Part shown: positions 1 through 64,000 of the stretch, one piece after another
Layout: every line of letters starts with the position of its first letter
Numbering within the stretch: position 1 is the stretch's first letter
Notes under the pieces: generated by a model
What the model was told of the DNA's origin: nothing
The model's database searches: none
Seen by the model: the letters and a program-made list of their open reading frames with translations, nothing else
Assembly (NCBI GenBank): GCA_050123235.1
Contig: JASFHL010000005.1
Coordinates: forward strand, 30,695-94,694
DNA length: 64,000 nucleotides
Source of the DNA: Candidatus Woesebacteria bacterium
Lineage (GTDB): Bacteria > Patescibacteriota > Microgenomatia > UBA1400 > PJMF01
Direction of reading: 5' to 3'
Position numbers and translations under genes: made by a program

Positions 1-1753
1 TTTACTTTTCAATGATTTATTACCAGAGAGTTTGCGTTTCATTAATGAAGCTGTCAAAGCAAAGACGATTAAGGAAATCATCACTGTGGCCATTGAAACC
101 CAAGATCATAGCCGAGTAGCCAAACTGATAGATGATATCAAGGATTTGGGTTTTGAAGCAGCCACTATCTCGGGTATTAGTGTGGCAGTGACAGATTGTA
201 AGATGATGAATGAAAAAGATGAATTAATTGAGCAAGCTAACAAGAAGTCAGAGGAAGTTCAAGAAAATTATTTGCAAGGTTTTATCACTGACGAAGAAAG
301 AAAGAGTCAAAGTTTTGATATTTGGATGAAAGCAACCGATGATGTGGCAGACAAAACATGGGAAAGCTATAAAGAGTCTAATGCAGTTAAGATAATTATT
401 AACTCTGGTGGTTCTCGTGCTTCTAAGGATCAAGTTAAGCAGCTAGGTGCTATGCGTGGCCTAGTGGTTGATCCAATGGGTAATATTGTAGAAATGCCTA
501 CCAAATCAAATTTTAGACAAGGACTTTCTATTTTTGAATATGTAACCTCTGCTAGAGGTTCTAGAAAAGGTCTAACAGATTCTGCTATTAAAACTGCTGA
601 TGCCGGTTATCTTACTCGTAGGCTTTATGATGTTGCTCATGATGCAATTATTAGACAAGAAGATTGTGGTACTGATCAAGGTATAGAAATTATTAGAGAA
701 AATAGGCCAGATAGCTTTGTTAATAGAATTTTAGGTCGCTTTTTATCAAGAGATCTTAAATTTAAAAAGAAAAAGTTAGCCAAAGCTGGTCAACTAATTG
801 ATAAAGATTTGGCAGAAAAAATTAATCAATCTGGAGTAGAATCTGTTTATGTGAGATCAGCACTGACTTGTAAATCAAGTAAAGGGCTTTGTGCTAAATG
901 TTATGGTTGGGATTTAGCTACTAGATTTTTAGTAGAAATTGGGGTGCCGGTAGGAGTGGTGGCAGCTCAATCAATTGGTGAGCCTGGTACGCAGTTGACG
1001 ATGAGGGTCAAACACTCAGGTGGTATTGTTGGGCTAGATGTGACCCAAGGTTTACCTAGAGTAGAAGAATTATTTGAAGCTAGAACTCCAAAAGCAGCAG
1101 CAGTGATCGCTAATATTTCTGGTAAAGTTAAAGTTAAAGAAGAAAAAAATGGTAGCAAAGTAGTGACTATCAAATCAGTAGAGCCTCCAGTTGAAGAAGA
1201 AAGCTATACTTTGCCAGCTAATACCAGTCTCTTGGTGAAAACAGGCGATTTGGTCCATGCTGGCCAACGCTTGATTGCTGGTTCTGTGAATGTCAAAGAA
1301 CTATTGCAAGTTAGGGGCTTGCTTTATACTCAAGAACACTTAGTTGATGAAGTGCAAAAAGTTTACGAGTCACAAGGTATTACTATCAATGATAAACACG
1401 CTGAGGTGATAATCAGAAAAATGGGAGATAAAGTTCAGATTGAAATGCCAGGAGATACAGATTTCTTGACTGGTGAAATTGTAGAACGCAGTCGCCTGAT
1501 TGATGCCAATGATGCAGTTATGGCAGCTGGTGGAGATCCGGCCACAGCCAAAGTTTTACTCTTGGGTATTACTCGCAGTGCGCTCTTTACTAGCTCCTGG
1601 TTGTCAGCTGCTTCTTTCCAGCATACCAAGCATGTCTTAACAGATGCAGCCTCAGCAGGCAGTGTAGATTATTTAGAAGCTTTGAAAGAAAATGTTATTA
1701 TCGGGCGATTGATTCCAACCAGTGAGGAAAGAGCAAAGCTGGAAACAGCCTAA
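1..1753 (+). CDS. rpoC: DNA-directed RNA polymerase subunit beta-prime (RpoC), C-terminal portion; 5' end lies upstream of the window
   Basis: The frame is open from the window edge (no stop before the ORF-track start at 32). The translation carries the conserved beta-prime C-terminal motif QSIGEPGTQLTMR followed by HSGG. It sits directly upstream of rpsL, as in rpoBC-str arrangements. Confidence 0.85.
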   Translation, partial: LLFNDLLPESLRFINEAVKAKTIKEIITVAIETQDHSRVAKLIDDIKDLGFEAATISGISVAVTDCKMMNEKDELIEQANKKSEEVQENYLQGFITDEERKSQSFDIWMKATDDVADKTWESYKESNAVKIIINSGGSRASKDQVKQLGAMRGLVVDPMGNIVEMPTKSNFRQGLSIFEYVTSARGSRKGLTDSAIKTADAGYLTRRLYDVAHDAIIRQEDCGTDQGIEIIRENRPDSFVNRILGRFLSRDLKFKKKKLAKAGQLIDKDLAEKINQSGVESVYVRSALTCKSSKGLCAKCYGWDLATRFLVEIGVPVGVVAAQSIGEPGTQLTMRVKHSGGIVGLDVTQGLPRVEELFEARTPKAAAVIANISGKVKVKEEKNGSKVVTIKSVEPPVEEESYTLPANTSLLVKTGDLVHAGQRLIAGSVNVKELLQVRGLLYTQEHLVDEVQKVYESQGITINDKHAEVIIRKMGDKVQIEMPGDTDFLTGEIVERSRLIDANDAVMAAGGDPATAKVLLLGITRSALFTSSWLSAASFQHTKHVLTDAASAGSVDYLEALKENVIIGRLIPTSEERAKLETA

Positions 1754-1859
1754 TTCCCTCTGGGTAAAATAAAACTCTTATGTTACAATCAGCTGATCGA
1801 AAAGTTATATTAAAGTATTTTTATGATGCTAGTAATAAAGGAATAAATTTAAAAAAACT

Positions 1860-2273
1860 ATGCCAACAATTAATCAACTGATCCGCAAAGGCGGCAGAAA
1901 AAAGAAAAGCAAACGAGTCAAAGCCACAGCCTTACGCAGAAGTTTTAACTCTAAAACCGGTAAAGTTGTTCGCAACACTAACCCTCAAAAACGAGGTGTT
2001 TGTACAGTGGTTAAAACCATGACTCCCAAGAAACCAAACTCAGCTCTGAGAAAAGTAGCTAGGGTGAGGTTATCTAATAAGATTGAAGTCACTGCTTATA
2101 TCCAGGGTGAAGGGCATAATCTGGCTGAACACAGTATTGTTTTAGTGCGAGGAGGCAGGGTTAAAGATTTACCAGGTGTAAAATATCATATTGTACGTGG
2201 TAAATACGATTGTGCTGGAGTTGATGGTAGGAAAACTAGTAGAAGTAAGTATGGCGTAAAAGCCAAGAGTTAA
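1860..2273 (+). CDS. rpsL: 30S ribosomal protein S12
   Basis: 137 aa; conserved S12 core ([11 protein letters not shown]...[16 protein letters not shown]) with a ~13-aa basic N-terminal insertion. Confidence 0.95.
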
Positions 2274-2298
2274 AATAAAGAAAGGATAAAAAAACTTT

Positions 2299-2517
2299 AT
2301 GCCAGGAAATGGGCCCGAAAAAATAAGACCAGATTTAGCTGATATCCAATACAAATTTGGATTAACTGATCAAAGTTTATTAAAAATAATAGCAGAGAGA
2401 TTGCAAAGAGGCAAAAGCAAAGAGATCATAGAAGCTGAATTAATAAAGGATGGAATTGATCCAGAGAGTCTTGGGGCAGCTATAGCGAGAGCAAGGATGG
2501 ATCCTAGAAAAAGATAA
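2299..2517 (+). CDS. hypothetical 72-aa protein in an atypical insertion between rpsL and rpsG
   Basis: Intact 72-codon ORF preceded by a purine-rich stretch (aaagaaaggataaaaaaa). No recognisable motif. It lies in a 553-bp spacer where S12 and S7 genes are normally adjacent. Confidence 0.3.
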   Translation: MPGNGPEKIRPDLADIQYKFGLTDQSLLKIIAERLQRGKSKEIIEAELIKDGIDPESLGAAIARARMDPRKR

Positions 2518-2826
2518 TAATTTAAAAAATAAAATAATATGTCAGAAGAATTAAGAAGAGCAAGAAAACAAGAAGCCAGAAAAAAACATAGGCAACAACT
2601 TTATAAGAGAAAAAAGTAAATGGGAGGGAATGATAGCTAGATTGAACGCTAATATAAGAGATAAAGAAGCAGCATTGAGAAGAACAAGGATGATTACATT
2701 AAACGAGAAACTCTAAATGATAACATAGCTGATTTTGAAGGAAGACGTGATCTAATTCAGGAGTGGCTAGACGGAGTAAATGGGAAGTTAGCTAAGCTTC
2801 AGTAACCAAAAAACAATAAAAACAAG

Positions 2827-3303
2827 ATGAGAACTAAACAAGCAAAAACCAGACAAGTAAGCCCAGACCCAAAGTATCAATCTTTGGCAGTGGCTAAGTT
2901 GGTTAACCGCTCCATGAGAAGTGGTAAGAAGTCTGTAGCTCAAAAGCAAGTCTATAAAGCTCTTGAATCAGTAGAAGCAAAAACAAAGAAAAAAGCCTTA
3001 ACAGCTTTGGAAGAAGCAATTAACAATATTACTCCGCAGATGGAAGTTAGATCTAGAAGAGTTGGGGGTGCTTCTTATCAGGTACCAATGCCTGTGCGCT
3101 ATCGTCGAGGTTCTTCGTTGGCTATTCGTTGGTTGGTACTAGCAGCTAATAAACGACCCAGCAAGCAATATCATACTTATGCTGAAAAACTGTCTGCTGA
3201 GATTATGGATGCTTTGGAAAATAAAGGCGGTGCCATTGAAAAGAAGAATACTTCTCACAAAATGTCAGAGTCCAACAAGGCTTTTTCTCACTTCAGATGG
3301 TAA
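2827..3303 (+). CDS. rpsG: 30S ribosomal protein S7
   Basis: 158 aa; S7 signature region (RRVGGASYQVPMPV...AIRW) in the str-operon position. Confidence 0.95.
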   Translation: MRTKQAKTRQVSPDPKYQSLAVAKLVNRSMRSGKKSVAQKQVYKALESVEAKTKKKALTALEEAINNITPQMEVRSRRVGGASYQVPMPVRYRRGSSLAIRWLVLAANKRPSKQYHTYAEKLSAEIMDALENKGGAIEKKNTSHKMSESNKAFSHFRW

Positions 3304-3332
3304 TTTTATGTGTTAACTAGAATTTTTTATAA

Positions 3333-5474
3333 TTGTCTATGTCAAATTTTAAATCTGCCAATAAACAAGTTCCACTCGATAGAGTTCGTAATATTGGGAT
3401 CATTGCCCATATTGATGCTGGTAAAACCACCACCACTGAGCGTATCCTTTTTTACACTGGTCGTAATTACAAGATCGGTGAAGTTCACGAAGGTGCAGCT
3501 ACCATGGATTGGATGGAACAAGAACAAGAAAGAGGAATCACTATTGTTTCTGCTGCCACTACTGCTTTTTGGAAACCATATTTTGATAGCCACTTAGCCA
3601 AAGAAGATTATCGTTTCAATATTATTGATACTCCAGGACACGTTGATTTTACCGCTGAGGTAGAGCGTTCACTCAGAGTCTTGGATGGTGGTATTACAGT
3701 ACTGGATGCTTCGGAAGGGGTACAATCTCAAAGCGAAACTGTCTGGCGTCAAGCAGATAAATACAATGTGCCACGGATTTGTTTTGTCAATAAAATGGAT
3801 AAACTGGGTGCTGATTTTATGGACACGGTCAAAGATATTAGAGATAAATTTGGAGTTAAGCCAGCAGTCATGGTTTTACCAATGGGGGCTGAAAACCAGT
3901 TTAAGGGAGTGATTCTTTTACTAGATAGAAAAGCTTTGTTTTGGAAAGACAGTGCTGCTGATACAGAGCCAGAAGTTAAAGAAATTCCAGAGGAATATAA
4001 ACAAGAAGTAGAAAAATTAAGAGCGGAGCTGATGGAAGCTATTGCGGAAACAGATGATGGCTTGATGGAAAAGTTTCTTAATGAAGAAGAAATGGAATTA
4101 AATGAGTTGAAAGCGGCTTTGAGAAAAGCAGTTATCAACTACCAATTAGTGCCTGTTTTTGCTGGTAGTTCTCTTAAGAACACTGGTGTTCAAGTTTTAC
4201 TAGATGCTGTAATTGAGTATTTGCCTTCTCCAATGGATATTGAAGCCATCAAAGGTGAAGATCCAAAAACCAATGAAGAAGTGGAAAGAAAATTAATTCC
4301 AGAAGAAAAACTCTGTGGTTTAGCTTTTAAAATTCAAACAGATCCCCATGTAGGTAAATTGACCTATTTTAGAATTTATTCAGGTGTCTTAAAAGCAGGC
4401 AGCTATATTTACAATAGTGTCCAAGGCAAAAAAGAAAGAGTCGGGCGTTTGTTATTGATGCATGCTAATCAAAGAGAAGAGATTGCTGAAGCCAGAGCAG
4501 GTGAGATTGTAGCCATTATTGGTCTAAAAAACACTAAAACAGGCGATACTTTATGTGATGAACAGCACCAGATTGTACTTGAGGGGATTACTTTTGCAGA
4601 ACCAGTGATTTCTTTGGCTATTGAACCAAAAACCAAATCTGATCAAGAAAAAATGGGTTTAGCTCTAAATAAACTCAGTGAGGAAGATCCAACCTTTTCT
4701 ATTAAAGTTGATCAAGAAACAGGCCAAACAATCATTGGTGGCATGGGTGAGCTACACCTGGAGATTATTGTTGACAGAATGAAGCGAGAATTCAAAGTCG
4801 ATGCCAATGTGGGTAAACCTCAAGTCGCCTATCGAGAAACTATCACTCAAGCTGCTCAAGGTGAAGGTAAATACATCAAACAAAGTGGTGGTCGCGGTCA
4901 GTATGGTCATGTTCTACTTAGACTTGAACCACAAGATCGTGGAACTGGCTATGAGTTTGTTAATGAAATCAAAGGAGCTGCTGTTCCTAGAGAATATATT
5001 GAGCCAACTAATAAAGGTGTTCAAGAATCTCTCGAGCGAGGTTTTTTGGCTGGTTATCCAATGTCAGATCTTAAAGTCACTTTATATGATGGTTCTTTTC
5101 ACGAAGTTGATTCTAGTGAACTAGCTTTTAAAATGGCTGGCTCTTTGGGTATGAAAGATGCAGTTGCTAAAGCTGGCATGGTGTTGTTAGAGCCAATTAT
5201 GAAGGTCGAAGTCACTACTCCTGAAGAATTCATGGGTGATGTGATTGGTGATATTAGTGGTCGTAGGGCTCAAATTCAAGGAACAGTTAATCGAGGCAAT
5301 GTGGTTATTATTACCGCTCTAGTGCCTTTGGCAGAAATGCAAGGTTATGTCACAATTCTGCGAAGCATGACCCAAGGTCGTGCCACTAGTGTGATGTTAC
5401 CAAGTCATTATGATGAAGTGCCAAAACAAATTTCTGATAAGATTGTTGAAGAAAGAAAGGGGTTTAGAAGATAA
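3333..5474 (+). CDS. fusA: elongation factor G
   Basis: 713 aa; G1 motif [21 protein letters not shown]; full EF-G domain order; follows rpsG. Confidence 0.95.
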
Positions 5475-5675
5475 GATGTATTTTTCTTAGAAAAGAGATA
5501 GTTTTGCTAAATTAGCTCACTTAAGCCTGACAAATAGATTCTTATCAAGTACAATATTAATTATAAATTAATTAGAATTTTACAGGAATTTTGCGCTTAA
5601 ATTAGAAGTAATTTATTTTGTTTTTTAAAGTAAAGTGCATAATTCTTGGCCATAAAAAATAAAGGAGAACAAAAT

Positions 5676-6872
5676 ATGTCCGACAATAAAAAATTTGTCC
5701 GCAACAAGCCTCACGTCAATATTGGTACTATTGGTCACGTTGATCATGGTAAAACCACTTTGACTGCTGCTATTACTCATACTCTTTCCAATAAAGTTCC
5801 TGGAGATGTGAATAAACCTTTAGCTTATACTGATATTGATAATGCTCCGGAAGAAGCAGCCAGAGGTGTTACTATTAACATTTCTCATATTGAATATGAG
5901 ACTGAAAAGAGACACTATGCTCATATTGATGCTCCAGGTCACGCTGACTACATCAAGAATATGATTACTGGTGCTGCTCAAATGGATGGTGCCATTTTGG
6001 TAGTTGCTGCTACTGATGGTCCAATGCCTCAAACTAGAGAACATATTCTTTTAGCTAAGCAAGTTAATGTACCTAAACTGATTATTGCTTTGAACAAAGT
6101 TGACATGGTTGATGACGCTGAATTACTTGATTTAGTTGAAATGGAAGTCAGAGAATTACTTACAAAATATGGCTTTGATGGAGAAAAAGCTCCAATAGTG
6201 AGAGTTTCAGCTTTGAAAGCTCTTGAAGGAGACGAAAAGGCTCAAGAACAAGTCATGGAATTAATGAAAGCTGTTGATGAATACATTCCAGAGCCAGTAC
6301 GTGATCTTGATAAACCTTTCCTAATGCCTGTTGAAGATGTCTTCTCTATCAAGGGTCGTGGTACAGTAGTTACTGGTCGTATTGAATCTGGTGTAGTTAA
6401 AGTTAGTGAAGAAATTGAAATAGTTGGTTTTGAAGATTCCAAAAAGACTACTGTTACTGGCGTAGAAATGTTTAGAAAACTCTTAGATCAAGGTCAAGCT
6501 GGTGATAACGTTGGTGTTTTACTAAGAGGTCTTGCTAAGGATGAAGTACAAAGAGGTCAAGTAATTGCTAAACCAGGTACTGCTAAAGCTCACACTGAGT
6601 TTGAAGCTGAAGTTTATATTCTTAAAAAGGAAGAAGGTGGTCGTCATAAGCCATTCTTTAGCGGTTATAAGCCTCAGTTCTATATCAGAACCACTGATGT
6701 CACTGGTGAAATTAAGCTCCCAGAAGGTGTGGAGATGGTTATGCCTGGTGACAATGCTAAAATGACTGTTAAGTTAATTGCTCCAGTAGCAATTAATGAA
6801 GGTCTAAGGTTTGCTGTTAGAGAAGGTGGTTTAACAGTTGGCGCAGGCGCTATTACTAAGATTATTAAATAA
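5676..6872 (+). CDS. tuf: elongation factor Tu
   Basis: [25 protein letters not shown] motifs. I prefer the ATG at 5676, which is preceded by an AAAGGAG Shine-Dalgarno at 5662-5668, over the in-frame TTG at 5646 given in the ORF track. Confidence 0.93.
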
Positions 6873-6891
6873 AATAAAAAAATGAGGATGA

Positions 6892-6925
6892 AAATCCCTC
6901 GTCGATAACGATGAGGGATTTTCTC
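6892..6925 (+). terminator. rho-independent terminator after tuf
   Basis: Near-perfect hairpin aatccctcgtcg/ataa/cgatgagggatt followed by a U-run (ttttct). Confidence 0.7.
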
Positions 6926-7075
6926 TTAGCTAACTATAAGTTTATCTGTAATAAATGTTAGTGAGTAAACTTTATTTTGCAGTAGCTCTAATACTATACA
7001 GCCAGGAGAAAATATATTATAATCACGCCTTGTCTTTATTTAAAATGAAATTAAGAAAACAATTAACAAATTAAT

Positions 7076-7408
7076 ATGGCAAATAAAAGTAAAAGCGCTC
7101 AGGTTGCATATAAGATTAGGGTCAGACTTAAGTCTTATGATCATCGCGTAATTGATGAAGCTAGTCGGAAAATCCTTCAGACAGCCTTATCAACAGGTGC
7201 TCAGGTAATAGGACCAGTTCCTTTACCAACTAATAAAAAATCTTTTACTGTCTTGGTTTCTCCTCATACAGATAAAGATGCTCAAGAGCACTATGAAATT
7301 AGGACTCATAAAAGATTGATTGATATTATTGATCCAACAAATAAAACCATTGATTCACTGATGCACTTAGAATTACCTGCTGGAGTTGATATTCAAATCA
7401 AGATGTAA
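7076..7408 (+). CDS. rpsJ: 30S ribosomal protein S10
   Basis: 110 aa; [14 protein letters not shown] motif; first gene of the S10 operon. Confidence 0.95.
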
Positions 7409-7491
7409 GTTATTTGACTTACTTATTAATATGATTGTTTATATTAAATTTATAAAAGGAATGTTGCCTTTACAAAAGTTGAAATTCTTTA

Positions 7492-8322
7492 ATGATGTTA
7501 AATACAATTTTTGCTACCAAGGTTGGTATGACTCAAGCCTGGTCAAGCTCAGGCAAGAGATTAGCAGTGACCAAATTAAAAGTTGGCACTAATGCTGTAG
7601 TGGGGCAAAAAAATGCTTGGGCTGTCAATAAACCAGTTGATAGCTTTAAAAAGCAAGAGGCTCTTATTTGCGAAATCGCATACGGAAAGAAAAAACTCAA
7701 AAATTTAAGCAAGCCACTCAAAGAAAAAATAAAAAAGAGTGGCTTTTCTGAAGGTTTTAGGCAAATTAGAGGGCTTAAGTTTTTCCCAAGAGAAGCACAA
7801 GAATCTGAACTCAAAGTTGGTGATGCTATCAAGTTAGACCAAGTTTTGGAACCTGGTGATGTGGTTAAAGTGCAAGGTAGGTCAAAAGGAAGAGGTTTTG
7901 CTGGTGTGATTAAGCGTCACGGTTTTGCTGGTGGTCCTAGAACTCACGGTCAGTCTGACAGAGAAAGAGCCCCTGGTTCAATTGGTTCTGGTACTGATCC
8001 CGGTCGTGTTTGGAAAGGCAAAAAGATGCCTGGGCATTACGGGGCTAAAAATAAGACAGTTTCTAATTTAGTAGTTTTGTATATTGATCCAGAAAAGCAG
8101 GAGCTTTGGTTGAGTGGCCCTGTTCCTGGTCATAATAATTCTATTGTCAGAGTAGAAAAACTTGGGTTTAAGAAAAAATTGGAATTAAATTTAGCAGCAT
8201 CTGGTTTGGGGTCAGCTAAAGAAGCTAAACAAAAAACTCCAAGCTCAGCAAAAAATGAAAAAAGCAAATCAGCAGCTAAATCAGGAAAAAAAGATCAAAA
8301 AAATACTAAAGAAACAAAATGA
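7492..8322 (+). CDS. rplC: 50S ribosomal protein L3 (with Lys-rich C-terminal extension)
   Basis: 276 aa; KVGMTQ start motif and conserved L3 core; ~60-aa K/S/A-rich tail. Confidence 0.92.
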   Translation: MMLNTIFATKVGMTQAWSSSGKRLAVTKLKVGTNAVVGQKNAWAVNKPVDSFKKQEALICEIAYGKKKLKNLSKPLKEKIKKSGFSEGFRQIRGLKFFPREAQESELKVGDAIKLDQVLEPGDVVKVQGRSKGRGFAGVIKRHGFAGGPRTHGQSDRERAPGSIGSGTDPGRVWKGKKMPGHYGAKNKTVSNLVVLYIDPEKQELWLSGPVPGHNNSIVRVEKLGFKKKLELNLAASGLGSAKEAKQKTPSSAKNEKSKSAAKSGKKDQKNTKETK

Positions 8323-9062
8323 AAGTTAAAGTCATAAATACCAGTGGTAAAGATAGCAGCGTCACAGTCAGTGATGATTTGTTTGTTAAAAAAGTTAACA
8401 GAATTTTACTAGCCCAAGCTATTAAGGTTTATTTATCAAACCAACGACAGTCTACTAGTGCTACTCAAAATAGATCTAAAGTTAGTAGAACTACTAAAAA
8501 ATGGTATAGACAAAAAGGCACTGGCAATGCTAGACATGGTGCCAAAAGCGCTAACTTGTTTGTTGGTGGTGCTACTGCCCACGGGCCAAGAGGTATTGAA
8601 AATTGGAAGTTAAGTTTATCAAAGAAAATGAGACAAGCTGCAATTAAACATGCTTTGTCAGCTCAAAAAGACAATCTCTTGATTAATGAAGATTTATTAA
8701 CTGTTGGTGGCAAAACTAAAGTAGCAGCAGAGTTATTATCAAAGTTGGCTAAAGATGAGAAACGAGTTTTAATTGTTTTGCCAGAGAGTTTTGAATTGGT
8801 ACTTAGAGCTTTCAAAAACATTCCTAATGTTTTAATCAGCCAAGCTAATAGGCTTAATGCCTTGGAAATAGTAACTGCTGATAAAGTTGTTTTTACTAAA
8901 GAAGCTTTGAAAACTCTAGAAAAACGTTTGCTTAAACAGTCTGTTAAGAAAAAAGCTGAGCAAGCAAAGCTAAATATTACTAAGTCATCCACGGAAAAAG
9001 AACTTAAAAGAACAAAGACTAGTCAAAGAAAAAAAAATAAAAAAGAAACTAAAAAGAAATGA
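8319..9062 (+). CDS. rplD: 50S ribosomal protein L4 (Lys-rich tail)
   Basis: 247 aa; overlaps the rplC stop (atga coupling); L4 core QKGTGNARHG; K-rich C-terminus. Confidence 0.92.
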   Translation: MKVKVINTSGKDSSVTVSDDLFVKKVNRILLAQAIKVYLSNQRQSTSATQNRSKVSRTTKKWYRQKGTGNARHGAKSANLFVGGATAHGPRGIENWKLSLSKKMRQAAIKHALSAQKDNLLINEDLLTVGGKTKVAAELLSKLAKDEKRVLIVLPESFELVLRAFKNIPNVLISQANRLNALEIVTADKVVFTKEALKTLEKRLLKQSVKKKAEQAKLNITKSSTEKELKRTKTSQRKKNKKETKKK

Positions 9063-9355
9063 AAGCTCATATACTTAAAAGACCAGTTGTAACTGAAAAA
9101 TCACTCAAACTTGCTAATAGTGAAAATGTTTATACTTTTGAAGTAGCCAAAACTGCCAATAAAGATCAAATTAAGCAAGCAGTTGAAGAATTGTTTTCAG
9201 TGCATGTCTTAGCAGTGAACACAGTTATGAAGGCTAAGTCAAAGAAAAGAACTGGTAAAAAAAGAATGATTAAGACTATTGCTAAACGTAAAAAAGCACT
9301 TGTTAAGTTGCAAGAAGGAGAATCAATTGCTTTATTTGATGTAGGTGGAGAATAA
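9059..9355 (+). CDS. rplW: 50S ribosomal protein L23
   Basis: 98 aa; L23 family; translationally coupled to rplD; conserved operon order. Confidence 0.9.
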   Translation: MKAHILKRPVVTEKSLKLANSENVYTFEVAKTANKDQIKQAVEELFSVHVLAVNTVMKAKSKKRTGKKRMIKTIAKRKKALVKLQEGESIALFDVGGE

Positions 9356-9361
9356 AAATAT

Positions 9362-10195
9362 ATGTTAAATAAACAAAAAGCAACTAGCGCCGGTAGAAGA
9401 CACCAAGTTTTGATTGATAGATCTAACCTTTACAAAGGTAATCCAGAGAAATCTCTTTTGATTCCTGGTCATAAAAAAAGAAAAGGTCGAGGTTATAAAG
9501 GTCGTATTACTATGCGACACCGCGGTGGCGGGGTAAAAAAGAAATTAAGAAAGATTGATTTTAAAAGACGAAAGCAAAATATTCCAGCTATAGTACAGAG
9601 GATTGAATATGATCCAATGAGGAGTGCTAATATTGCTTTGCTTTTTTACAAAGATGGTGAAAAAGCATATATTTTAGCTCCAATTGGTTTGAAAGTTGGA
9701 GATGAAGTTGTCAGTGGCACTAAGGTAGAACTTAAAACAGCTAATGCCTTAGCTTTGAAAAACATTCCGGTTGGTATCCCAATTCATAATATTGAATTGA
9801 GACCAGGAAAAGGAGCTCAGTTAGTTAGAGGCGCAGGCACAGCTGCCAGCATTCAATCAAAAGAAGGCAAATATGTGACAATTCAGTTGCCTTCCAAAGA
9901 ACAGAGATTGATAAATGCTGAATGTTTCGCTACAATCGGCCAGGTTGCTAATCAAGCTTGGAAAAATAGAAAATTAGGTAAAGCCGGTCGTAAAAGACTG
10001 ATGGGCATTAGGCCAACAGTCAGAGGTACAGCGCAACATCCTGGCAGTCACCCTCATGGTGGAGGTGAAGGCCGTAGTGGAGTTGGGTTAAAATATGCTA
10101 AGACACCTTGGGGTAAGATAGCTTCACCAGGCAAGAAGACTAGGAAGAAGAGAAAAACTAATAAATGGATAGTTAAAGACAGGAGGACAAAGTAA
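9362..10195 (+). CDS. rplB: 50S ribosomal protein L2
   Basis: 277 aa; conserved L2 C-terminal region ([16 protein letters not shown]). Confidence 0.95.
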
Positions 10196-10199
10196 AAAT

Positions 10200-10484
10200 A
10201 TGTCTAGATCAAGTAAAAAAGGACCATATATTGATCCAAAGCTTCTAAAAAAAGTGATGGCTCAAAAACAAAGTGGCAATAAAAGTCCAATTAAAACTTG
10301 GAGTAGAGCTTGTGTAGTTTGTCCGGATTTTGTTGGGCATACTTTTTTGGTTCATCAAGGTAAAAATTTTGTAGAAGTTTTTATTAATGAATCAATGGTA
10401 GGTCATAAATTGGGAGAATTCGCTCCGACCAGGACTTTTAGAGGTCACGGTAAAGTAGTCAAGAGAATAGTAGCTAAGACTTAA
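10200..10484 (+). CDS. rpsS: 30S ribosomal protein S19
   Basis: 94 aa; [11 protein letters not shown] motif. Confidence 0.95.
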
Positions 10485-10488
10485 AAAT

Positions 10489-11064
10489 ATGTTAATTATT
10501 GCGCAGCAAAAAAACACCAGACAATCAGCGCGTAAGGTCAGATTGGTGGCTAATGCTGTTAGAAAATTAGATCTAGTTAAAGCTCTAGAGCAGTTGTCAG
10601 TTATTGAGCGCAAAGCTAGTGTAGTGCTAATGAAGGTGATGAGACAGGCAATTGCTAATGCCAGTCATAACCACAACTTAAAAATTGAAGATCTAAAATT
10701 ACAAAATATTCTAGTAAATCCTGGTCCAACTTATAAAAGATTTAGAGCTGTGAGTAGAGGCAGAGCCCATACTATTCAGAAAAAAACCTGCCATGTAAAA
10801 GTAATTTTACAGAGTAAGGAAGAAAAAGTAGCTCAACCAAAGAAGAGTAAAGTAAGTACAGCTGGCAAAAAAGCTGTTAAAAAAGTAAGTCAGACAAAGT
10901 CAAAAAAAGTAGCAGCAGTCAGTCAAGAAATAGAACATCAAAAAGAATTGACTAAAGAAGTTGCTACTCAAGCAGCAACTAGTCAAAAAGTAGTAGCTAA
11001 AAAAATAAATCTTAGAGCTCAAAGTAAGAGTACTAGAACTAAAAATTTAGGAGGAAGATCTTAA
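10489..11064 (+). CDS. rplV: 50S ribosomal protein L22 (Lys-rich C-terminal extension)
   Basis: 191 aa; L22 core, then a ~80-aa K/A/S/Q-rich tail. Confidence 0.9.
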   Translation: MLIIAQQKNTRQSARKVRLVANAVRKLDLVKALEQLSVIERKASVVLMKVMRQAIANASHNHNLKIEDLKLQNILVNPGPTYKRFRAVSRGRAHTIQKKTCHVKVILQSKEEKVAQPKKSKVSTAGKKAVKKVSQTKSKKVAAVSQEIEHQKELTKEVATQAATSQKVVAKKINLRAQSKSTRTKNLGGRS

Positions 11065-11065
11065 A

Positions 11066-11716
11066 ATGGGACAAAAAGTTAACCCCACCAGTTTTAGATT
11101 AGGTAGTGTTTTTTCTTGGAAATCAAGATGGTTTGCAGGTAAAAAAGATTATTCAGATAAAGTTTTGGAAGATTTTAAATTGCGTCGCTACTTAAACGAT
11201 GCCTTAAGTAATGCTGGTTTAGTTAGGACAGAGATTGAACGTTCGATTAGTAAGATTAAGGTAGTTTTATTAGTGGCACGACCAGGTGTGGTGATTGGTA
11301 AAGGTGGTAAGAATTTAGAATTAATTAAAAAGAAAGTTGAAAAAATCCTCTCTTCAACTCGAGATAAGAAAAAAACAGTTAGGCTTGATTTGAGAGTAGA
11401 AGAATTTAAGGAACCTAATTTGAGTGCCAAATTAGTGACTGAACGTATCATTGGTCAACTAGTCAATCGTTATCCTCATCGCAGGGCTGTGAATCAAGCT
11501 TTGGATAGAGTGATGGAAGCTGGTGCCAAAGGAGTTAAAATCCAATTGTCTGGTAGAATTGCTGGAGCAGAAATAGGACGCAGCGAAAAATATTTTAAAG
11601 GCTCAGTGCCAACGCAAACAATCAGAGCTAATATTGATTATTACGAATCTCCTGCTCGTACTCGCTCTGGTTACGTGGGAGTCAAAGTTTGGATTTATAA
11701 AGGAGAACTAGTTTAA
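11066..11716 (+). CDS. rpsC: 30S ribosomal protein S3
   Basis: 216 aa; [13 protein letters not shown] start; KH-like domain. Confidence 0.95.
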
Positions 11717-12123
11717 TGTTACAGCCTAGAAAACGAAAATACCGTAAGGAATTTAGAGGTAAGAATAGAGGAAAATCTTTGAAGGCTAATACTGTTGCTT
11801 TTGGAGAATATGGCCTTAAAGCTACTACTGGTGGCTGGATTACAGCCAGACAGATTGAAGCAGCTAGAAAGAAAATTACTTTTGCTACCAAAAGGTTAGG
11901 TAAATATTGGATTAGAGTTTTCCCTCATAAGCCAATCACTAGAAAACCTGTAGGAGTAAAAATGGGTTCTGGTAAAGGAGCAATTGAAGCCTATGTGGCA
12001 GTGGTTAAACCAGGAACAATTTTATTTGAGCTAGGTGGTGTCACAGAAGAAATTGCCAGATCAGCCTTTAACAAGGCAGCACACAAGCTTTCTGTGAGAA
12101 CCACTTTTATTGCCAAAGCTTAA
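11716..12123 (+). CDS. rplP: 50S ribosomal protein L16
   Basis: 135 aa; [13 protein letters not shown] start; overlaps the rpsC stop. Confidence 0.95.
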
Positions 12124-12134
12124 GATAAAGAGTT

Positions 12135-12449
12135 ATGAAAAGAAATGATATTAAAAAACTAGCTGAAAATAATTTGCCAGAATTAGCTAAATTGCTGGAA
12201 GAATTGCAAATGAATTTAGCCAAGACTAGACTTGAAAAAAAAGCTGGCAAGCTGGAAAATACAGCTCTGCTGAGAATTTATGCTGATGATATTGCTAGGA
12301 TCAAGACTGTGATGACTGAGAAAAAGTTATCAATTAAGGTAGATCCCAAAACAGAAATCAAAAAAAAACCTGTTGCTAGTCAAAGCAAAAGCAAGAAAAA
12401 ACTAACAAGCAAGATGAAAGTTAAAAAAGAATCTAAATCTAAAAATTAG
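12135..12449 (+). CDS. rpmC: 50S ribosomal protein L29 (extended)
   Basis: 104 aa; L29 helical core (LEELQMNLAKTRLEK) plus a K-rich tail; operon position. Confidence 0.85.
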   Translation: MKRNDIKKLAENNLPELAKLLEELQMNLAKTRLEKKAGKLENTALLRIYADDIARIKTVMTEKKLSIKVDPKTEIKKKPVASQSKSKKKLTSKMKVKKESKSKN

Positions 12450-12461
12450 TTAGAGTTAATT

Positions 12462-12773
12462 ATGAAAACTATTAAAGGTATAGTTACTTCTGTCAAAAGG
12501 AATAAAACAGTTACAGTCTTAGTAACTAGAAAATGGCAGCATCCTTTATATAAGAAATATATTAAAAGGACTAAAAGATATGCTTGTCATGTTGACGGTT
12601 TAGACTTGAAAGAAGGCGAGCGAGTGATTATCAAGGAAGTAAAACCAGTGAGTAAAACTAAACGCTTTCAGGTAATGACTAAGTTGCAAGCAGCAAAAAA
12701 ATTATCGGTTAAGAAAGCTGGAATTGAAAAGGCTGAAAAGCCAAAGCAGAAAAAAGTAAAAGAAAAAAAATAA
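12462..12773 (+). CDS. rpsQ: 30S ribosomal protein S17
   Basis: 103 aa; S17 core (KTVTVLVTRKWQHPLYKKY). Confidence 0.9.
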   Translation: MKTIKGIVTSVKRNKTVTVLVTRKWQHPLYKKYIKRTKRYACHVDGLDLKEGERVIIKEVKPVSKTKRFQVMTKLQAAKKLSVKKAGIEKAEKPKQKKVKEKK

Positions 12774-12776
12774 TTT

Positions 12777-13151
12777 ATGATTCAACTTAGATCAGTCCTA
12801 CAAGTCGCAGATAATAGTGGAGCCAAACGTCTAAGGGTGATTCAAGTTTATGGAGGTTCAAAAAGACGTTTTGCTTATGTTGGTGATTTGGTTTCTGCAT
12901 CAGTGATTGTGGCTAACCCTCAATCAGCTGTTAAAAAAGGTTCAATTGTCAGGGCTGTGATAGTGAGAACCAAAAAAGAAAAAAGAAGACAGAGCGGTGA
13001 ATATGTTCGTTTCGATGACAATGCGGCAGTGATAGTTGAATCAAGAAAAAATCCGAATCCAGTTGGAACCAGAGTTTTTGGACCAATAGCTAGAGAAGTA
13101 AAGGATAAAGGTTTTTCCAAAATAGCAGCTTTAGCTCCGGAGGTATTATGA
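12777..13151 (+). CDS. rplN: 50S ribosomal protein L14
   Basis: 124 aa; [13 protein letters not shown] motif. Confidence 0.95.
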
Positions 13152-13480
13152 AATTCAAAGTTGGCGATAAAGTACTAGTCACTGGTGGTAAAGATAAAGG
13201 CAAAAAAAGTGTGATTACTAAAGTATTGCCTAAAAAAGATAAAATACTGGTCAAAGATGTCAATGTTTATGTTAAACATGTGAGAGCTTATGCCGATAAG
13301 CCTGGAGAAAGAGTTAGATTAGAAAAACCTTTGTCAACAGCTAAAATTGCTATTTTAAATGATAAAGGTGAAGCAGATCGTATTGCTATTAGAGTAAGAA
13401 AAGATGGTAGAAAAGAACGTATTTTTAAAAAGACATCTAAGCCAATTAAAACTGAGGAAAAAGATCAGAAGAAAAAATAA
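13148..13480 (+). CDS. rplX: 50S ribosomal protein L24
   Basis: 110 aa; KVGDKV.V..GKDKGK KOW motif; overlaps the rplN stop. Confidence 0.92.
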
Positions 13481-13493
13481 GAGAATTTAAATC

Positions 13494-14057
13494 ATGTCAA
13501 AGTTAAATTTGAAAGCAAAATACCAGAAAGAAATTACAGAAGCTTTAAAAAAGGAATTCAAGTATAATAACAGTTTTGCTGTACCTAAGATTGAAAAAAT
13601 AGTTTTAAACATGGGTGTATCTGATCCTCAAGATCCTAGAGCAAGGAAAAAGGTGATGGAAAATATTGTAGAACAGTTTAGGATTATTGCTGGTCAGCAG
13701 CCACAAATTAGCAAGGCCAAGAAAGCTATTGCTGGTTTCAAACTGAGAGCTGGTGATCCTTTGGGTGTGATGGTGACTTTAAGAGGAAAAAAAATGTGGC
13801 AATTTTTAGATAAATTGATCGCAATTGCTCTGCCCAGAGTAAAAGATTTTCGTGGTGTTTCAAGGACAGCTTTTGATGGTCAAGGTAATTATAGTTTGGG
13901 TTTGGAAGAACAGATTGTTTTTCCAGAGATAAATTATGACAAAATAGAACGGATCAGAAGTTTACAGGTCAATATTGTAAGCAGCACTAAGAAGGATAAA
14001 GAAGCACTTAGATTACTAGAATTATTGGGAATGCCTTTTGAAAAAGAAAAAAAATAG
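13494..14057 (+). CDS. rplE: 50S ribosomal protein L5
   Basis: 187 aa; L5 family; operon position. Confidence 0.93.
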   Translation: MSKLNLKAKYQKEITEALKKEFKYNNSFAVPKIEKIVLNMGVSDPQDPRARKKVMENIVEQFRIIAGQQPQISKAKKAIAGFKLRAGDPLGVMVTLRGKKMWQFLDKLIAIALPRVKDFRGVSRTAFDGQGNYSLGLEEQIVFPEINYDKIERIRSLQVNIVSSTKKDKEALRLLELLGMPFEKEKK

Positions 14058-14063
14058 TAATAT

Positions 14064-14294
14064 ATGGCAAAAACATCAAAGACTATCAAGTCTCAAAAAC
14101 TACAAGCCAAAAGAAAAAAATATTTAATGTCTGGCAAGAAAAAACAGAACAGATTTTCTACCAGAGGGGTGAATCGTTGTAAAATCACAGGTCGCCCTAA
14201 AGGTTTTATGAGATATTTTGGTCTAAGTAGAATCACTTTTAGAGAATTGGCAGTTAAAGGTGAGTTGCCAGGTGTAGTTAAAGCCAGTAAATAA
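14064..14294 (+). CDS. rpsN: 30S ribosomal protein S14 (short form, zinc-ribbon cysteines mostly lost)
   Basis: 76 aa; [24 protein letters not shown] resembles type-Z S14, but only one Cys remains. Confidence 0.85.
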
Positions 14295-14339
14295 TTTTTG
14301 AGTAAGTTATAAATAGTTATAAAACAAAAATAAAAAATT

Positions 14340-14735
14340 ATGTTAATTACAGATCCAATAGCTGACATGATAATCAGGATCAAGAATGCGCTTTTAGCAA
14401 AAAAATCTGAAGTGACAATGCCTCATTCTAAGATCAAAGCTAAAATAGCTGAAATTTTGCTTGAACACAAATATATTGAAGATTATCAAGTGCTTGAAAA
14501 AAAACCACAACCCGAAATTGTGATTAAGTTGAGATATCTAGGTAAGCGAGCAGCTATTACTAATGTTAAAAGACTGTCTAAGCCAGGAGTAAGACTTTAT
14601 TCTCCTGCCAAACAAATCCCTCAGTCTTTGGGTGGTTATGGGATCACGATAGTCTCAACCAATAAAGGAGTGATGACAGACGCTGAAGCCAAGAAGCTTA
14701 ATGCAGGAGGAGAATTACTTTGTCAAATTTGGTAA
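14340..14735 (+). CDS. rpsH: 30S ribosomal protein S8
   Basis: 131 aa; DPIADMI.RI.NA start. Confidence 0.95.
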   Translation: MLITDPIADMIIRIKNALLAKKSEVTMPHSKIKAKIAEILLEHKYIEDYQVLEKKPQPEIVIKLRYLGKRAAITNVKRLSKPGVRLYSPAKQIPQSLGGYGITIVSTNKGVMTDAEAKKLNAGGELLCQIW

Positions 14736-14754
14736 TTTTTTAAAATAAAAATAT

Positions 14755-15294
14755 ATGTCAAGAATCGGAAAAACACCAGTCGATATACCAGCCGGAGTGA
14801 CAGTTTCAGTCACAGATCGCGTAGTAGATGTTAAAGGCCCAAAAGGAAACTTGACAGTTGATTTGCCTAAACAAATTGAAGTTGAAGTTAAGGATAATCA
14901 ACTATTTATTAATAGAAAAGATGATGAGAAAGAATCTAAGGCTCTCCATGGTCTGATCAGAAGTTTGATTAATAATAATGTGCTGGGTGTTACAGAAGGC
15001 TATAAAAAGACCTTAAAATTAGTGGGCACAGGCTACAGAGTAGCAGCTAAAGGGGAAGCTTTATCGATTACGGTTGGTTATTCTCACCCGGTGGAGGTTG
15101 TTCCTCAAGAGGGAGTTAAACTTTCAATTGAAGGAAATAATATTATTCATGTGGAAGGGATTGATAAACAATTAGTAGGACAAGTGGCAGCTAATATCAG
15201 AAGTATCAGAAAACCAGAGCCATATAAAGGTAAAGGAATTCGTTATCACGATGAAGTAGTAAGACGCAAGGCAGGTAAAGCTGCAGTCACATAA
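14755..15294 (+). CDS. rplF: 50S ribosomal protein L6
   Basis: 179 aa; MSRIGK.P start; tandem L6 domains. Confidence 0.95.
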   Translation: MSRIGKTPVDIPAGVTVSVTDRVVDVKGPKGNLTVDLPKQIEVEVKDNQLFINRKDDEKESKALHGLIRSLINNNVLGVTEGYKKTLKLVGTGYRVAAKGEALSITVGYSHPVEVVPQEGVKLSIEGNNIIHVEGIDKQLVGQVAANIRSIRKPEPYKGKGIRYHDEVVRRKAGKAAVT

Positions 15295-15302
15295 AAGTCA
15301 AA

Positions 15303-15656
15303 ATGGTAAAAGTTAGACACAATAGAACCAGCAGAGAGAAAAAACAGCTTAGAGTAAGAGCTAAAATCAGTCGTTCAGCTAAGCATCCTAAGTTGGTGGT
15401 TTTTCGTTCAAATAAGCATATTTATCTACAAGTGGTAGATAAGACAGGCAAAATACTTTTAGCTAGCTCTGATTTAGCTAAGAAAAAGTTGGCGGGCACT
15501 AAAACTGAAAAAGCCCAAAAAATAGCTAGTGATTTACTAGCAGCTTTGAAAAAAAAGAAAATTAGATCTTTAGTTTTTGATCGATCGTATTACAAATATC
15601 ATGGGCGAATCAAAATGGTAGCAGATACATTGAGAGAAGGAGGAATTAAGATTTAA
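15303..15656 (+). CDS. rplR: 50S ribosomal protein L18
   Basis: 117 aa; L18 family; operon position. Confidence 0.9.
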   Translation: MVKVRHNRTSREKKQLRVRAKISRSAKHPKLVVFRSNKHIYLQVVDKTGKILLASSDLAKKKLAGTKTEKAQKIASDLLAALKKKKIRSLVFDRSYYKYHGRIKMVADTLREGGIKI

Positions 15657-15681
15657 TTTGAAAAAAGATAAAAATTAGGAA

Positions 15682-16404
15682 TTGAAAAAAAATATGAAAC
15701 AACAACGCATGCGTGAAGCAAAAGAATTCGAAGAAAAAGTGATTCAGATAAACCGAGTTTCAAAGAAAACTAAGGGTGGAAATAGTATTGGTTTTTCTGT
15801 TTTGATGGTGGTAGGTGATAAAAAAGGCAGAGTTGGTGTCGGATTAGGAAAGGCAACAGATGTAGTTTCTTCAATGAAAAAGGGCATTAAAAAGGCTAAG
15901 AAAAAAATGATTACTGTTCCTTTACAAGGTGCTACTATTCCTTTTGCTATTACTGTAAAAAAAGGAGCTGGTAAGGTGATGTTAAAGCCGTCCCCTATTG
16001 GTTCTGGAGTAATTGCAGGTGGTCCAGTAAGAGCAGTGGTTGAGGCTGCAGGTATCAAGGATATTTCAGCTAAAATTTTAGGAAGCGAGAATCAAGCTTC
16101 TAGTGTTTATGCCACTTTTGAAGCCTTGAAACAAATTAGAAATATTGTTGAAGTCCGGGGTATTAAGTTGAAATCTATAGATGAAGTTAAGCAAGAAGAA
16201 AAAGATAAAGTAGAAAAAATTGAGAAAAGAGCTAAACAAGTTGCTGATAAACAAAAGCCAAAGGCTGCAGCAAAAAAGCCAGTTAGCAAAAAGAGTATTG
16301 TAAAAAAAGCTTCAGCCAAGAAAACCGTGGCAAAAAAAACAGTCAAAGCATCAAAGAAAGTAGCTAGCAAATCCAAGACTGCCAAACAAAGTAAGAAAAA
16401 ATAA
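15682..16404 (+). CDS. rpsE: 30S ribosomal protein S5 (with ~75-aa Lys-rich C-terminal extension)
   Basis: 240 aa; S5 core (GGNSIGFSVLMVVGDKKGRVGVGLGKA); long K/A-rich tail. rplO follows directly, with no L30 gene between. Confidence 0.93.
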   Translation: MKKNMKQQRMREAKEFEEKVIQINRVSKKTKGGNSIGFSVLMVVGDKKGRVGVGLGKATDVVSSMKKGIKKAKKKMITVPLQGATIPFAITVKKGAGKVMLKPSPIGSGVIAGGPVRAVVEAAGIKDISAKILGSENQASSVYATFEALKQIRNIVEVRGIKLKSIDEVKQEEKDKVEKIEKRAKQVADKQKPKAAAKKPVSKKSIVKKASAKKTVAKKTVKASKKVASKSKTAKQSKKK

Positions 16405-16407
16405 TTT

Positions 16408-16848
16408 ATGTCATTATTAAATAAGCTTGTAAAAACTACCAACAGAAAAAAGAAACGACTTGGCCGTGGTTATGGTTCTGGTAAAGGTGGCCACACAGCC
16501 AGTAAAGGTGTTAAAGGGCAGAAGTCAAGAGTTGGTGCTAAAGTACCACTGTGGTTTGAAGGTGGGCAATTGCCTTTAGTTAAAAGAGTGCCAATGATGA
16601 GAGGTAAAGCTAGGTTTAAGGTAGTCAGACCTAATGCGGAAATAAGTTTAGACTTATTAGATAACTTAGACATTGATGTAATAACTTTAGAGGCTTTGAA
16701 GTTGAAAAAAGTAATTAGTAAAAGATTTAAAAAAGCAAAAATTATTAATACAGGCAAACTTAATAGGAAACTAACAATCAAAGGCATTAAAGTTAGTAAA
16801 GGAGCCAGAGTAGTTATTGAAAAATTAGGAGGGAAAATAGAAGCTTAA
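16408..16848 (+). CDS. rplO: 50S ribosomal protein L15
   Basis: 146 aa; KRLGRGYGSGKGGHT motif. Confidence 0.95.
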   Translation: MSLLNKLVKTTNRKKKRLGRGYGSGKGGHTASKGVKGQKSRVGAKVPLWFEGGQLPLVKRVPMMRGKARFKVVRPNAEISLDLLDNLDIDVITLEALKLKKVISKRFKKAKIINTGKLNRKLTIKGIKVSKGARVVIEKLGGKIEA

Positions 16849-16880
16849 TATTTTGAGTCCAAGATTGATAGGCAAAATCA

Positions 16881-18167
16881 GTGTTAAAAAAAATAACAAA
16901 TAAAGTCCGCGAGATTTTTTCCAACAAAAAGCTAAAAAATAAGCTGATCTTCACTGCAAGCATTTTTTTTATTTTTAGATTATTGGCTCACATTCCTCTT
17001 CCAGCAGTCGATATAGAAAGACTTTCTTTAATGTTTGCCCAGAGTCAATTTTTAAGTTTACTCAATATTTTTTCTGGTGGCACACTTGCTCGTTTTTCAG
17101 TGGTTGCAGTTGGAATTAGCCCTTATATTAGTGCTTCTATTATTATGCAATTGGCTGCCATGGTTTTTCCTAAACTAAAAGAAATGCAAAAAGAAGGTGA
17201 GGCTGGTCGAGAAAAAGTTAATCAATACACTAGGTTTTTAACTGTCCCTCTAGCTGTTTTTCAAAGTATTTCAGTGATTGCCCTCTTGAATTCCCAATCT
17301 TTATTACAAACCAGAGACTTATTTGCTTTGAGTACCATGATTGTAACTTTGGTAGCCGGAGCAATGATCTTGATGTGGTTGGGAGAATTGATTTCTATTC
17401 ATGGTATAGGCAATGGCATTTCTATGGTTATTTTCGCTGGTATAGCTAGCCAATTACCAACTATGTTTGGTCAAACATTGGCCCTAGCCAATAGTGAGCA
17501 AATAGTTGAAATGCTTACCTTTGTAATTTTATTTGCGCTGGTAATAGCTTTGGTTGTTTTCATGAATGAAGCTGTGCGCAAGGTAGTAATTCAATATTCC
17601 AAAAGAAGCCGAGGTAGCCGAGTTTTTGCTGGCCATACTACTCACTTACCAATCAGAGTCAATGTAGCAGGTGTGATGCCTATCATCTTTGCTTTATCCA
17701 TTATGATGGTGCCGTCATTCTTGGCAAGAATGTTTATTGCTTCTGGTAAAGAGTCTCTTGTTTATTGGGGTCAAAAGCTTTCTGTCTGGTTTAGTCAAAC
17801 TTCTTTTGTTTATATGTTAATTTACTTTTTGGTTGTTTTCTCTTTCACTTTTTTTTCAGCTTTGATATTTTTTAATGCCAAGGATTTAAGTGAAGAGTTA
17901 AAAAAGGGCGGTGCTTTTATTCCTGGTATTAGACCAGGAGGTCCAACTAAAAAATTTCTAGAGTATGTGGTGGTGAGGATTACTTTATTGGGTGCTATGT
18001 TTTTGGGTTTCATTGCTTTGTTGCCTTCTTTAGCCCAGAATTTTACAGGTGTTCAATCTTTAGCCATTGGTGGAACCAGTGTTTTGATTGTTGTTTCAGT
18101 AATTCTAGAAACAGCTAAACAAGTAGAAAGTATGTTAGTAGGACAGAATTATGAAAAATATAGTTAA
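16881..18167 (+). CDS. secY: preprotein translocase subunit SecY
   Basis: 428 aa; GTG start; 10 predicted TM helices; conserved SecY segments (GISPYISASIIMQL, LGELISIHGIGNGISMVIFAGI). Confidence 0.95.
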   Translation: MLKKITNKVREIFSNKKLKNKLIFTASIFFIFRLLAHIPLPAVDIERLSLMFAQSQFLSLLNIFSGGTLARFSVVAVGISPYISASIIMQLAAMVFPKLKEMQKEGEAGREKVNQYTRFLTVPLAVFQSISVIALLNSQSLLQTRDLFALSTMIVTLVAGAMILMWLGELISIHGIGNGISMVIFAGIASQLPTMFGQTLALANSEQIVEMLTFVILFALVIALVVFMNEAVRKVVIQYSKRSRGSRVFAGHTTHLPIRVNVAGVMPIIFALSIMMVPSFLARMFIASGKESLVYWGQKLSVWFSQTSFVYMLIYFLVVFSFTFFSALIFFNAKDLSEELKKGGAFIPGIRPGGPTKKFLEYVVVRITLLGAMFLGFIALLPSLAQNFTGVQSLAIGGTSVLIVVSVILETAKQVESMLVGQNYEKYS

Positions 18168-18179
18168 AAAGGAGACGCT

Positions 18180-18761
18180 ATGAAAATAGTCTTGATTGGC
18201 ATTCAAGGAGCTGGCAAGTCTACTCAAGGTAACATGTTAGCTGAAGAATTAGGCATTCCTTATCTTTCTTCTGGTCATATTTTTAGACAGATGGCTAAGA
18301 GAAAAAGTAAATTGGGCCGTTGGCTTAAAGAAACTCTAAATGCAGGCGCTCTTGTACCTGATGATGTGACTGTTGAAGCTGTGATGAAGTATCTTCAAAA
18401 AAAAGAATATAAATATGGTTTCATCATTGACGGCTTTCCTAGAACTGTTAAGCAAGCAGAAGCCTTTTCTGATGGTGAAGAGAAAGTAATTTTCATTGAT
18501 GTATCAGATAAAGAGGCTTTGTGGCGTATTTCTGGAAGAATTAGTAACAGGGAAGATGAAACACTACAGGCTATCAGAAAAAGAATTCAGCTTTTCCATG
18601 ATCAAACCTCAGCAGTGATTGATTATTATCAAAATCGAGGAAAGTTGATCAGAGTTAATGGCGAACAAGAAGTAGAAGCTGTTTTTAAAGATATTCTTAA
18701 ACATTTAAAAAAAAGCCTAGAGTTTAAAAAATTAAGAGAAAATCAGAAGAACGGTAGTTAA
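18180..18761 (+). CDS. adk: adenylate kinase (short form, no zinc lid)
   Basis: 193 aa; P-loop GIQGAGKSTQ; LID region without a Cys4 motif. Confidence 0.9.
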   Translation: MKIVLIGIQGAGKSTQGNMLAEELGIPYLSSGHIFRQMAKRKSKLGRWLKETLNAGALVPDDVTVEAVMKYLQKKEYKYGFIIDGFPRTVKQAEAFSDGEEKVIFIDVSDKEALWRISGRISNREDETLQAIRKRIQLFHDQTSAVIDYYQNRGKLIRVNGEQEVEAVFKDILKHLKKSLEFKKLRENQKNGS

Positions 18762-18800
18762 AGTTTAAATCTATTTAAGAACCTGAATGGAGTTTTTTAA

Positions 18801-18957
18801 CATTTACTACAGATAAATTTTTGAGCGTTGAAGTGAGGTCTAGTCAGGCTTGATTTAGCAGCAGATTTGCTACCGAGCTTCACCGAGTGAGCCTTGTATC
18901 TTAAAAATAAACAAAGTGTCGCAGCGAGCGACTTAAAAATTTATCTGTAGTAAATGT
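18801..18957. repeat. copy A of a ~155-bp intergenic element with perfect 17-bp terminal inverted repeats (ATTTACTACAGATAAAT ... ATTTATCTGTAGTAAAT)
   Basis: Seen directly in the sequence. A second copy at 28612-28766 shares the termini and the internal blocks GAGCGTTRAAGTGAGGTCT, CTACCGAGCTTYACCGAGTGAGCYTTGTAT and AGCGARCGACT. Confidence 0.8.
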
Positions 18958-19037
18958 GATTAAATCTTATTCAGCGATACTTTAAAGTCATGGGTTTACC
19001 TGAGTACTTATATCTGGTATAATCTGGAAGTCATTTT

Positions 19038-19376
19038 ATGGGAAAGGTTCAGGAGCACAAACGAGCTGCAAAGGCTAAAAGACAAGTGGATACCACTCAG
19101 CAAAAGTCTAGCAGATCTGATCGTCTCGAGATAGCCGGAGTGGTTGAGGACTGCTTACCTAACACGATGTTTAAGATTAGAGTGACAGAGTCACCAGTGG
19201 AGCAACTTAAGGACAAGATTTTGTTAGCTACCTTAACTGGCAGGATGCGTCTCTATAGAATTAGAGTCCTACCAGGAGATTATGTAAAAGGTTATGTTTC
19301 TAAGTATGACTTAACAAAGTGTAAAATCACTTTTAGATCTACCAAAGAAAAGCGACCTATAAAATCAACTAGCTGA
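19038..19376 (+). CDS. infA: translation initiation factor IF-1 with ~40-aa N-terminal extension
   Basis: 112 aa; the C-terminal 70 aa form an S1-like IF-1 core (LPNTMFKIRV...GRMRLYRIRVLPGDYVKGYVSKYDLTKCKITFR); the N-terminal basic extension is not typical. Confidence 0.8.
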   Translation: MGKVQEHKRAAKAKRQVDTTQQKSSRSDRLEIAGVVEDCLPNTMFKIRVTESPVEQLKDKILLATLTGRMRLYRIRVLPGDYVKGYVSKYDLTKCKITFRSTKEKRPIKSTS

Positions 19377-19480
19377 TTGATTTTTTATCCTGATAGTTAA
19401 AATTTTTATTAATAGTTTAGCTTATCGCAAGTTGGGACTTTAAATTTAGACTAATTTGCGGTATATTTTTGTTTCTTAAT

Positions 19481-19594
19481 ATGAAAGTCAAGTCGTCAGT
19501 TAAAAAAATGTGCAAGCAATGTAAAATTATTAGAAGAAAGGGCGTAGTGCGCGTGATTTGCAAAAATCCAAAGCACAAGCAACGTCAAGGTTAA
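19481..19594 (+). CDS. rpmJ: 50S ribosomal protein L36
   Basis: 37 aa ([37 protein letters not shown]) with C..C...C..H zinc ribbon. It is under the 60-aa ORF-track cut-off and lies between infA and rpsM. Confidence 0.9.
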
Positions 19595-19597
19595 TTT

Positions 19598-20005
19598 ATG
19601 CCAAGAATCGCTGGTATTGACATTCCAGAACATAAAAAGATTTTATACTCACTGCGATCAATTTATGGAGTTGGTCTTAAGCTTGCTAAAGATATTTTAG
19701 AAGAAACTAAGATTGACCCAGATAAAAGAGCAAAAGATCTGACTAGAGATGAAGTTAATAAGATTCAGAAAGCTTTAGAAAAGTATTTAGTAGAAGGAGA
19801 TTTAAGAAGAATAGTCAACGATAATATCAGTCGTTTAAAAAGAACCAGAACATATCGAGGTTTAAGACATACTCAAGGGCTGCCAGTGAGGGGACAAAGA
19901 ACCCGTTCTAATGCACGTACCAAGAGAGGAAGCAAAAGAACAGTTGGTTCTATGACTAAAGAGATGGCCTCTAAGTTGGAAGCAGCCAAGAAAAAGAAAG
20001 TATAA
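19598..20005 (+). CDS. rpsM: 30S ribosomal protein S13
   Basis: 135 aa; MPRIAGIDIP start; S13 family. Confidence 0.95.
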   Translation: MPRIAGIDIPEHKKILYSLRSIYGVGLKLAKDILEETKIDPDKRAKDLTRDEVNKIQKALEKYLVEGDLRRIVNDNISRLKRTRTYRGLRHTQGLPVRGQRTRSNARTKRGSKRTVGSMTKEMASKLEAAKKKKV

Positions 20006-20006
20006 A

Positions 20007-20414
20007 ATGGCTCAAGTAAAAAAATATAGAAAAACTAGTTTTAGAAATAAAAGTAGAAGAAGAACAAAAATAGTGCCCAAAGGCAGGATTTATGTGAGTG
20101 CTACTTTTAATAATACTTTAGTAAGTATCACTGATGATAAGGGAAAGGTAATCTGTTGGACATCTACTGGTGAAGCTGGTTTTTCTGGTTCTAGAAAGTC
20201 TACTCCTTATGCAGCTACCATCACAGTAGAAAATGCAATTAATAAGGCTAAAAATTTTGGAATGCATGAAATGGATGTTTATCTCAAAGGACCTGGTTCA
20301 GGTAGGGATGTAGCTCTTAGGGTAATTAAAGCTCAAGGAATTAGAGTAGGCATGATTGTTGATTCAACACCTATTCCGCATAATGGTACTAGATCTAGAA
20401 AAGCAAGGAATTAA
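20007..20414 (+). CDS. rpsK: 30S ribosomal protein S11
   Basis: 135 aa; S11 core (TFNNT.V..TD..G....W.S.G). Confidence 0.95.
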   Translation: MAQVKKYRKTSFRNKSRRRTKIVPKGRIYVSATFNNTLVSITDDKGKVICWTSTGEAGFSGSRKSTPYAATITVENAINKAKNFGMHEMDVYLKGPGSGRDVALRVIKAQGIRVGMIVDSTPIPHNGTRSRKARN

Positions 20415-20419
20415 CCAAT

Positions 20420-21028
20420 ATGGCAAGACATATAGGACCAAAACAACGACTACAAAGACAAATAGGAGAAGATTTGGGGCTTAAGACTAATGCTGTGAAA
20501 ACTGCTAAGCGCTTGATGGTTAGGCCTGGCCAACATGGGCAAAAAGGGAGAAGAAAACTGTCCAACTATGCTGTTCAGTTAAAAGAAAAACAAAAGCTTA
20601 AATATATTTATGGAATTTTAGAAAAACAATTGAAAAAGATCTTTGATAATGCAAGCAAGAATCCTTTAAATACTGGATCAGTCTTGTTAACTTCTTTGGA
20701 GAGAAGACTAGACAATGTAGTCTATAGATTAGCTTGGGCTCCTACCAGAGCAGCAGCTAGGCAACTTGTTAGTCACAATCACCTCAAGGTCAATGACAAG
20801 AAAATGAATATTCCTTCTTATGAAGTTAAAGCAGGAGATGTTCTTTTGTTAAGAGACAAGTCAGCTAAAATTCCTTTTGTAGCAGAAAGACTTAAATCTA
20901 AAGACAGTAATATTCCTGCCTGGCTAGAAAGGAAAGCTACAGCAGCCAAGGTGTTGAGATTGCCTCAAAGAGAAGAGATTCAAGAAGCTATTGATGAACA
21001 GTTAATCCTTGAATTTTATAGTCGATAA
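20420..21028 (+). CDS. rpsD: 30S ribosomal protein S4
   Basis: 202 aa; MARHIGPK start; S4 domain (LDNVVYRL...R.AARQLVSH.H..VN). Confidence 0.95.
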   Translation: MARHIGPKQRLQRQIGEDLGLKTNAVKTAKRLMVRPGQHGQKGRRKLSNYAVQLKEKQKLKYIYGILEKQLKKIFDNASKNPLNTGSVLLTSLERRLDNVVYRLAWAPTRAAARQLVSHNHLKVNDKKMNIPSYEVKAGDVLLLRDKSAKIPFVAERLKSKDSNIPAWLERKATAAKVLRLPQREEIQEAIDEQLILEFYSR

Positions 21029-21106
21029 AAATTTATTAATTAACAGTCATCCGGGAACGGATTTCCTAAAAATTTATTTAGGAGAGGAGAAACAAGGAGA
21101 AAAACT

Positions 21107-22051
21107 ATGCAAAACAATTTAACAAAATACGCACCAATGAATCCAACTTTTACAGTTGATGAAGTTGAGGCAACTACCACTAAAGCTAGATTGGTCTTTG
21201 AACCCTTGGAAAAGGGTTATGGACACACTCTAGGTAATGCTTTAAGAAGAGTATTACTGAATTCTTTAGCTGGGGCAGCTGTAGTTTTTGTAAAGATCTT
21301 TGGGATTGATCATCAGTTCTCTACTCTAGAAGGCATGACTGAAGATGTGATTAATTTAATTTTAAATATTAAACAAATTAGAATCAAAGCTGATTCTGAT
21401 GATGAAGGTGTGCTGAGATTGAACGTAACTGGAGCTAAAGAAGTGACAGCAGCTGATATTGAATGTCAAGCAGGCTTTGAAATAGTTAATCCAGATCTTA
21501 AAATCGCCACTTTAGCCAAAGGAAAAAAACTAGAGCTTGAAATGATTGTTAAGTCGGGTATGGGTTATCTTCCAGCTGAAGAGTCAAAGACTAATGTTTT
21601 AGGTCAAATTCCAGTAGATGCTATGTTCAGCCCAGTTGTAAGAGTTACTTATAAAGTTGAAGCTACTCGTGTTGGACGTAAAACAGACTATGATCGTTTG
21701 GTCATGGACATTGATACAGACGGCACTATTACTCCCTTTGCTGCTGTTAAACAGGCTGCTCAAATTTTATCTAAGCAATTTGAGCAGATTGTTAATCCAG
21801 TTATCATTGAGGAAGAAGAGGAGAAAGTTCAATTGACTCCTGAAGAAGCAGAGACTCTTAAATTAACAGTTGAAGAATTGGATTTACCAACCAGGATAGC
21901 TAATGCCTTAAGAAAAGGTGGTTTTGCTACAGTTGGTGATTTAGTAGGTGTTTCAAAATCTACCGTGGCTAAAGTTAAAAACTTAGGTGCCAAGAGTGTC
22001 AATATTATCAATGATGCTTTAAAGAAAAAAGGAGTCAGTTTAGAAGATTAA
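21107..22051 (+). CDS. rpoA: DNA-directed RNA polymerase subunit alpha
   Basis: 314 aa; NTD (EPLE.G.G.TLGNALRR.LL.S..G) and C-terminal HhH domain (LDLPTRIANAL); alpha-operon position. Confidence 0.93.
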   Translation: MQNNLTKYAPMNPTFTVDEVEATTTKARLVFEPLEKGYGHTLGNALRRVLLNSLAGAAVVFVKIFGIDHQFSTLEGMTEDVINLILNIKQIRIKADSDDEGVLRLNVTGAKEVTAADIECQAGFEIVNPDLKIATLAKGKKLELEMIVKSGMGYLPAEESKTNVLGQIPVDAMFSPVVRVTYKVEATRVGRKTDYDRLVMDIDTDGTITPFAAVKQAAQILSKQFEQIVNPVIIEEEEEKVQLTPEEAETLKLTVEELDLPTRIANALRKGGFATVGDLVGVSKSTVAKVKNLGAKSVNIINDALKKKGVSLED

Positions 22052-22054
22052 TCT

Positions 22055-22558
22055 ATGAGACACAGAGTAAAAAAACGCCATTTTAATCGTAATACCAATC
22101 AGCGTAAAGCTTTATTGAGAAACCTATTAATCTCTTTATTTAAAGAAGGACAGATTGTTACTACTAAGAGTAAAGCTAAAGAAAGCAAGCGTTTGGCTGA
22201 TAAATTGATTTATAGAGCTAGTAAGGCCAATCTTAATGATCGTAGAATTTTACATCGATTCTTTGCTAGAAGAGATGTAGTTAATACACTGGTAGACAGG
22301 ATTGCTCCAACAATGAAAGATAGGGTCTCTGGTTTTACTAGCATTAAAGTACAAGGAAAAAGAAGAGGTGATAACAGTGAGATGGTTAAATTGGAGTTGC
22401 TAAAAAAACCAGCAAGATTAAAAAGTTTAAAGAGTGGCAAAGATCATAGTAAAGCTAAGCCTAGAAGAAAGGCTGCAAAAGCTAAATCAGTTACAAAGAA
22501 AGCAGCCAAATCAAAAAAAACTGTTAAAAAAACTAAGCAAGTCAAAGCTAAGAAGTAA
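22055..22558 (+). CDS. rplQ: 50S ribosomal protein L17 (Lys-rich C-terminal extension)
   Basis: 167 aa; MRHR.K.R.F.R....R.AL.RNL start; K/A-rich tail. Confidence 0.92.
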   Translation: MRHRVKKRHFNRNTNQRKALLRNLLISLFKEGQIVTTKSKAKESKRLADKLIYRASKANLNDRRILHRFFARRDVVNTLVDRIAPTMKDRVSGFTSIKVQGKRRGDNSEMVKLELLKKPARLKSLKSGKDHSKAKPRRKAAKAKSVTKKAAKSKKTVKKTKQVKAKK

Positions 22559-22566
22559 ATCAAGCT

Positions 22567-22992
22567 ATGAAAAATCAAAAAACTTTTGTACAACGCAAGG
22601 AAGATATCAAGAGAAAATGGCATTTAGTAGATGTTAAAGATAGGATTTTGGGTAAGGTAGCAACAGAGATAGCTAGTAAATTAATTGGTAAGCAAAAAGC
22701 TACTTATACCCCCCATCTTGATGGAGGTGATTATGTAGTGCTTATCAATGCTGCTGAAGTTAAATTGAGCCGAAATAAGGCTGATAAAAAGGTTTATTCA
22801 TGGCACACTGGTTTTCCTGGAGGTTTAAAAGAAATGCTGTTTAGCAAAATGATTGTTAGAAAGCCAGAGGAAGTAATTCGCAGAGCAGTGATAAATATGT
22901 TACCTAAAAATAGGCTAAGGAAAAACAGAATGGCAAGATTAAAGATTTACCCTGGTAGTGAACATAAACATCATAGTCAGTTCAAAAATTAA
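22567..22992 (+). CDS. rplM: 50S ribosomal protein L13
   Basis: 141 aa; WHLVDVKDRILG..A..IA..L.GK motif. Confidence 0.93.
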   Translation: MKNQKTFVQRKEDIKRKWHLVDVKDRILGKVATEIASKLIGKQKATYTPHLDGGDYVVLINAAEVKLSRNKADKKVYSWHTGFPGGLKEMLFSKMIVRKPEEVIRRAVINMLPKNRLRKNRMARLKIYPGSEHKHHSQFKN

Positions 22993-23009
22993 TAAGTTAA
23001 GAAATAACT

Positions 23010-23531
23010 ATGGCAATAAAATTGAAGAAAAAGCAGACCAGAGCACAAAAAATAGTTAAAAAGAGACGAACTAGTAGTAAACGGGCTGCTATTCAAAATC
23101 AGCCAGACCAAGCTAAGAAAAATTTCAAAATCCCATCAGTGAAATATATTGAAGCTATTGGCAGAAGAAAAGTAGCTACTGCTAGAGTTAGAATTTATGA
23201 GGGTCAAGGAGATTATCTTGTTAATGATCAACTAGTTAGCGATTATTTTTCATCTGTTCCCAACGCTCCTTTATTCTATAATTTTCCATTTGATTTAAGT
23301 AAAACAAGAGGCAAATTTGCTGTGACAGTCAAAGTTAATGGCTCAGGTATCAGAGCGCAACTGGATGCTGTAGTTCATGGTTTATCTAGGGCTTTGGTTA
23401 AATATAATCCAGAATTTAGAGTCTTTTTGAAAAAGGGAGGTTTGCTTACCCGCGATGACAGAATGAAGGAAACTAGAAAAGTTGGTCGAGGTGGTAAAGC
23501 TAGAAGAAAGAGACAATCTCCAAAGAGGTAA
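23010..23531 (+). CDS. rpsI: 30S ribosomal protein S9 (N-terminal basic extension)
   Basis: 173 aa; S9 core in the C-terminal 130 aa (GRRK.A.ARV......G ... HGLSRAL ... TRD.R..ERKK.G...ARR); ~40-aa N-terminal extension. Confidence 0.92.
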   Translation: MAIKLKKKQTRAQKIVKKRRTSSKRAAIQNQPDQAKKNFKIPSVKYIEAIGRRKVATARVRIYEGQGDYLVNDQLVSDYFSSVPNAPLFYNFPFDLSKTRGKFAVTVKVNGSGIRAQLDAVVHGLSRALVKYNPEFRVFLKKGGLLTRDDRMKETRKVGRGGKARRKRQSPKR

Positions 23532-23532
23532 T

Positions 23533-23550
23533 AATTTATCTGTAGTAAAT
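23533..23550. repeat. solo half-site of the inverted-repeat element (AATTTATCTGTAGTAAAT), then AAGCTAAG-T9-TAGC
   Basis: Matches the right terminal repeat of the 18801-18957 element. It lies in the convergent gap between rpsI (+) and an ABC permease (-). Confidence 0.6.
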
Positions 23551-23567
23551 TTAAGCTAAGTTTTTTT

Positions 23568-24365
23568 TTAGCTCCCCACACTTGAATATTTTTTCAAGCT
23601 CCATTTCCAAGCCAACAGACTAAAGCTAAAAAAGCCAATACCAATCAAAGTACTTGCAATCAAACTTCGGCTGGTATTAAGATTCATCAAGACTTGTGCA
23701 GGGACAGTAATCATGATGCCAATAGGTATTAAAGAGAAAAGTAAATCACGAATAGGTTTGAGATAAATGTCAACCGGCAAGCGACCAAATAAGGTCAAAT
23801 CTCGATAAACCATAATAGCATTATCTACTTCTGTAGTGACTACCCCTAAGCATAAAACCAAAATATGAAAAGCTAGGACTATCAAAAAACTATTGATTAA
23901 GAGTAGAAAATAGCCTAAAGTTGAGACTAAACTGATTTTGACATCAAGTTGGCTTAAGATTAATAAACTAATAATGCTAATAGGAATCAAAAAAATGACA
24001 TCATTGATATCAGGTTTAGCAAAAAGTGAACGCAAAAGAGGATTAACTGGTTGACTTAGATAAAGATCAAATTTTCCATAAAGCACTTTTTCACGAAATA
24101 CATAAACTCCTCTTAAAAAAATTTGTGCTATCAAATCAACTAAATTAAAAGTCAAAAAAAAGACAATCAGTTGATCAGTTGTATAAGTAGCAAACTCTCT
24201 TGTTTGCTTCTTGATGATGAGTAAAAATAAAAGCATCATGCCAAAACGAAAAATCTTGCCAATCAAAAACAGCAAATTAGACCAGCGGTTGATAAAAGTT
24301 AGCTGTAGTTCATTGCTAGCTAAGATTCTCCAAACTTTACAGTGTTTTTTTAATTCTTTTAGCAT
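23568..24365 (-). CDS. ABC-2 family transporter permease
   Basis: 265 aa; ~6 TM helices; adjacent to a second permease and an ABC ATPase on the same strand. Confidence 0.7.
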   Translation of the reverse strand: MLKELKKHCKVWRILASNELQLTFINRWSNLLFLIGKIFRFGMMLLFLLIIKKQTREFATYTTDQLIVFFLTFNLVDLIAQIFLRGVYVFREKVLYGKFDLYLSQPVNPLLRSLFAKPDINDVIFLIPISIISLLILSQLDVKISLVSTLGYFLLLINSFLIVLAFHILVLCLGVVTTEVDNAIMVYRDLTLFGRLPVDIYLKPIRDLLFSLIPIGIMITVPAQVLMNLNTSRSLIASTLIGIGFFSFSLLAWKWSLKKYSSVGS

Positions 24366-24388
24366 TAGTTTAAAGACTGGTAGTTATT

Positions 24389-25180
24389 TTATTGCCCCAC
24401 GGCACTGTAATTTTTCATTCCTTTTTGCCAAATGATTTTTAAAAATATTGTTAAGACTATTACCCAAATTGAGCCGATTAGGACCTTTGATAGGCTTTGA
24501 TTAAAACTAAATCTTTCCAAAAAAATTTGTGTTTGTACAAAAGTCAGATAAGGAAAAGGAGTAAGATAAATAATTTTTTGCAGCAGTGAAGGAAGAACAT
24601 CTAAGGGAAAAAGTCTACCAGAAGTAAATTGAATGATCATGAAAAATAAAAACCTTGGTGCCCAAGTTTCTGGACTCCAAAAGCCTATGCTGCCAAATAA
24701 AAGCATAATGATAAATAAAGTGATGAATCCAAGCAAAATTGAAATAATAAAAAAGAGAAGACTGCTAAGATTAGGCCAGTAGAATTGAGGCTGAAAAATG
24801 AGATAAAGTAATGAAAGTTCGATAATAGCGAAAAAAATATTTTTGGCCTTATCTGCCAAGTCTTGACTTAATAAAAAAGCAAAAATATTAACTGGCCTGA
24901 TTAATAAATAAGAAATTCTACCATTATAAATATTAGTTGCAAGATCTTGTATTGCACTCGAAAGGATCAAGCTTTGTAAAATGCTAGTTAAAAAAATATA
25001 ACTGAGCATATCTTCAGCTTGATAATGAAAAAACTGTTGCTGTTTTGTAAAAACGACTAACCAAAGTGAGATAGAAATGAGTGAAGTTAAGAACATTCTA
25101 AAACGCCACATCAAGGTATTTAAACGATAAACTAATGTACTTTGCCATGAAATTCTAAGTATAGTTAAATATTTATTCAT
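24389..25180 (-). CDS. ABC-2 family transporter permease
   Basis: 263 aa; multi-TM; its start overlaps the ATPase gene stop (operon). Confidence 0.7.
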   Translation of the reverse strand: MNKYLTILRISWQSTLVYRLNTLMWRFRMFLTSLISISLWLVVFTKQQQFFHYQAEDMLSYIFLTSILQSLILSSAIQDLATNIYNGRISYLLIRPVNIFAFLLSQDLADKAKNIFFAIIELSLLYLIFQPQFYWPNLSSLLFFIISILLGFITLFIIMLLFGSIGFWSPETWAPRFLFFMIIQFTSGRLFPLDVLPSLLQKIIYLTPFPYLTFVQTQIFLERFSFNQSLSKVLIGSIWVIVLTIFLKIIWQKGMKNYSAVGQ

Positions 25181-26160
25181 TGTTTCTTTTGGGCAAAAAC
25201 TTCCCTGATAATAGCTTCAATTGGAGCTTCTTCGATATTGAGATCATGAATTGATAATTCATTAAGCATTTTAGAAGCCATTGCAGTAGCTTTTTCTCTT
25301 GGCACAAGGATGGTGATTTTAGGAAATTCAAAGTCTTTTATTTGCCCAAATTTAGCTAGTTTTTCTTTTGGAGTTTCTCGACTAAGTAGCAAAGAGATAA
25401 TCTTGTTTCTAGCAAATTTGTGAATAATATCTTGCAATTTCCCATCAAACATTTTTTTCCCTTGATCTATAATAATTGCTCTAGGGCATAATTCTTTGAC
25501 ATCATCCATGTAGTGACTGGTTAAGATCACTGTAGTTTCAAATTCGCGATTATAATCTTTGATAAAATCACGCAAGGTTTTTTGCATTAATACGTCCAAA
25601 CCAATGCTAGGTTCATCCAAGAACAAAACTTTGGGGCTGTGCAGTAGAGCAGCGATCAGCTCGCATTTCATGCGCTGCCCAAGTGATAATTTTCTAACTT
25701 GGATATTAAGAAGATCAGCAACATCAAGTATTTCTACCAATTTTTTTAGTGTTTTCTTGTATTTTTGATCGCTGATTTCATAGATAGCTTTATTGAGTTC
25801 AAAGCTCTCAATAGCAGGCAAATCCCACCAAAGTTGGTTTTTTTGTCCCATGATTAAAGCAAATTGCTTTTGAAATTCGGTTTTTCTATCCCAAGGATTG
25901 AAACCTAAGACTCGTACTTGCCCTTCAGTTGGGTAAAGCAAACCAGAAAGAATTTTTAAAGTTGTAGTTTTTCCTGCTCCATTTTTACCAATAAAACCAA
26001 CAATTTCTCCGCTATCAATTGTGAAAGAGATATCATCAACCGCTTTGACAATCTCGTATTCTCTATGCCAAAGAGATTTAATTGATCCAGTCAGGCCGGC
26101 TTCTTTACGGTAAACCTTAAAATATTTTTTTAGTTGATCAACTTGAATAACGGGTGGCAT
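25177..26160 (-). CDS. ABC transporter ATP-binding protein (exporter type) with ~100-aa C-terminal extension
   Basis: Walker A GKNGAGKTTT, signature LSLGQRMK, Walker B LFLDEPSIGLD, H-loop TSHYM. Confidence 0.9.
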   Translation of the reverse strand: MPPVIQVDQLKKYFKVYRKEAGLTGSIKSLWHREYEIVKAVDDISFTIDSGEIVGFIGKNGAGKTTTLKILSGLLYPTEGQVRVLGFNPWDRKTEFQKQFALIMGQKNQLWWDLPAIESFELNKAIYEISDQKYKKTLKKLVEILDVADLLNIQVRKLSLGQRMKCELIAALLHSPKVLFLDEPSIGLDVLMQKTLRDFIKDYNREFETTVILTSHYMDDVKELCPRAIIIDQGKKMFDGKLQDIIHKFARNKIISLLLSRETPKEKLAKFGQIKDFEFPKITILVPREKATAMASKMLNELSIHDLNIEEAPIEAIIREVFAQKKQ

Positions 26161-26173
26161 AAGGATAAATTAT

Positions 26174-26192
26174 AATTCATCTATAGTAAATT
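26174..26192. repeat. solo half-site variant (AATTCATCTATAGTAAATT) of the inverted-repeat element
   Basis: Sequence match to the element terminus; lies between the HU gene and the ABC operon (both on the - strand). Confidence 0.5.
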
Positions 26193-26265
26193 GTAGATAC
26201 CTTATTATTTACTTACTATTCTTTAAAATGAGACCCTTGAACTGAATTTATTTGGAGTGCTATCT

Positions 26266-26547
26266 TTACCAAACCGCTCTTTTAAGAGGTTTACCAACTC
26301 TGAAGTTGACCACACGATGACCTTTGACAATCATCCTTTTACCTTTGTTACCAAATGGTTCAACAGCCTTATCTTCTACTCTGTTGACATAAAAAGTACC
26401 AAAGCCAGAAATGACTACCTTATCGCCTTTTTTTAACGCTCTGGTTATTTCTTCAAAAACTGCTTCAACAGCTTCATTAGCTGCTTTTTTTGTAAGATGT
26501 GCTTTTTTGGCTACAACATTAATTAGTTGTGACTTAGTCATGTGCAA
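26266..26547 (-). CDS. HU/IHF-family DNA-binding protein
   Basis: 93 aa; MTKSQLI..VA..A.LTKK.A...V.A.F..I...L..GD.V...GFG.F motif; beta-arm region. Confidence 0.9.
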   Translation of the reverse strand: MHMTKSQLINVVAKKAHLTKKAANEAVEAVFEEITRALKKGDKVVISGFGTFYVNRVEDKAVEPFGNKGKRMIVKGHRVVNFRVGKPLKRAVW

Positions 26548-26668
26548 CTCCTTCTGTTTTTTTAAATTACAATTATTAAATTTTTATTAACTTTTTTTTG
26601 GTGTCATTAGTGTAATAGTTTGATTTAACAAGTCAAGTGGTAATTAATACTACTTGACATGAGTTATA

Positions 26669-27055
26669 TCATATATAATCCAATTTATTAAGCATAATAA
26701 TTGAACTACCAAGCATATCATAAGCTACATCTCTCAAGTTAGCTGTTCTTCCTGCTACTAGCGATTGATGAAATTCATCACTCAAGGCATAAAGGAAGCA
26801 AATGAATAGAGGCAGTAGATAAAGTTTAGGCTTGGACTCTTTAATCTTGATTTTAATTAATCCTTGAAATAAAAGTAAATATAAAATTGCATAAACAAAA
26901 ATATGTGCTAGTTTCTTAAAAAGAAAATCTAATAATGAAATACTAAAACCAGGTAAAATTTCTCTATTTGATAAAAAGAAAATTAACAATGCCCACAACA
27001 TGGAAGGTAGAAAAGCAGTTAAATAAGTTTTAGTTGATTGTAAAAAAACCTTCAT
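26669..27055 (-). CDS. VanZ-like small membrane protein
   Basis: 128 aa; 4 TM segments; W..LIFFLS and other motifs reminiscent of the VanZ-like family. Confidence 0.45.
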   Translation of the reverse strand: MKVFLQSTKTYLTAFLPSMLWALLIFFLSNREILPGFSISLLDFLFKKLAHIFVYAILYLLLFQGLIKIKIKESKPKLYLLPLFICFLYALSDEFHQSLVAGRTANLRDVAYDMLGSSIIMLNKLDYI

Positions 27056-28421
27056 AAAGATTGATTAATGCAACAAATAAAAAAATGCTGCCTCCGATTA
27101 TAACACTGATAATATAAGTTTTTTTCTTAGTTTGCTTAGTAAAATAAAGTTTCCCAAAATGACTACTATAACTATTATTTTTTTTAAGATCAAGATTTAA
27201 TTTGCTAAGGTCAATTGAATAGCCAAGTGCTAGAGAGTTGAATTGCGATAATAAATTCTCATTTTTTTGAACAAATTGATTGACTAAACTCTGTTCCTTC
27301 AGAGGATTTGGATCTGAAAATAGTTCTTGATTCTGCTCTAAACTTAAATCATCAATCGTTATTTCTTCATCAGATTCTGAATCATTATTTATGCTAGGAG
27401 TAGGACTAAGATAAACATTAGGCGTACCTCTAGTAGTTTGGCTGCTTTCTAGCCATGAACCAGCAAAAAAAATATAACTATGGTCTTTATTACAATCAGC
27501 AAACTCAAAAAAATCTTCAACTTCTAGCTTGGGATCTTTTAGAATAACTTGATCGCCATCATTATTAAGTTTGTTATAGAGTTCAATGGTAAAAAAACTC
27601 AAGGCATTAATAATTTCATCGGAAAAGTTAAAAATTAAATTTTTTTCATCCCAGATTGACCACTGATTAAGAGCAATGGCTTGTTGGTTGGGGTTATAGA
27701 TTTCTATCCATTCTTTTCCTTCAGAGGGGCAAGCCATAATTTCAGAAAGTTGTAAATTAAAGGCAGGTGAAGGAGTGGAAGTAGCTGAGGGAGTGGGAAT
27801 ATTAGTTGGAGTTGGTAGAATAGAGGGGCTGGGACTTACTGTCAGGCTTGGATTCATTCCAGTTGGGCTTGCTTGGGGACTTGGGTTAGCTGAAGGACTG
27901 AGGGATGGTTCTGGGGTAGAGCTAATAGAAGTAGTTGGGCTAGGAGAATGATTCTCTTCTCCTGGAGTGGCTAAACTAAGCTGAAAATCACCTTCAGCAT
28001 TTGGAATACGGGCAAAACTATAGTTTTTCTGAGAATTTTGATAAGACATCTGATCGACTAGCTCATTATCCTGATTTTTTAAAATTACAGCATCTCCAGA
28101 GTTATTTAGTTTACTTGAAAGTGAAATTAGCAAATATTCTCCTGGAGAAATAGATTCTGAGTTAAAAGAGTAAATAATGGAAGGACTAGCAAGCTCATCC
28201 CACAAAGTCCAGCCCTGCAGTGACAGAGTCTCTAGAGGATCAGCACCCTCTTGCTCTGTTGGAAGATAGAGTTCAACCCACTCTTCCTGTCCTGAGTCGG
28301 GTTGAGGATATACTTCATTGATGACAAGTTGAGCTTGTACCAATATTGGGAAAAAAAATAAAAAAATCAGCAACAGAAACAAGATAATAATTAAGTCAGC
28401 AAGCTCGAAGTTTTTATTCAT
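27030..28421 (-). CDS. secreted/membrane-anchored protein with two lamin-tail (LTD) domains and a Pro/Ser/Thr-rich linker
   Basis: N-terminal signal/TM segment; two LTD-like modules (LVINEVYPQP...EWVELY and LSEIM.CPSEGKEWIEIYNPN); PST-rich linker; C-terminal TM. Confidence 0.6.
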   Translation of the reverse strand: MNKNFELADLIIILFLLLIFLFFFPILVQAQLVINEVYPQPDSGQEEWVELYLPTEQEGADPLETLSLQGWTLWDELASPSIIYSFNSESISPGEYLLISLSSKLNNSGDAVILKNQDNELVDQMSYQNSQKNYSFARIPNAEGDFQLSLATPGEENHSPSPTTSISSTPEPSLSPSANPSPQASPTGMNPSLTVSPSPSILPTPTNIPTPSATSTPSPAFNLQLSEIMACPSEGKEWIEIYNPNQQAIALNQWSIWDEKNLIFNFSDEIINALSFFTIELYNKLNNDGDQVILKDPKLEVEDFFEFADCNKDHSYIFFAGSWLESSQTTRGTPNVYLSPTPSINNDSESDEEITIDDLSLEQNQELFSDPNPLKEQSLVNQFVQKNENLLSQFNSLALGYSIDLSKLNLDLKKNNSYSSHFGKLYFTKQTKKKTYIISVIIGGSIFLFVALINLYEGFFTIN

Positions 28422-28611
28422 TAATCATAATTTATAGTGACTTGTTTACAAAAACTGTAACTTTGAGCAAAGTGGGTTATAATACTTGGAGTTAAAGACA
28501 AAATAGAGATATATTAGAGATGTTTTTTAAGATTTTGAGCGGACTGTTAAGGATAAATATATTGTCACTGATCATTTTGTTAGGATAAAGTTTTGAAGTG
28601 AATAGTTTTGA

Positions 28612-28766
28612 ATTTACTATAGATAAATATTAGAGCGTTAAAGTGAGGTCTGGCTAAATTTATATTAGCGATGGATATACTACCGAGCTTTACCGAGTGA
28701 GCTTTGTATTTTAAAAGGAGCTATCAGATAGTAGCGAACGACTCTGATATTTATCTATAGTAAATT
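28612..28766. repeat. copy B of the ~155-bp inverted-repeat element (ATTTACTATAGATAAAT ... ATTTATCTATAGTAAAT)
   Basis: Perfect 17-bp TIR. Relative to copy A it carries a compensatory C->T / G->A pair that keeps the inversion perfect, and the internal blocks are conserved. It sits in the divergent region 60 bp upstream of tRNA-Ser. Confidence 0.8.
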
Positions 28767-28824
28767 TGATACTGTTTTCTAGTTTTACAAAATAGTAAGT
28801 GAAGAATATATTTAACATTAATCA

Positions 28825-28912
28825 GGAAGCGTCGCATAGTGGCCAATTGCACAGGATTGCTAATCCTGAGCCCTTATGGGCTTCGTGGGTTCGAATCCCA
28901 CCGCTTCCGCCA
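28825..28912 (+). tRNA. tRNA-Ser (anticodon GCU), CCA encoded
   Basis: Hand-folded cloverleaf: acceptor GGAAGCG/CGCTTCC; D-loop with AGTGG; anticodon stem CAGGA/TCCTG with loop TTGCTAA (U33, GCT anticodon, A37); long variable arm GCCC-TTAT-GGGC; T-arm GTGGG-TTCGAAT-CCCAC; discriminator G + CCA. Confidence 0.9.
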
Positions 28913-28974
28913 AACTGATAGAAATCTACACAAAATTACACTTGTTTTCTATTTTGGCGTGACTGTTGGCGTGA

Positions 28975-30057
28975 ATGTGGCGTGAATATGTTATACTAAA
29001 TAATATGTATAACCCTAAGTTCACAATTACCCCAGAAATCACTAATTGGATTGCGCAAATCGAGGCTATCAAGCAAAAAATTGATCGTTCAAAAATTTTA
29101 CCTGTTAGAGAAATTTCCCTGAGACACAGAGCTGCTATTGAATCTGCTCACAGTTCTACCAGCATTGAAGGCAATCCTCTCAATAGGAAACAGGTTGCGG
29201 CCGCCTTAGCAGGCAAAATGAATGCCTGGGAAAAAAAAGTGATCGAGGTGACTAATTACAAAAAAGCTTGGGATTGGATCTCAGAAAGAAGTCAAAAAAA
29301 ATCAGCAATTACTATCGCGGATATTTTAAAACTACATCGTTTTGTAGCTAGCAAACTCCTCCCAGAAAATAAAGTTGGTGCTTTCAGGCTAGGTCCTATC
29401 TATATTGTCGATATTATCAGAGGTGAAGATGTTGTCAGATATACAGGTCCAGATATATCGCAAATAAAAAGCTTATTACTAGAGTTGTTAGCCTGGGTTA
29501 AAAAACAAAAAAAGGTGCTTCATCCTGTGCTATTGGCGGGTATTATTCACTATGAATTTGTATCTATCCATCCATTTAGTGATGGCAATGGTAGAGTCAC
29601 TCGTTTATTAGTTAAACTCCTCCTTGATTTGTTAGACTATGACTTTCGAGGTTGTTTGGTTTTAGACATTTACTATTGGCAAAATACAAACCAGTACTAT
29701 CAGAACTTGAACCAAGCTGACAACTATTCGGATCAACGTAAAGCTGATTTAAGCAGTTGGCTCGCCTATTTCACTGAAGGTTTTTATTTAGTAAGCAAAG
29801 ATTTGGAACGAAAAATAAATTTAATCACTGCTAATCAGAATGACGAAACCATTACTTTAAATAATCAAGAAATGCAAATTCTTGACTTTGTTAATCAATT
29901 TGGACAAATAAATTTATCAGAAGCGCTAGGTATTTTACAAATACCAGAGAGAACCATACAAAGACGCTTAAAAAAATTGGTTGATAAAAATATCTTAGAA
30001 GTTGATGGAAAAGGAAAAAATACTATTTATAGATTGAATAAAATTGATCAAAGATAG
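28975..30057 (+). CDS. Fic-family protein (class-II-like: N-terminal inhibitory S/TxxxE[G/N] motif, Fic core, C-terminal wHTH)
   Basis: Fic motif HPFSDGNGRVTR (HxFx[D/E]GNGRxxR); N-terminal SSTSIEGN inhibitory-helix-type motif; C-terminal winged-helix-like region. An alternative in-frame start exists at 29005. Confidence 0.85.
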   Translation: MWREYVILNNMYNPKFTITPEITNWIAQIEAIKQKIDRSKILPVREISLRHRAAIESAHSSTSIEGNPLNRKQVAAALAGKMNAWEKKVIEVTNYKKAWDWISERSQKKSAITIADILKLHRFVASKLLPENKVGAFRLGPIYIVDIIRGEDVVRYTGPDISQIKSLLLELLAWVKKQKKVLHPVLLAGIIHYEFVSIHPFSDGNGRVTRLLVKLLLDLLDYDFRGCLVLDIYYWQNTNQYYQNLNQADNYSDQRKADLSSWLAYFTEGFYLVSKDLERKINLITANQNDETITLNNQEMQILDFVNQFGQINLSEALGILQIPERTIQRRLKKLVDKNILEVDGKGKNTIYRLNKIDQR

Positions 30058-30209
30058 GCATTCAATACCTGTCCCGAAACCTGCGTTGCCTCAATTTAAA
30101 AATTAAAATACAATTAGTTTATGTTAGATTCCTTTCCTCAAAAAGTTATCGAAAAATTTTATCAACTCATTTAACAGACAAAAGATTAAATCAACAAAAC
30201 GTCAGTGAT

Positions 30210-30500
30210 TTGCTACTTAATTTACTACAGAAAGCTGAAATCCCATTTGGACTTTTTGGATATATTCTTAAGAAGAAATCCTTGGAGGTAATTAATGAGG
30301 TGCAAGATAAAGTTTTCCATCAATGGTGGGAGCCACCCATAGTCTTACCACATCTTATGTGCGCTCTGGAAGATACTATTGGCACATCAGTTTTAGAAGG
30401 TCAAGGTCGAATCAGTAAAGATAAGATTCAATGGTGCTTAGTTTATGGAGTCAAAGGCAGTGAGGAAAAAGAAAAAGCACAACAGTACAGCAGCAACTAA
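30210..30500 (+). CDS. hypothetical protein (96 aa)
   Basis: Intact ORF between the Fic gene and the peptidase gene; no recognisable motifs. Confidence 0.3.
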   Translation: MLLNLLQKAEIPFGLFGYILKKKSLEVINEVQDKVFHQWWEPPIVLPHLMCALEDTIGTSVLEGQGRISKDKIQWCLVYGVKGSEEKEKAQQYSSN

Positions 30501-30625
30501 GTTACAAACTTAGGCTATCCTAAATTAAAGTCAGCGGCTTCGCATTTTTCAATGATTTTCTATCTATCTTTTTTCTTTTTTTTTTGTTATCTTTATAATT
30601 AGTATCAATAACAAAAAGGCCTGCT

Positions 30626-32071
30626 ATGCCAAACTTAAATACCGCTGGGGTATCAGCGGATGTCCGTAATCGTTTATTAAATTTTCTCAATAATGCTAGT
30701 AATGCTAATAGCATTGCTGGCAGTGAACCAGTCCATGGTCCAATTCTGGATGATCCTAGCACTGGCTATGGTGATAATGTGGAAGATTATGATATTGGTC
30801 AAACAGTAGCTAGAAGGATTATTCAAAAACGCAATTCTTTAGCTGGAGATCAATTCACTACTCTAAATCAACTGAATAATATCGCTCACTTTGGCCAAGA
30901 TAAGTTCAATGACCTAGTGCATACTTTTTCGCGTTATTGGGAATTGTTTTTTGCTCTTACTCTCTATGGTCAAACCACTGGTTTTTATTGTGGGGCAGCT
31001 ACGGCACAAATGATTTTAGACTTTTTACATGGCTGGGCTGGAACACCAGCTTTAACCCAAGATGAAATCTACGATATTATTCAGAATCATAAAACTGATA
31101 ATAGTTTCTACACTGACCCTGATGGACTCAGAGGTTGTTTAAATCAAGAAAGTCCGGCAGTAAATCGTTGGATTATTTTTGCTGGCAGGGACAATGAACA
31201 AGACAAAGCCTGTCGTAAAATCGCAACTAGTATGGATCTTTATGATTCACCAGCTGCTGCTTTGATTTATGACGGTGATCATTGGGTAGCAGTGAGTGGG
31301 CTTACAGCTACAGAGCGACCTTCCATGAATAAAAAATCTTTTCTAATTTACACCATTCAAATCCATGACCCAGCCGGAGGTGGCAATGTCAGAGATATTG
31401 AGTATTACAATTGGTGTAGTAATTTCTTTACTCCTAATACTTGGGGAACTACTTGGGATGATCGCTATGTCTGTGTGGTTGATCCTAGACCCCAAGGTGG
31501 AGCGAAAATAGATTTTGTCCAACCTAATTATAAAGCTAAAGGAAGAACCATGATTACTCCCAATCAAGCTAAACAAGCGGCTCAAGAAAGTTTGGATGAT
31601 TATCATCTGACTTCTAGAGATGATTATCAAAAAGCTTTGAGAAAAGCTAAGGTAGGAACACCTGTCTTGGTTAAGAATTTACGTGAAAAGCGCAAGAGGG
31701 CCTATTATTTGATACCATTTGAACGCGGTCAAAAAACTACCGTAGTGCTCATGATTCATGCTTATTATGGCAACTATTTGGGTTCTTCTTTAGTTGATCA
31801 ACCCAAAGGCTATCTCAATGTTTCTCAAAGTCGAGCCAAAAATTTAGCTGCTGATCATATTAAAAAAACCAAAGTCACTAGAGGTAGAAGCTTGACTAAG
31901 CTTAAGGCTAAAGATATAGAGAAGGCTTACTTGGTTTGGAAGCCATCTCAACAATCTTGGGATCCCTTTCAACCTATTTGGAAATTAAAAGCTAAAGGAC
32001 GAGTGCGCTATGTTAACCAGGATAAAGAAATCAGTAGCAGGCTAAAGAGAGCTAAAAAAGGCGGTATGTAG
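30626..32071 (+). CDS. two-domain protein: N-terminal ComEA-like tandem helix-hairpin-helix region + C-terminal C39-like (papain-fold) cysteine peptidase domain
   Basis: N-terminus is LNTAGVSADVRNRLLNF ... IGQTVARRIIQKR...FTTLNQLNNIAHFGQDKFNDL (HhH-like). The peptidase part has the Cys motif GFYCGAATAQMILDFLHG and His motif DGDHWVAVSGL, as in C39/C39_2 peptidases. There is no signal peptide. Confidence 0.55.
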   Translation: MPNLNTAGVSADVRNRLLNFLNNASNANSIAGSEPVHGPILDDPSTGYGDNVEDYDIGQTVARRIIQKRNSLAGDQFTTLNQLNNIAHFGQDKFNDLVHTFSRYWELFFALTLYGQTTGFYCGAATAQMILDFLHGWAGTPALTQDEIYDIIQNHKTDNSFYTDPDGLRGCLNQESPAVNRWIIFAGRDNEQDKACRKIATSMDLYDSPAAALIYDGDHWVAVSGLTATERPSMNKKSFLIYTIQIHDPAGGGNVRDIEYYNWCSNFFTPNTWGTTWDDRYVCVVDPRPQGGAKIDFVQPNYKAKGRTMITPNQAKQAAQESLDDYHLTSRDDYQKALRKAKVGTPVLVKNLREKRKRAYYLIPFERGQKTTVVLMIHAYYGNYLGSSLVDQPKGYLNVSQSRAKNLAADHIKKTKVTRGRSLTKLKAKDIEKAYLVWKPSQQSWDPFQPIWKLKAKGRVRYVNQDKEISSRLKRAKKGGM

Positions 32072-32137
32072 AGACGCTTTTATTGCTGATCCTGACGGCT
32101 TAGTAATAGAGTTGCTGGGACTTAATGATTCTGAAAA

Positions 32138-32434
32138 TTAATTTTTCTCTATCCTGATTGCCCTTCCCAGTACAATTGCTTTAGCTATTTTTTTATAAGC
32201 TTTATCTAGAATTCTAGCAAAAGTTGGTTGAGAAATATTCATTTTTTTGGCACAGTTAATTTGATCTAAATTGTCAAGATCATGAAGTTTTAAAGCTTCT
32301 AGTTCGTCAGTCAATAAATGGATTTCTTGGAGTTCTCTTAAGGGGACACCCCTGGGTTTAAAATAATAAACATTAGGTTTACAGCTCAATCTTCTGGGAA
32401 TTTTTGGTCTTGGCATATGTACTTGTATTAACAA
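32138..32434 (-). CDS. DUF134-family predicted DNA-binding protein (sigma-70 region-4-like HTH)
   Basis: 98 aa; MPRPK.PRR....P....FKPRG.P...L....L..DE.EA.KL.D...L.Q...A..M.ISQ.TF.R.L..A..K.A.A. Confidence 0.6.
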   Translation of the reverse strand: MLIQVHMPRPKIPRRLSCKPNVYYFKPRGVPLRELQEIHLLTDELEALKLHDLDNLDQINCAKKMNISQPTFARILDKAYKKIAKAIVLGRAIRIEKN

Positions 32435-32484
32435 TAAAACAAGATATCAATTATAACTTGGATATCTTGTTTTTAATTGTCAAA

Positions 32485-32691
32485 TTATAAACAGTTTACC
32501 CCTCTCATAGGAGTTTGACATTTTGGACATTTTTGTTTTGAACAAGGAATTCCTCTTTGATGGCTTTCTTCATGTCCACATTTAGGACATGTGCATTTGT
32601 TTGAACCTAGAGGTCTATTTCTCATTCCTCTGCCGGTTGCAGAACCTCTTCCTTGTAGTCCAGTTCTATTTCTATTTGGCATATATTTCAC
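32485..32691 (-). CDS. DUF5320-like small zinc-ribbon protein
   Basis: 68 aa; MPNRNRTGLQGRGSATGRGMRNRPLG start (MP.R..TGP.G.GP.TGRG-type) followed by two C..C pairs. It lies immediately upstream of the DUF134 gene on the same strand, a common pairing. Confidence 0.45.
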   Translation of the reverse strand: MKYMPNRNRTGLQGRGSATGRGMRNRPLGSNKCTCPKCGHEESHQRGIPCSKQKCPKCQTPMRGVNCL

Positions 32692-32866
32692 CTCCTCTAT
32701 TTAAAAAATTATTATGAATATATATTCATAATAGCATTGAGATGATTTTTTGTCAAGAAATAATTTAATGGTTAAAACTTATTAATGAAAGGTCAGATCT
32801 TTCCCTAAAATTTACAAATCATTGTATAATGTTTTTTCTTCTTTTTTTCCAGAAGAATAATTAAGT

Positions 32867-33172
32867 ATGAAAGAAACTAATCGAGGTCTAGAGTACTTGC
32901 CACCACCAGTAAGACTTAATCCTAATCTTGTATTTACCAGAGAAGTGACTGTTTTTGCTCAGGGTTTAAAAAGAGTCCAAAACTCTAAAGAACCAATTTT
33001 ATTTCAAATAGATAGAAATGGTTTAGCTTGCCTGACTGATGGTAACCATCGAGCACATTTAGCATGGCGTAAGAGAGAAGCTTTATGGGGTCAATGTATT
33101 GGGAGATTAAATTTTGATGTAACTACTAATCCAGATTATAGACCTGTAAGTCGGCTCAAAATTATTCGCTAA
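32867..33172 (+). CDS. hypothetical protein with ParB/sulfiredoxin-like DG.HR motif
   Basis: 101 aa; LTDGNHRAHLAWRK resembles the ParB-like nuclease-domain motif; weak. Confidence 0.3.
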   Translation: MKETNRGLEYLPPPVRLNPNLVFTREVTVFAQGLKRVQNSKEPILFQIDRNGLACLTDGNHRAHLAWRKREALWGQCIGRLNFDVTTNPDYRPVSRLKIIR

Positions 33173-33201
33173 TAATTTTCTACTGAGGTAAAATTAATAT
33201 T

Positions 33202-34104
33202 ATGAAACTTGGTACTACTTTTAGTCATCGCCAACTTCAGTATTTGAACTACCCAGTGATTGAAGCTCTGCATACAGCCTTTAAACTAAAATTAGACTAT
33301 TTGAGATTAGGGACGTATTGGGATGAAATCGAGACTACTGAGCATCATTATAGTTGGTCTAGTTTAGAAAAAATCCTAAAACTTTGCCAAAAAAATAAAC
33401 AAAAAGTAGTTTTAACTGTGGGACTTAAAGCTCCCAGATATCCAGAGTTTTATTTCCCAACGTGGCTTAAAAATAAAAACTTAAATGCTGCTCAAACAAA
33501 AAGTAAAATTTTGGATTTTATTAGCAAAAGCGTCAGCCAATTAAGTAAATTTAGCTGTATCAGCCATTGGCAAGTTGAAAATGAGCCTTTAGATCCATCA
33601 GGCCCAGATAAACAAACAATTCCTTTTTCACTCTTAAAAAAAGAGGTTGATTTGGTCCGCAGTCTGGATAAAAGACCAATCATTACTAATCTCTGGGGCA
33701 ATGCCCTATCAAAAAGAAATCTTTTGCCAAAATTAGAAAAAATATCAGATGTGCTAGCTATAGATCTTTATTATCAACAATTTTTTAAAAAAATATTGGG
33801 TAAATCATTTTATATTGGCCCGCTTGATAATCAAAAGAAAATGTCACAACTCTTAGTCAATTGCAAAAAAGAAGTTTGGGTGATGGAATTGCAAGCCGAA
33901 CCATGGGAAGCTAATCAGGTGGATTTTTTATCAGATAAGCCACAAAGTATTTCTCCTGAAAAAATAAAGAAATTTTATCAGCAAGCTAGCCAGTTGCCAG
34001 TAACTACAATTATGTTTTGGGGATTTGAGTATTGGTTTTATCAATTTAAAAAAGGTAATGCTCAGTACCTGGACACTATTGCTAAAATTATGAAAGCATC
34101 ATAA
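33202..34104 (+). CDS. putative glycoside hydrolase (TIM-barrel, clan GH-A-like; ENEP catalytic motif)
   Basis: 300 aa; HWQVENEP motif typical of GH5-like retaining glycosidases; no signal peptide evident. Confidence 0.4.
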   Translation: MKLGTTFSHRQLQYLNYPVIEALHTAFKLKLDYLRLGTYWDEIETTEHHYSWSSLEKILKLCQKNKQKVVLTVGLKAPRYPEFYFPTWLKNKNLNAAQTKSKILDFISKSVSQLSKFSCISHWQVENEPLDPSGPDKQTIPFSLLKKEVDLVRSLDKRPIITNLWGNALSKRNLLPKLEKISDVLAIDLYYQQFFKKILGKSFYIGPLDNQKKMSQLLVNCKKEVWVMELQAEPWEANQVDFLSDKPQSISPEKIKKFYQQASQLPVTTIMFWGFEYWFYQFKKGNAQYLDTIAKIMKAS

Positions 34105-34161
34105 CAGCTTCTTAGTTTATGTTATCATTTCTTTATGTATAAAAAAATTAATTAGCGGCTC

Positions 34162-34377
34162 ATGCCAAAAGTAATTTGTCATACTTTTCTTTGTACAACA
34201 GTTGGAGAGCCCAAGATTGATACTAGCAAAAATCCTGCTGATGAAGTTTTTACAGAGTTGAGATGGCTGACTATTGATCAAATTCTGGATTCAGAGGATA
34301 TTGTAATTACTGATAGTCTTAGAGAATTGCTTTTGGAATTTAAAGAATCTATTAGCAAAACTAAAAAACAATTATGA
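34162..34377 (+). CDS. hypothetical protein (71 aa)
   Basis: Intact ORF; its stop overlaps the next gene start (atga). Confidence 0.3.
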   Translation: MPKVICHTFLCTTVGEPKIDTSKNPADEVFTELRWLTIDQILDSEDIVITDSLRELLLEFKESISKTKKQL

Positions 34378-35504
34378 AATTTATTCTAAAATCTTGCTTC
34401 ACTATTCTATTTTTAATTGTCTTACAGTTTTTAACTGTCAATCCTGTTGCAGCGCAGACTGAGGAAGTTTCTGAGCCTCAATATATGGAAGGTAAAGTGA
34501 CCAAAGTTGTTGAAACTGGACAAGAAACTTTAATGGATGACTTAGTTCCTTTTCAGCAATTAGAGATTAAAGTGACCAAAGGTCAAGAAAAAGGACAGAT
34601 CATTACAGTTAAAAATTCTGCTGCGACTATGGGCATGGGCAATGTTCAATATCAAACGTATGAACCAGGAGATAAAGTGAAAATTGTTTTCATCGAAGGA
34701 GCAGAGGGTAAACAATATTATCTTGATGGAGAGCTTAAAAAAGATGCATTGATCGCACTGCTAGTCTTGTTTGTGTTGGTGGTTTTAGTAGTAGGTAGAA
34801 TTTGGGGAGCTTTATCACTACTGGGTTTATTAATCTCTTTTATAGTTATTTTTAAATTAATTATTCCTCTGATTATTAAAGGTACAAATCCTGTTTTGGC
34901 GGCCATTATTGGCTCAGTGATTATTATCCCCAGCACTTTTTATATCTCACATGGTTTTAATAAAAAAACTCATATTGGTGTGGCCGCAACTTTTCTTGGA
35001 TTATTGATCACGGGTTTATTAGCAATTTATTTTGTTGATGCTAGTCACCTCACAGGTTTTGCTTCTGAAGAAGCTGGCTTTTTGCAAGTAGAAAAAGAAG
35101 GTGCGATGGATATTAAGGGTTTACTGCTGGCAGGGATTATTATTGCTACACTTGGTATTTTGGATGATGTCACCATTGGCCAGGCTTCAACAGTAAAGCA
35201 ATTGAAAAAGGCTAATAAAAAAATGTCTTTTTCAAAATTATTTATCAATGCTATGAAGGTTGGCCAAGACCATATTTCTTCTATGGTCAATACTTTGATC
35301 TTGGTATATTCAGGCTCTGCTCTACCTCTGCTTTTGTTATTTTTTGATAGTGAAAAGACTTTTTTGGATGTAATTGAATTGGAACTAATTGCTGAAGAGA
35401 TTGTCAGAATGTTAGTCGGTAGCATCGGTTTAGTCTTGGCTGCCCCCTTGGCTACAGTGATGGCCGCCTATGTTTTTGCTAAGCAGGAGTTGGGTAAAAA
35501 GTAG
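34374..35504 (+). CDS. YibE/F-like integral membrane protein
   Basis: 376 aa; N-terminal signal peptide, ~100-aa extracytoplasmic domain, then ~7 TM helices; architecture typical of the YibE/F family. Confidence 0.45.
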   Translation: MKFILKSCFTILFLIVLQFLTVNPVAAQTEEVSEPQYMEGKVTKVVETGQETLMDDLVPFQQLEIKVTKGQEKGQIITVKNSAATMGMGNVQYQTYEPGDKVKIVFIEGAEGKQYYLDGELKKDALIALLVLFVLVVLVVGRIWGALSLLGLLISFIVIFKLIIPLIIKGTNPVLAAIIGSVIIIPSTFYISHGFNKKTHIGVAATFLGLLITGLLAIYFVDASHLTGFASEEAGFLQVEKEGAMDIKGLLLAGIIIATLGILDDVTIGQASTVKQLKKANKKMSFSKLFINAMKVGQDHISSMVNTLILVYSGSALPLLLLFFDSEKTFLDVIELELIAEEIVRMLVGSIGLVLAAPLATVMAAYVFAKQELGKK

Positions 35505-35561
35505 TTTTTCATGAATATTCCTCTAAAAAACTCAAAACTGCTGTTGTGCTAAAATGATTTT

Positions 35562-36062
35562 ATGTCAAATAAAAAAACCTACACCAAAATCAATGAAACA
35601 GGCTGTTGCCCTAAACCCAATGTCAAAGCTTGGGACGAATCTTCAGTTACTTGGAAGAATAAAAAGTTTATTAAAGATCATACTTTCAGTTTTTTTCATA
35701 TTCCTTTGAATATGGGCTTTGTAATGAAGAGAATGTGGAAAAAAGTTTCAAAAGCTAAGGCATCTCCACCTATTGAAGAATTCCTGTTGCTCTCTTATGA
35801 TCCTTCAGCTTGGCGAGGTGAGCATTTCATGTCTGTTACTAAACACGTCCCGAATGCTGAAAACGTGACAATTTCTGGTACTTTTTTAACTAAAGTTTTT
35901 GAAGGTCCTTATAAAGAGGCTAAAAATTGGGTAAAAGCAACTGAAGATTATGTGAAAAGTAAAGGTAAAAAACTTAAGAAATTATATTTTTTTTATACCA
36001 CCTGTCCCAAATGCGCTAAGCATTATGGTAAAAACTATGTAGTCGCTCTTGCCCAAGTTTAA
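35562..36062 (+). CDS. hypothetical Cys-motif protein
   Basis: 166 aa; N-terminal GCCPKP and C-terminal CPKC motifs (possible metal site); no family recognised. Confidence 0.35.
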   Translation: MSNKKTYTKINETGCCPKPNVKAWDESSVTWKNKKFIKDHTFSFFHIPLNMGFVMKRMWKKVSKAKASPPIEEFLLLSYDPSAWRGEHFMSVTKHVPNAENVTISGTFLTKVFEGPYKEAKNWVKATEDYVKSKGKKLKKLYFFYTTCPKCAKHYGKNYVVALAQV

Positions 36063-36091
36063 AAACAAAGAAAAAAAATTAAAAGCTTATC

Positions 36092-36778
36092 ATGCATATT
36101 TTGATAATAGATGATGAAGTTGATTTTGCTGATACTCTTAAATCTGCACTAAGGAGTGCTAATCATGTGGTTGATTCAACTTATACAGCCAGAGATGGTC
36201 TTTTTTATGCTAGTACTTATAATTATGATTTGATTATTCTTGATTTAATTCTACCTGATATGAATGGTATTGAACTTTGTAAAAAGTTAAGAAGATCTAA
36301 AATAGAATCTTTAATTCTGATGTTAACAGGAAAAGATAAAGTTTCAGACAGAGTTTTAGGTTTAGATGCAGGAGCTGATGACTATTTAGTGAAACCATTT
36401 AGTTTTGCAGAGCTAAAAGCCAGGATTAGAGCGCTTTGTAGACGCAAAGGCAGTGATTTATTGTTTTCCAATCAACTTAAGGTTGATGATTTAACTTTAG
36501 ACACTGCTAGTCAGGAAGTGACCTTTCAAGGTGAAATAGTTCAGTTACGTCGTAAAGAATATTTAATTTTGGCATTTTTGATGCGTAATGTTGGGAAAGT
36601 TGTATCTAGAGAAAGGATCTTAGAAAATGCTTGGGAGGCTGATATTGAGAGTGTGCCTAATATTGTCAATGTTCACATCAAACATTTACGTTGTAAATTG
36701 GATAAACGATTTAACACTCAGATAATCAAAACTGTCCATGGTAGCGGTTATAAAATTGACAAAAGATCTAATAGTTAG
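36092..36778 (+). CDS. OmpR-family response regulator (orphan; no histidine kinase adjacent)
   Basis: 228 aa; receiver domain (DDE.D...L...L......V..A.DG.... DLIILDL.LPDM.G ... LTGKD); C-terminal winged-helix (trans_reg_C) region. Confidence 0.85.
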   Translation: MHILIIDDEVDFADTLKSALRSANHVVDSTYTARDGLFYASTYNYDLIILDLILPDMNGIELCKKLRRSKIESLILMLTGKDKVSDRVLGLDAGADDYLVKPFSFAELKARIRALCRRKGSDLLFSNQLKVDDLTLDTASQEVTFQGEIVQLRRKEYLILAFLMRNVGKVVSRERILENAWEADIESVPNIVNVHIKHLRCKLDKRFNTQIIKTVHGSGYKIDKRSNS

Positions 36779-36847
36779 CCAAAAAAGACAATTTTCCAAC
36801 TATCTTCTACAATTAAGATTTTCTTTCAAGCAAAGCAACGTCATTTT

Positions 36848-37933
36848 TTAACTAGTTCTTTTGGCAAGCAAATTTGTAATGGCCAGTAATTTGTCAATCG
36901 TTTTTTTATTCCAGCCAGCTTGTTCGAATTTATCTAATATTTTTTGAGCTTGATCAAGATAAGCTAGCAATTGTTTCTGACAATAAGCGAGACTGCCACT
37001 GCCAGTAATAATTGCTCGAACTTGACCTATTTCATCATTACTTAGTTTGTTTTTACCTAGTTTGCTATTTAAAAATTGTTTTTCTTTTTTCTTACAATGC
37101 TCTAAAGCATAAGCAACTAATAAAGTTTTTTTACCTTGCTCAATATCATTTTTATTTGATTTGCCAGTTTTATCCTCCTTGCCAAAAAGGCCAAGTATGT
37201 CATCAGAAATTTGGAATGCTATGCCACAAGGAAGTGCAAAGTCTGATAAAAGTCTGAGATTTGATTCTTCTGCTCCTGCTAAAATTGCTCCTAGTTGCAG
37301 TGGAGCTTCAAAAGTATATTTGGCTGTTTTTAATTCGTAGACTTTAAGTATGTCTTTACTTTGAACATTTTTTTTCAACTCTAGTCTGATATCCAGTTCT
37401 TGGCCAAATAGAGTATCAACTATAATTTGTGATAGTTTTTTTAAAACTTTGAGTTTTAATTTGGGAGAAAAACTAGTTTTAAATATTGCTTGCAGCGACA
37501 AACTGTAAGCTAAGTCACCAGCTAGTATGGCCATGCTATGGCCAAAGTGAGCAGCGCTTTTTTTATTCTTATACTGATCTAAGCACTCTTGTTCATAAAT
37601 TTTATGTAGGGTTGATTTGCCCCTCCTGAGTGTTGAGAGATCCATTACATCATCTTGCATGAGTAAAAAAGAGTGAATTAATTCCACTGATAAGCAAGCA
37701 AGATAGATATCTGAAGAATGAGATTTTGAGAACAAGTTAAAAGCAAGAAATAGTAAAGCAGGCCTTAATCTTTTACCCCCACGCAGTGAAAATTCCTCAA
37801 TTTTTCTGATCATGTCAATAGAAACTTGATTTTCTTTTTGATTTTTTTCTTTAATTTCAGCAAAAAAGTCAAGTAAAAAAGGATGAAATTGATCAGTGAA
37901 TTCTTTTAAAAAATTAAAACTGTTTTTTTTCAT
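36848..37933 (-). CDS. polyprenyl diphosphate synthase (trans-isoprenyl diphosphate synthase family)
   Basis: 361 aa; first Asp-rich motif LLMQDDVMD and second motif ISDDILG. Confidence 0.8.
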   Translation of the reverse strand: MKKNSFNFLKEFTDQFHPFLLDFFAEIKEKNQKENQVSIDMIRKIEEFSLRGGKRLRPALLFLAFNLFSKSHSSDIYLACLSVELIHSFLLMQDDVMDLSTLRRGKSTLHKIYEQECLDQYKNKKSAAHFGHSMAILAGDLAYSLSLQAIFKTSFSPKLKLKVLKKLSQIIVDTLFGQELDIRLELKKNVQSKDILKVYELKTAKYTFEAPLQLGAILAGAEESNLRLLSDFALPCGIAFQISDDILGLFGKEDKTGKSNKNDIEQGKKTLLVAYALEHCKKKEKQFLNSKLGKNKLSNDEIGQVRAIITGSGSLAYCQKQLLAYLDQAQKILDKFEQAGWNKKTIDKLLAITNLLAKRTS

Positions 37934-38107
37934 TATAGATTTATTAAATATTGTATTTTAACTATACCTTGGCATAGACTTGTCGAGTCTCTATTTCATG
38001 AAAGGTAATTAAATTTCAATAACTATACTCTGTATATAGTATATAATGAAAGAATAGCTTGCCATACAAATTAAAATTGGTCTAAAATAAATTATAGAAA
38101 GGAAGAG

Positions 38108-38797
38108 ATGGATCTTCATCGAAAAAGCGCAGTTATCACTGGCGCTTCTTCAGGACTAGGGTTGGCAATTGCAAAAGAGTTACTTAAGAAAAACAGCGTT
38201 GTTCATGCTTTGGGGAGGGATAAAGAAAAACTAGAAACTGTTAGACAAGAAATTAGTTCTGCTAACCTTCATATTCATCAAGTTGACATTAGGGATTTTT
38301 CTCAAATAGAGAGAAGCATAGCTAAGATCGAAAAAGTTGATATTCTGATTAACAATGCTGGTCTATGGATAGAAGGATCATTACAAGATAATCCTTTTGT
38401 CAAGATTTCAGATGTGATTGATACTAATTTAAAAGGATTGATTTACACTACCAAAGTGGTTTTGCCTAAAATGTTAGCTCAAGATAATGGTTTTATTTTA
38501 AATATTTCTTCTACCTCTGGAATAAGAGGAAAAAAAGAACAATCAGTATATGTAGCCTCTAAATTTGGAATAACTGGTTTTACCAAATCCTTATATCTAG
38601 ATCTAGAAAAGACTAATGTTAAAGTAGCTGGTTTTTACCCTGGAGGAATGAAGACTTCCTTTTTTGAAAAAGCAGGCTCATCACGCCAGACAGATAAATT
38701 TATGGATACTGATAAAGTTGCAGAGGTTGTAATTTTTATTTTAGAAAGAGATAATACCATGGTTCTTGATGAAGTAATCTTGGACAGACGCTTGTAG
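38108..38797 (+). CDS. short-chain dehydrogenase/reductase (SDR)
   Basis: 229 aa; cofactor motif ITGASSGLG; NNAG; catalytic YVASK (YxxxK). Confidence 0.85.
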   Translation: MDLHRKSAVITGASSGLGLAIAKELLKKNSVVHALGRDKEKLETVRQEISSANLHIHQVDIRDFSQIERSIAKIEKVDILINNAGLWIEGSLQDNPFVKISDVIDTNLKGLIYTTKVVLPKMLAQDNGFILNISSTSGIRGKKEQSVYVASKFGITGFTKSLYLDLEKTNVKVAGFYPGGMKTSFFEKAGSSRQTDKFMDTDKVAEVVIFILERDNTMVLDEVILDRRL

Positions 38798-38824
38798 TTG
38801 CTAAAATAATCTATTCATTTATCC

Positions 38825-39469
38825 ATGAAATATCAATATCTATTTTTTGACTGGGATGGTTGTCTAATTAATTCTATGGGCATTTGGTTAGAGGCTTATC
38901 AAAAGCTTTTTGCAGACTATGCCTTATCACCAACAGTTGCAGAAATCAGCCAAAAAGTGTTTGGTGATTGGAATGGGCCGCTTAAAGTGGGGATTAAATC
39001 AAAGGATCTTGCTGCTTATACCAGCAAATTAGTAAAGTTGGTGAATAAAAATTTAAAAAAAGCAGAATTGTTTGTAGGAGCAGAAGATTTGCTTAAGGCT
39101 TTGCAGTTAAATGGCAGGATAGCAGCGCTTCTCACTACAGCTAAATTATCTAATTTAGATCCTATTATTAGAAAATATAATTTTAAAAAGTATTTTCAAT
39201 TAATTCTCACAGCAGAAGATGTTCATAAGCATAAACCTGATCCGGAGATGATTGACTTAGCTTTAGCTAAGCTTAAGGCTGCCAAGGATAAATCAGTGAT
39301 GATCGGTGATTCAAAAAGCGATTTAGGGGCAGCTCAAAAAGCTGGCATTGATTCTATTTTATTTTATCCTCAGCAGCACGAAAAAGTTTATAATTTAGCT
39401 GATTTGCAGCTCTATCAGCCAAAACACATTGTTAGGAGTTTAAAAGAGTTAAAGAATTTGTTATTCTAA
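38825..39469 (+). CDS. HAD-superfamily hydrolase (beta-phosphoglucomutase/phosphatase-like)
   Basis: 214 aa; motif I FFDWDGCL (DxDG); motif IV GDSKSD. Confidence 0.8.
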   Translation: MKYQYLFFDWDGCLINSMGIWLEAYQKLFADYALSPTVAEISQKVFGDWNGPLKVGIKSKDLAAYTSKLVKLVNKNLKKAELFVGAEDLLKALQLNGRIAALLTTAKLSNLDPIIRKYNFKKYFQLILTAEDVHKHKPDPEMIDLALAKLKAAKDKSVMIGDSKSDLGAAQKAGIDSILFYPQQHEKVYNLADLQLYQPKHIVRSLKELKNLLF

Positions 39470-39522
39470 TCTAGACTAATAACTTTATACAGTAAATTAA
39501 GATATATCTTAAAAATTTAAAT

Positions 39523-42500
39523 ATGAAATTTTTTAAAAAACCCCTCGTTTTTATTTTTTCTTGTTTTCTTTTTCTTTTAGTTAGCTTATTAGCAAATAAA
39601 AAAATTCATTTTTTTTCTAGCTCAGTTCCTGCTTTTGCTCAAAGCACTGACTCTCAAATTTTGATTAGTGCCAAAGAAGGAGATCAAGGTTTCAAAGCTG
39701 TGATTGCTCAATCTTCTTTGGAGGAGCCAGCTGTTTGGGTTGGAGATCATAAGCTTAATGGTGAGCTTGAATTGAGAGTTTATAAAGCAACGCTTACTTC
39801 CTTACTTGAATATCTAGCCCATGACGAAGATAACAATCAAGTTAATCCTGATGTTAGAGCTTCAGAATTAGAGCAGCTGGTAACTATCAATGAGCCGATT
39901 GCTTTTGCTCAAAAAAAGATTCTTCTTCCTTTGGAAGAAACTGGAGTCTGGTATTTGGAAGCTAGATTTAAAGGAGAAACTTGGGTAGGTAAGACTTTTT
40001 TGATTCGTTCTAAAACAGGAGTTTTAGTTAAAGAAGGAAATAATGAGCTTATCTTTTGGGGTCAAGATTATGCTAGTAAAAGAAGTATCAATCAAGGAGA
40101 AGTCACAGTTTATAATTTGGAAAATTCTATTCAAACTCTTGCTCAGAGTAATTTTAATCAAGATGGCGTTGCTAAAACAGGGATTAGCACTGATGCTGAT
40201 ATAGCTATTTTTAAAAATGGTAATGACATATCCCTGACGCCGATTAATCTACGTTTCTTAGAAGGCAACTGGGGTTACAATTTTTTTACTCCCAAAGAAA
40301 GAAAAGCCAAGTTTTTCACTTTTACTGATAGACCGCTTTATAAACCAGGAGACGTGATTAAATTTAAATCAATTATTAGAGACGATGATGATGCGGTCTA
40401 TTCTATTCCCAAAGGTTTAGCTCAAGTGAAGATTTATTCAGATGATTATGACAATCCTGTTTTTGTAGACAATTTTCCTATTACTGATGAAGGCAGCATC
40501 GCTGGTGAAGTAACACTGCCGGCTGATGCAAGTACAGATTATTATTATCTAGAGGTAAACTTAGATGCAACAGAAGAAGCTGACTATTATAATTATAATT
40601 TACGTGATTATGTTTATTTTCAGGTGGAGCATTATCGAAAACCAGAATATTCAATAGACATTGAAGCAGAAGAATCAGAGTTAATAGCTGGTGATAGTTC
40701 CTCTTTTACTATCACAGGTAGTTATTTCTTTGGAGAACCAATTAGCAAGCAAACTGTGAAGTATAAAATTTATTCAGCTCCTTATTGGTCTTCTGATTAT
40801 TACGGGCAAAGAAAAATTGAATTAAGTGACAATTATCGCTATGGATATTACTGGGGTAAAGAAGTGACTAGTGGTACGGCTGTGTTTAACAGTCAGGGTG
40901 AAGCAGTGATTGATTTTGAAGCTCTACTACCTGAAATAGATGCAACAGCTTCTTCTTATACCTCAAATACGTCCAAGAAAAGCCAAATTTATGCAATTGA
41001 AGCAGAGTTTGATGACGGTTCAGGAAATTCAGTTTTTGCTAGAAAAAATATTTTAGTGCGTAATGGTGAGTTTGGCATTTTTAAGAAAAACTATCAAAGT
41101 ACTGCGCTACTTAATCAAGAAATAGATGTTCCAATCAAACTAGTAGCTTATCAAGATGATGTTCAAATAAGTAAAATTGATTTAACTGTCAAGCCTGTGC
41201 ATCAAACTTGGGTGCGTGAAGAAGTAGAAGGTCAGAAATATCCTCGTTTTCGTGAAGAAAAAAAAGAGTTAAAAGAATTTTCTATAGTTACAGATAAACA
41301 AGGTGAGGCCACTATTAAGTTCACTCCTGAAAAGCTTGGTTCTTATGTGATGACAGTAGTGGCAGAAGATTCCAGGGGCAACCAAATCTCTAAAGATTTT
41401 TATTTTTGGATTACTGATGAAAAACAAGCTGTTTTCAGTGGTCAATATGAACAACATCTTGATATCCAAATTGATAAAGAAGAATATCAATTTCAAGACA
41501 CAGTCAAGGCAATTATTTCTTCTTCTGAGCCAGATAGGGATCTTTTCTTATCATTTGAAAGAGATGGGGTGAGGCGTTTTCAAACAGTTAAACTTCATGC
41601 TCAGACAGCCACTGTTGAACTGCCTTTGCAACAGACAGATATGCCGAATATTTTTTTATCAGTAGCAAGTTTTACCAAAGGACGCTTAGATAGTAACAAT
41701 CGAGTTGTTCATGTATCCCCTGATCCTCAAAAATTAACTGTTGAAATTAAAGCTAATAAAGAACGATATGTGCCTGCAGAAACAGTGACGCTTGATATTT
41801 TTACTAAAGATTTTGCTGGTAATGCTATCCCTGCTGAGACTGCAGTTTGGGTAGTTGATAAAGCAATCTTTGAATTGACTAATCAAGGAACAGCTGATAT
41901 TTTTAATCGCTTTTGGAGTGAACGTTATTTAAATACAGCAAAGTCTCACTCTTTAGAAGGCATTTTTATGATGAATATGGGAGGTGGCGGTGGCTGTTTT
42001 ACAGGAGATACTCAGATTTCTATTGCTAACGGAAAGGACAAGGCAATCAAAGATATTAAAATTGGCGATCAAGTTTTAACAAAGAAGAATCCCAATGATA
42101 AGCCAAAAGCAACTAAAGTAACTAAAGTTTTTGAGCATCAAGTTGCTGGCTATTTCTTAGTCAATGCTTCGCTTAAAGTTACCCCAGAGCACATCATGTG
42201 GATCAATGATCGCTGGCAAACTGCCTCTCATTTAAAAATAGGCGATAAGCTTAGGGACAGTCAGAATAATGAAATAGAAGTAGTTTCACTGGAATGGCAA
42301 GATGGCTTATTTAAGGTTTTTAACTTAGAAGTAGAAAATGCTCATACTTTTTTTGCCAATGATATCTGGGTACATAATCAGAAAGGTGATGGTGGTGGTA
42401 GAAAAATTTTTGAAGATACAGCTTATTGGAATCCTTTTGTTAAAACTGACGCCAATGGTCATGCTCAAATTACTTTTAAATTGCCAGACAATTTAACTAC

Positions 42501-44670
42501 CTGGGTGATTAGTTCAGTCGGAGCTACCCAAGATACTAAAGTCGGTCAAAGTACTCAAGAGATTCTTGTTTCCAAGAGTGTTGTTTTAAGGCCAATTTTA
42601 CCTAATCTTTTACTTATAGAAGACGAAATCGTAATCCCTGCTATTCTTCACAACTTCACTGATGAAGATCATGAGTTTAAAGTAAACTTAGAGACTGATA
42701 GTGCAGAGATTTTAGATCAAAATAAACAAACAGTGATAGTAAAATCAGGCGAGTTTGCCCAAGTAGCTTGGCATTTAAAAGCAAGTCAAGCAAATGAAGT
42801 AGCAGCTTTTACTTTTTCAGCCCAAGCAAGTGATAATCAGGAGCTATCAGATATTATCACTCGTAAGATTCCAGTAAGAAAGTTTGGTTTTTGGGAGAAA
42901 ACAGGTGAAAATTCAGAAGGTTCTGGTAGCTTTACTCTTAGCTTAAATCCAGATAGTGATAGAGAAAAATCTAAATTCACGCTTTTGCTCAGTCCAAGTC
43001 TGATTTCCAGCTTACCTTCTGCTATGAAATATTTAGTAGATTATCCTTACGGTTGCACAGAACAAACTACCAGCCGTTTTGTGCCAGCTGTGATTGCTAA
43101 GGAAAACCCGCAGCTTTTTGCTGAGGCTCTGAAAGATAAGGATCTTGATGCCATTATTAATAAATCTATTAGCAAATTAGCTGATCATCAACAAAGTGAT
43201 GGCGGTTGGTCTTGGTGGTCGAATGGCGAGAGTGATTATTTTGTCACAGCCTATGTTTTAGAGTATTTACTGAGGGCAGAAAAATTAGGATTTGATGTAA
43301 ACTATTTCATTAAAAATCAGGCAAAGCGTTTTCTTTCTACATTGAGACAAGAAGATCGGGAAAAAGCTGCTAATCCTTCAGCTGAAGAGTTGAGAGAGTC
43401 TATTGAGGAATTGATTATTAGATCCTATGCTCTTTCCCTCTTAGGAGAGAGATTGGAAAGCTTTCACGGTTTTGAAGGTTTAAGTCCGGATATTTTAGCT
43501 CTAGCAGTAATGAGTAACTTTAATAATGGTAATACTGATCCTCAAACTAATGGTCTGGATTATCTTTTATCTTTGGCCAAAGAACAAGGAGATAGTTTAT
43601 ATTGGCCAGCTGGTAAAAGTAGATACTTTGGTTCTCAAGCTGCCTCTACAGCTTTAGCTATTAAAGCACTTGCTAAGGCGAATTATCAATTGCCAAAGGC
43701 TGGTCAAGCAGTTAAGTTTTTATTAAAGAATCGTAAGAATCGTTATTGGGCAAACACCTTTGCTACTGCACAAATTGTGCAAGCTGCAGTTGATTTTGCT
43801 CATAGTAGCGAGCAAACTAATCCTGATTTTAGTTTCACAGTTTCTTTAGACAACCAGCAACTTCATCAAGCCCTAGTCAATGATTCGATGCAAGAATTAG
43901 AAGCAGTGGAGATTAAAGGTACAGATTTAGCAGCAGCCACTGCTCAGTTAGCTGTTGAAAGATCAGCTGGCCCAGGTCAATTGTATTTCACCCTCTTGAC
44001 CGAAGAATTCCGTACCAATAAAAACGCTGACGCAGTCAGTCATGGCATCAATATCAAGCGTAAATATGTCAATACCAAGGGTGAAGATTATTCAATTGGC
44101 GTAGGAGATATTATTAATGTTGAGCTCACAGTAGGTGGCCTAAATAGTACAGACTATTATGCAGTGATTGAAGATCAATTACCAGCCGGTATGCTGCCAA
44201 TTAATAAGAAGCTTAAGAGTGAACAATTTACTCAAGAAACAGACAATTACTATAGCACAGCAGGGCAAGAGGTGACTGAAAATGGGATGATTATTTCTTT
44301 ATATAGAATCAGTCCAAAAGAAAAAATTTATACTTATCAAGCTCGAGTAGTTAATCAAGGCAAATTCATTGCTCCGCCAGCTAAAGTTTTCTTGATGTAT
44401 TCTCCTGAAATCTATGCTAGGACTACAACTGAAACAGTAGAAATTATGGCAGAGTCTAAAGCTAGCGGGTTCAAGCGAATCCAGGAATTGATTGGCGCTG
44501 ATAGACAGCCAATAGTGCTAATTCTTCTTATTTTAATTATTCTGCTTAGCCTATCGTTAATTGGATTTTTGATTTTGAAGAAAAAAAGACCGGCTACTTT
44601 TAAAAAATTGAAGAGTAAAATTTTAGCTTTGAAAAAAGTTCGAAAGAAAGATAATTCAGAAAAGAATTAA
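39523..44670 (+). CDS. giant alpha-2-macroglobulin/thioester-containing-protein-like surface protein with an embedded Hint (mini-intein/BIL-type) domain
   Basis: 1715 aa; N-terminal signal peptide; C-terminal TM helix + basic tail; thioester-type motif DYPYGCTEQTTS (compare PYGCGEQ of A2M); long beta-rich N-terminal region consistent with MG domains; complete Hint domain at aa 825-952. Confidence 0.8.
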   Translation: MKFFKKPLVFIFSCFLFLLVSLLANKKIHFFSSSVPAFAQSTDSQILISAKEGDQGFKAVIAQSSLEEPAVWVGDHKLNGELELRVYKATLTSLLEYLAHDEDNNQVNPDVRASELEQLVTINEPIAFAQKKILLPLEETGVWYLEARFKGETWVGKTFLIRSKTGVLVKEGNNELIFWGQDYASKRSINQGEVTVYNLENSIQTLAQSNFNQDGVAKTGISTDADIAIFKNGNDISLTPINLRFLEGNWGYNFFTPKERKAKFFTFTDRPLYKPGDVIKFKSIIRDDDDAVYSIPKGLAQVKIYSDDYDNPVFVDNFPITDEGSIAGEVTLPADASTDYYYLEVNLDATEEADYYNYNLRDYVYFQVEHYRKPEYSIDIEAEESELIAGDSSSFTITGSYFFGEPISKQTVKYKIYSAPYWSSDYYGQRKIELSDNYRYGYYWGKEVTSGTAVFNSQGEAVIDFEALLPEIDATASSYTSNTSKKSQIYAIEAEFDDGSGNSVFARKNILVRNGEFGIFKKNYQSTALLNQEIDVPIKLVAYQDDVQISKIDLTVKPVHQTWVREEVEGQKYPRFREEKKELKEFSIVTDKQGEATIKFTPEKLGSYVMTVVAEDSRGNQISKDFYFWITDEKQAVFSGQYEQHLDIQIDKEEYQFQDTVKAIISSSEPDRDLFLSFERDGVRRFQTVKLHAQTATVELPLQQTDMPNIFLSVASFTKGRLDSNNRVVHVSPDPQKLTVEIKANKERYVPAETVTLDIFTKDFAGNAIPAETAVWVVDKAIFELTNQGTADIFNRFWSERYLNTAKSHSLEGIFMMNMGGGGGCFTGDTQISIANGKDKAIKDIKIGDQVLTKKNPNDKPKATKVTKVFEHQVAGYFLVNASLKVTPEHIMWINDRWQTASHLKIGDKLRDSQNNEIEVVSLEWQDGLFKVFNLEVENAHTFFANDIWVHNQKGDGGGRKIFEDTAYWNPFVKTDANGHAQITFKLPDNLTTWVISSVGATQDTKVGQSTQEILVSKSVVLRPILPNLLLIEDEIVIPAILHNFTDEDHEFKVNLETDSAEILDQNKQTVIVKSGEFAQVAWHLKASQANEVAAFTFSAQASDNQELSDIITRKIPVRKFGFWEKTGENSEGSGSFTLSLNPDSDREKSKFTLLLSPSLISSLPSAMKYLVDYPYGCTEQTTSRFVPAVIAKENPQLFAEALKDKDLDAIINKSISKLADHQQSDGGWSWWSNGESDYFVTAYVLEYLLRAEKLGFDVNYFIKNQAKRFLSTLRQEDREKAANPSAEELRESIEELIIRSYALSLLGERLESFHGFEGLSPDILALAVMSNFNNGNTDPQTNGLDYLLSLAKEQGDSLYWPAGKSRYFGSQAASTALAIKALAKANYQLPKAGQAVKFLLKNRKNRYWANTFATAQIVQAAVDFAHSSEQTNPDFSFTVSLDNQQLHQALVNDSMQELEAVEIKGTDLAAATAQLAVERSAGPGQLYFTLLTEEFRTNKNADAVSHGINIKRKYVNTKGEDYSIGVGDIINVELTVGGLNSTDYYAVIEDQLPAGMLPINKKLKSEQFTQETDNYYSTAGQEVTENGMIISLYRISPKEKIYTYQARVVNQGKFIAPPAKVFLMYSPEIYARTTTETVEIMAESKASGFKRIQELIGADRQPIVLILLILIILLSLSLIGFLILKKKRPATFKKLKSKILALKKVRKKDNSEKN
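41995..42378 (+). other. Hint / mini-intein-like (bacterial-intein-like) domain inside the A2M-like ORF
   Basis: Starts with Cys in block A (GGGGG|CFTGDTQISIANG); block B TPEH; blocks F/G VFNLEVENAHTFFANDIWVHN; ends His-Asn. The +1 residue is Gln and both junctions are poly-Gly (MMNMGGGGG / QKGDGGG). Confidence 0.85.
43051..43065 (+). other. putative thioester site (GCTEQ) of the A2M-like protein
   Basis: DYPYGCTEQTT resembles the CxEQ thioester motif (PYGCGEQNM in eukaryotic A2M/C3). Confidence 0.6.
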
Positions 44671-44706
44671 TTTGATTATCATGACTAGAGTTATTGCAAA
44701 ATAAGA

Positions 44707-44725
44707 AATTTTATTGTAGTAAATG
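44707..44725. repeat. degenerate solo half-site (AATTTTATTGTAGTAAATG) of the inverted-repeat element
   Basis: Partial match to the element terminus, in the convergent gap after the A2M-like gene. Confidence 0.35.
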
Positions 44726-44755
44726 TAAGTGACTAAATCCTATTTCGCAATAATT

Positions 44756-45148
44756 CTACTTTTTTTCGCAAATCTCTTGTTGAAATTTTTTGTTATATCT
44801 ATCAAACAATTTTTGAAATTCCTGATGAAGCTCTTCCATGACTGTATCTTCCACATTTTCTATGTTGAGTAATTTAGTTCTAGCCCCTTTGACTGCTCTA
44901 ATTAACTCATCTAGTTTGAGATGAATGGCTCTACTATCCCTGTTTTGTGTATTTTGAATTAAAAATACCATTAAAAAAGTAATGATAGTGGTAGTAGTAT
45001 TAATTACCAATTGCCATGTGTCAGAAAAATTAAAAATCGGCCCAGTGATAAGCCAAAGTGCAATAATACTTATGGCTATAAAAAACGCCCAAACTGTCCC
45101 TACAGTGTGAGCAATCTTGTTTGCTAGTTTTCTAAAAATATTGTGCAT
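44756..45148 (-). CDS. low-affinity iron permease-family (Fet4-like, PF04120-type) small membrane protein
   Basis: 130 aa; GTVWAF...SDTWQLVINT.TTIITFLMVFLIQNTQNRD...KLDELIRA motif block characteristic of this family. Confidence 0.55.
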   Translation of the reverse strand: MHNIFRKLANKIAHTVGTVWAFFIAISIIALWLITGPIFNFSDTWQLVINTTTTIITFLMVFLIQNTQNRDSRAIHLKLDELIRAVKGARTKLLNIENVEDTVMEELHQEFQKLFDRYNKKFQQEICEKK

Positions 45149-45239
45149 AAGTCAGCTTACTGCAGCTAGTTAAAAAAATTTTAAAAAAATAAATTGCTTT
45201 GTTTTCATCTTGCTGAGTTCCTTTCAGATACCATTATAT

Positions 45240-45265
45240 TTAAAAAACGTGCCTAATGCACGTTC
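45240..45265 (-). terminator. rho-independent terminator (minus strand) downstream of the 45393-45647 gene
   Basis: Perfect 7-bp stem AACGTGC/GCACGTT with loop CTAAT; on the minus strand it is followed by a U-run (plus-strand AAAAAA at 45242-45247). Confidence 0.6.
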
Positions 45266-45392
45266 TAAAAATGATTTAATTTTTGTTTTTTACAGTCTAG
45301 TTTGGTGGAAAGGCGTTTCCTAGTTAAACTGCTCTTTGATACTTAGAGTTGCCTTACACCTGACAAAAGTTTATATTAAATTCTTTGTTCTA

Positions 45393-45647
45393 TTATTCTT
45401 CTTCACTAGCTTCTAGAAATTCTGCTTGTTGCATTTTTTGTAGAGAACCCTGAATTAAATTATGATAGTGACTAGTCCCTACTTCTAGTCCACTTGGATT
45501 GCTGACGAGAGAAACAGCTAAATTATGAATAGCTTGTTCGTTCAAAGGAACCTCAAACTTAGACAACAATAACTTTACATTCTGAATTTCTTTATTTTTA
45601 ATAGCATTAATAAAAATATCTTTATAAGTTTTGCTATTGTTTCTCAT
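45393..45647 (-). CDS. hypothetical protein (84 aa)
   Basis: Intact ORF; no motifs recognised. Confidence 0.35.
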   Translation of the reverse strand: MRNNSKTYKDIFINAIKNKEIQNVKLLLSKFEVPLNEQAIHNLAVSLVSNPSGLEVGTSHYHNLIQGSLQKMQQAEFLEASEEE

Positions 45648-45786
45648 TGTCCTCCTTTCTAGATTTCTAAATATTCTATGGTCAGTTATGATTTCTGATA
45701 ATATACATCTTGTTTGTTTAAATTAAGACTTGTCTTTTTCATATATAAAGAGTATATTTCAAAAAATAAAACAATTTGTTTTATTT

Positions 45787-46860
45787 ATGAAAACAAAATT
45801 ACACACTCATGCTTCATTGGTAGCTAAACGGATTAAGAGAGCAAGGATTAAAGCTGGTTTATCTCAACAAGAACTAGGGGAATTAGTTTTTAAAACAGGA
45901 GCTGCGATTGGTTATATTGAAAGAGGTTATCGCGGCGTTAATGTCGAAGATCTAGTTCGATTTTCCAAAGTACTGAATGTCCCCATTGATTATTTTTTTT
46001 CTCAAAAAATCACCAGTGATTTAGTTCTTCAAGAAACTTTAGATAAGTTACAGCAACATATAGCTAAATTGAACACTACCCTTCTAACTGAGAATCAAAT
46101 AATCGAGGAGCTGATCAGAGATTTACCAAGAGCAGAAGAGTTGAGATTAATTACAGAAGCTTCTATTAATCCAATTTTATTAATTTCTCAGACAGGAAAA
46201 ATTCTATATGTTACTCGCTCAATTAAAGATATGATTGGCTTTAGAGCAAAAGATTTACTTGGTAAATCTCATCTTTTAATAGTGCCTAAAGAGAGAAAAC
46301 AGCAGTGCAAACAAAATTTGAATAAATTATTTACAAAACAAAAGCGTTTGCAATATGAAAGCCAATTGCAACATCTTAATACTGCTCTTATTGATGTTGA
46401 GATTAATGCTGGTGTAATTAAAAAAGATGGCAAACTAATGGTTCATGCTATCTTACGTAATATTACTGATAGAAAGAAGATTCAACACCAGTTGGCAGCA
46501 ATGAAAAAACAGTGTGTTTCTATTTTTGATAATATTCCAACCATGATTTTAGCTCTTGATGAAAAAATGAATATTGTGATCTGGAATAAAGAGTGTGAGG
46601 AAATTACTGCTTATTCTAAAGAAGAAATCATTGCTAATGGCAATGCATTCCATTTGATTTTTGCTGATTTAATTTTAGAAAAGAAATCAACAAAGGAGTT
46701 TATTAAAACCATTAAAAACCAAAGTAAAGTTGATAATAGGAAACTAAGAGTTCATTGTAAGAATGGCACAGTTAAGGAAATGACTGTATCAATTGTTGCT
46801 GATCAAGATTTTACTATTGATCATAAAAATTGCTTAGTGTTTGCTTTAAAGGAATCATAG
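45787..46860 (+). CDS. XRE-type HTH + PAS-domain regulator
   Basis: N-terminal HTH (IKRARIKAGLSQQELGELV....AIGYIERG.R...V.DL..FSKVL.VP.DYF), then two PAS-like segments. I prefer the ATG at 45787 over the upstream ORF-track start at 45730. Confidence 0.65.
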   Translation: MKTKLHTHASLVAKRIKRARIKAGLSQQELGELVFKTGAAIGYIERGYRGVNVEDLVRFSKVLNVPIDYFFSQKITSDLVLQETLDKLQQHIAKLNTTLLTENQIIEELIRDLPRAEELRLITEASINPILLISQTGKILYVTRSIKDMIGFRAKDLLGKSHLLIVPKERKQQCKQNLNKLFTKQKRLQYESQLQHLNTALIDVEINAGVIKKDGKLMVHAILRNITDRKKIQHQLAAMKKQCVSIFDNIPTMILALDEKMNIVIWNKECEEITAYSKEEIIANGNAFHLIFADLILEKKSTKEFIKTIKNQSKVDNRKLRVHCKNGTVKEMTVSIVADQDFTIDHKNCLVFALKES

Positions 46861-47310
46861 ATGCTTTTACTTCATAGTTGTTGTGCTGATTGTACTATTA
46901 AGTTTCTTAAATCATTAGAATATGATTCAACCGCTAAAGTAGCTAGAGTTGCTCTATTTTTTTACAATCCAAATATTCATCCTAGATCAGAGTATTTATC
47001 TAGGCTGGCTGCCTTAAAAAATTTTTTTGCTAATCAGAAATTAAAAGTTATTATTTTTAATTGGCGACCAAGTGAGTATTTCAAAAAGATAATAAAGTTG
47101 AAAGATTCTCAAGAAAATAAAAAAATTTTTATTGAGAAAAAAGATCGCTGTCCTCTTTGCTGGCATTTAAGATTAGAAAAAGCTTTCCAATATGCTAAGG
47201 AGCACGATTATCAAGAATTATCTTCAACTTTGCTAAGCAGTTCTTATCAAAATCAAAAAAAGATTTTAGCTATAGCCAAAAAATTGGCAAAAAAATATAA
47301 AGTTAAATAG
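46861..47310 (+). CDS. QueH-like (DUF208, epoxyqueuosine reductase-like) protein, short
   Basis: 149 aa; N-terminal LLLHSCCADC (QueH has LLHxCCAPC) and a later CPLCW..RL Cys motif; shorter than typical QueH. Confidence 0.45.
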   Translation: MLLLHSCCADCTIKFLKSLEYDSTAKVARVALFFYNPNIHPRSEYLSRLAALKNFFANQKLKVIIFNWRPSEYFKKIIKLKDSQENKKIFIEKKDRCPLCWHLRLEKAFQYAKEHDYQELSSTLLSSSYQNQKKILAIAKKLAKKYKVK

Positions 47311-47395
47311 ATTACCAATTCCTGTTTTCTAGCAAAAGATTGACAAAACAAATCACTGTTTGTTAAACTACAAATTATTCTGATGAATAATTAAT

Positions 47396-47452
47396 ATGCA
47401 AATCAATAAATTTAAAAACAATCAGCTTCTCCTTATTCTTACTATTCCGTAA
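47396..47452 (+). CDS. leu-operon leader peptide (18 aa: MQINKFKNNQLLLILTIP)
   Basis: Short ORF with four Leu and two Ile codons clustered at codons 11-17. Its stop codon lies inside the first stem of the attenuator, 123 bp upstream of leuA. Confidence 0.7.
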   Translation: MQINKFKNNQLLLILTIP

Positions 47453-47532
47453 GGACGGAGTTGTGATTGTTAGGCAACCTCCGTCAGGAGGTTTTTTTAA
47501 TTTTAAAACCTCCAAAAAACGGGGGTTTTTTT
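47445..47532 (+). promoter_or_regulatory. transcription attenuator of the leu operon (alternative hairpins + tandem terminators)
   Basis: Segment 1 TCCGT (446-450) pairs with ACGGA (455-459). Segment 2 GACGGAG (454-460) can alternatively pair with CTCCGTC (479-485). Terminator 1 is CCTCC-GTCA-GGAGG + T7 (478-498). A second terminator-like hairpin is CCTCC-A6C-GGGGG + T7 (509-532). Confidence 0.7.
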
Positions 47533-47574
47533 ATATAGAATGCTAAAAATTAATTTTTCAAAAAAAGGAAATTT

Positions 47575-48753
47575 ATGAAAAAACAATTTAAAAAAAACAA
47601 ATTGATAATTTTCGATACTACTCTCCGTGATGGAGAACAAGTACCAGGAGCTAAATTAAACACAGAAGAAAAAGTGATTATTGCCAAGCAACTAGAAAAG
47701 CTAGGTGTAGATGTGATAGAAGCTGGTTTTCCTATCTCCAGTCCTGAAGACTTTCGATCAGTTAATGAAGTTGCTAAAAAAATAAAGCATGCTGTAGTTT
47801 GTGGATTAACTAGAGCAGTAAAGAAAGATATTGAAGTGGCAGCAGAGGCCTTGCAGACAGCAAAGTTTCCTAGAATTCATACTGGGATTGGTGCCTCTGA
47901 TGTTCACATTAAACATAAATTCAAATCAACTAGGAAAAGAGTACTTGAGCAAGCTATTAAGGCAGTCAAGTATGCCAAAAAATTTGTTGATGATGTGGAA
48001 TTTTATGCTGAGGATGCTGGTCGAGCTAATGATAAATTCTTGTCTAAGATGGTTGAGGCCGTGATTGCAGCTGGAGCTACTACTGTCAATATTCCTGATA
48101 CTACAGGTTACTGTTTCCCAGAAGAATTTGCTGCAAAAATCAATTATCTTTTTGAGAATGTCAAAGGTATTGATCAGGCTGTGATTAGTGTTCATTGCCA
48201 TAACGATTTAGGTTTAGCCACAGCTAATAGTATTGCTGCTATTCAAGCAGGAGCAAGACAAGTTGAAGTCACCATTAATGGCATTGGTGAACGGGCAGGA
48301 AATACAGCCTTAGAGGAAGTGGTGATGGCAATGGAAACACGGGCCAAACAAAACTTGGATATTGATATTCAAACTAAAGAAATATCTAAGACTTCTAGCT
48401 TGGTTTCAGAAACGATGGGTATTCCAATTCAACCTAATAAAGCAATTGTTGGAGCCAATGCTTTTGCTCATTCTTCTGGAATTCACCAAGATGGTTTGCT
48501 CAAAAAAAGACAAAATTATGAAATCATTAATCCCAAGACAGTTGGGATTAATAGTTCTAAGATTATTCTAACTGCTCGTTCTGGCAGAGCTGCCTTGAGA
48601 TTCAGATTAGCTGAGTTAGGTTTTGCAATGGAAAAAGAAGAGATCAGTAATATTTATGGAGATTTTCTCAAAATAGCTGATAGCAAAAAAGAAGTGACAA
48701 ATAAAGACTTAAAAGAACTTATTAAAACAGTTGGATTGCAAAAGGGAGCTTGA
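47575..48753 (+). CDS. leuA: 2-isopropylmalate synthase / (R)-citramalate synthase family enzyme, catalytic domain only (no C-terminal LeuA allosteric domain)
   Basis: 392 aa; DTTLRDGEQ and HCHNDLGLA(T)AN motifs of the HMGL-like/LeuA family. It ends right after the TIM-barrel and subdomain I, and is followed by leuCDB. Confidence 0.8.
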
Positions 48754-50159
48754 TTATGAAAGCAAAAACAATGTATGAAAAAATCTGGGAAAAGCATATT
48801 GTTTGCCATGATCAAGACGCCGAGCCAGTGATCTATATAGATACTCACCTTGTTCATGAAGTAACTTCACCACAAGCTTTTGATGGACTGCGCCAAAGAG
48901 GTCTGAAGCTAAGAAGACCAGATAGGACTTTTATGACTATAGATCACGTGATTTCCACTAAAGACCCAAAACGTGATTTTTTTAGCAAGAAAACAAAAAA
49001 AATGATGAAAGTTGCAGCTAGTAACGCTCAAGAGTTTTCAGTGAAATTATTTGATACTGATTCTAAAAAACAGGGTGTGATTCATATTATTGCTCCAGAA
49101 TTAGGTCTTATTCAACCAGGTATGACTATTGCTTGTGGTGACAGCCATACTGCTACTCACGGTGCTTTTGGAGCAATTGCGTTTGGTATTGGCACCAGCG
49201 AAGTTGAATGTATTTTAGCCAGTCAATGTTTATTGCAGAAAAAAATGAAAACCATGGAGATCAGAGTTGATGGCAAGCTTGGCAAGGGAGTGACTGCCAA
49301 AGATCTCATTTTAGCTATCATTAATAAACTAGGAGTAGGAGGTGGTACTGCTTATGCAGTCGAATATACAGGCGAAGCTATCAGAGCTATGTCAATGGAT
49401 GAGAGATTAACCATTTGCAACATGTCTATTGAATTTGGGGCTAAAGTAGGCATGATTGCAGCAGATGAAATAACTTTTGCTTACCTCAAAGCTAAGGAAT
49501 ATGCCCCAAAGGGGGAAGATTTTGAAAAAGCAGTTAAAGACTGGAAAAAGTTGAGAACAGATAAAGCTGCCAAATATGACAGGGTAATAAAAATATCTGC
49601 TCAGCAACTAAAACCACGAGTAACTTACGGTATTAGCCCAGATATGAATCTTGCTATTGACGAAAAGCTTCCCACTAAGCAGAGTCTTAGTAATGAGACT
49701 GATCGAGAGATGTTAGAGCAAGCTCTTGATTACATGGACTTTAAAGAAGGTGAAGCAATCCAAGGTAAAGAAATTCAGCATGTTTTCATTGGTAGCTGCA
49801 CCAACGGCAGACTTACTGATTTAGAAGCAGCAGCCAAAGTTCTCAAAGGCAAAAAAGTGGCAAAAGGGGTTACTGCGGTGCTTGTGCCTGGTTCTATGCC
49901 AATTAAAGCAAAGGCAGAAGAAAAAGGTTTGGACAAGATTTTTAAAGATGCTGGCTTTGAATGGCGTCAGCCTGGTTGCAGTAGTTGTTTAGCCATGAAT
50001 GGAGATCTTATCCCGGCTGAAGAATATTGTGTAAGTACAACTAATCGTAATTTTAAAGGACGTCAGGGTAAAGGTGCTAGAACCATTCTAGCTAGTCCTA
50101 TGATGGCGGCAGCGGCTGCTATCACTGGCAAAATTACAGACGTAAAGGAGCTATTATGA
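48750..50159 (+). CDS. leuC: 3-isopropylmalate dehydratase large subunit
   Basis: 469 aa; aconitase-family Fe-S ligand motifs ([17 protein letters not shown]); overlaps the leuA stop. Confidence 0.9.
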
Positions 50160-50743
50160 AAAAATTTACTATCATTAACTCTAGTTGCGTGCCAATCAAT
50201 TGGAAAAATATTGATACAGATCAAATTTTACCTGCCAGGTTTATGACAGGAGTTAAAAAAACTGGTTTTGCTAAGCTACTCTTCTATGATCATCGCTATG
50301 ACAAAGATGGTAAACCTAATAAAAGTTTTGTTTTAAATGATGATAGATATAAAGGACATAAAATTCTGGTAGCTGGTCATAATTTTGGCTGCGGCAGTTC
50401 CAGAGAGCATGCTCCCTGGGCAATTAGTCAATATGGCTTTAGAGTAGTGATTTCTTCAATGTTTTCTAGTATTTTTAAAAATAATGCCCTCAAAAATGCA
50501 CTGTTATTAGTTGAAGTTCCGGAGGCAGAGTTAGAGAGCATTTTTGCTGAGATTGAAAAAAATCCCAAGTTTAAAATCACAGTCAATTTACCAGACCAAA
50601 CCATTAGTTTTGCTAATAAGAAAATTAAATTTAAAATTAGTCCCTTTAGAAAACGATGTATTATCAATGGTTATGATGATGTCAACTATCTCTTTTCCAA
50701 GAAGAAAGAAATTAAGAAATATGAATTAGCAAATAAAAAATAG
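50156..50743 (+). CDS. leuD: 3-isopropylmalate dehydratase small subunit
   Basis: 195 aa; aconitase swivel domain (GHNFGCGSSREHAPWA). Confidence 0.9.
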   Translation: MKKFTIINSSCVPINWKNIDTDQILPARFMTGVKKTGFAKLLFYDHRYDKDGKPNKSFVLNDDRYKGHKILVAGHNFGCGSSREHAPWAISQYGFRVVISSMFSSIFKNNALKNALLLVEVPEAELESIFAEIEKNPKFKITVNLPDQTISFANKKIKFKISPFRKRCIINGYDDVNYLFSKKKEIKKYELANKK

Positions 50744-50756
50744 AAAGGCTTAAAAC

Positions 50757-51827
50757 ATGAAAAAATCTATTCTAGTGCTTGGTGGCGATGGGATTGGTCC
50801 TGATGTTACTAAGCAAGCTGTCAAAGTTTTGAGAAAAGTAGCCAAAAAATTCAAACATCAATTTGAGTTTAAAAAGGCATTAATAGGAGCCGTGGCTATA
50901 GATAAGACAGGCAATCCTTTACCTGAAAAAACTATTAGTTTAGCTAAAAAGTCTGATGCTATTTTGTTTGGGGCAATTGGTTCACCTAAATATGATAATA
51001 ATCCCAATGCCAAAGTTAGACCTGAGCAGGGTTTACTCGGTATTAGAAAAGCGCTAGGCCTTTTTGCCAATCTAAGACCTATCAAATTGTTTGATGAGCT
51101 GCTGGATACTTCACCACTTAAGGCTGAAGTAATCAAAGGTTCTGATATTTTGATTTTCAGAGAATTGATTGCTGGTATCTATTTTGGAGCTCGTGGTAGA
51201 ACTGAGGATCTAAACGAAGCTTTTGACACCATGATTTATTCCAAAGAATCTGTGCGCAGAATAGGGAAATTAGCTTTTGAAACAGCCAGAACTAGAAAAA
51301 AGAAAGTCTGTAGTGTAGATAAAGCTAATGTGCTTGCTAGCTCTAGGCTTTGGAGAGAGGCGATTGTAGAGTTGGCAAAAGAATATCCAGATGTGGAATT
51401 GAGTCACCTCTTTGTAGATAACGCTGCCATGCAATTGATCAAAAGACCAAGTGAATTTGATGTGATTGTGACAGGCAATATGTTTGGCGATATTCTTTCT
51501 GACGAAGCTTCACAGATTGCTGGTAGTTTAGGGATGTTGGCTTCAGCCAGTATGGGTGAAAAATATGGCCTTTATGAACCAATTCACGGAAGTGCTCCCA
51601 AGTATGCTGGTAAAAATGTGGCTAATCCCTTGGCCACTATTTTATCAGCCCAAATGATGTTAAGTTTGGCTTTTAAAATGAAAAAAGAAGCTAAAGCGGT
51701 AGAGAAAGCAATTGGTAAGGTTTTGGCAGCTGGCTATCGTTGCAAAGACATTGCTGATGCTAAAACTGAAAGAAATAAAATAGTGGGGACGGAAGAGATG
51801 GGTGATTTAGTGGCTGCAGCGATTTAG
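50757..51827 (+). CDS. leuB: 3-isopropylmalate dehydrogenase
   Basis: 356 aa; [12 protein letters not shown] signature of isocitrate/isopropylmalate dehydrogenases. Confidence 0.9.
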
Positions 51828-51929
51828 GAGAAAAAGCCAGTGATGCTAAAAAATATAAGCTTATAAGTTTTCTGTTATACATATTATTAGTAATTCATCA
51901 TCTTGATATATTTTTAAACCATTGTTATC

Positions 51930-53381
51930 TTGGTATATAGATTATTCATGAAAGCTACTCAAAATGTGTTAGATATAATTTTTGTTAATCCTTTCCCAGA
52001 AAATGCTTATGGTATTAATAGTGAAACAGTAGAACCTCCCTTAGGTTTGGGTTACTTGGCCGCAGTTGCTGAAGAGAGAGATTTTTCTTGTGAGATAATT
52101 GACGCTAATATTTTGGAACTCAAGATTGCTCAAGTTCTCCGAATTATCAAGCAAAAAAAACCAAAAATTGTTGGTATTAATGTCAATCTTTATTCTTATA
52201 AAGTTGCCTTAAAATTGGCAGACAAAATAAAAAAAGCTCTTCCAAAAACAACTGTAATTTTAGGTGGTCCTACACCAACCAGTGCTCCTAGGCAAGTAAT
52301 GAAAGCTTGCAAAACTGATGCTGTCTGTATTGGGGAAGGAGAAAATACTTTAACAGAAATTTTAGATAACTATAAACAAGGCAAACATCTTTTTAGAAGT
52401 GTGGCAGGGATGATGTATCGGAGTAGCAGTGGTAAAAGGATTATGAACAACAAGCCTCGAGCGTTTATACGAAATATTGATACTATTCCCTTTCCTGCCT
52501 ATCATCTTTTTCCAGATCTTAATAAATATAAATCTAGGGCTGTTAAAAAGCCATTCGCTCCTCTTTTGACCAGCCGCGGCTGTCCTTTTCAATGTGTGTT
52601 TTGCAGCAAAGATGTATTTAAGTACGCCTGTCGCATGAGGTCCCCAGAAAACGTAATAGATGAAATTGATATGCTAGTCAAGAAATTTGGAGTAAAACAG
52701 CTAGATATCTTAGATGACAACTTTACAATCAACAAAAAAAGGACAGAGCGTATTCTTGATTTGATAATAAAACGAAAATACGATCTACATATTAATTTAC
52801 AGTCTGGAGTAAGAACAGAAGGCATCGACACCAAAATAATCAGAAAAATGAAAAAGGCAAAGATTTTTAAAATCCCCTTTGGCGTAGAATCAGGCGATCC
52901 TCTGATTCTTAAAAGAATCAAAAAACAACTCAATTTAAAAAAAGTTTTGGCTTGCACTAAAATGGCAAAAAAAGCTGGGATGAAGGTTTATGGCTTTTTT
53001 ATGATTGGTTTACCAGGTGATACTGCTGAAAGTATGCAAAAAACCATAGACTTTGCTATAAAAATGAACCCTAATATTGCAAATTTCAGTATCACCATCC
53101 CTTTTCCCGGAACAGAGCTTTATCAGACGGTAAAAAAAGAAGGTAAGTTTCTTGTTGATATGGATAATGGAATCGATGCTGGCTTTTATGCCAATAAGGT
53201 TTTTTATGAGTTAGAAGGTATGGATAAAGATGTGGTGCTTAGTTACTACCAGAAGGCAATGAAAAGCTTTTATTTCAGACCGAAAAAAATATTTGAACTC
53301 ATCATGAGTATGAATTCATGGAGTGAATTTCAGTGGTTTGCCAAAACTTCTTTTTCAGTTTTTAAAAAATTGTTTAGTTGA
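51930..53381 (+). CDS. B12-binding radical SAM domain protein
   Basis: 483 aa; N-terminal cobalamin-binding-like region, then radical-SAM Cx3Cx2C (GCPFQCVFCSK). TTG start at 51930 or in-frame ATG at 51948. Confidence 0.75.
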   Translation: MVYRLFMKATQNVLDIIFVNPFPENAYGINSETVEPPLGLGYLAAVAEERDFSCEIIDANILELKIAQVLRIIKQKKPKIVGINVNLYSYKVALKLADKIKKALPKTTVILGGPTPTSAPRQVMKACKTDAVCIGEGENTLTEILDNYKQGKHLFRSVAGMMYRSSSGKRIMNNKPRAFIRNIDTIPFPAYHLFPDLNKYKSRAVKKPFAPLLTSRGCPFQCVFCSKDVFKYACRMRSPENVIDEIDMLVKKFGVKQLDILDDNFTINKKRTERILDLIIKRKYDLHINLQSGVRTEGIDTKIIRKMKKAKIFKIPFGVESGDPLILKRIKKQLNLKKVLACTKMAKKAGMKVYGFFMIGLPGDTAESMQKTIDFAIKMNPNIANFSITIPFPGTELYQTVKKEGKFLVDMDNGIDAGFYANKVFYELEGMDKDVVLSYYQKAMKSFYFRPKKIFELIMSMNSWSEFQWFAKTSFSVFKKLFS

Positions 53382-53505
53382 TTTTTTTTAGTTGTAATAA
53401 AGAGCCGTAAGAGAAAATTTGTCTAAATAAGGAGAGTTCTGCTGCCTTTGTATTTGACAAAAGTAAAAGGTTATAGATATAATCATCGACGTATTGGATA
53501 CATAA

Positions 53506-53574
53506 ATGTTAAAAATAAATTCACAAAATCAGTTTAATAACGTTCTTGTTATTATTCTTAGCCTCTCAACGTAG
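53506..53574 (+). CDS. ilv-operon leader peptide (22 aa: MLKINSQNQFNNVLVIILSLST)
   Basis: Run of Val-Leu-Val-Ile-Ile-Leu codons. The stop TAG overlaps the first G-run of the attenuator. Its N-terminus resembles the leu leader (MQINKFKNNQ vs MLKINSQNQFNN). Confidence 0.7.
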   Translation: MLKINSQNQFNNVLVIILSLST

Positions 53575-53627
53575 GGGGATTTTGTCTTGGATTAAAAAAT
53601 CAAAGCTCCCCCAAGGGGGGCTTTTTT
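53571..53627 (+). promoter_or_regulatory. transcription attenuator of the ilv operon
   Basis: GGGGG (574-578) can pair with CCCCC (608-612) as an antiterminator. Alternatively CTCCCCC (606-612) pairs with GGGGGG (615-620) and is followed by T6 (622-627), forming a terminator, 87 bp upstream of ilvB. Confidence 0.7.
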
Positions 53628-53713
53628 AGTTTTCTTAGCTGATTATTGTTTATCGGCCAAATAAAGCTAAATAAAATAGTGAACTAGCAATAGAGTTAGA
53701 AAGAAAAACAACT

Positions 53714-55438
53714 ATGAAAAAAGAAAGAAAAAAAGCAGCACAAACTGGCAAACATATTCTATGTCAAGCTTTAAAGAAAATAAAAGCAGGCGCTATCTTT
53801 GGCTACACAGGCGGAGCAATCATGCCGCTCTATGATGAATTGGAAAAATTTCCTGAATTAAAGCACGTCATGACTAGACACGAACAAGGTGCAGCTTTTG
53901 CTGCTCAAGGTTATGCTAGGGCTACTGGTGAATTAGCCTTTGTTTTTACTACTTCAGGCCCAGGAGCTACTAATACTATTACCGGTGTAGCTGATGCGAT
54001 GATGGATAGTGTGCCTATTATGGTCATTACTGGACAGGTTGCAACTAGCGTGGTTGGCACTGATGCTTTTCAAGAAAGCGATGTGGTGGGCCTGATGTTA
54101 CCGATTACCAAACATAGCACAGTGGTCACTGATACTGATGATCTGGCTGAGACATTTTTTAAATTAACAAGTATCGCTTTAGAAGGTAGGCCAGGCCCAG
54201 TTCATTTAGATTTACCCAAAGATATTCAGCTTGGTTTTTCTAGTAACACAGATTATCAGCTTAAGCCTTATGATTTCTATTACCCTGCAGCTTCAGTTCC
54301 TAAGAAAAAATATCAACAAGCGGCCGAAATAATCAATCAAGCAAAAAAGCCCGTAGTTTTCTGCGGACATGGAGTTGTGATTTCTAAATCTCATCAAGAA
54401 TTTTTACGCTTCATAGAAAAAGGTAAATTAACTTTTGCTTCTACTAGTCACGGTCTTTCAGCTGTGCCTAGTGATCACCCTTTGCATTTGGGCATGATGG
54501 GCATGCATGGCACAGTAGCAGCCAATAAGGCAATTGAGGAGGCTGATTGTATTGTTGCTTTAGGTATGCGTTTTGATGATAGAGTGACAGGTAAATTGTC
54601 AGAATATGCTCCTGCTGCTAAAATCATTCACATTGACATTGACCAATCAGAAATTGATAAAAACGTAAGCACAGATTTGGCCATTAATTCTGACCTCAAA
54701 CCAGCTTTGCAAGCGATCACCCCAATGATTAAAAAAGTTGCACGCAAAGATTGGTTGAGCAAAATTCAAAAAAATAAAGCTAAATGGGAAAAGTACATCC
54801 AACCTTTGATCAAAAAAGGTATTGGTGATAATGGTGGTCTATTAATGAAGACTATTGTCACTAAATTATCTACTTTGACTAAAGGTAAGGATAACATCGT
54901 ATCTGACGTGGGTATTCATGAGATGATGCTAGCGCGTTTTTATAATTTCCAACGTTTTAATACTTGGTTCCATTCTGGTGGAGCTGGCACCATGGGTTTT
55001 TCTTTACCTACAGCCATTGGAGTCAAAGTAGCTAGACCAAAGGAAAGAGTTTGGGCAGTGATGGGTGATGGTGGTTTTCAGATGAATGTGCAAGAACTAG
55101 GTACTATTCTGGCAGAGCAGCTTGATATCAAAATTGTAATTCTTAACAATAGTACCCTAGGTATGGTGAGGCAATGGCAGACTCTATTTTTTAATAAGGC
55201 TTATGCTCAGACTGATATGATTAATCCTGATTTTATTAAGTTGGCAGATAGTTATAACATTCCTGGAAAAAGAGTCAGTCAAACTAAAGAGATTGGGCCA
55301 GCTATCAAATGGGCGATGAAAACCAAAGGCCCAGTGATTTTAGAATTTGTCTGTGATAAAGATGAAAAAATTTTCCCAATGGTCCCATCAGGAGCTAATT
55401 TTAGAGAAATGATTGAAACCCATCATGATGCTAATTAG
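53714..55438 (+). CDS. ilvB: acetolactate synthase large subunit
   Basis: 574 aa; ThDP-binding motif GDGGFQMN...LNN; FAD-binding middle domain. Confidence 0.9.
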   Translation: MKKERKKAAQTGKHILCQALKKIKAGAIFGYTGGAIMPLYDELEKFPELKHVMTRHEQGAAFAAQGYARATGELAFVFTTSGPGATNTITGVADAMMDSVPIMVITGQVATSVVGTDAFQESDVVGLMLPITKHSTVVTDTDDLAETFFKLTSIALEGRPGPVHLDLPKDIQLGFSSNTDYQLKPYDFYYPAASVPKKKYQQAAEIINQAKKPVVFCGHGVVISKSHQEFLRFIEKGKLTFASTSHGLSAVPSDHPLHLGMMGMHGTVAANKAIEEADCIVALGMRFDDRVTGKLSEYAPAAKIIHIDIDQSEIDKNVSTDLAINSDLKPALQAITPMIKKVARKDWLSKIQKNKAKWEKYIQPLIKKGIGDNGGLLMKTIVTKLSTLTKGKDNIVSDVGIHEMMLARFYNFQRFNTWFHSGGAGTMGFSLPTAIGVKVARPKERVWAVMGDGGFQMNVQELGTILAEQLDIKIVILNNSTLGMVRQWQTLFFNKAYAQTDMINPDFIKLADSYNIPGKRVSQTKEIGPAIKWAMKTKGPVILEFVCDKDEKIFPMVPSGANFREMIETHHDAN

Positions 55439-55505
55439 TTAGAGTTTGCTAATGAATTTTAAAACAGTTAGAAAATTTATTAATAAAAATTAACTTAATA
55501 GAACT

Positions 55506-56012
55506 ATGAAAATGAAAAAAGTCAAAAATTATACCTTAATCGTTTTTGCAGAAAACAAACCTGGTGTCCTGAATAAAGTTACTATGTTGATCAGAAGAAA
55601 AATGTACAACGTAGAGACAATTACTGCCTACAAAACAGAAACGCCAGGAATCTCAAGGATTACCATTAATGTTAATGATCAAGAAAGTTCTAAGGTTGAA
55701 CAGATAGTAAGACAATTGAAAAAGATCGTGGAAGTCACTGAAGTAATCAATGTCACTAATCAAAAACCAGTAGTTAGAGAATTGGTCTTGATCAAAGTTA
55801 AAACCAACAATGGTAGTAGAGCTCAAGTTTCTCAATTGGCAAATATTTTTAGAGGCAATATAGTTGATGTTTCGCAAGATTCAATGGTGGTGGAAATCAC
55901 AGGTAATCCTCAGAAAGTTGAGTCAGCCATTTGTGTTTTTGATGATTATGAAATTTTAGAAATAGCAGGTACAGGCATCACTGCCATGGAAAGGAGCAAC
56001 GGTGAAGAGTAA
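55506..56012 (+). CDS. ilvN: acetolactate synthase small (regulatory) subunit
   Basis: 168 aa; ACT domain ([22 protein letters not shown]...A). Confidence 0.85.
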
Positions 56013-57672
56013 TTTGGTCAAAACAGGGGTTAACTGCGCTCCCCATCGCAGCCTATTTCGTGCCACAGGCGTAGTAAAAGATAAACGTGATTTTAAAAAA
56101 CCCTTTATTGCTGTGGCTAATTCCTTTGTAGAAATTATCCCTGGCCATGTTCATCTACAGGAATTGGGAAAATTAGCTAAGGCTGCTATTAGAAAAGCAG
56201 GAGGCATTCCTTTTGAATTTAATACTATTGGTATTTGTGATGGTATCGCTATGGGTCACAGTGGGATGAAGTATTCATTGCCTTCTCGGGAGCTAATTGC
56301 AGACAGTGTTGAATCAATGCTTAGGGCTCATTGTTTTGATGGGGTGCTGCTTTTAGGAAACTGTGACAAAATTGTGCCAGGCATGTTGATGGCTGCGATG
56401 AGAGTTAACATCCCAGCCATTTATGTTTCTGGCGGGCCAATGAAAGCTGGTTGCGTTAATGGGCGAGCTACTGACTTAATTACTGTTTTTGAGGCAGTGG
56501 GTGAATATGCCAAAGGGAGTATTTCAGAAAAAAAATTAACAGAATATGAAAAAAAATGTTGCCCTGGTTGTGGTTCTTGTGCAGGCATGTTTACTGCTAA
56601 TTCTATGAATTGTATTGCCGAAGCTTTAGGCATAGCATTGCCAGGAAATGGCACTAGGCTAGCTGAATCTAAAGCCAGAAAGGATTTAGTAGCTCAAGCT
56701 GCTGAACGGATTGTTTCCTTGGTTAAGAAAGATTTGAAACCTAGAGATATTGTCACTAAGCAATCAATTGATAATGCCTTTGCTTTGGATATGGCCATGG
56801 GTGGTTCTACGAACACTGTGCTTCATACTTTAGCCATCGCTCACGAAGCTGGAGTGAAATATGATTTAGACAATATTAATAAAATTTCTGCCAAAGTGCC
56901 ATGTGTTTGTAAGGTTTCTCCTTCAAGACCTGATGTGCACATGGAAGATCTTGACAGAGCTGGGGGTATATCCGCTATTTTAAAAACTATTAGTCAGAAA
57001 AAAGGAACTTTATCTTTGAAAGCAAAGACAGTCTCTGGCAAAACTTTAGGCGAAAATATCAAGACTGCCAAGGTTTTAGATGATGATGTGATTAAAAATC
57101 TTGATCAAGCTTTTTCTAATGAAGGTGGTTTGAGCATTCTCTTTGGTAATTTAGCTCCTCAGGGATCGATTGTTAAAAGTGCCGGAGTCAGTGAGCAGAT
57201 GAAGCATTTTACTGGTAAAGCTAGAGTTTTTGAGTCACAAGAAGAAGCCATGGAGGGCATTATGTCGGGTAAAGTTAAGGTAGGTGAGGTAGTGGTGATC
57301 CGTTATGAAGGTCCCAAAGGTGGCCCTGGTATGCAAGAAATGCTCTCTCCTACTGCTGCAATTGTAGGGCGAGGTTTGGGAGAAAAGGTAGCTTTGATCA
57401 CTGATGGCCGTTTTTCTGGTGGCACTCGAGGAGCTTGCGTGGGGCATGTTTCCCCAGAAGCAGCGGAGAAAGGAGCAATTGCCGCAATCAAAAATGGAGA
57501 TGAAATTGAGATAGATATAGAAAAAGGAGTTTTAGAACTAAAAGTATCTGCGGCAGAAATCAAAAAGCGTCTCAAAGCTTTACCCAAGTTCAAAGCTAGG
57601 ATCAATTATGGTTGGCTTAAAAGATACTCACAGCAGGTCAGTAATGCTAGTGAAGGCGCGGTTTTGAAATAA
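56002..57672 (+). CDS. ilvD: dihydroxy-acid dehydratase
   Basis: 556 aa; ILVD/EDD motifs ([24 protein letters not shown]). Confidence 0.92.
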
Positions 57673-57695
57673 GAAACTAATTTAGGAAAATAATT

Positions 57696-58877
57696 ATGCG
57701 ATACCAACAACTATTTGCTAGCAGAACTAAGATAATGGGCGCTAGCGCCATCAGGGAAATCCTTAAAGTTGTTTCTCAGCCTGGTATGGTTTCATTGGCA
57801 GGAGGTATTCCTGCCCCAGAAGCCTTTCCTATGAAAATTCTGGATAAACTTTGTTCTAAGGTAATTAAAAAGTATGGTAGCCAGGCTTTTCAATATAGTG
57901 CCACTGAAGGTTTCATGCCTTTGCGTGAAGCTTTAGTCAAGTATTTAAAAAAAGAAAATATTAATACCACTTGTGAGGAAGTACTAATTTCTAGTGGCTC
58001 GCAAGGAATGCTTGACGGCTTAGGTAAAATTTTAATTTCTGAAGGTGATAAAGTAGCAGTTGAGGCACCCACCTATCTGGGAGCCTTACAAGCTTTTAAT
58101 CCATACCAACCACAATATGTCAGTATTGAAACAGATGAGCAAGGTTTCATCCCTAGCTCCTTAGAAAAAGTTTTAAAAAAGCAGAAAATTAAATTTATTT
58201 ATTTGGTACCAACTTTTCAAAACCCTACAGGTAGGACCATTCCTTTAGATAGACGAAAAGCAATTGCCAAGTTAATCATCAAGTATAAAACTTTGTTAGT
58301 AGAAGATGATCCTTATGCTGCCCTTCGTTACCGAGGCAAAAAAGTAGCTAGTATTAAATCATTGGCTCCGGATAATGTAGTTTATTTGGGGACTTTGTCT
58401 AAAGTTTTTGCTCCTGGGTTAAGAATTGGCTTTTCAGTCGCTCCCAAGCAAATCAGCCACTGGCTGACATTAGCTAAGCAAGGAGTAGATTTACATAGCA
58501 GCACTTTTAATCAAGCTCTAGCTGCTGAATATCTAAGTGCTGGCCATTTACAAAAGCAGATTCCAAAGATTCTCAAAGTTTATGAGCCTAGACAAAAAGC
58601 CATGTTAAGAGCTTTAGAAAAATATTTCCCCAAAACCTTCAAGTGGTCAAAGCCAGAAGGAGGGATGTTTATTTGGGTGGCAGGCCCAAAAGGCATGGAT
58701 ATGGAAAAAATTTATTGGCAGGCAGTTAAGAAAAAAGTGGCTTTTGTCCCAGGAAAATTTTTCTATACTGAACCCAAGCAAGGTCTAGAAACAATGCGTC
58801 TCAATTATTCAATGTCTGATGAAAAGACCATTGATCAGGCAATTAAAACTTTGTCGGAAGTAATCAAAAAAAATTAA
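57696..58877 (+). CDS. class-I (fold-type I) PLP-dependent aminotransferase
   Basis: 393 aa; SLSKVFAPGLRIG (SxSKxxxxxGxRxG PLP-lysine motif). It occupies the ilv operon where ilvE would be expected. Confidence 0.8.
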   Translation: MRYQQLFASRTKIMGASAIREILKVVSQPGMVSLAGGIPAPEAFPMKILDKLCSKVIKKYGSQAFQYSATEGFMPLREALVKYLKKENINTTCEEVLISSGSQGMLDGLGKILISEGDKVAVEAPTYLGALQAFNPYQPQYVSIETDEQGFIPSSLEKVLKKQKIKFIYLVPTFQNPTGRTIPLDRRKAIAKLIIKYKTLLVEDDPYAALRYRGKKVASIKSLAPDNVVYLGTLSKVFAPGLRIGFSVAPKQISHWLTLAKQGVDLHSSTFNQALAAEYLSAGHLQKQIPKILKVYEPRQKAMLRALEKYFPKTFKWSKPEGGMFIWVAGPKGMDMEKIYWQAVKKKVAFVPGKFFYTEPKQGLETMRLNYSMSDEKTIDQAIKTLSEVIKKN

Positions 58878-58900
58878 TTATTAGTTTAAAAGGAAAAATT

Positions 58901-59953
58901 ATGGCAAAAATGAAATTTGCAAACACTCAGGAAAATGTAGTTACTAGAAAAGAATTCCCTCTTTCTAAGGCTCAAGAGGTCTTGAAAGACGAAACTGTGG
59001 CAGTGTTAGGTTATGGAGTACAAGGACCAGCCCAAGCTTTAAATATGAAAGACAACGGCATTAAGGTAATTGTTGGTCAAAGAAAAAATTCAGCTTCTTG
59101 GGATAAGGCAGTGGCTGATGGTTGGCAGGAAGGTAAGAATCTGTTTAGTCTTGAAGAAGCTGCCAAGAGAGGCAGCATTGTTCAATATCTACTCTCTGAC
59201 GCAGCTCAAGTTCAGCTGTGGCCAAAAATTAAAAAGCATTTGAGCAAAGGCAAAGCTTTGTATTTTTCTCATGGTTTTGCTTATGTTTATAAAAACCAAA
59301 CCAAAATAGTACCGCCCAAAAATGTTGATGTGATTTTAGTTGCTCCCAAAGGAGCTGGTCGCAGTGTGCGGGAGAATTTTCTCAAAGGATCTGGTATCAA
59401 TGCTAGTTATGCTGTGGCACAAGATTATACAGGCAAAGCAGAGGAACGAACTTTAGCACTAGGAATTGCCATTGGGGCAGGTTACCTTTTTGAAACTAGT
59501 TTCAAAAATGAAGTTTATAGTGACTTAACTGGTGAGAGAGGAGTTTTACTGGGAGCGATTGCTGGTTTAATGGAAGCACAATTTAAAGTATTGCGTAAAC
59601 ATGGACATAGTCCTTCTGAAGCTTTTAACGAAACTGTGGAGGAGTTTACCCAGAGCTTGATTCCTTTGACTGCTCAAAATGGTGCAGATTGGATGATTGC
59701 CAATTGTAGCAGCACCGCTCAAAGAGGGGCTTTAGATTGGATGGACAAATTTAGAGATAATAACATGGCTCTTTTTGAAAAATTATATAAATCTGTGGAA
59801 TCTGGCAAAGAGACTAAGAGAACTTTAGATAAAAACAGCGACCCAAATTATAGAAAGAATTTAGACAAAGAACTTAAACAACTACGTAATCGAGAAATTT
59901 GGCAAACTGGTAAGACAGTTAGAAAGCTTAGACCAGAAAATTGGAAGGAATAA
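58901..59953 (+). CDS. ilvC: ketol-acid reductoisomerase
   Basis: 350 aa; Rossmann GYGVQGPAQALN; conserved KARI C-terminal knotted domain. Confidence 0.92.
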   Translation: MAKMKFANTQENVVTRKEFPLSKAQEVLKDETVAVLGYGVQGPAQALNMKDNGIKVIVGQRKNSASWDKAVADGWQEGKNLFSLEEAAKRGSIVQYLLSDAAQVQLWPKIKKHLSKGKALYFSHGFAYVYKNQTKIVPPKNVDVILVAPKGAGRSVRENFLKGSGINASYAVAQDYTGKAEERTLALGIAIGAGYLFETSFKNEVYSDLTGERGVLLGAIAGLMEAQFKVLRKHGHSPSEAFNETVEEFTQSLIPLTAQNGADWMIANCSSTAQRGALDWMDKFRDNNMALFEKLYKSVESGKETKRTLDKNSDPNYRKNLDKELKQLRNREIWQTGKTVRKLRPENWKE

Positions 59954-59956
59954 AAC

Positions 59957-61777
59957 ATGAAGGATTATCAACTTATCTCTGTTAAAACTAAAAAAGTAGT
60001 CAAAGAAACTGATAGCGTGACTACTGATCCTAAAACCGGTAGCCCGCTGGAAGTAGCTTATGACTATAGCAAAATTAAAAAACTTTTTAATTCTTATATT
60101 TACAAAAATGCTCCAATTAGTGCTAGCAAGTATTTGGATCTTTATCCAATCCATGACTATAACAACATTGTTTCTTTGCAAGAAGGAGCCACTCCTTTGT
60201 ATGAGAGCCAAAAACTACGCCAAGAGTTTGGCTTGAGCAAATTATATTTTAAATATGAAGGAGCTAATCCTACTGGTTCATTTAAAGATCGTGGCAGTAT
60301 GGTAGAAGTTACTAAGGCTATTGAACTTGGAGCTAAGGGCGTAACTCTTGCTTCCACTGGGAATATGGCCGCTTCTGTAGCTGCTTATACTGCTAAGGCA
60401 GGTATTGATTGCTATATTTTTGTGCCAGAAGGCACTCCAGCAGGAAAATTAGCTCAAGCTTTATCTTGTGGTGCCAAAGTGATTCAAGTCCGAGCTGATT
60501 ACAGTACAGCTGCCAAACTAGCTGAAAAGGTCGCCAAAAAATATGGTTTTTACTTAGCAGGAGATTATTGCTTTAGACAAGAAGGTCAGAAATCTATTGC
60601 CTATGAAATCATAGAACAACGTCTATTCAAAGTTCCAGATTATATTTTAGTCCCAGTGGGTGTGGGCACTAATATGGCAGCCATTTGGAAAGGATTTAAA
60701 GAATACTATAAATTAGGCTTGATTGATGAACTTCCCCAGATGATTGCTGTTCAAGCAGAAGGTGCTTCCCCAATTATTAAGTCTTTTAATTTGAATCTTA
60801 GAAAATATGCCGTAGTAGACAAGGTAGAAACAGTTTCATCAGCCATTGCGGTAGGAAATCCATTGGATGCTGTTAAAGTAATGAAGCTACTCAAAGAATC
60901 CAAAGGCTTTGCTGTAGCTGTTAGTGATGAAGATACTTTAGAATACCAACATCAACTAGCCAAACAGGAATCAATTTTTGTAGAACCATCTAGCGCTACT
61001 ACTCTAGCAGCCTTAGCAAAATTAAAAAAACTTAAAAAGCTAAAAAAAGATGCTAGCTATATTTGTGTTCTCACCGGAGCAGGTTTGAAAGACCCAGCTG
61101 CTGCTTTAAAAATTCTAGCAGAACCACCCACCATAGAGCCTGATCTCAAAGAAGTTGATAAGATTTTATCTTCTAATATTTTGGATGTGCGCTCATATGG
61201 TGCTAAAAAAAGAGAAGAGATTGTTTTCAAGAAACTGCCAACTAGCTCTCAACTAAAGAAGTTTACCAAAGAAAAATTTGATCTTTCTTTGAGTAAAGAC
61301 TATTTTGAAGAAGTTTATAGACAGGTAAAAAATTTCTTTAAAAAAGGTAAAAAGATTAATCGCGCTGATCTGCAGTACATTATAGAAAATACCATTCAAA
61401 CTTATATCCCAGATGAAAAGAAAGTGCTTAAAGTTCTTGATTTTGAAATTACCACTAAGTATGCTCAACCACCTTTAGCAAAAATGACTGTAGAGGTAAA
61501 AAAGAAAAAAATACAAACCAAAGCCAAAGGAGTAGGTCCAGTGGATGCTGCTATTAATGCTTTACTTAAAGCCTGTCAAGAAAATGGTAAAAAGAAAGTT
61601 AAACTAACCGATTACAAGGTAGAAATTAACACTACTGGTACTGATGCAGCAGTGGATGTAGAAATGAAATTAGAAGATTCTAACAATCAAGTGGTAGGAC
61701 AGGGCACTTCACCTGATATTATCCAAGCATCGATTGCAGCCTTTGTGAGTGGTTATAATATGCTTTATTTGAAGTAG
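59957..61777 (+). CDS. threonine-synthase-like fold-type-II PLP enzyme fused to a C-terminal LeuA-type allosteric (LeuA_dimer-like) domain
   Basis: 606 aa; PLP-lysine motif ANPTGSFKDRGS (ThrC-type P-[ST]-x-[SA]-F-K-D). The C-terminal ~130 aa (GVGPVDAAINAL...LTDYKVEINTTGTDAAVDVEMKL....QGTSPDIIQASIAAFVSGYNML) match the conserved pattern of the LeuA/CimA C-terminal regulatory domain. Confidence 0.65.
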   Translation: MKDYQLISVKTKKVVKETDSVTTDPKTGSPLEVAYDYSKIKKLFNSYIYKNAPISASKYLDLYPIHDYNNIVSLQEGATPLYESQKLRQEFGLSKLYFKYEGANPTGSFKDRGSMVEVTKAIELGAKGVTLASTGNMAASVAAYTAKAGIDCYIFVPEGTPAGKLAQALSCGAKVIQVRADYSTAAKLAEKVAKKYGFYLAGDYCFRQEGQKSIAYEIIEQRLFKVPDYILVPVGVGTNMAAIWKGFKEYYKLGLIDELPQMIAVQAEGASPIIKSFNLNLRKYAVVDKVETVSSAIAVGNPLDAVKVMKLLKESKGFAVAVSDEDTLEYQHQLAKQESIFVEPSSATTLAALAKLKKLKKLKKDASYICVLTGAGLKDPAAALKILAEPPTIEPDLKEVDKILSSNILDVRSYGAKKREEIVFKKLPTSSQLKKFTKEKFDLSLSKDYFEEVYRQVKNFFKKGKKINRADLQYIIENTIQTYIPDEKKVLKVLDFEITTKYAQPPLAKMTVEVKKKKIQTKAKGVGPVDAAINALLKACQENGKKKVKLTDYKVEINTTGTDAAVDVEMKLEDSNNQVVGQGTSPDIIQASIAAFVSGYNMLYLK

Positions 61778-61815
61778 TAATTTCTTAAAGCAAGGCTCTC
61801 AAATCATAGAAATTT

Positions 61816-62367
61816 ATGTTTTGCGAACGCTTAGATCAACTTAGTCACATCCCGTTTATTGCTGATGGGGCCAGTTCACCTCTAGTAGTCCTTTTATTAA
61901 AGACAGAGTTTACTAAAGCAGTAGAGCTTGCTCTACAAATTGAAGCAATTATTACTGATATTTTGGAAAATCTAGATTTAGAAGTTTCAGGTTTTAGTGC
62001 TGATACTCCATCTGAAGCAAGAGAATTACTTAGTCTTGAAAAACTTGCTGCTGCGCTAAAAGACGTTACTAAGTGGCAAGACTGTCCCTTTGAAACTGAT
62101 GGTATACGTGGGGAATACTTGGATGGTCAATACTTAGGCTATCTTTATTTGAATTCAGCTAGAGCTTTTTTGACTCTGCGAAACTACCGTAATCATTGGC
62201 AAAGTGATGATAATGAAATCATTATTAGTTATCTTGCTTATTCATTTCCCAATTTTTTAGCTGAAAAAGTAGATCCAGATAGAATGCTGAGAAATTTATA
62301 TATTGAGTTTGCTTATCAAGGAGAAGTTTATACAGCTGTTTGCTATCAAGCAGGACTTAATTTTTAA
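61816..62367 (+). CDS. hypothetical protein (183 aa)
   Basis: Intact ORF; no motif recognised. Confidence 0.35.
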   Translation: MFCERLDQLSHIPFIADGASSPLVVLLLKTEFTKAVELALQIEAIITDILENLDLEVSGFSADTPSEARELLSLEKLAAALKDVTKWQDCPFETDGIRGEYLDGQYLGYLYLNSARAFLTLRNYRNHWQSDDNEIIISYLAYSFPNFLAEKVDPDRMLRNLYIEFAYQGEVYTAVCYQAGLNF

Positions 62368-62392
62368 TGGTCTCTTGATTTTACAGAAGAAA

Positions 62393-62695
62393 TCATTTTT
62401 CTGGTTTTAAATCCAGTTTTTCAAACCAACCTTTCCTATAAATAATAGCTATCACTGCATAGACAGCTACGTCCAACCAAGTATCATCAATTGATTCATT
62501 TTTAGGTTCTGTCTTTTTGTTCAATAAATTTTTCAAACGATTAACTTTATCGTTGACCCTAAAAAGTATGCCTAACTCAGCAGTGTCTAGGATATTGCCT
62601 TTGCCATAATCTTTATTTTTTTTAATAAAAGTAGCCAACATTTCTTTGAGAACCTTTTCAAAAGCTTCATCTAAATATTGAGGCTGTTTAGGCAT
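62393..62695 (-). CDS. hypothetical small helical protein (100 aa)
   Basis: Intact ORF; KNKDYGKGN / DK.NRL motif pattern faintly reminiscent of small all-alpha nucleotide-hydrolase-like families. Confidence 0.3.
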   Translation of the reverse strand: MPKQPQYLDEAFEKVLKEMLATFIKKNKDYGKGNILDTAELGILFRVNDKVNRLKNLLNKKTEPKNESIDDTWLDVAVYAVIAIIYRKGWFEKLDLKPEK

Positions 62696-62713
62696 TGTTT
62701 ATCCTTTCTATTA

Positions 62714-63058
62714 TTAACACTTACAAGGACGACTTTTATTATTGACTATTTTTAATAATTTCACAACTTCCGTATCATTGATTTCTTGCAGAGAATGAAA
62801 TTTGAGGTGTCTCATTATTTTGCCATTACCTTTAAAAAGAGACATTTCTTTTTTTGATAAGCTTTTGACAGCTACTCCCAAATTTACAGAATCTCTGAGT
62901 CCGACTAAATAAAATTTATCTTGATACCAAGGCACTCCTAGTTTAAAACCTTCTTTAAGCTTAGGAAAAGTTTGCGAAATAATTTTTCTTAATTTTTTTA
63001 AGATTTCTTTTTGTGGGGAAGGTTGTTCGTTGATGTATTTACTGACAGTTTTATCCAT
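62714..63058 (-). CDS. DUF1801 (YdhG-like) family protein
   Basis: 114 aa; YI..QP.PQKEIL.KLR.II...FP.L.E..K.G.PWY pattern typical of DUF1801. Confidence 0.45.
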   Translation of the reverse strand: MDKTVSKYINEQPSPQKEILKKLRKIISQTFPKLKEGFKLGVPWYQDKFYLVGLRDSVNLGVAVKSLSKKEMSLFKGNGKIMRHLKFHSLQEINDTEVVKLLKIVNNKSRPCKC

Positions 63059-63193
63059 CTTTTTAATAAAACTTTAGCATAGTAAACTGCTTTATATCAA
63101 TTAGCACTTCCGGCTGCTGGCTTTGTTAGCTACTATTTAATATATATTAATATTGTAAAATTAATTTTATTAGTTATAAGCTAATTAAAAATT

Positions 63194-64000
63194 ATGGGAT
63201 CGCATAAAAAAAATTCTCTTCCGTTAATATCAGTTATTATTTGTACTAAAATTAGAGCCAATAAAATAGCTGGCTGTATTGCGAGTTTGATTAATAATTC
63301 ATTTAAAGATTTTGAATTAATCGTGCTAGATCAGAGCCCTGATTATAAAACCAAGAAGCTTGTTAAAAAGTTTAAGAATGTTAGTTATTTTCGTATAAAC
63401 AAGAGAGCTTTAAGTTTTGCTAGAAATTTTGGAATCAAGAAAGCCAAAGCTGAGATCGTCGCTTTTATTGATGATGACTGTTTAGCAGATAGAAATTGGT
63501 TAAAAAGAATTTATTATAGCTTTTCTAATTATCCAGAGGTAGTTGGGATATATGGCAAAACTATTCCCTATAAATCAGAACAAGATAAAAATTTATTTTA
63601 TCCTCGTTGTTTTAGCCTTAGTAAATTAAAGGAAGTTCTTATTTCTAAACCAGCTAAGCATTGGGACAGTATTGGTTATGGTAATAATATGGCATTTAGA
63701 AAGGAAATATTTAATATCTTAGGTTATTTTAAAACTTGGCTGGGCCCTGGATCGATTGGACTTAGTGCTGAAGATGTAGAATTTGCATTAAGGGCTCTAA
63801 TAAATCAAAAAAAATTACTTTATCAATCAAAAATGCTAGTACTTAATAAGCAGTGCTTAAGAAAAAAAGAGAGAAAGAAAGCAGAACTTACTTATTTATG
63901 TGGTGAAGTTGCTTGTTATGGATATTTATCATTTAAAAAAAATTGTCCTTTTGCTAGGAGAGTGATTAGAAAAAACATTTATCTAACATTTTTTTCTGAA
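63194..64000 (+). CDS. family-2 glycosyltransferase (3' end beyond window)
   Basis: LISVIICTKIR (GT-A start), DFELIVLDQS, and DxD-type AFIDDDC motifs; open to the window end. Confidence 0.65.
   Translation, partial: MGSHKKNSLPLISVIICTKIRANKIAGCIASLINNSFKDFELIVLDQSPDYKTKKLVKKFKNVSYFRINKRALSFARNFGIKKAKAEIVAFIDDDCLADRNWLKRIYYSFSNYPEVVGIYGKTIPYKSEQDKNLFYPRCFSLSKLKEVLISKPAKHWDSIGYGNNMAFRKEIFNILGYFKTWLGPGSIGLSAEDVEFALRALINQKKLLYQSKMLVLNKQCLRKKERKKAELTYLCGEVACYGYLSFKKNCPFARRVIRKNIYLTFFSE

Follow-up and report, generated by a model that had tools for sequence, protein, structure and literature searches.

A putative leucine-responsive leader-peptide attenuator upstream of leuA in a Candidatus Woesebacteria genome and related leaders in other CPR bacteria

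The enterobacterial leuL attenuator consists of a short ORF containing four consecutive Leu codons, which are minor CUN codons, followed by alternative 1:2, 2:3, and 3:4 hairpins ahead of leuA. In Firmicutes, the leu and ilv operons are commonly under T-box control. To our knowledge, almost nothing has been reported on gene regulation in CPR/Patescibacteria, and a literature search found no paper linking these bacteria to leader peptides or attenuation. Attenuation by BCAA leader peptides nevertheless occurs well outside the Proteobacteria (PMC5794164, PMC10272879, and PMC1262725). The ilv-leu operon of Staphylococcus aureus has a leucine-rich attenuator peptide that acts together with CodY (PMC5794164), the Corynebacterium ilvB gene has an uORF encoding a BCAA leader peptide (PMC10272879), and actinobacterial ilvB and leuA genes have leaders too; in the actinobacterial LEU element, the Leu codons base-pair to the SD of leuA, as translational control or a pseudoknot (PMC1262725). 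Some of the actinobacterial leader ORFs are on leaderless or short-5'UTR transcripts.

The leader described here resembles that of E. coli and Salmonella leuL (Rfam Leu_leader) in its Leu-run ORF, CUN Leu codons, alternative hairpins, and terminator before leuA, and it follows the same ribosome-position logic, as reproduced by masked folding. However, the peptide has 18 aa versus 28 in leuL, two tandem terminators are present and are coupled by 4:5 and 3:6 pairings, there is no SD (the leaders of relatives are leaderless or nearly so), and the host is a CPR bacterium. A second leader, before ilvB (MLKINSQNQFNNVLVIILSLST), is of the type known from E. coli ilvGMEDA (ilvL) and ilvBN (ivbL), in which mixed Leu/Ile/Val/Thr codons match the products of the operon, although the sequences are unrelated and the leu and ilv leaders here appear to be paralogous. 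Unlike the actinobacterial LEU element, the read-out is an intrinsic terminator, and both phyla and sequences differ from those of the S. aureus, Corynebacterium, and actinobacterial systems. The biological purpose and the terminator/antiterminator read-out are shared with the T-box leaders of Firmicutes; however, those sense uncharged tRNA directly, without translation, and none was detected here.

The window, by which we mean the whole 64-kb stretch of DNA that was analysed, comes from a Candidatus Woesebacteria MAG, and the promoters, leaders, hairpins, and leuA described below are on the + strand. It contains leuA, leuC, leuD, leuB, ilvB, ilvN, ilvD, ilvC, and an aminotransferase gene, in agreement with an earlier sequence-only reading that placed a full leu/ilv pathway in a CPR-like genome. 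The leuA gene (47566..48753; SD AGGA at 47566-69 and ATG at 47575) is followed by leuC, leuD, and leuB, which reach 51827. Its product is a short-form 2-isopropylmalate synthase of 392 aa that matches NF002086 with 610 bits (cut-off, 532) and has no LeuA_dimer regulatory domain. Since LeuA is without this allosteric domain, a transcriptional sensor of Leu would be physiologically sensible.

The putative leader peptide ORF (MQINKFKNNQLLLILTIP; 47396-47452) comprises 18 sense codons, with its ATG at 47396-98 and TAA at 47450-52, and is located 122 nt upstream of leuA. The four Leu codons (CTT CTC CTT CTT at 47426, 47429, 47432, and 47438) and two Ile codons (47435 and 47444) recognized earlier are all present, together with a further Ile codon at position 3 of the peptide (Ile3). 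The four Leu residues fall within five consecutive codons, and the candidate regulatory block L11 L12 L13 I14 L15 T16 I17 (CTT CTC CTT ATT CTT ACT ATT) extends over 47426..47446. The C-terminal half of the peptide (LLLILTIP) is hydrophobic. All four Leu codons are CUY, versus 23% of the Leu codons in the window genes, and over 16 leaders the share of CUY is 73%. The 64-kb window contains 22 short ORFs in which 4 or more of 5 residues are Leu, and a Leu-rich short ORF was rejected as a stand-alone signal because it is not significant. What makes the leader ORF significant is its location, the logic of the hairpins, and its conservation, and not Leu richness alone.

A sigma-70-type promoter is predicted between queH and the leader ORF (47340..47369), with TTGACA at 47340-45, an 18-nt spacer with TG, and TAAACT at 47364-69; its score of 10/12 consensus positions describes a consensus match only. 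No Shine-Dalgarno sequence was found upstream of the leader ATG at 47396. Only 15 of the 47 window genes have a strong SD core, and therefore an SD-less leader ATG is not unusual in the window. The leader ATG is 26 nt from the -10 box, versus 6 to 16 nt in relatives. A mini-ORF (ATG AAT AAT TAA, encoding MNN; 47383..47394) that is separated by 1 nt from the leader ATG starts 13 nt from the -10 box, which in this comparison of spacing is the distance of the leader ATG in relatives. It may have a role such as termination-reinitiation, or the leader may have been split by an indel.

Folding of the 170-nt leader gives a z score of -6.1, and none of 200 dinucleotide shuffles folds as well. The pairs on which the sequence-only reading had built its switch are all present, and most are longer than it described. 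Its 1:2 pair, TCCGT/ACGGA, is the core of a small 7-bp hairpin, ATTCCGT-AAGG-ACGGAGT (47444..47461; arms at 47444-50 and 47455-61; -6.7 kcal/mol), which covers the last leader codons and the stop codon and has a P of about 0.96 when the ribosome is at Q10-L12. Its 2:3 pair, GACGGAG (47454-60) with CTCCGTC (47479-85), is extended by UUG/CAA over a bulged C47478. The resulting antiterminator (47454..47485), between segment 2 (GACGGAGUUG; 47454-63) and segment 3 (CAACCUCCGUC; 47475-85), has a total of 10 bp and -14.8 kcal/mol, which is equalled by 9 of 200 shuffles. The 3:4 terminator, given earlier as CCTCC-GTCA-GGAGG with U7, is T1, AACCUCC-GUCA-GGAGGUU (47476..47498; stem at 47476-93 and U7 at 47492-98; -10.4 kcal/mol). 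The antiterminator overlaps the 5' arm of T1.

Three pairings go beyond those of the sequence-only reading: a long 1:2 hairpin and the 4:5 and 3:6 pairings. The long 1:2 hairpin (47418..47470; -19.7 kcal/mol) has a P of 0.98 in free RNA and pairs the Leu/Ile codon region (CUCC and UUCUUAC) with GUAAGGA..GGAG; like the small one, it overlaps segment 2. Its UUCUUAC-N6-GUAAG core is common to two related loci, L162 and L167. Formed in untranslated RNA, it may serve as a pause hairpin.

The second hairpin with a U7 tract, previously taken simply to follow the first, is indeed present at 47505-32 but is part of the switch. This terminator, T2 (5:6; 47505..47532), has the form AAAACCTCC-N7-GGGGGTTTT (its arms can also be written AAAACCUCC-N7-GGGGGUUUU), with the hairpin at 47505-29, U7 at 47526-32, and an energy of -10.1 kcal/mol; it ends 42 nt before leuA. 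The 4:5 hairpin (47487..47513) pairs GGAGGUUUU (47487-95) with AAAACCUCC (47505-13) in 9 perfect bp. It has no U tract downstream, and when T1 leaves segment 4 unused, this hairpin ties up the 5' arm of T2. The 3:6 pairing (47476-84 with 47519-27), an alternative to T2, forms an outer stem around 4:5, and the two together, a compound hairpin with an energy of -23.4 kcal/mol, are followed by the U tract of T2 itself. Through the pairing of segments 4 and 5 and of segments 3 and 6, one decision would switch both terminators.

Folding with and without masking of the segments, as had been suggested for checking the switch, indicates that the alternative structures are thermodynamically competitive: with segment 1 masked, 2:3 (-14.8 kcal/mol) beats T1 (-10.4 kcal/mol), and with segment 1 free, the combination of 1:2 and T1 is favoured. 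Ribosome-masked folding is an equilibrium model, and its result varies with the assumed footprint (A+11 versus A+13). In this model, T1 has a P of 0.94 in free RNA, and the same value with the ribosome at I17, at P18, or at the stop codon, from which it covers segment 2 and lets T1 form. Placing the A site at L15 lowers the P of T1 to 0.09; for I14 the value is 0.43 or 0.09 according to the footprint edge assumed, and for L11-L12 it remains 0.89 to 0.93. For the antiterminator, a ribosome at L15 gives a P of 0.86 to 0.92. At the T2 stage, the off states (free RNA and stop codon) have 3:6 at 0.90 and T2 at 0.06, and the stalled state (L15) has 4:5 at 0.96, 3:6 at 0.03, and T2 at 0.02. A switch pattern, defined as a P of at least 0.8 in free RNA, at least 0.8 at the stop codon, and a minimum of at most 0.25, was found in 2 of 150 shuffled versions of the window leader.

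Read-through is predicted only for an A site at L13 to T16 (L-I-L-T). The stalling geometry proposed earlier is supported, with a qualification: in the model, a stall at L13-T16 opens the switch and arrival at the stop codon closes it, but the first two Leu codons, L11 and L12, are not decisive. A stall there preserves T1 (P of about 0.9) along with the small 1:2 hairpin, and therefore severe starvation could lead to termination and not to read-through.

This profile raises the question of which amino acid is sensed. If Ile14, Leu15, and Thr16 are the decisive codons, the attenuator would be multivalent, like that of E. coli ilvGMEDA, and would report Ile or Thr as much as Leu. The predicted restriction of read-through to (L13) I14, L15, and (T16) is in keeping with this, as are the T, I, N, or S residues interspersed in the Leu run of many relatives and the neighbourhood genes, which also make Ile and Val. 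However, the Leu run (usually CUC CUU) is the sole residue feature kept in the leader of every relative, and the Ile and Thr positions are not conserved. Furthermore, ilvB is already served by its own V/L/I-rich leader, and the model, being dependent on the footprint, lacks the resolution to rule out that L11-L13 contribute. We consider a multivalent attenuator unlikely.

A Leu-run mini-ORF followed by a terminator was found upstream of orthologous short-form leuA genes at 15 further distinct loci with highly divergent sequences, so the comparison of leuA upstream regions that had been recommended recovers both the leader ORF and the hairpins. All named sources among these loci are CPR: Dojkabacteria (L001) and Roizmanbacteria (L003/L004). 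The leader reads MKINKSLLLLTLP in L162/165 and MKAIFTNTNLLLIPTHT in L167, and the others are in L166, L163, L164, L169, L171, L005, L065, L083, L089, and L104. In 11 of the 15 relatives, a TTGACA-17-TAnnnT promoter is found 6 to 16 nt upstream of the leader ATG. The peptides have 13 to 27 aa and are highly variable in sequence except for the Leu run. Genome and metagenome scans gave LeuA identities of at most 74%, and the best protein match (77%; L161) is without the leader, which is also absent upstream of leuA in the close homologues L002, L011, L014, and L170.

The relatives being distant, conservation was tested at the level of architecture, by masked folding and shuffles, and not by column-by-column covariation. 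Segments 2, 3, and 4 vary between loci (CCUCC/GGAGG, CCCCG/CGGGG, and GCUCCC/GGGAGC types) with complementarity kept. The masked-fold profiles include the Roizmanbacteria-type leaders, in which segment 2 is inside the ORF. The switch pattern was found in 7 of 12 relatives versus 7 of 480 of their shuffles, and three more relatives display a dip in T1 with recovery at the stop codon. No clear dip was found in the masked-fold model for L167 and L005, 2 of the 15 relatives' leaders.

A covariance model (R1) was built from the leaders of 8 relatives, with the window sequence left out. Its best match in the 64 kb is the window leader (47402-47502; 50.3 bits; E = 3.5e-7, the E values being rough owing to a shortened calibration), the only other match below E = 0.01 in the window is the ilvB leader, and the next has an E of 0.049. 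In 961 kb of related loci, matches at E of 0.01 or less are found before leuA (about 835 nt upstream in L103); those in L089 and L104 are on the opposite strand, before a divergent gene judged by eye to be ilvB. R1 also recovers held-out family members, and it has no matches in Bacteroidota homologues with 65 to 66% LeuA identity.

The ilvB leader is a second putative attenuator (53454..53630), with a promoter, TTGACA-18-TATAAT, predicted at 53454-83, a Val/Leu/Ile-rich ORF at 53506-53574, and a terminator at 53602-24 with a U tract. R1 matches it at 53519-53630 with 38.6 bits (a similarly rough E of 4.9e-5), as the second-best match in the window. The same model matches both of them, which makes the leu and ilv leaders paralogues within a single family. 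Peptide composition follows the operon, being Leu-rich before leuABCD and having V-L-V-I-I-L before ilvBN.

The distribution of these leaders also bears on whether the hairpins are regulatory at all. They could be structured spacers or terminators that act unconditionally, for instance on queH transcripts, next to a chance Leu ORF in AT-rich DNA and with no translational regulation. The 22 Leu-rich short ORFs in 64 kb, the 18 terminator-like sites in 10 kb of the region, and the lack of an SD at the leader ATG would all be expected in such a case. However, a consensus promoter is found between queH and the ORF, and two such terminators between promoter and leuA would silence the operon. Furthermore, the ORF/terminator pair recurs before leuA in 15 other divergent loci, the covariance model is specific to regions upstream of leuA and ilvB, and the switch pattern is rare in shuffles, which makes unconditional termination very unlikely.

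A trans-acting factor that stabilizes 2:3, such as uncharged tRNA as in a T-box, an RNA-binding protein, or a small molecule bound by a riboswitch, would leave the ORF incidental. Such control would be compatible with the alternative 2:3 and 3:4 hairpins and has a precedent in the T-boxes of Firmicutes leu/ilv operons. However, at gathering thresholds Rfam returned only tRNA in the window and the 15 related loci, and none of its leader families (Leu_leader, His_leader, Phe_leader, Thr_leader, Trp_leader, and leu/phe leader) reached the gathering score. With the cut-off relaxed to an E of 10, the only leader-family matches were subthreshold alignments to the terminator, the best being Phe_leader (21.7 bits; GA, 55) and His_leader (18.7 bits; GA, 49), and the T-box model had no match even at this level in 47250-47650. 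The leader, of about 150 nt from TSS to T2, is without a specifier-loop or T-box sequence, and its conserved part is a Leu codon run that shares its reading frame with an ATG and a stop codon, not an aptamer-like core. We regard control by a trans factor as highly improbable. A functional role for the small hydrophobic peptide itself, with hairpins that just end the short transcript of its ORF, is hardly credible: LLLILTIP is hydrophobic and relatives also have short peptides, but length (13 to 27 aa) and sequence vary widely outside the Leu run, the ORF is always directly upstream of leuA or ilvB, and the CUY codon choice suits the needs of RNA pairing.

Overall, the element before leuA is probably a Leu-responsive, ribosome-mediated (leader-peptide) transcription attenuator of leuA-leuC-leuD-leuB, a reading that is well supported by masked folding, the 15 further loci, and the covariance model. 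Transcription would start from the TTGACA/TAAACT promoter, and the 18-codon ORF would be translated as the RNA emerges. With ample charged tRNA-Leu of the CUY-reading kind, the ribosome would reach the UAA at 47450 and cover segment 2, T1 (3:4) would form, and RNA polymerase would stop at its U7. A polymerase that passes T1 would meet T2 or the 3:6/4:5 compound hairpin before the second U7. Without translation, the long 1:2 hairpin would hold segment 2, and T1 would again form. During slow decoding of L-I-L-T, the ribosome would cover segment 1, allowing the 2:3 antiterminator to form in place of T1. The freed segment 4 would then pair with 5, T2 would not form, and polymerase would read into leuA.

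A broader proposal is that leader-peptide attenuation is vertically maintained and regular in the BCAA operons of Microgenomates-type CPR, as one paralogous leu and ilv family often with leaderless or near-leaderless transcripts. The Woesebacteria version would be a two-stage fail-safe, in which one 2:3 decision is passed via 4:5 to two successive terminators, compensating for the lost allosteric leucine-binding domain of LeuA. We put this forward tentatively, as something that may be the case but that we rate at a little below an even chance.

The attenuation mechanism is a textbook one, and the conceptual gain is modest. If the conserved attenuator is real, however, it would be indirect evidence that CPR organisms couple transcription and translation (tightly, in the Microgenomates-wide reading), that their amino acid biosynthesis is regulated by tRNA charging, and that the BCAA pathway in CPR genomes is in active use and is not a decaying relic. 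The leaders form an uncurated RNA family with at least 16 distinct members, a candidate for addition to Rfam that could be used in the annotation of CPR genomes.

Outside this set, leaders of the form "MKKKINHLLLIKK" in Flavobacteriaceae loci (L008-L010 and L088) were discarded, being inside the upstream coding region. A possible leader, MHHQKDILVISILLLEDFGG, was seen in a Proteiniphilum locus (L031).

The 264-nt intergenic gap between queH (46861-47310) and leuA (47575-48753) probably contains a functional leucine-responsive leader-peptide attenuator. This was the claim of the sequence-only reading, and it is supported by masked folding, by the loci of relatives, by a covariance model of their leaders (R1), and by a paralogue upstream of ilvB. 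On the forward strand, the gap carries a sigma-70-type promoter (TTGACA at 47340-45, an 18-nt spacer, and TAAACT at 47364-69; 10/12 consensus matches), a three-codon mini-ORF, MNN* (ATG AAT AAT TAA, 47383-94), and, beginning one base past it, an 18-codon leader ORF (ATG 47396 to TAA 47450-52; peptide MQINKFKNNQLLLILTIP). Two tandem terminators follow, T1 (AACCUCC-GUCA-GGAGGUU, 47476-93; U7, 47492-98) and T2 (AAAACCUCC-N7-GGGGGUUUU, 47505-29; U7, 47526-32), and then the leuA Shine-Dalgarno (SD) sequence (AGGA, 47566-69). All three pairings described previously were found: a small 1:2 hairpin (ATTCCGT/ACGGAGT, 47444-50 with 47455-61; -6.7 kcal/mol), the 2:3 antiterminator (GACGGAG/CTCCGTC plus UUG/CAA across a bulged C, 47454-63 with 47475-85; -14.8 kcal/mol), and T1 itself as 3:4 (-10.4 kcal/mol). 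The 170-nt leader is structured far above chance level (folding z = -6.1), with an equally good fold in 0 of 200 shuffles.

The ribosome was modeled by imposing single-strandedness from A-site -15 to +11 or +13, and helix probabilities were calculated for the moment of RNA polymerase arrival at each U tract. In free RNA, T1 has a probability of 0.94, 2:3 is about 0, and the second-stage 3:6 pairing reaches 0.90. With the A site at Q10 to L12, the small 1:2 hairpin forms and T1 stays at 0.89 to 0.93; it is 0.89 (A+11) or 0.74 (A+13) at L13 and falls to 0.43 or 0.09, respectively, at I14. At L15, T1 is 0.09 and 2:3 is 0.86 to 0.92, while 4:5 is 0.96, T2 is 0.02, and 3:6 is 0.03. T1 recovers to 0.67 (A+11) or 0.94 (A+13) at T16, and at I17, P18, or the stop codon, it is again 0.94, with 2:3 at about 0 and 3:6 at 0.90. 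The three canonical states therefore match what the classical model demands, and T1 and T2 are, in the model, switched jointly. When the region upstream of T1 was dinucleotide-shuffled, the switch pattern (free, ≥0.8; stop, ≥0.8; minimum, ≤0.25) appeared in 2 of 150 sequences. The proposed ribosome-stalling geometry thus holds for a stall at L15 and for the stop codon, but a stall at L11 or L12 leaves T1 high. Only codons 13 to 16 would be decisive in this equilibrium picture, in which a ribosome halted at the first Leu codon would not prevent termination.

A longer 1:2 hairpin (47418-70; -19.7 kcal/mol), absent from the sequence-only reading, pairs Leu/Ile codons (CUCC; UUCUUAC) with GGAG and GUAAGGA and is predicted to predominate in untranslated RNA (P = 0.98). 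The hairpin and U7 of T2 are present as reported, but not as a mere follower of T1, since 4:5 and 3:6 tie them to the switch. The T2 5' arm (47505-13) shows perfect complementarity to segment 4 with its U tract (GGAGGUUUU, 47487-95), and the T2 3' arm (47519-27) can pair with segment 3 (47476-84), yielding a compound hairpin (-23.4 kcal/mol) ahead of the second U7. The folding model thus integrates T2 into the switch, which matters because an unconditional T2 would render antitermination at T1 pointless. Two tandem terminators under chained control would be an architectural twist. A 1:2 core, YYCUUAC-N6-GUAAG, lying over the last sense codons and UAA, is common to the window (47436-47455) and two relatives' loci, L162 (587-679) and L167 (728-842); in both relatives, a U run comes next, as in a pause or terminator hairpin. 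A terminal Pro-stop (CCG UAA) is shared by the peptides of the window and L162.

Taken alone, a Leu-rich ORF has no meaning: short ORFs that start with ATG and have four or more Leu in five residues occur 22 times in the window. This one derives its meaning from position, codon choice, pairing, and conservation. It lies after a promoter and before leuA, and its Leu codons, which pair with purine-rich segment 2, are all CUY (4/4, versus 23% of Leu codons in window genes; P of about 0.003). The ATG lacks an SD sequence, which is not disqualifying because a strong SD core precedes just 15 of 47 window genes. The leader ATG of relatives is located 6 to 16 nt past the -10 box, and their leader transcripts are probably leaderless or nearly so. 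In the window, MNN* occupies this near-leaderless start position, and loss of one A would join it in frame to the leader; MNN* could be a termination-reinitiation device or an assembly indel.

The window LeuA is identical to a protein annotated in a “Candidatus Woesebacteria” MAG; no closely related genome was found, and other homologues have 77% identity or lower. Among the homologous loci fetched, conservation of the leader ORF and hairpins was borne out in 15 further distinct loci, where promoter, Leu-run mini-ORF, and terminator lie directly upstream of a short-form leuA: L162/L165 (MKINKSLLLLTLP), L167/L168 (MKAIFTNTNLLLIPTHT), L166 (MIIKINNNLNLLLNLTN), L163 (MTSNKINNSLLLSLLISD), L164 (MKFKLIVLSLNLLNFQ), L001 from Dojkabacteria (MKKTTSNNTGLLLNPKT), L003/L081/L082 and L004/L084 from Roizmanbacteria, L169, L171, L005, L065, L083, L089, and L104. 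Hairpin sequence varies by locus (CCUCC/GGAGG, CCCCG/CGGGG, or GCUCCC/GGGAGC), and mutual complementarity of segments 2, 3, and 4 is kept despite these differences. Of 12 relatives tested by masked folding, 7 gave the complete switch pattern (versus 7 of 480 of their shuffles), and in three more T1 fell at the Leu run and rose again at the stop codon; L104 and L089 also showed the switch pattern, and L083 showed a dip with stop-codon recovery. CUY accounts for 73% of Leu codons over 16 leaders. When every locus was scanned with a stricter pattern in the sequence preceding leuA, leader-terminator pairs emerged in 13, 12 of them within about 200 nt of the gene and one (L103) 835 nt upstream. Homologues L161, L002 (long-form LeuA), L011, L014, and L170 had no leader, and Bacteroidota loci gave no matches. 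In L164, a 57-aa ORF without a Pfam match (1459-1632) lies between the terminator and leuA. In a Proteiniphilum sp. MAG (L031), a candidate Bacteroidales leu leader (MHHQKDILVISILLLEDFGG), with a long hairpin and then a U tract, lies about 40 to 180 nt upstream of leuA; R1 does not detect it.

R1 was built from eight relatives' leaders with the window left out. Its top match in the window is 47402-47502 (50.3 bits, E = 3.5e-7) and its second is 53519-53630 (38.6 bits, E = 4.9e-5); all others have E ≥ 0.05. In 961 kb of related loci, R1 recovered held-out leaders in L065, L004/L084, L083, L005, and L103, plus opposite-strand matches before a divergent gene in L089 (2215-2317) and L104 (371-473), with no further matches at E ≤ 0.01. 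The divergent gene, read by eye, is probably ilvB, its N terminus resembling IlvB, and leu and ilv attenuators would lie back to back there. The second window match falls within what appears to be a second leader-peptide attenuator, paralogous to the leu leader (53454-53630, forward strand): a perfect TTGACA-18-TATAAT promoter (53454-83), a leader ORF (53506-53574; peptide MLKINSQNQFNNVLVIILSLST), and a terminator of 10 bp with a U tract (53602-24), 90 nt before ilvB. Val, Leu, and Ile are abundant in its peptide, which fits an ilvBN-ilvD-ilvC unit downstream, and in the model, the terminator of this leader is off as long as the ribosome has not passed the V-L-V codons and on once it has. That two paralogous leaders each match the downstream pathway in amino acid composition is a strong argument for a regulatory role of the ORFs.

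Functionally, the window leader is of the classical type of the Escherichia coli/Salmonella leu, ilvGMEDA, and ilvBN attenuators. Leu-rich leader peptides are documented in Staphylococcus aureus (PMC5794164), Corynebacterium (PMC10272879), and Actinobacteria (PMC1262725), and leader-peptide attenuation has been inferred upstream of amino acid biosynthesis operons in flavobacteria (PMC9723704). An Rfam search ruled out a T-box and found no membership in curated families; the leu leader adds to a well-known kind of attenuator as part of a small uncurated family. The full-text literature, of which coverage was incomplete so that we assert no priority, yielded nothing tying CPR/Patescibacteria to leader peptides or transcription attenuation. 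The mechanism itself is well known, and its presence here is among the few concrete regulatory inferences for CPR bacteria.

Several other forward-strand genes of the window were noted. LeuA is a short form (392 aa) without the LeuA_dimer domain, and a 606-aa protein (59957-61777) fuses a threonine-synthase/dehydratase-like PLP domain (PALP; TIGR00260 thrC, 246 bits, over its cutoff) to this allosteric domain; the LeuA regulatory domain may have moved to a different enzyme of the branched-chain amino acid (BCAA) cluster. A B12-binding radical SAM gene (51930-53381, 483 aa) lies within that cluster, between leuB and the ilvB attenuator. The ribosomal protein genes for S5 (15682-16404) and L15 (16408-16848) are directly adjacent, with no L30 gene between, an arrangement consistent with CPR affiliation. 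A very large ORF (39523-44670, 1715 aa) has weak matches only, to an intein C-terminal splicing motif, a DnaB-like fragment, and an SCO2321-family membrane protein.

Follow-up and report, generated by a model that had tools for sequence, protein, structure and literature searches.

The 64-kb stretch analyzed here (the window) is from a CPR bacterium, Candidatus Woesebacteria (NCBI), and its ribosomal operon is without L30. It carries a leu unit and an ilv unit for the biosynthesis of branched-chain amino acids (BCAA), each headed by a promoter, a short leader ORF, and at least one terminator hairpin (Table 1). The ilv promoter matches the sigma-70-type consensus at 12 of 12 positions and is the top promoter match within the 19 kb scanned. 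From its -10 box, 22 nt lead to the leader ORF; 139 nt separate the ORF from ilvB, and the end of the T6 run lies 86 nt before the ilvB start.

TABLE 1 Features of the ilv and leu loci (positions in the window)
Feature	Position	Strand	Description
leu promoter	47340..47369	+	TTGACA-18-TAAACT, TG ahead of -10
leu leader ORF	47396..47452	+	MQINKFKNNQLLLILTIP*; 4 Leu + 2 Ile among last 8 codons
leu segment 2 (putative)	~47454-47464	+	GGACGGAGTTG; can pair with 47476-47485, predicted antiterminator -13.4 kcal/mol
leu terminators (putative attenuator)	47476..47536	+	Hairpin 47476-47493 + T7; second hairpin 47505-47529 + T7
leu unit	47575..53381	+	leuA (short, 392 aa) 47575-48753, leuC 48750-50159, leuD 50156-50743, leuB 50757-51827
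B12-binding radical SAM gene	51930-53381	+	After leuB
ilv promoter	53454..53483	+	-35 TTGACA 53454-53459, 18-nt spacer, -10 TATAAT 53478-53483
ilvL-like leader ORF	53506..53574	+	MLKINSQNQFNNVLVIILSLST*; ATG at 53506, 22 sense codons + TAG
Putative regulatory codon run	53542..53565	+	V13 L14 V15 I16 I17 L18 S19 L20: GTT CTT GTT ATT ATT CTT agc CTC
Segment 1	53562..53566	+	CCTCT, within codons 19-21; 1:2 hairpin with AGGGG 53573-53577
Segment 2	53574..53584	+	GGGGGATTTTG; begins at final base of stop codon; predicted antiterminator 5' strand
Segment 3	53601..53612	+	CAAAGCTCCCCC; common to antiterminator (with segment 2) and terminator (with segment 4)
Intrinsic terminator	53602..53627	+	10-bp stem 53602-53611 / 53615-53624, loop CAA, T6 53622-53627
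ilv unit	53714..61777	+	ilvB 53714-55438, ilvN 55506-56012, ilvD 56002-57672, aminotransferase 57696-58877, ilvC 58901-59953
ThrC-like protein fused to LeuA C-terminal region	59957-61777	+	End of ilv unit

An earlier note on this DNA had described a 22-codon ORF whose stop codon overlaps a G5 run, followed by C5, G6, and T6 runs, and each of these features is where the note placed it. Specifically, the G of the stop codon TAG (53572-53574) opens the G5 run (53574-53578), and the further runs occupy 53608-53612 (C5), 53615-53620 (G6), and 53622-53627 (T6). The promoter at 53454-53483 is absent from that note.

Seven of the eight codons from V13 to L20 specify Val, Leu, or Ile (two Val, three Leu, and two Ile). 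The Leu codons of this run are CTY without exception, a class that makes up 23% of the Leu codons in the genes of the window. The hydrophobic residues of the leader are almost exclusively I, L, and V, with F, M, W, and A absent. The Shine-Dalgarno sequence is poor, consisting of GGA alone at -12 to -10.

Folding and specificity of the ilv leader within the window

RNA folding of the leader, which the earlier note had proposed as a check, predicts both of the structures that it had postulated. The terminator, found by terminator scan and by folding, is a hairpin with six GC pairs, a loop of 3, and a folding energy of -14.9 kcal/mol. The predicted antiterminator pairs 53574-53579 with 53607-53612 and 53580-53584 with 53601-53605, leaving C53606 bulged, at -15.1 kcal/mol, compared with -7.1 ± 2.7 kcal/mol in shuffled controls, none of which was as good (0/300). 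The 1:2 hairpin is weak in the window (5 bp, G-U included). As a whole, the 151-nt leader region folds with z = -2.8 relative to dinucleotide shuffles.

We scanned both strands of the whole window for an ORF of 10-40 codons with at least 6 of 8 consecutive codons for I, L, or V and a strong terminator 10-70 nt past the stop. The only two loci with this signature are the leaders of leuA and ilvB, whereas matches averaged 0.05 per window over 20 locally shuffled windows. The leader-plus-terminator signature is thus far above chance.

The arrangement recurs at orthologous ilvB loci

The same arrangement is present on eleven further CPR-type contigs (IlvB 54-73% identical), giving a comparison set of 12 distinct loci that includes the window (IlvB 54-100% identical). 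Every locus has a promoter, an ORF of 16-22 codons with at least 6 of 8 codons for I, L, or V, and a terminator with a T-tract; the orthologue promoters, judged by eye, are of the TTGACA or TTGCAT type and occupy the same position each time. Twelve of 13 related loci retain the in-frame leader ORF, and at L167 (IlvB 56% identical) no recognizable leader lies at ilvB. In the Desulfuromonadales-type loci, which hold the nearest non-CPR IlvB, we found no leader, and the terminators there are those of the upstream genes. The attenuator-like element stays with ilvB although the genes upstream differ (radical SAM, leuB, M23 peptidase, or genes on the opposite strand), and the order of the ilv genes in L161 and L163 is identical to that in the window.

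Among the leader peptides, only the ILV run is kept. Lengths differ, and the N-termini of the orthologues are unlike one another (MLQNQT, MNNLSLNQ, MQKILTK, MKISMTS, MNQRS, and others), as expected where translation, rather than the peptide product, matters. The position of the RNA segments relative to the ORF is constrained: segment 1 falls within the final 2-4 codons of the leader, and in all 12 loci the first base of segment 2 is found from 9 nt upstream to 7 nt downstream of the final stop-codon base. The G-run begins at most ~7 nt past the stop in 11 loci; in L011 it sits within the terminal codons. The CPR family consensus reads GGGAGATTTTGT past the stop, then AATCTCCC-GAAA-GGGAGATTTTTT.

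When the ILV run is modeled as occupied by a ribosome, the nascent RNA left free is predicted to fold the 2:3 helix in 12 of 12 loci, with energies of -11 to -18 kcal/mol that beat shuffled controls in 274-300 of 300 trials. The earlier note would have given up its reading had the structures not been conserved in relatives; both the terminator and the 2:3 helix are present in all 12 loci. In addition, segment 2 bound the segment 3 of its own locus better than those of other loci (-14.5 versus -11.7 kcal/mol; 1/20,000 permutations), in a test that leaves the register free and makes no correction for lineage-specific composition, and the equivalent test of 3:4 pairing likewise favored own partners (0/20,000 permutations). 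In two loci, all three segments have changed jointly, to GAGGGATTT / AAATCCCGC / GCGGGATTT in L161 and to GAAGGTTT / AAGCCTTCC / GGAAGGCTT in L168.

Column-wise covariation was less informative. In the model-based alignment (A3), 81.5% of cells are paired, and a slide of -1 still pairs 78.8%, since the G/C runs allow shifts of register and the majority of pairs are G-C without variation; three pairs vary on both sides (shuffle control, 17-19/500). MAFFT with RNAalifold recovered just five terminator pairs because the stems are out of register, for which realignment with a covariance model (R1) was no remedy. We therefore substituted anchored and register-free energy tests for column-wise covariation, and both were positive. 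What the sequences themselves show is the elements, their thermodynamic plausibility, their specificity, and their conservation and co-variation in the 12 loci.

A proposed attenuation mechanism for the ilv operon

We propose that a ribosome-mediated, multivalent leader-peptide attenuator ties expression of ilvB-ilvN-ilvD-aminotransferase-ilvC-(ThrC-like) to charged tRNA-Val, tRNA-Leu, and tRNA-Ile, a reading to which we assign a probability of about 0.88. The sequence has four features of this class, namely an ORF between promoter and ilvB, a cognate codon cluster, an intrinsic terminator, and a predicted, mutually exclusive antiterminator. If the ribosome footprint has the size known from E. 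coli, the positions of the stop codon and segment 2, and of segment 1, let the place of the ribosome select the fold. The anatomy and the 11 further orthologous leaders strongly back the earlier claim of an Ile/Val/Leu leader peptide with a terminator/antiterminator attenuator for ilvB.

We infer the transcription start, the termination event, and the amino-acid response as follows, with the footprint geometry taken by analogy from established E. coli attenuators. Transcription would start ~7 nt past the -10 box, near 53490, and the 22-codon leader would be translated before RNA polymerase has left this region. When Ile, Leu, and Val are plentiful, the ribosome would reach the TAG, where its leading edge, ~12-14 nt beyond the A site, would mask segment 2; segments 3 and 4 would then pair as the terminator stem (53602-53624) ahead of the T6 run, and transcription would end near 53627. 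When any one of the three amino acids is scarce, the ribosome would stall in V13-L20, covering segment 1 and leaving the G-run free, so that GGGGGATTTTG could pair with CAAAGCTCCCCC (11 bp, one bulge, -15.1 kcal/mol) ahead of the synthesis of segment 4. This 2:3 helix would block the terminator, and the polymerase would continue into ilvB. Without translation, the 1:2 (CCTCT/AGGGG) and 3:4 hairpins should both form, and transcription should terminate.

Alternative explanations

The hairpin and T-tract could instead be the terminator of the upstream leu/radical-SAM unit, the ORF a product of chance, and ilvB constitutive through a downstream promoter or read-through. Indeed, the terminator scan found no terminator from the end of the radical SAM gene (53381) up to the ilv promoter, so upstream transcripts would meet the hairpin, and AT-rich DNA abounds in short ORFs. 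However, a perfect promoter sits between the upstream gene and the ORF, and the ORF and terminator are kept before ilvB in 12 loci whose upstream genes are different or opposed; in L166, leuB carries a separate terminator of its own. ILV enrichment, stop-to-G-run spacing, and 2:3 complementarity are all kept as well, where 0.05 matches are expected per window. The comparative data appear largely to refute this explanation, which we consider extremely unlikely. An equally small chance is given to the ORF encoding a small, hydrophobic membrane peptide with a function of its own, transcribed together with ilvB, with the hairpin as a partial terminator or stabilizer. Such a role would leave the fixed relation between stop codon and G-run unexplained, and the hydrophobic run of 8-10 residues is too short for a membrane span, even though the C-terminal half is hydrophobic and relatives hold nearby small hydrophobic ORFs with a terminator behind them (L082 7396-7546). 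Outside the ILV run, moreover, neither length nor sequence is kept, and hydrophobic residues almost restricted to I, L, and V fit the products of the pathway.

It is also highly improbable that a ligand- or tRNA-sensing RNA (a T-box, or a ppGpp riboswitch as known at ilvB in certain Firmicutes) or an RNA-binding protein drives the terminator, with the ORF irrelevant. A ppGpp riboswitch controls ilvB in some bacteria (PMC10272879), and riboswitch expression platforms also use terminator/antiterminator pairs. However, only ~115 nt separate the predicted start from the terminator, 69 of them taken by the ORF, and the conservation is of a coding type (in-frame start and stop, ILV run, free N-termini), unlike that of a structured aptamer. 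No Rfam family reached its gathering score at the leader, and neither a T-box nor ppGpp/ykkC was found at E ≤ 10 in 53380-53720. At gathering thresholds, the Rfam search of the whole window returned one tRNA and nothing else. Below threshold, the leaders score with Rfam families of leader-peptide attenuators, the same mechanistic class: the ilv leader with Phe_leader RF01859 (34.4 versus 55 bits) and the Lactococcus leu/phe leader RF01743 (17.1 versus 70 bits), and the leu leader with His_leader RF00514 (18.7 versus 49 bits). These weak matches come from the terminator and the layout; RF01859 also matches the opposite strand at 28 bits, so this match is hairpin-driven.

Comparison with known ilvB leaders

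The leader of E. coli ilvGMEDA (ilvL) confers multivalent attenuation by Ile, Leu, and Val (reviewed in works cited by PMC10272879). The element described here resembles ilvL in its mixed Val/Leu/Ile codons, its mutually exclusive 1:2, 2:3, and 3:4 hairpins, and its intrinsic terminator, and it would share the logic by which a lack of any one amino acid relieves termination. It has no sequence similarity to ilvL and differs from it in length (22 versus 32 codons), in the simpler RNA (~120 nt), in its host (CPR versus Gammaproteobacteria), and in opening an operon with ilvB/ilvN, not ilvG/ilvM. As the regulated gene is ilvB, it is also comparable to the E. coli ilvBN leader (ivbL) and to the Corynebacterium ilvBNC leader or ilvB-II motif (PMC10272879). 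However, ivbL has Val and Leu codons only, unlike the leader here, and the Corynebacterium motif, GC-rich and confined to its genus, shares no sequence relationship with the CPR family.

Attenuation of ilvB by an upstream ORF (uORF) is established or has been suggested for E. coli, Corynebacterium, and other bacteria, and is the commonest form of ilvB control across phyla; a uORF enriched in BCAA codons, of 15-17 codons in Corynebacterium and 32 codons in E. coli, is followed by a terminator/antiterminator (PMC10272879). The CPR attenuator would add to this picture. The same work reinterprets the ilvB-OMG motif (Breaker laboratory) as a uORF attenuator (PMC10272879). Like the element here, ilvB-OMG lies upstream of ilvB, and it contains a short in-frame ORF with many BCAA (and Thr) codons in several phyla. 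In the start of the published alignment, ilvB-OMG consists of ~210-nt GC-rich RefSeq sequences, whereas the element here is ~100-125 nt and AT-rich; on that part of the alignment, the two appear unlike and distinct. No ilvB family was among the Rfam matches up to E = 10 in 53380-53720, in a library that may not hold ilvB-OMG. BCAA leader-peptide attenuation extends well beyond Proteobacteria, in other phyla and with other sequences, as in the leucine-rich attenuator peptide of Staphylococcus aureus ilv-leu (PMC5794164) and the Actinobacterial leu/ilv leaders (PMC1262725). S. aureus adds CodY, and no regulator gene is evident beside the ilv unit here.

In several CPR orthologues, the leader ORF begins only 6-12 nt after the -10 box, which recalls the C. 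glutamicum leader peptide, translated without a ribosome-binding site according to Morbach et al. (2000), as cited in PMC10272879. Several members seem to start the ORF within a few nucleotides of the transcription start, which would mean leaderless translation.

Implications for CPR bacteria

We think it probable, if by no means assured, that these loci form a previously undescribed, lineage-specific RNA family, an ilvB leader-peptide attenuator of Microgenomates/Woesebacteria-, Dojkabacteria-, and Wirthbacteria-type CPR. A literature search for leader-peptide attenuation in CPR or Patescibacteria found no report, and the 12-member alignment and consensus could seed a new Rfam-type family. 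The mechanism is textbook and leaves the understanding of attenuation unchanged; what is gained is a regulatory annotation, well supported by sequence, for an uncultured CPR genome, in a group whose gene regulation is hardly known.

A full leu/ilv gene set and a ribosomal protein operon lie on one contig. Together with the putative attenuator, this speaks for BCAA biosynthesis as a native and regulated function of the host rather than a binning artifact, in bacteria commonly said to lack amino-acid biosynthesis; BCAA pathways have been reported in some CPR by one survey (PMC9166423). If the loci do form such an RNA family, they would indicate for the first time that these ultra-small bacteria, supposedly auxotrophs, synthesize branched-chain amino acids themselves and regulate the pathway by a mechanism needing tight transcription-translation coupling. 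An attenuator would imply coupling close enough in these organisms for the position of the ribosome to control RNA polymerase.

Relationship between the ilv and leu leaders

The earlier note had taken an N-terminal likeness between the ilv and leu leaders as a sign that a regulatory cassette had been duplicated and retuned for the two operons. Retuning would then have affected the codon run, with Leu/Ile for leu and Val/Leu/Ile for ilv. Paralogy of this kind bears on where the leaders come from rather than on how they work, and it can stand beside the attenuator explanation. The N-terminal likeness proved to be at chance level (p = 0.51, i.e., 51% of composition-preserving shuffles score as well or better). 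Aligning the two leader regions, as the note had also suggested, gave a divided answer: the RNAs are indeed alike, with 56 of 71 aligned identities from codon run to T-tract (z = 6.9 against plain shuffles), but the excess is gone under a layout-preserving null, where the window pair reaches z = 0.7 and 1.6 (267 and 74/1,000) and orthologue pairs reach z = 3.0-4.6. We rejected plain-shuffle z-scores as evidence of paralogy, since they reward a layout common to any attenuator of the class. Other comparisons of the two leaders gave 90/1,000 shuffles as good for the whole regions (local DNA alignment), 39/1,000 for the ORF DNA, and p = 0.013 for the whole peptides.

Several observations do favor a common cassette. 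The layouts are alike, with the stop codon in or beside the 1:2 hairpin and a CTCC-type segment 3, the Leu codons in both runs are CTY only, and some cross comparisons retain z = 2.4-2.7 under the layout-preserving null. Within the window, the leu leader is also the top non-self match to the ilv covariance model, at 25.7 bits (E about 0.02), and the orthologous leu leader of L162, MKFKLIVLSLNLLNFQ*, scores 19.9 bits. However, a coding region for a hydrophobic anchor scores 21.7 bits with the same model, so ~25 bits is unspecific. The two-leader arrangement is already present in L162 and predates the split between the window and L162; any duplication would thus be older than the divergences that erased N-terminal similarity, and orthologue N-termini are already unrecognizable. 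Beyond composition and functional layout, the ilv-leu similarity is below what would place both in the same RNA family. On these comparisons, the shared design suffices for the resemblance and common ancestry is neither shown nor excluded; duplication and retuning seems to us rather unlikely. Deriving the leu and ilv attenuators, and perhaps the Chloroflexota tandem ILV leaders, from one ancestral cassette would be the most adventurous extension.

In L011, the gap between ilvN and leuA holds a cupin-like ORF and no leu leader. Two matches of the ilv model were set aside as false positives. The one at 44521 in the window falls in the coding region for the hydrophobic anchor at the C-terminus of a 1715-aa protein, and the one at L082 7440-7546 corresponds to a small hydrophobic ORF with a terminator behind it.

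Anatomy of the ilvB leader

Reading positions 53200-54000, we found that all elements the earlier note had claimed for the ilv leader lie where it had placed them. Pairing segments are numbered so that 1:2 is a hairpin, 2:3 the antiterminator and 3:4 the terminator. In a consensus scan covering 19 kb, only the ilv promoter matched at 12/12 positions. The whole window was also scanned on both strands for ORFs of 10-40 codons in which I, L or V filled at least 6 positions in a stretch of 8 residues, with a strong terminator 10-70 nt past the stop. Exactly two loci qualified, the leaders of leuA and ilvB, against a mean of 0.05 loci in 20 locally shuffled windows. The fold of the 151-nt ilv leader gives z = -2.8 relative to dinucleotide shuffles, and its minimum-energy form contains the 1:2 hairpin (CCTCT/AGGGG) together with the terminator.

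Features of the leu and ilv units in the window, and leader peptides of orthologous ilvB loci (L handles)
Feature	Position	Description	Basis
S5	15682-16404	ribosomal protein	
L15	16408-16848	ribosomal protein, 3-nt gap after S5	
leu promoter	47340-47369	followed by leu leader, 2 terminator hairpins, short leuA, leuC, leuD, leuB, radical SAM gene	
leu leader	47396-47452	MQINKFKNNQLLLILTIP*	
leuA	47575-48753	392 aa	
Radical SAM gene	51930-53381	B12-binding; between leuB and ilv leader	
ilv promoter	53454-53483	TTGACA-18-TATAAT	consensus scan
ilv leader ORF	53506-53574	ATG 53506, 22 sense codons, MLKINSQNQFNNVLVIILSLST	sequence reading
ilv leader stop TAG	53572-53574	its G is first base of G5 run	
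G5 run	53574-53578		
C5 run	53608-53612		
G6 run	53615-53620		
T6 run	53622-53627		
ilv terminator	53602-53624	10-bp stem, 6 G-C pairs	consensus scan
ilvB	53714-55438		Pfam/NCBIfam
ilvN	55506-56012		Pfam/NCBIfam
ilvD	56002-57672		Pfam/NCBIfam
Class-I aminotransferase	57696-58877		Pfam/NCBIfam
ilvC	58901-59953		Pfam/NCBIfam
ThrC-like protein	59957-61777	with LeuA C-terminal region	Pfam/NCBIfam
L161 (= L081)		MLQNQTIISLIIINLTL	
L162		MNNLSLNQLICILIISP	
L163		MQKILTKITGIVVVILLIP	
L164		MKISMTSLVSVLLIVL	
L001		MQKTLITTISIIVVVLLIP	
L166		MMKKIQENNIIIVLLINQ	
L165		MTTMKFELLSVLLIRTD	
L082		MNQRSLIVNIIINIRI	
L168		MSTMMKNLNTINILVVNVAFLR	
L169		MTRKALVLVLVETPTF	
L011		MKKQLALVLSLIINTPTGV	

Conservation and co-variation among ilvB loci

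Relatives were gathered through reference-genome and metagenome scans, plus look-ups of the closest IlvB proteins. The same leader arrangement stands upstream of ilvB in 12 distinct loci, window included, each with a TTGACA- or TTGCAT-type promoter before the leader and a hairpin with a T-tract after it. Since the genes farther upstream vary (radical SAM, leuB with its own terminator, M23 peptidase, opposite-strand genes), the leader unit belongs to ilvB. Among related loci of the candidate phyla radiation (CPR) type, L167 (56% IlvB identity) is the only one with no leader; none was found in GC-rich Desulfuromonadales-type ilvB loci.

The family consensus has GGGAGATTTTGT close behind the stop codon and then AATCTCCC-GAAA-GGGAGATTTTTT, and segment 2 therefore nearly copies the 3' arm of the terminator. 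To model the antiterminator, we set a ribosome in the middle of the Ile/Leu/Val-rich codon run and restricted folding to the RNA synthesised ahead of 3' arm transcription. Under this constraint, the 2:3 helix is predicted in 12/12 loci at -11 to -18 kcal/mol; the window helix reaches -15.1 kcal/mol, compared with -7.1 +/- 2.7 kcal/mol in shuffled controls (0/300 as good). At every locus the start of segment 2 falls in the span from 9 nt upstream to 7 nt downstream of the stop-codon end, so that a terminating ribosome would cover it.

Because the G- and C-runs slip in register, which blurs column-wise covariation of the alignment, we compared register-free duplex energies of own and foreign partners. 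The mean for 2:3 is -14.5 kcal/mol with own and -11.7 kcal/mol with foreign partners (1/20000 permutations as good); for 3:4, the averages are -14.3 and -10.0 kcal/mol (0/20000). In addition, segments 2, 3 and 4 are altered jointly in the orthologues L161 and L168. Conservation in relatives, on which the earlier reading had been made to depend, is found for the predicted 2:3 helix and for the hairpin with T-tract alike. The predicted folds and own-versus-foreign energies likewise favour the proposed G5/C5 antiterminator competing with a C5/G6 plus T6 terminator. Altogether, an Ile/Val/Leu leader-peptide attenuator before ilvB, the main reading of that note, appears right as a function deduced from sequence.

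By eye, the leader ATG lies 6-12 nt past the -10 hexamer in several orthologues (L001 1090-1130, L011 7795-7832, L162 7240-7266, L164, L165, L166), vs 22 nt in the window; their leader mRNA would be leaderless or almost so. Directly upstream of the ilv leader promoter in L082, a small hydrophobic ORF precedes a terminator (7396-7546; 34 bits with R1, the covariance model of the ilv leader family), and downstream of that ORF is a mini-ORF, MRVILINTYISQE*, then a strong terminator (7605-7732).

Proposed mechanism

The geometry can be read as in the trp, leu and ilv attenuators of enterobacteria. A ribosome at the TAG would cover about 12-14 nt downstream, that is, segment 2 (53574-53584); the terminator would form and the transcript would end near 53627. 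If stalled on V13-L20, the ribosome would instead cover segment 1 (53562-53566) and leave the G-run free, whereupon G53574-A53579 would pair with T53607-C53612, and T53580-G53584 with C53601-G53605 in segment 3 (53601-53612), and polymerase would continue into ilvB. Without translation, the 1:2 and 3:4 hairpins would both form.

The ilv regulatory run (53542-53565) mixes 2 Val, 3 Leu and 2 Ile codons; by analogy with the multivalent E. coli ilvGMEDA, which it resembles in this respect, control should be multivalent. All seven Leu codons in this run and the leu run (47426-47446) are CTT or CTC, compared with 23% of Leu codons in window genes; TTA/TTG, the most frequent Leu codons, are avoided. 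Over the 12 ilv leaders, CTT/CTC account for 22/37 Leu codons. This bias may reflect sensing via one tRNA-Leu isoacceptor, or else a requirement for a C-rich segment 1.

Relation to the leu leader

The leu and ilv attenuators are the same kind of device; their common descent is unproven. The earlier note had proposed duplication and retuning of one cassette, citing similar N-termini (MQINKFKNNQ vs MLKINSQNQFNN). This likeness is at chance level (p = 0.51), being made of K/N/Q codons, which AT-rich DNA favours, and N-termini vary even among true ilv orthologues. Both leaders are present in L162 (leu leader MKFKLIVLSLNLLNFQ*), so any duplication would be older than the divergences that erased the N-termini. 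From codon run to T-tract, the two window attenuators share 56/71 identities (z 6.9 vs plain shuffles). When codons, spacer bases and stem pairs were shuffled inside their own blocks, which preserves the layout, the pair gave z 0.7 and 1.6, compared with 3.0-4.6 for orthologue pairs. Duplication is thus unsupported by the evidence offered. The ilv covariance model gives the leu leader 25.7 bits vs 21.7 bits for an unrelated coding region. The latter belongs to a 1715-aa ORF (39523-44670), whose C-terminal hydrophobic anchor (LILLILIILLSLSLIGFLIL) precedes a basic tail, and was rejected as a false positive of the model. The top local DNA match between both leader regions (90/1000 shuffles, not significant alone) is the ilv leader start with that of a second mini-ORF.

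This mini-ORF (47540-47578) follows the leu terminators and ends in a TGA that shares bases with the start codon of leuA (ATGA). Its resemblance to the ilv leader start (TATATAGAATGCTAAAAATTAATT vs TACATAAATGTTAAAAATAAATT) covers the first five codons plus 9 nt of preceding sequence. The leu leader has two tandem terminator-like hairpins (47476-47536), T7 after each, vs a single terminator in L162. They can cross-pair, CCTCCGTC with ACGGGGG and GGAGGTTTT with AAAACCTCC (-23.9 kcal/mol).

Gene neighbourhood and host

Contig GC is uniform along its length (31-39%), which points to the leu and ilv genes as native to it. By IlvB, the closest reference genome is a Candidatus Dojkabacteria MAG (64%), followed by Desulfuromonadales (52-54%) and a Candidatus Wirthbacteria MAG (54%). 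No L30 gene lies between S5 and L15 in the window's ribosomal protein cluster; missing L30 was reportedly described by Brown et al. in 2015 as a hallmark of the CPR, and the adjacency is consistent with a CPR origin.

The radical SAM gene matches HpnJ, BchE and methyltransferase-type models best, all far under cut-off, and the scan found no terminator downstream of it. Its place is taken by an unrelated 355-aa gene without Pfam match in L162, and by no gene in L166. The last gene of the ilv cluster encodes a 606-aa fusion of a threonine-synthase-like PLP domain (residues 14-382) with a region (residues 407-604) that matches the C-terminal portion of 2-isopropylmalate synthase (model positions 314-502), a portion that the short window LeuA lacks. 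The fusion is kept in two relatives at 66-73% identity (L161 7837-9630; L082 10266-10895). As ilvA is not apparent, the fusion could act as a feedback-regulated enzyme supplying 2-oxobutyrate to the Ile pathway.

Known systems and other phyla

The ilv leader is real: it adds both a new sequence family and a new lineage to a thoroughly known mechanism. E. coli and C. glutamicum are established examples of ilvB control by leader-peptide attenuation, and proposed ones are the Corynebacterium ilvB-II, ilvB-OMG and Leptospira ilvB motifs (PMC10272879); related cases come from S. aureus (PMC5794164) and Actinobacteria (PMC1262725). No Rfam family reached threshold for the leader regions, and the start of the published ilvB-OMG alignment holds GC-rich RefSeq sequences of about 210 nt, unlike the window element. 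Full-text searches found no literature linking CPR/Patescibacteria with leader-peptide attenuation; one survey reports branched-chain amino acid pathways in some CPR (PMC9166423). The family is of use in CPR genome annotation, the mechanism itself being no surprise, and hints at transcription-translation coupling in CPR.

At some loci of Acidobacteriota and Myxococcota, ilvB is likewise preceded by unrelated ILV-rich leader ORFs with terminators. Such GC-rich loci (e.g., ...RIIGVIIVGIIIIAPTG, ...LAVVVLVDVLVVVVTPGCGAG) comprise L037, L041, L042 and L106 (Acidobacteriota), L043 (Polyangiales), L104 and L105; the design thus recurs across many phyla. In Chloroflexota (Anaerolineae-type), a strong promoter, an ILV-rich leader (e.g., MQTINFFFLVSILILVLVIIESQFTLGKAK*) and a terminator stand upstream of a 567-aa gene, in the order leader, terminator, second ILV-rich mini-ORF, 567-aa gene, ilvB. 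These leaders (L035 5905-6220, L036 5987-6100, L039 2525-2830) score 28-33 bits with the CPR ilv model.

Follow-up and report, generated by a model that had tools for sequence, protein, structure and literature searches.

A threonine synthase-like PLP enzyme fused to a LeuA-type allosteric module, predicted to act as a feedback-controlled threonine dehydratase in candidate phyla

The final biosynthetic gene of the leu-ilv cluster in the 64-kb window, by which we mean the whole stretch of DNA analysed here, encodes a threonine synthase (ThrC)-like PLP enzyme joined to a LeuA-type allosteric module within one uninterrupted open reading frame. With moderate confidence, we favour the view that this fusion is an analogue of threonine dehydratase (IlvA) built on a ThrC scaffold, predicted from its sequence to form 2-oxobutanoate under feedback control by a branched-chain amino acid (BCAA). 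An earlier note on this DNA had already put forward a ThrC-like threonine-deaminase analogue under BCAA feedback; this is still the best-supported reading, on account of the active-site changes and the gene context, and the activity is a predicted one. The decisive point was missed by the earlier note: as aligned, the "ThrC-type" domain has lost invariant residues of the true ThrCs. The features of the gene are as follows, with residue equivalences in Thermus thermophilus ThrC numbering.

59957..61777, + strand: fusion gene, 606 aa, ThrC-like PLP domain plus LeuA-type allosteric module (open reading frame, Pfam, homologues)
59957..60127, + strand: N-terminal ~57 aa, degenerate zinc-ribbon-like extension
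60170..61078, + strand: PALP (fold-type II PLP) catalytic domain, residues 72-374 (PF00291, E 2.8e-77)
60284..60286, + strand: K110, predicted PLP Schiff-base lysine, equivalent to Lys61 (alignment)
60365..60367, + strand: M137 in STGNMAAS, at the T88 position (alignment)
60560..60568, + strand: G202-D203-Y204, the "GDY" signature, in place of Asn-Ser N154/S155 (alignment)
60575..60577, + strand: R207, equivalent to R160, kept in all family members
61139..61354, + strand: helical linker, residues ~395-466, homologous to the LeuA linker subdomain ahead of the regulatory domain
61355..61765, + strand: LeuA_dimer (PF08502) allosteric domain, residues 467-603 (Pfam)

The frame from 59957 to 61777 (+ strand) translates into the 606-aa product with no internal stop. 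Its ATG lies 4 nt past the ilvC stop with a GGAAGGA ribosome-binding site in front, and an Rfam scan of the cluster gave no leader and no riboswitch. PALP and LeuA_dimer Pfam matches on this single ORF bear out the earlier description of a PLP enzyme with a ThrC-type motif fused to a LeuA-type domain, and AF2 models have a pLDDT of 87.9 (full-length fusion) and 87.6 (C-terminal part). An assembly or frameshift artefact was considered and rejected, since the identical protein turns up in NCBI, JGI and Logan assemblies that are independent of one another, and the fused gene is seen again in many independent metagenome contigs. A metagenome scan with the fusion as query returned 567 relatives, of which 80 loci were kept; each of these aligns to the query almost end to end over both domains, and a gene census found an intact fused ORF in 69 of them. 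That homologues share the fusion is equally clear from the 120 best protein-database matches, all of which carry both Pfam domains. The fusion family is widespread in Patescibacteria/CPR and NC10 and bears the name "threonine synthase" in all public records, while unfused GDY-type relatives occur in some Deltaproteobacteria-like, DPANN-like archaeal and CPR genomes. The four cysteines of the N-terminal extension are kept in 109 of 115 family members; the window protein has S8, T11, D24 and T27 instead. The closest relative (loci L005/L088, 73% identity) retains the fusion and has lost the surrounding leu-ilv cluster. Full-text literature searches turned up no description of a protein joining PALP to LeuA_dimer, nor of a ThrC-like threonine dehydratase of the GDY type.

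By sequence and modelled fold, the C-terminus carries a genuine allosteric domain of the LeuA/CimA type, for which ligand binding is predicted. PF08502 matches residues 467-603 at E 8.4e-30 (103.8 bits, cut-off 24.9) over positions 2-130 of its 131-position model, which upholds the LeuA_dimer identity proposed in the earlier note. The size of ~130 aa given there does not stand: the bacterial LeuA model (516 positions) aligns with residues ~407-604 over its positions 314-502, and the LeuA-derived module, a helical linker subdomain followed by the regulatory domain, amounts to ~210 aa. The significant Foldseek PDB matches of this part were confined to Mycobacterium tuberculosis LeuA (E 4e-9, ~175-179 aligned columns) and the regulatory domain of LiCMS (TM 0.84, rmsd 2.4 A, 29-30% identity). 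V529, D530, L550, Y553, I557, T562 and V566 of the fusion align with LiCMS Y430, D431, L451, Y454, I458, T464 and V468, which we take to be the Ile pocket of this Leptospira citramalate synthase; the positions and residue types of the list agree with the 3F6G sequence. Six of these seven residues are the same in the fusion, and all seven putative pocket positions are near-invariant in 115 family members. The C-terminal part is nevertheless nearer LeuA (92 bits) than CimA (48 bits) by profile, so that the effector could be leucine.

The nearest solved structures of the PALP domain are short-type threonine synthases. Target-normalised TM scores of the modelled N-terminal part range from 0.84 to 0.86 in Foldseek against the bacterial ThrCs 2ZSJ, 1UIM/1UIN/3AEY/1V7C, 2D1F and 6CGQ/6NMX, and the identity of the catalytic part to solved ThrCs is ~50% over the HMMER-aligned region or 36-41% in the structure-based Foldseek alignments. 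An NPTGSFKDRG motif lies at residues 104-113 and the EGQK motif of ThrCs is retained. The fusion scores 246.1 against TIGR00260 (thrC), over its cut-off of 167.1, and falls under the cut-offs of all five closer specific ThrC models (PRK08197, 291.5 vs 303; PRK05638, 251 vs 421; PRK06381, 210 vs 266; PRK06450, 196 vs 301; PRK08329, 194 vs 358); the IlvA models are not reached either (TIGR01127, 110.8 vs 378.75; TIGR01124, 75.5 vs 411.3). The family is set apart at T88, N154, S155, R160 and N188, which we take to be the O-phosphohomoserine phosphate site of T. thermophilus ThrC, a role that the strict conservation of these positions here would support. Of 78 canonical ThrCs, 75 have Thr at position 88, where all 118 fusions have Met; N154 and S155 are present in all 78 canonical enzymes and give way to G and D throughout the 118 fusions. 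Five solved ThrCs, the Arabidopsis enzyme included, retain the canonical residues. The N188 equivalent is V236 in the window fusion, and the GNAGN loop of canonical ThrCs has become GxGTN in the fusions. R207 is retained, and hence an anionic group of some sort may still bind. Judged by these alignments, the catalytic domain is a distinct "GDY-type" clade with an active site unlike that of ThrC.

Gene neighbourhoods were counted at 79 fusion loci, with 76 canonical ThrC loci as control, the latter being the ordinary ThrCs from a genome-contig scan with the fusion protein that also gave four fusions (L008-L011). Any BCAA gene is present in 45 of the 79 fusion neighbourhoods. Gene by gene, the 79 have ilvE in 32, RidA in 25, ilvB in 22, ilvC in 18, ilvD in 17 and leuB in 15. 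RidA directly adjoins the fusion in 22 of the 79, always co-directionally and in many cases overlapping the fusion gene, and the catalytic Arg motif is intact in all 26 neighbouring RidAs. Neither hom nor thrB occurs in any of the 79 neighbourhoods, and the fusion loci have no homoserine acyltransferase gene and no IlvA-like or other PALP gene besides one TrpB. Canonical loci, in contrast, have hom in 63, thrB in 37 and RidA in 0 of 76, a comparison in which taxonomy is confounded with enzyme type because the control loci come mostly from Bacillota and Chloroflexota and the fusion loci from CPR and NC10. It has been reported that RidA genes cluster with threonine dehydratase genes (PMC4433059). 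RidA also comes directly after each of three unfused GDY-type genes (P0155, P0158, P0141). At a further locus, L171, an unfused GDY-type gene is located between ilvC and ilvD, and the same operon continues with thrA, homoserine kinase and a canonical thrC. Given this thrC, the GDY-type gene is not the threonine synthase of that organism; by its position it occupies the IlvA slot. The remaining 34 of the 79 fusion neighbourhoods are without a nearby BCAA gene, among them NC10-type loci set among housekeeping genes.

Upstream of the fusion, the cluster of the window comprises:

47575..48753, + strand: short 2-isopropylmalate synthase (LeuA), 392 aa, HMGL-like and HCS_D2 domains (Pfam, LeuA model)
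48750-50159, + strand: leuC
50156-50743, + strand: leuD
50757-51827, + strand: leuB
53714-55438, + strand: ilvB
55506-56012, + strand: ilvN
56002-57672, + strand: ilvD
57696-58877, + strand: class I/II aminotransferase
58901-59953, + strand: ilvC

The 64-kb window holds no second PALP, IlvA, ThrC, hom or thrB gene, and RidA is absent from it. A functional tie of a B12-radical SAM gene to the fusion family was rejected, this gene being found in the window and its closest relative alone.

On these grounds we infer which substrate is used, what is formed from it, which effector binds and in which direction it acts. L-threonine would be bound at K110 of the PLP domain and lose water, and the resulting 2-aminocrotonate/2-iminobutanoate would be hydrolysed to 2-oxobutanoate and ammonia, either spontaneously or via RidA where the gene is present. 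2-Oxobutanoate would then be led to isoleucine through the IlvBN-IlvC-IlvD-aminotransferase route, whose genes lie just upstream. Serine is probably also a substrate of the predicted dehydratase. The linker subdomain and the LeuA_dimer domain would serve for dimerisation and for binding of a branched-chain amino acid, isoleucine being the logical choice and leucine also possible, and effector binding would feed back on catalysis in place of the ACT-like domains of IlvA. A threonine-dehydratase side activity of ThrC has been reported (PMC12172450), and in Bacillus subtilis the latent threonine-dehydratase activity of ThrC is able to sustain isoleucine synthesis (bioRxiv 10.64898/2026.09.15.751699).

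The same product and operon logic would also suit a gamma-eliminating lyase, which would release 2-oxobutanoate straight from homoserine, O-acyl-homoserine or O-phosphohomoserine without free threonine and, again, under BCAA feedback. The native ThrC reaction itself begins with a gamma-elimination as its first half, and canonical ThrC gives off 2-oxobutanoate as a side product; the presence of R207 in all members likewise speaks for such a lyase. We nonetheless consider it unlikely: the replacement of S155 by D and of N154 by G should disfavour a phosphate ester, hom, thrB and homoserine acyltransferase are absent from all fusion loci, and the L171 operon has a full thrA-kinase-thrC route beside its GDY-type gene, which agrees with threonine as the substrate.

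The loci without BCAA genes raise another question, namely whether we are dealing with a general serine/threonine dehydratase, or with some other beta-eliminase or beta-replacement enzyme, whose main role lies outside isoleucine synthesis (for instance the conversion of serine to pyruvate, or a catabolic role) and whose LeuA-type domain is kept mainly for dimerisation or for sensing another ligand. Besides those 34 of 79 loci, this is suggested by the persistence of the fusion without the cluster at L005/L088, by unfused relatives in DPANN-like archaea and CPR, which may lack BCAA synthesis, and by the classical substrate of RidA, the serine-derived 2-aminoacrylate. However, the strongest and commonest linkage of the family is to ilvE, ilvBN, ilvC and ilvD, inside operons, and the predicted BCAA effector pocket is near-invariant, so a role of this kind seems improbable to us.

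Should the annotation be taken at face value, the protein would be a genuine threonine synthase rendered BCAA-sensitive by its extra domain. The TIGR00260 cut-off is passed, the identity to solved ThrCs reaches ~50% (36-41% when structure-based), the fold matches at a target-normalised TM of 0.84-0.86 and every public record is so named. Against this, none of the 118 members has T88, N154 or S155, the last being Asp instead, and the scores remain below the thresholds set for the nearest specific ThrC models (e.g., PRK08197, 291.5 vs 303). The fusion is never beside hom or thrB, unlike the canonical loci (63/76 and 37/76), its linkage to RidA is seen in 0 of 76 canonical loci, and a GDY-type enzyme and a canonical thrC stand together in one operon (L171). 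We regard the annotated function as very unlikely.

The fact that the cluster encodes a LeuA without a regulatory domain had led the earlier note to propose a transfer of the effector module from this enzyme to a different one. Its premises hold. The 392-aa LeuA consists of PF00682 and PF22617 without a regulatory domain, covers positions 3-383 of the 516-position bacterial LeuA model, thus ending at ~383, and has no space for such a domain because its gene overlaps leuC by 4 nt; no second LeuA/CimA gene is found in the 64-kb window, so it is the one LeuA/CimA of the cluster. It scores 610.5 bits against the IPMS model NF002086 (cut-off 532), and an assignment as CimA was rejected, the CimA models giving 156-202 bits against 610 for the IPMS model. 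The transfer itself is contradicted by three observations. Short LeuAs are common without the fusion: those of 381-395 aa with no PF08502 make up the majority of the 120 closest homologues of the window LeuA, those from cultured Flavobacteriaceae such as Flagellimonas and Chryseobacterium among them. The fusion adjoins full-length LeuAs that carry the regulatory domain in the Gottesmanbacteria loci L009-L011 and elsewhere, and its C-terminal part shares only ~23-25% identity with that of the LeuA encoded at the same locus. The short LeuA and the fusion are therefore two independent features, and the fusion goes back a long way instead of having arisen locally. In the strong form of the earlier note's idea, the C-terminal module would supply the short LeuA in trans with the regulatory subunit it lacks, and one protein would then control two branch points. 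We find this hardly credible: short LeuA and fusion do share a cluster in the window and at L008, and in LeuA structures the regulatory domain touches the partner subunit, but full-length LeuAs are about equally frequent with the fusion (L009-L011, L094, L121, L158), short LeuAs abound in Flavobacteriaceae and in further taxa where no fusion was seen, and unfused GDY-type enzymes sit in the same operon slot.

If we return to the IlvA analogue, its resemblance to the known enzyme (EC 4.3.1.19; E. coli 1TDJ) lies in the fold-type II PLP enzyme, in the predicted conversion of threonine to 2-oxobutanoate, in the ilv operon position with linkage to RidA and IlvE, and in having an amino-acid-sensing domain C-terminal to the catalytic one. 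In IlvA, however, the sensing part consists of ACT-like Thr_dehydrat_C domains, to which the fusion has no Pfam match; the fusion combines a ThrC-derived catalytic domain with a regulatory module made of LeuA_dimer and the LeuA linker. With the short-type (class I) ThrCs (Aquifex 2ZSJ, T. thermophilus 1UIM/1V7C, M. tuberculosis 2D1F, B. subtilis 6CGQ) it shares the fold, the PLP-lysine motif, R160 and EGQK, whereas every member of the family has changed T88, N154, S155 and the glycine loop, most members carry the N-terminal zinc ribbon and the ~210-aa C-terminal module is added; the context is ilv/leu and RidA instead of hom-thrC-thrB. The regulatory domain is similar to those of LeuA/CimA (M. 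tuberculosis LeuA 1SR9/3FIG with Leu; LiCMS 3F6G/3F6H with Ile) in its PF08502 match, fold and preceding linker, at ~23-30% identity, but it is carried by a PLP enzyme rather than by an HMGL-like TIM barrel. The Arabidopsis threonine synthase (1E5X/2C2B), activated by S-adenosylmethionine, is akin to the fusion in its ThrC fold and in allostery by an end-product-related metabolite, as predicted for the fusion; in contrast, it retains the canonical ThrC residues and senses S-adenosylmethionine through an N-terminal extension and a dimer-interface site, with no separate LeuA-type domain. A "moonlighting" ThrC of Microcystis aeruginosa is reported to form 2-oxobutanoate from threonine with sigmoidal kinetics, but this is a working threonine synthase without a LeuA-type domain (PMC12172450).

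It is tempting to extend the proposal to the GDY-type proteins as a whole, and we find the case evenly balanced: they may constitute an unrecognised class of threonine dehydratase that arose from threonine synthase via a dismantled phosphate site, with a LeuA/CimA-type sensor replacing the ACT domains as feedback control in the fused form. If our reading is true, a non-orthologous replacement of IlvA would be added to isoleucine synthesis, and the family would be a documented example of a promiscuous side activity, that of ThrC, having turned into a dedicated enzyme. Furthermore, one LeuA-type sensor with its linker would control two unrelated catalytic folds, that of a PLP enzyme and the TIM barrel of a Claisen condensase, and such modular allostery could be of use in understanding and engineering feedback control and in biosensors. 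The "threonine synthase" labels of the GDY family in candidate phyla would then be wrong, and metabolic reconstructions would mis-assign threonine and isoleucine synthesis. As the TIGR00260 cut-off is passed and this name has spread across CPR, NC10 and DPANN, reconstructions of auxotrophy in these lineages may credit them with threonine synthesis and miss their route to isoleucine.

The last gene of the leu–ilv cluster is an uninterrupted frame whose start codon lies 4 nt past the ilvC stop, with a GGAAGGA ribosome-binding site ahead of it. The cluster runs in the order HTH-PAS protein, QueH-like, leuA (short), leuC, leuD, leuB, B12-radical SAM, ilvB, ilvN, ilvD, class I/II aminotransferase, ilvC, fusion, and the features discussed here are the following.

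59957-61777, +: fusion gene, 606 codons, uninterrupted frame (ORF translation)
47575-48753: leuA (short), 392 aa, HMGL-like barrel and post-catalytic subdomain
45730-47310, +: HTH_3 + PAS protein (376 aa), then QueH-like ORF, directly upstream of leuA
51930-53381, +: B12-binding radical SAM gene (PF02310 + PF04055), between leuB and ilvB
57696-58877, +: class I/II aminotransferase (PF00155)
61816-62367, +: 183-aa ORF, 39 nt downstream of the fusion
39523-44670, +: bacterial alpha-2-macroglobulin, 1715 aa (MG2, bait region, A2M, TED and bMG10 domains)

Pfam places a PALP domain at residues 72-374 (E 2.8e-77) and a LeuA_dimer domain at residues 467-603 (E 8.4e-30) of the fusion, and the intact frame together with both matches bears out the proposal of the earlier note that a ThrC-like PLP enzyme is joined here to a LeuA-type domain. 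In the profile searches that it suggested for the 606-aa protein, threonine synthase models came first among the NCBIfam matches, with IlvA models far under their cut-offs. Positions 314-502 of the bacterial LeuA model align to residues 407-604; the LeuA-derived part is present as described, but it measures ~210 aa (linker subdomain and regulatory domain) rather than ~130 aa. The N-terminal zinc-ribbon cysteines (CxxC...CxxC, window 59957-60127) are kept in 109 of 115 family members, S8, T11, D24 and T27 standing in their place in the window protein and five close relatives.

Some neighbours are worth describing in their own right. The best NCBIfam matches of the B12-radical SAM protein are HpnJ/BchE-like, under cut-offs, and an 85%-identical copy (L005 8152-9579) immediately precedes the fusion in its closest relative, locus L005/L088. 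The aminotransferase, in place of which most related loci have a class IV IlvE, best matches the aminotransferase domains of MocR-like regulators. The HTH_3 + PAS protein may be a candidate regulator; the QueH-like ORF is shortened (149 aa, positions 1-137 of the 175-position model). No Pfam or NCBIfam family matches the 183-aa ORF, which related loci do not conserve 3' of the fusion. In the alpha-2-macroglobulin, the bait region and A2M domain are separated by a Hint/intein-like insert (PT-HINT, Vint, Hom_end_hint; residues ~823-952).

An assembly or frameshift artefact is excluded by the occurrence of the identical 606-aa protein in NCBI (‘Candidatus Woesebacteria’), JGI and Logan assemblies and by recurrence in metagenome loci. 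Whether relatives share the fusion, a check proposed earlier, has a clear answer: it is widespread, and all of the best 120 matches in a collection of 5.8 billion proteins carry both Pfam domains, at lengths of ~590-640 aa except for one two-domain protein of 461 aa. Named sources among these 120 are Woese-, Dojka-, Peregrini- and other Patescibacteria and NC10/Methylomirabilales, and the database name is ‘threonine synthase’ throughout. A metagenome scan with family-specific motifs found at least 567 relatives; 80/80 kept loci align with the query over almost its whole length, both domains included, and ~16 representatives are fusions after clustering at 50%. One locus labelled ‘uncultured Gammaproteobacteria’ (L008, CAYIFB010000004.1; ilvB-ilvN-fusion-ridA-ilvE, then leuB-leuD-leuC-leuA on the opposite strand) agrees in gene order and sequence identities with Gottesmanbacteria loci, and its label may reflect a mistake in binning or taxonomy.

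The catalytic domain departs from threonine synthase at precise positions. Mapped to Thermus thermophilus ThrC, K61 and R160 are retained as K110 and R207, while T88, N154, S155 and N188 become M137, G202, D203 and V236. The canonical comparison set of 78 ThrCs comprises 76 genomic sequences and the enzymes of Aquifex and Thermus; every one has N154 and S155, and 75 have T88. All 118 fusions carry M, G and D in place of T88, N154 and S155, and the canonical GNAGN loop reads GxGTN in them. The five solved ThrCs, that of Arabidopsis (~26% identity) among them, all retain STG(N/D)T, NSxNxxRxEGQKT and GN(A/L)GN. We take T88, N154, S155, R160 and N188 to be the sites that hold the phosphate of O-phosphohomoserine in the Thermus enzyme, where this phosphate reportedly also steers the reaction towards threonine. 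The replacement of S155 by Asp argues against a phosphorylated substrate. Many unfused proteins (350-437 aa, encoded on long contigs) share the signature E117 / STGNM / GDY / (F/Y)R / xGT(N/L), so the fusion is a subset of a wider clade, here called GDY-type after G202-D203-Y204, in which fused and unfused forms are interleaved in a neighbour-joining tree. All GDY-type proteins pass the TIGR00260 cut-off and none the specific PRK ones, which explains the database name. In B. subtilis, T. thermophilus and Microcystis the canonical ThrC has a threonine-deaminase side activity, through which B. subtilis ilvA revertants have made isoleucine (PMC12172450; bioRxiv 10.64898/2026.09.15.751699). Fifteen other ThrC-like proteins (P0172, P0196, P0200, P0202, P0203, P0217, P0227, P0228, P0250, P0255, P0262, P0270, P0271, P0282, P0287; ~440-512 aa, with a C-terminal extension) carry I, L, M, N or R at the PLP Schiff-base lysine position and may be non-catalytic homologues.

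Gene neighbourhoods were compared after calling ORFs and labelling them by similarity to the window's proteins plus RidA and IlvE.

Genes near the fusion (79 loci with an intact fusion ORF) and near canonical ThrC (76 control loci, taxonomically different from the fusion loci)
any BCAA gene: 45/79 fusion loci
ilvE: 32/79, 28 at +1 or +2
RidA: 25/79, 22 directly adjacent; 0/76 canonical
ilvB: 22/79
ilvC: 18/79
ilvD: 17/79
leuB: 15/79
ilvN: 13/79
hom: 0 fusion loci; 63/76 canonical
thrB: 0 fusion loci; 37/76 canonical

Adjacent RidA genes are co-directional with the fusion in every case, about half overlapping it or lying at most 1 nt away, and the catalytic arginine motif is retained in 26/26 neighbouring RidAs. 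Gottesmanbacteria-type loci repeat the order ilvD-ilvB-ilvN-ilvC-fusion-ridA-ilvE. Neither the window nor any of the fusion loci contains an IlvA-like gene. Among unfused GDY-type genes, RidA directly follows three of the six examined, and one lies in a single operon (L171 431-10939), ilvB-ilvN-ilvC-GDY-ilvD-thrA-(homoserine kinase)-thrC, which ends with a canonical threonine synthase of the long type. Since this operon has its own thrC and the GDY-type gene sits between ilvC and ilvD, the GDY-type enzyme is not the threonine synthase of that organism and occupies the slot that is normally IlvA's. The threonine and isoleucine pathways are joined here in one transcription unit, its kinase gene being a weak match to the Desulfovibrio-type homoserine kinase. 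Many CPR RidAs adjoining the fusion bear short Cys/Gly-rich C-terminal tails (...CCGGGCGGDCEDC, ...EGCCGGCC; L008-L010, L118, L121, L123, L130, L133, L134, L136, L144) that typical RidA lacks. In two loci (L172 1526-4375 and that of P0158), an unfused GDY-type PALP gene and RidA come right after the gene for a divergent HMGL-like synthase (406-410 aa), which scores ~200 bits against isopropylmalate, homocitrate and citramalate synthase models, under all cut-offs.

In AlphaFold2 models (pLDDT 87.9 for the full-length fusion, 87.6 for the C-terminal part alone), the predicted N-terminal half most resembles the class I threonine synthases of bacteria, at a target-normalised TM of 0.84-0.86; the scores of dehydratases and racemases are lower. 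For the predicted C-terminal part, the only significant structural matches were M. tuberculosis LeuA, over ~175-179 columns and hence including the linker subdomain, and the isolated regulatory domain of LiCMS, the Leptospira citramalate synthase (TM 0.84, rmsd 2.4 A, 29-30% identity). We take the LiCMS isoleucine pocket to be Y430, D431, L451, Y454, I458, T464 and V468, positions and residue types with which the 3F6G sequence agrees; V529, D530, L550, Y553, I557, T562 and V566 of the fusion align with them in that order. With these seven positions near-invariant among 115 family members, the module has the look of a functional amino-acid sensor. In CimA, isoleucine is sensed by the LeuA regulatory domain (PMC13381585).

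Residue switches, architecture, gene linkage and pocket conservation are established by this analysis, whereas substrate, product and effector are putative; we hold it rather probable that the fusion is a threonine (or serine) dehydratase derived from ThrC and under branched-chain amino acid feedback through its LeuA-type module. The ThrC-like deaminase analogue supplying 2-oxobutanoate, raised in the earlier note, is thus the best-supported reading, at that same moderate confidence. The PLP domain would dehydrate threonine (or serine), 2-oxobutanoate would enter the adjacent IlvBN-IlvC-IlvD-aminotransferase route, and binding of a branched-chain amino acid to the module would control the enzyme. 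This reading has weak points. R207 is retained; a gamma-lyase acting on a homoserine derivative is an unlikely alternative, next to loci devoid of hom and thrB. BCAA neighbours are absent from 34/79 loci, notably NC10 loci among housekeeping genes, and a 73%-identical relative (L005/L088) keeps the gene beside a leu–ilv cluster decayed to a 62-aa leuA remnant (L005 4011-4196); we give a general or catabolic dehydratase a small chance, alongside the BCAA linkage of the other loci. Further, no RidA was found anywhere in the 64-kb window, though it adjoins the fusion in related loci, and the control loci differ in taxonomy. A true regulated threonine synthase, which the best-scoring models and the public name would suggest, is quite improbable beside the replacement of T88, N154 and S155.

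The short LeuA of the window does lack the regulatory domain, as had been noticed: it ends at about position 383 of the 516-position LeuA model and overlaps leuC by 4 nt. It is of an ordinary kind, judged by its 120 closest homologues listed, most of which have 381-395 aa without PF08502, including cultured Flavobacteriaceae. The fusion adjoins short LeuAs (window, L008, others) and full-length ones (L009-L011, L094, L121, L158) about equally often, and its C-terminal part shares only ~23-25% identity with the C-terminal end of the LeuA from the same locus. These three facts contradict the idea that the effector module was shifted from the cluster's LeuA to another enzyme, and control of the short LeuA in trans by the fusion is barely credible.

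Neither the ThrC part nor the LeuA-type part is new in itself, nor is the principle that a first enzyme is allosteric; the searchable literature yielded nothing on a ThrC-type dehydratase with a LeuA-type sensor. The family appears to be mis-named ‘threonine synthase’ in the public records examined; what is new is the combination, a PLP enzyme on a ThrC scaffold, turned dehydratase in our proposal, that bears a LeuA-type sensor.
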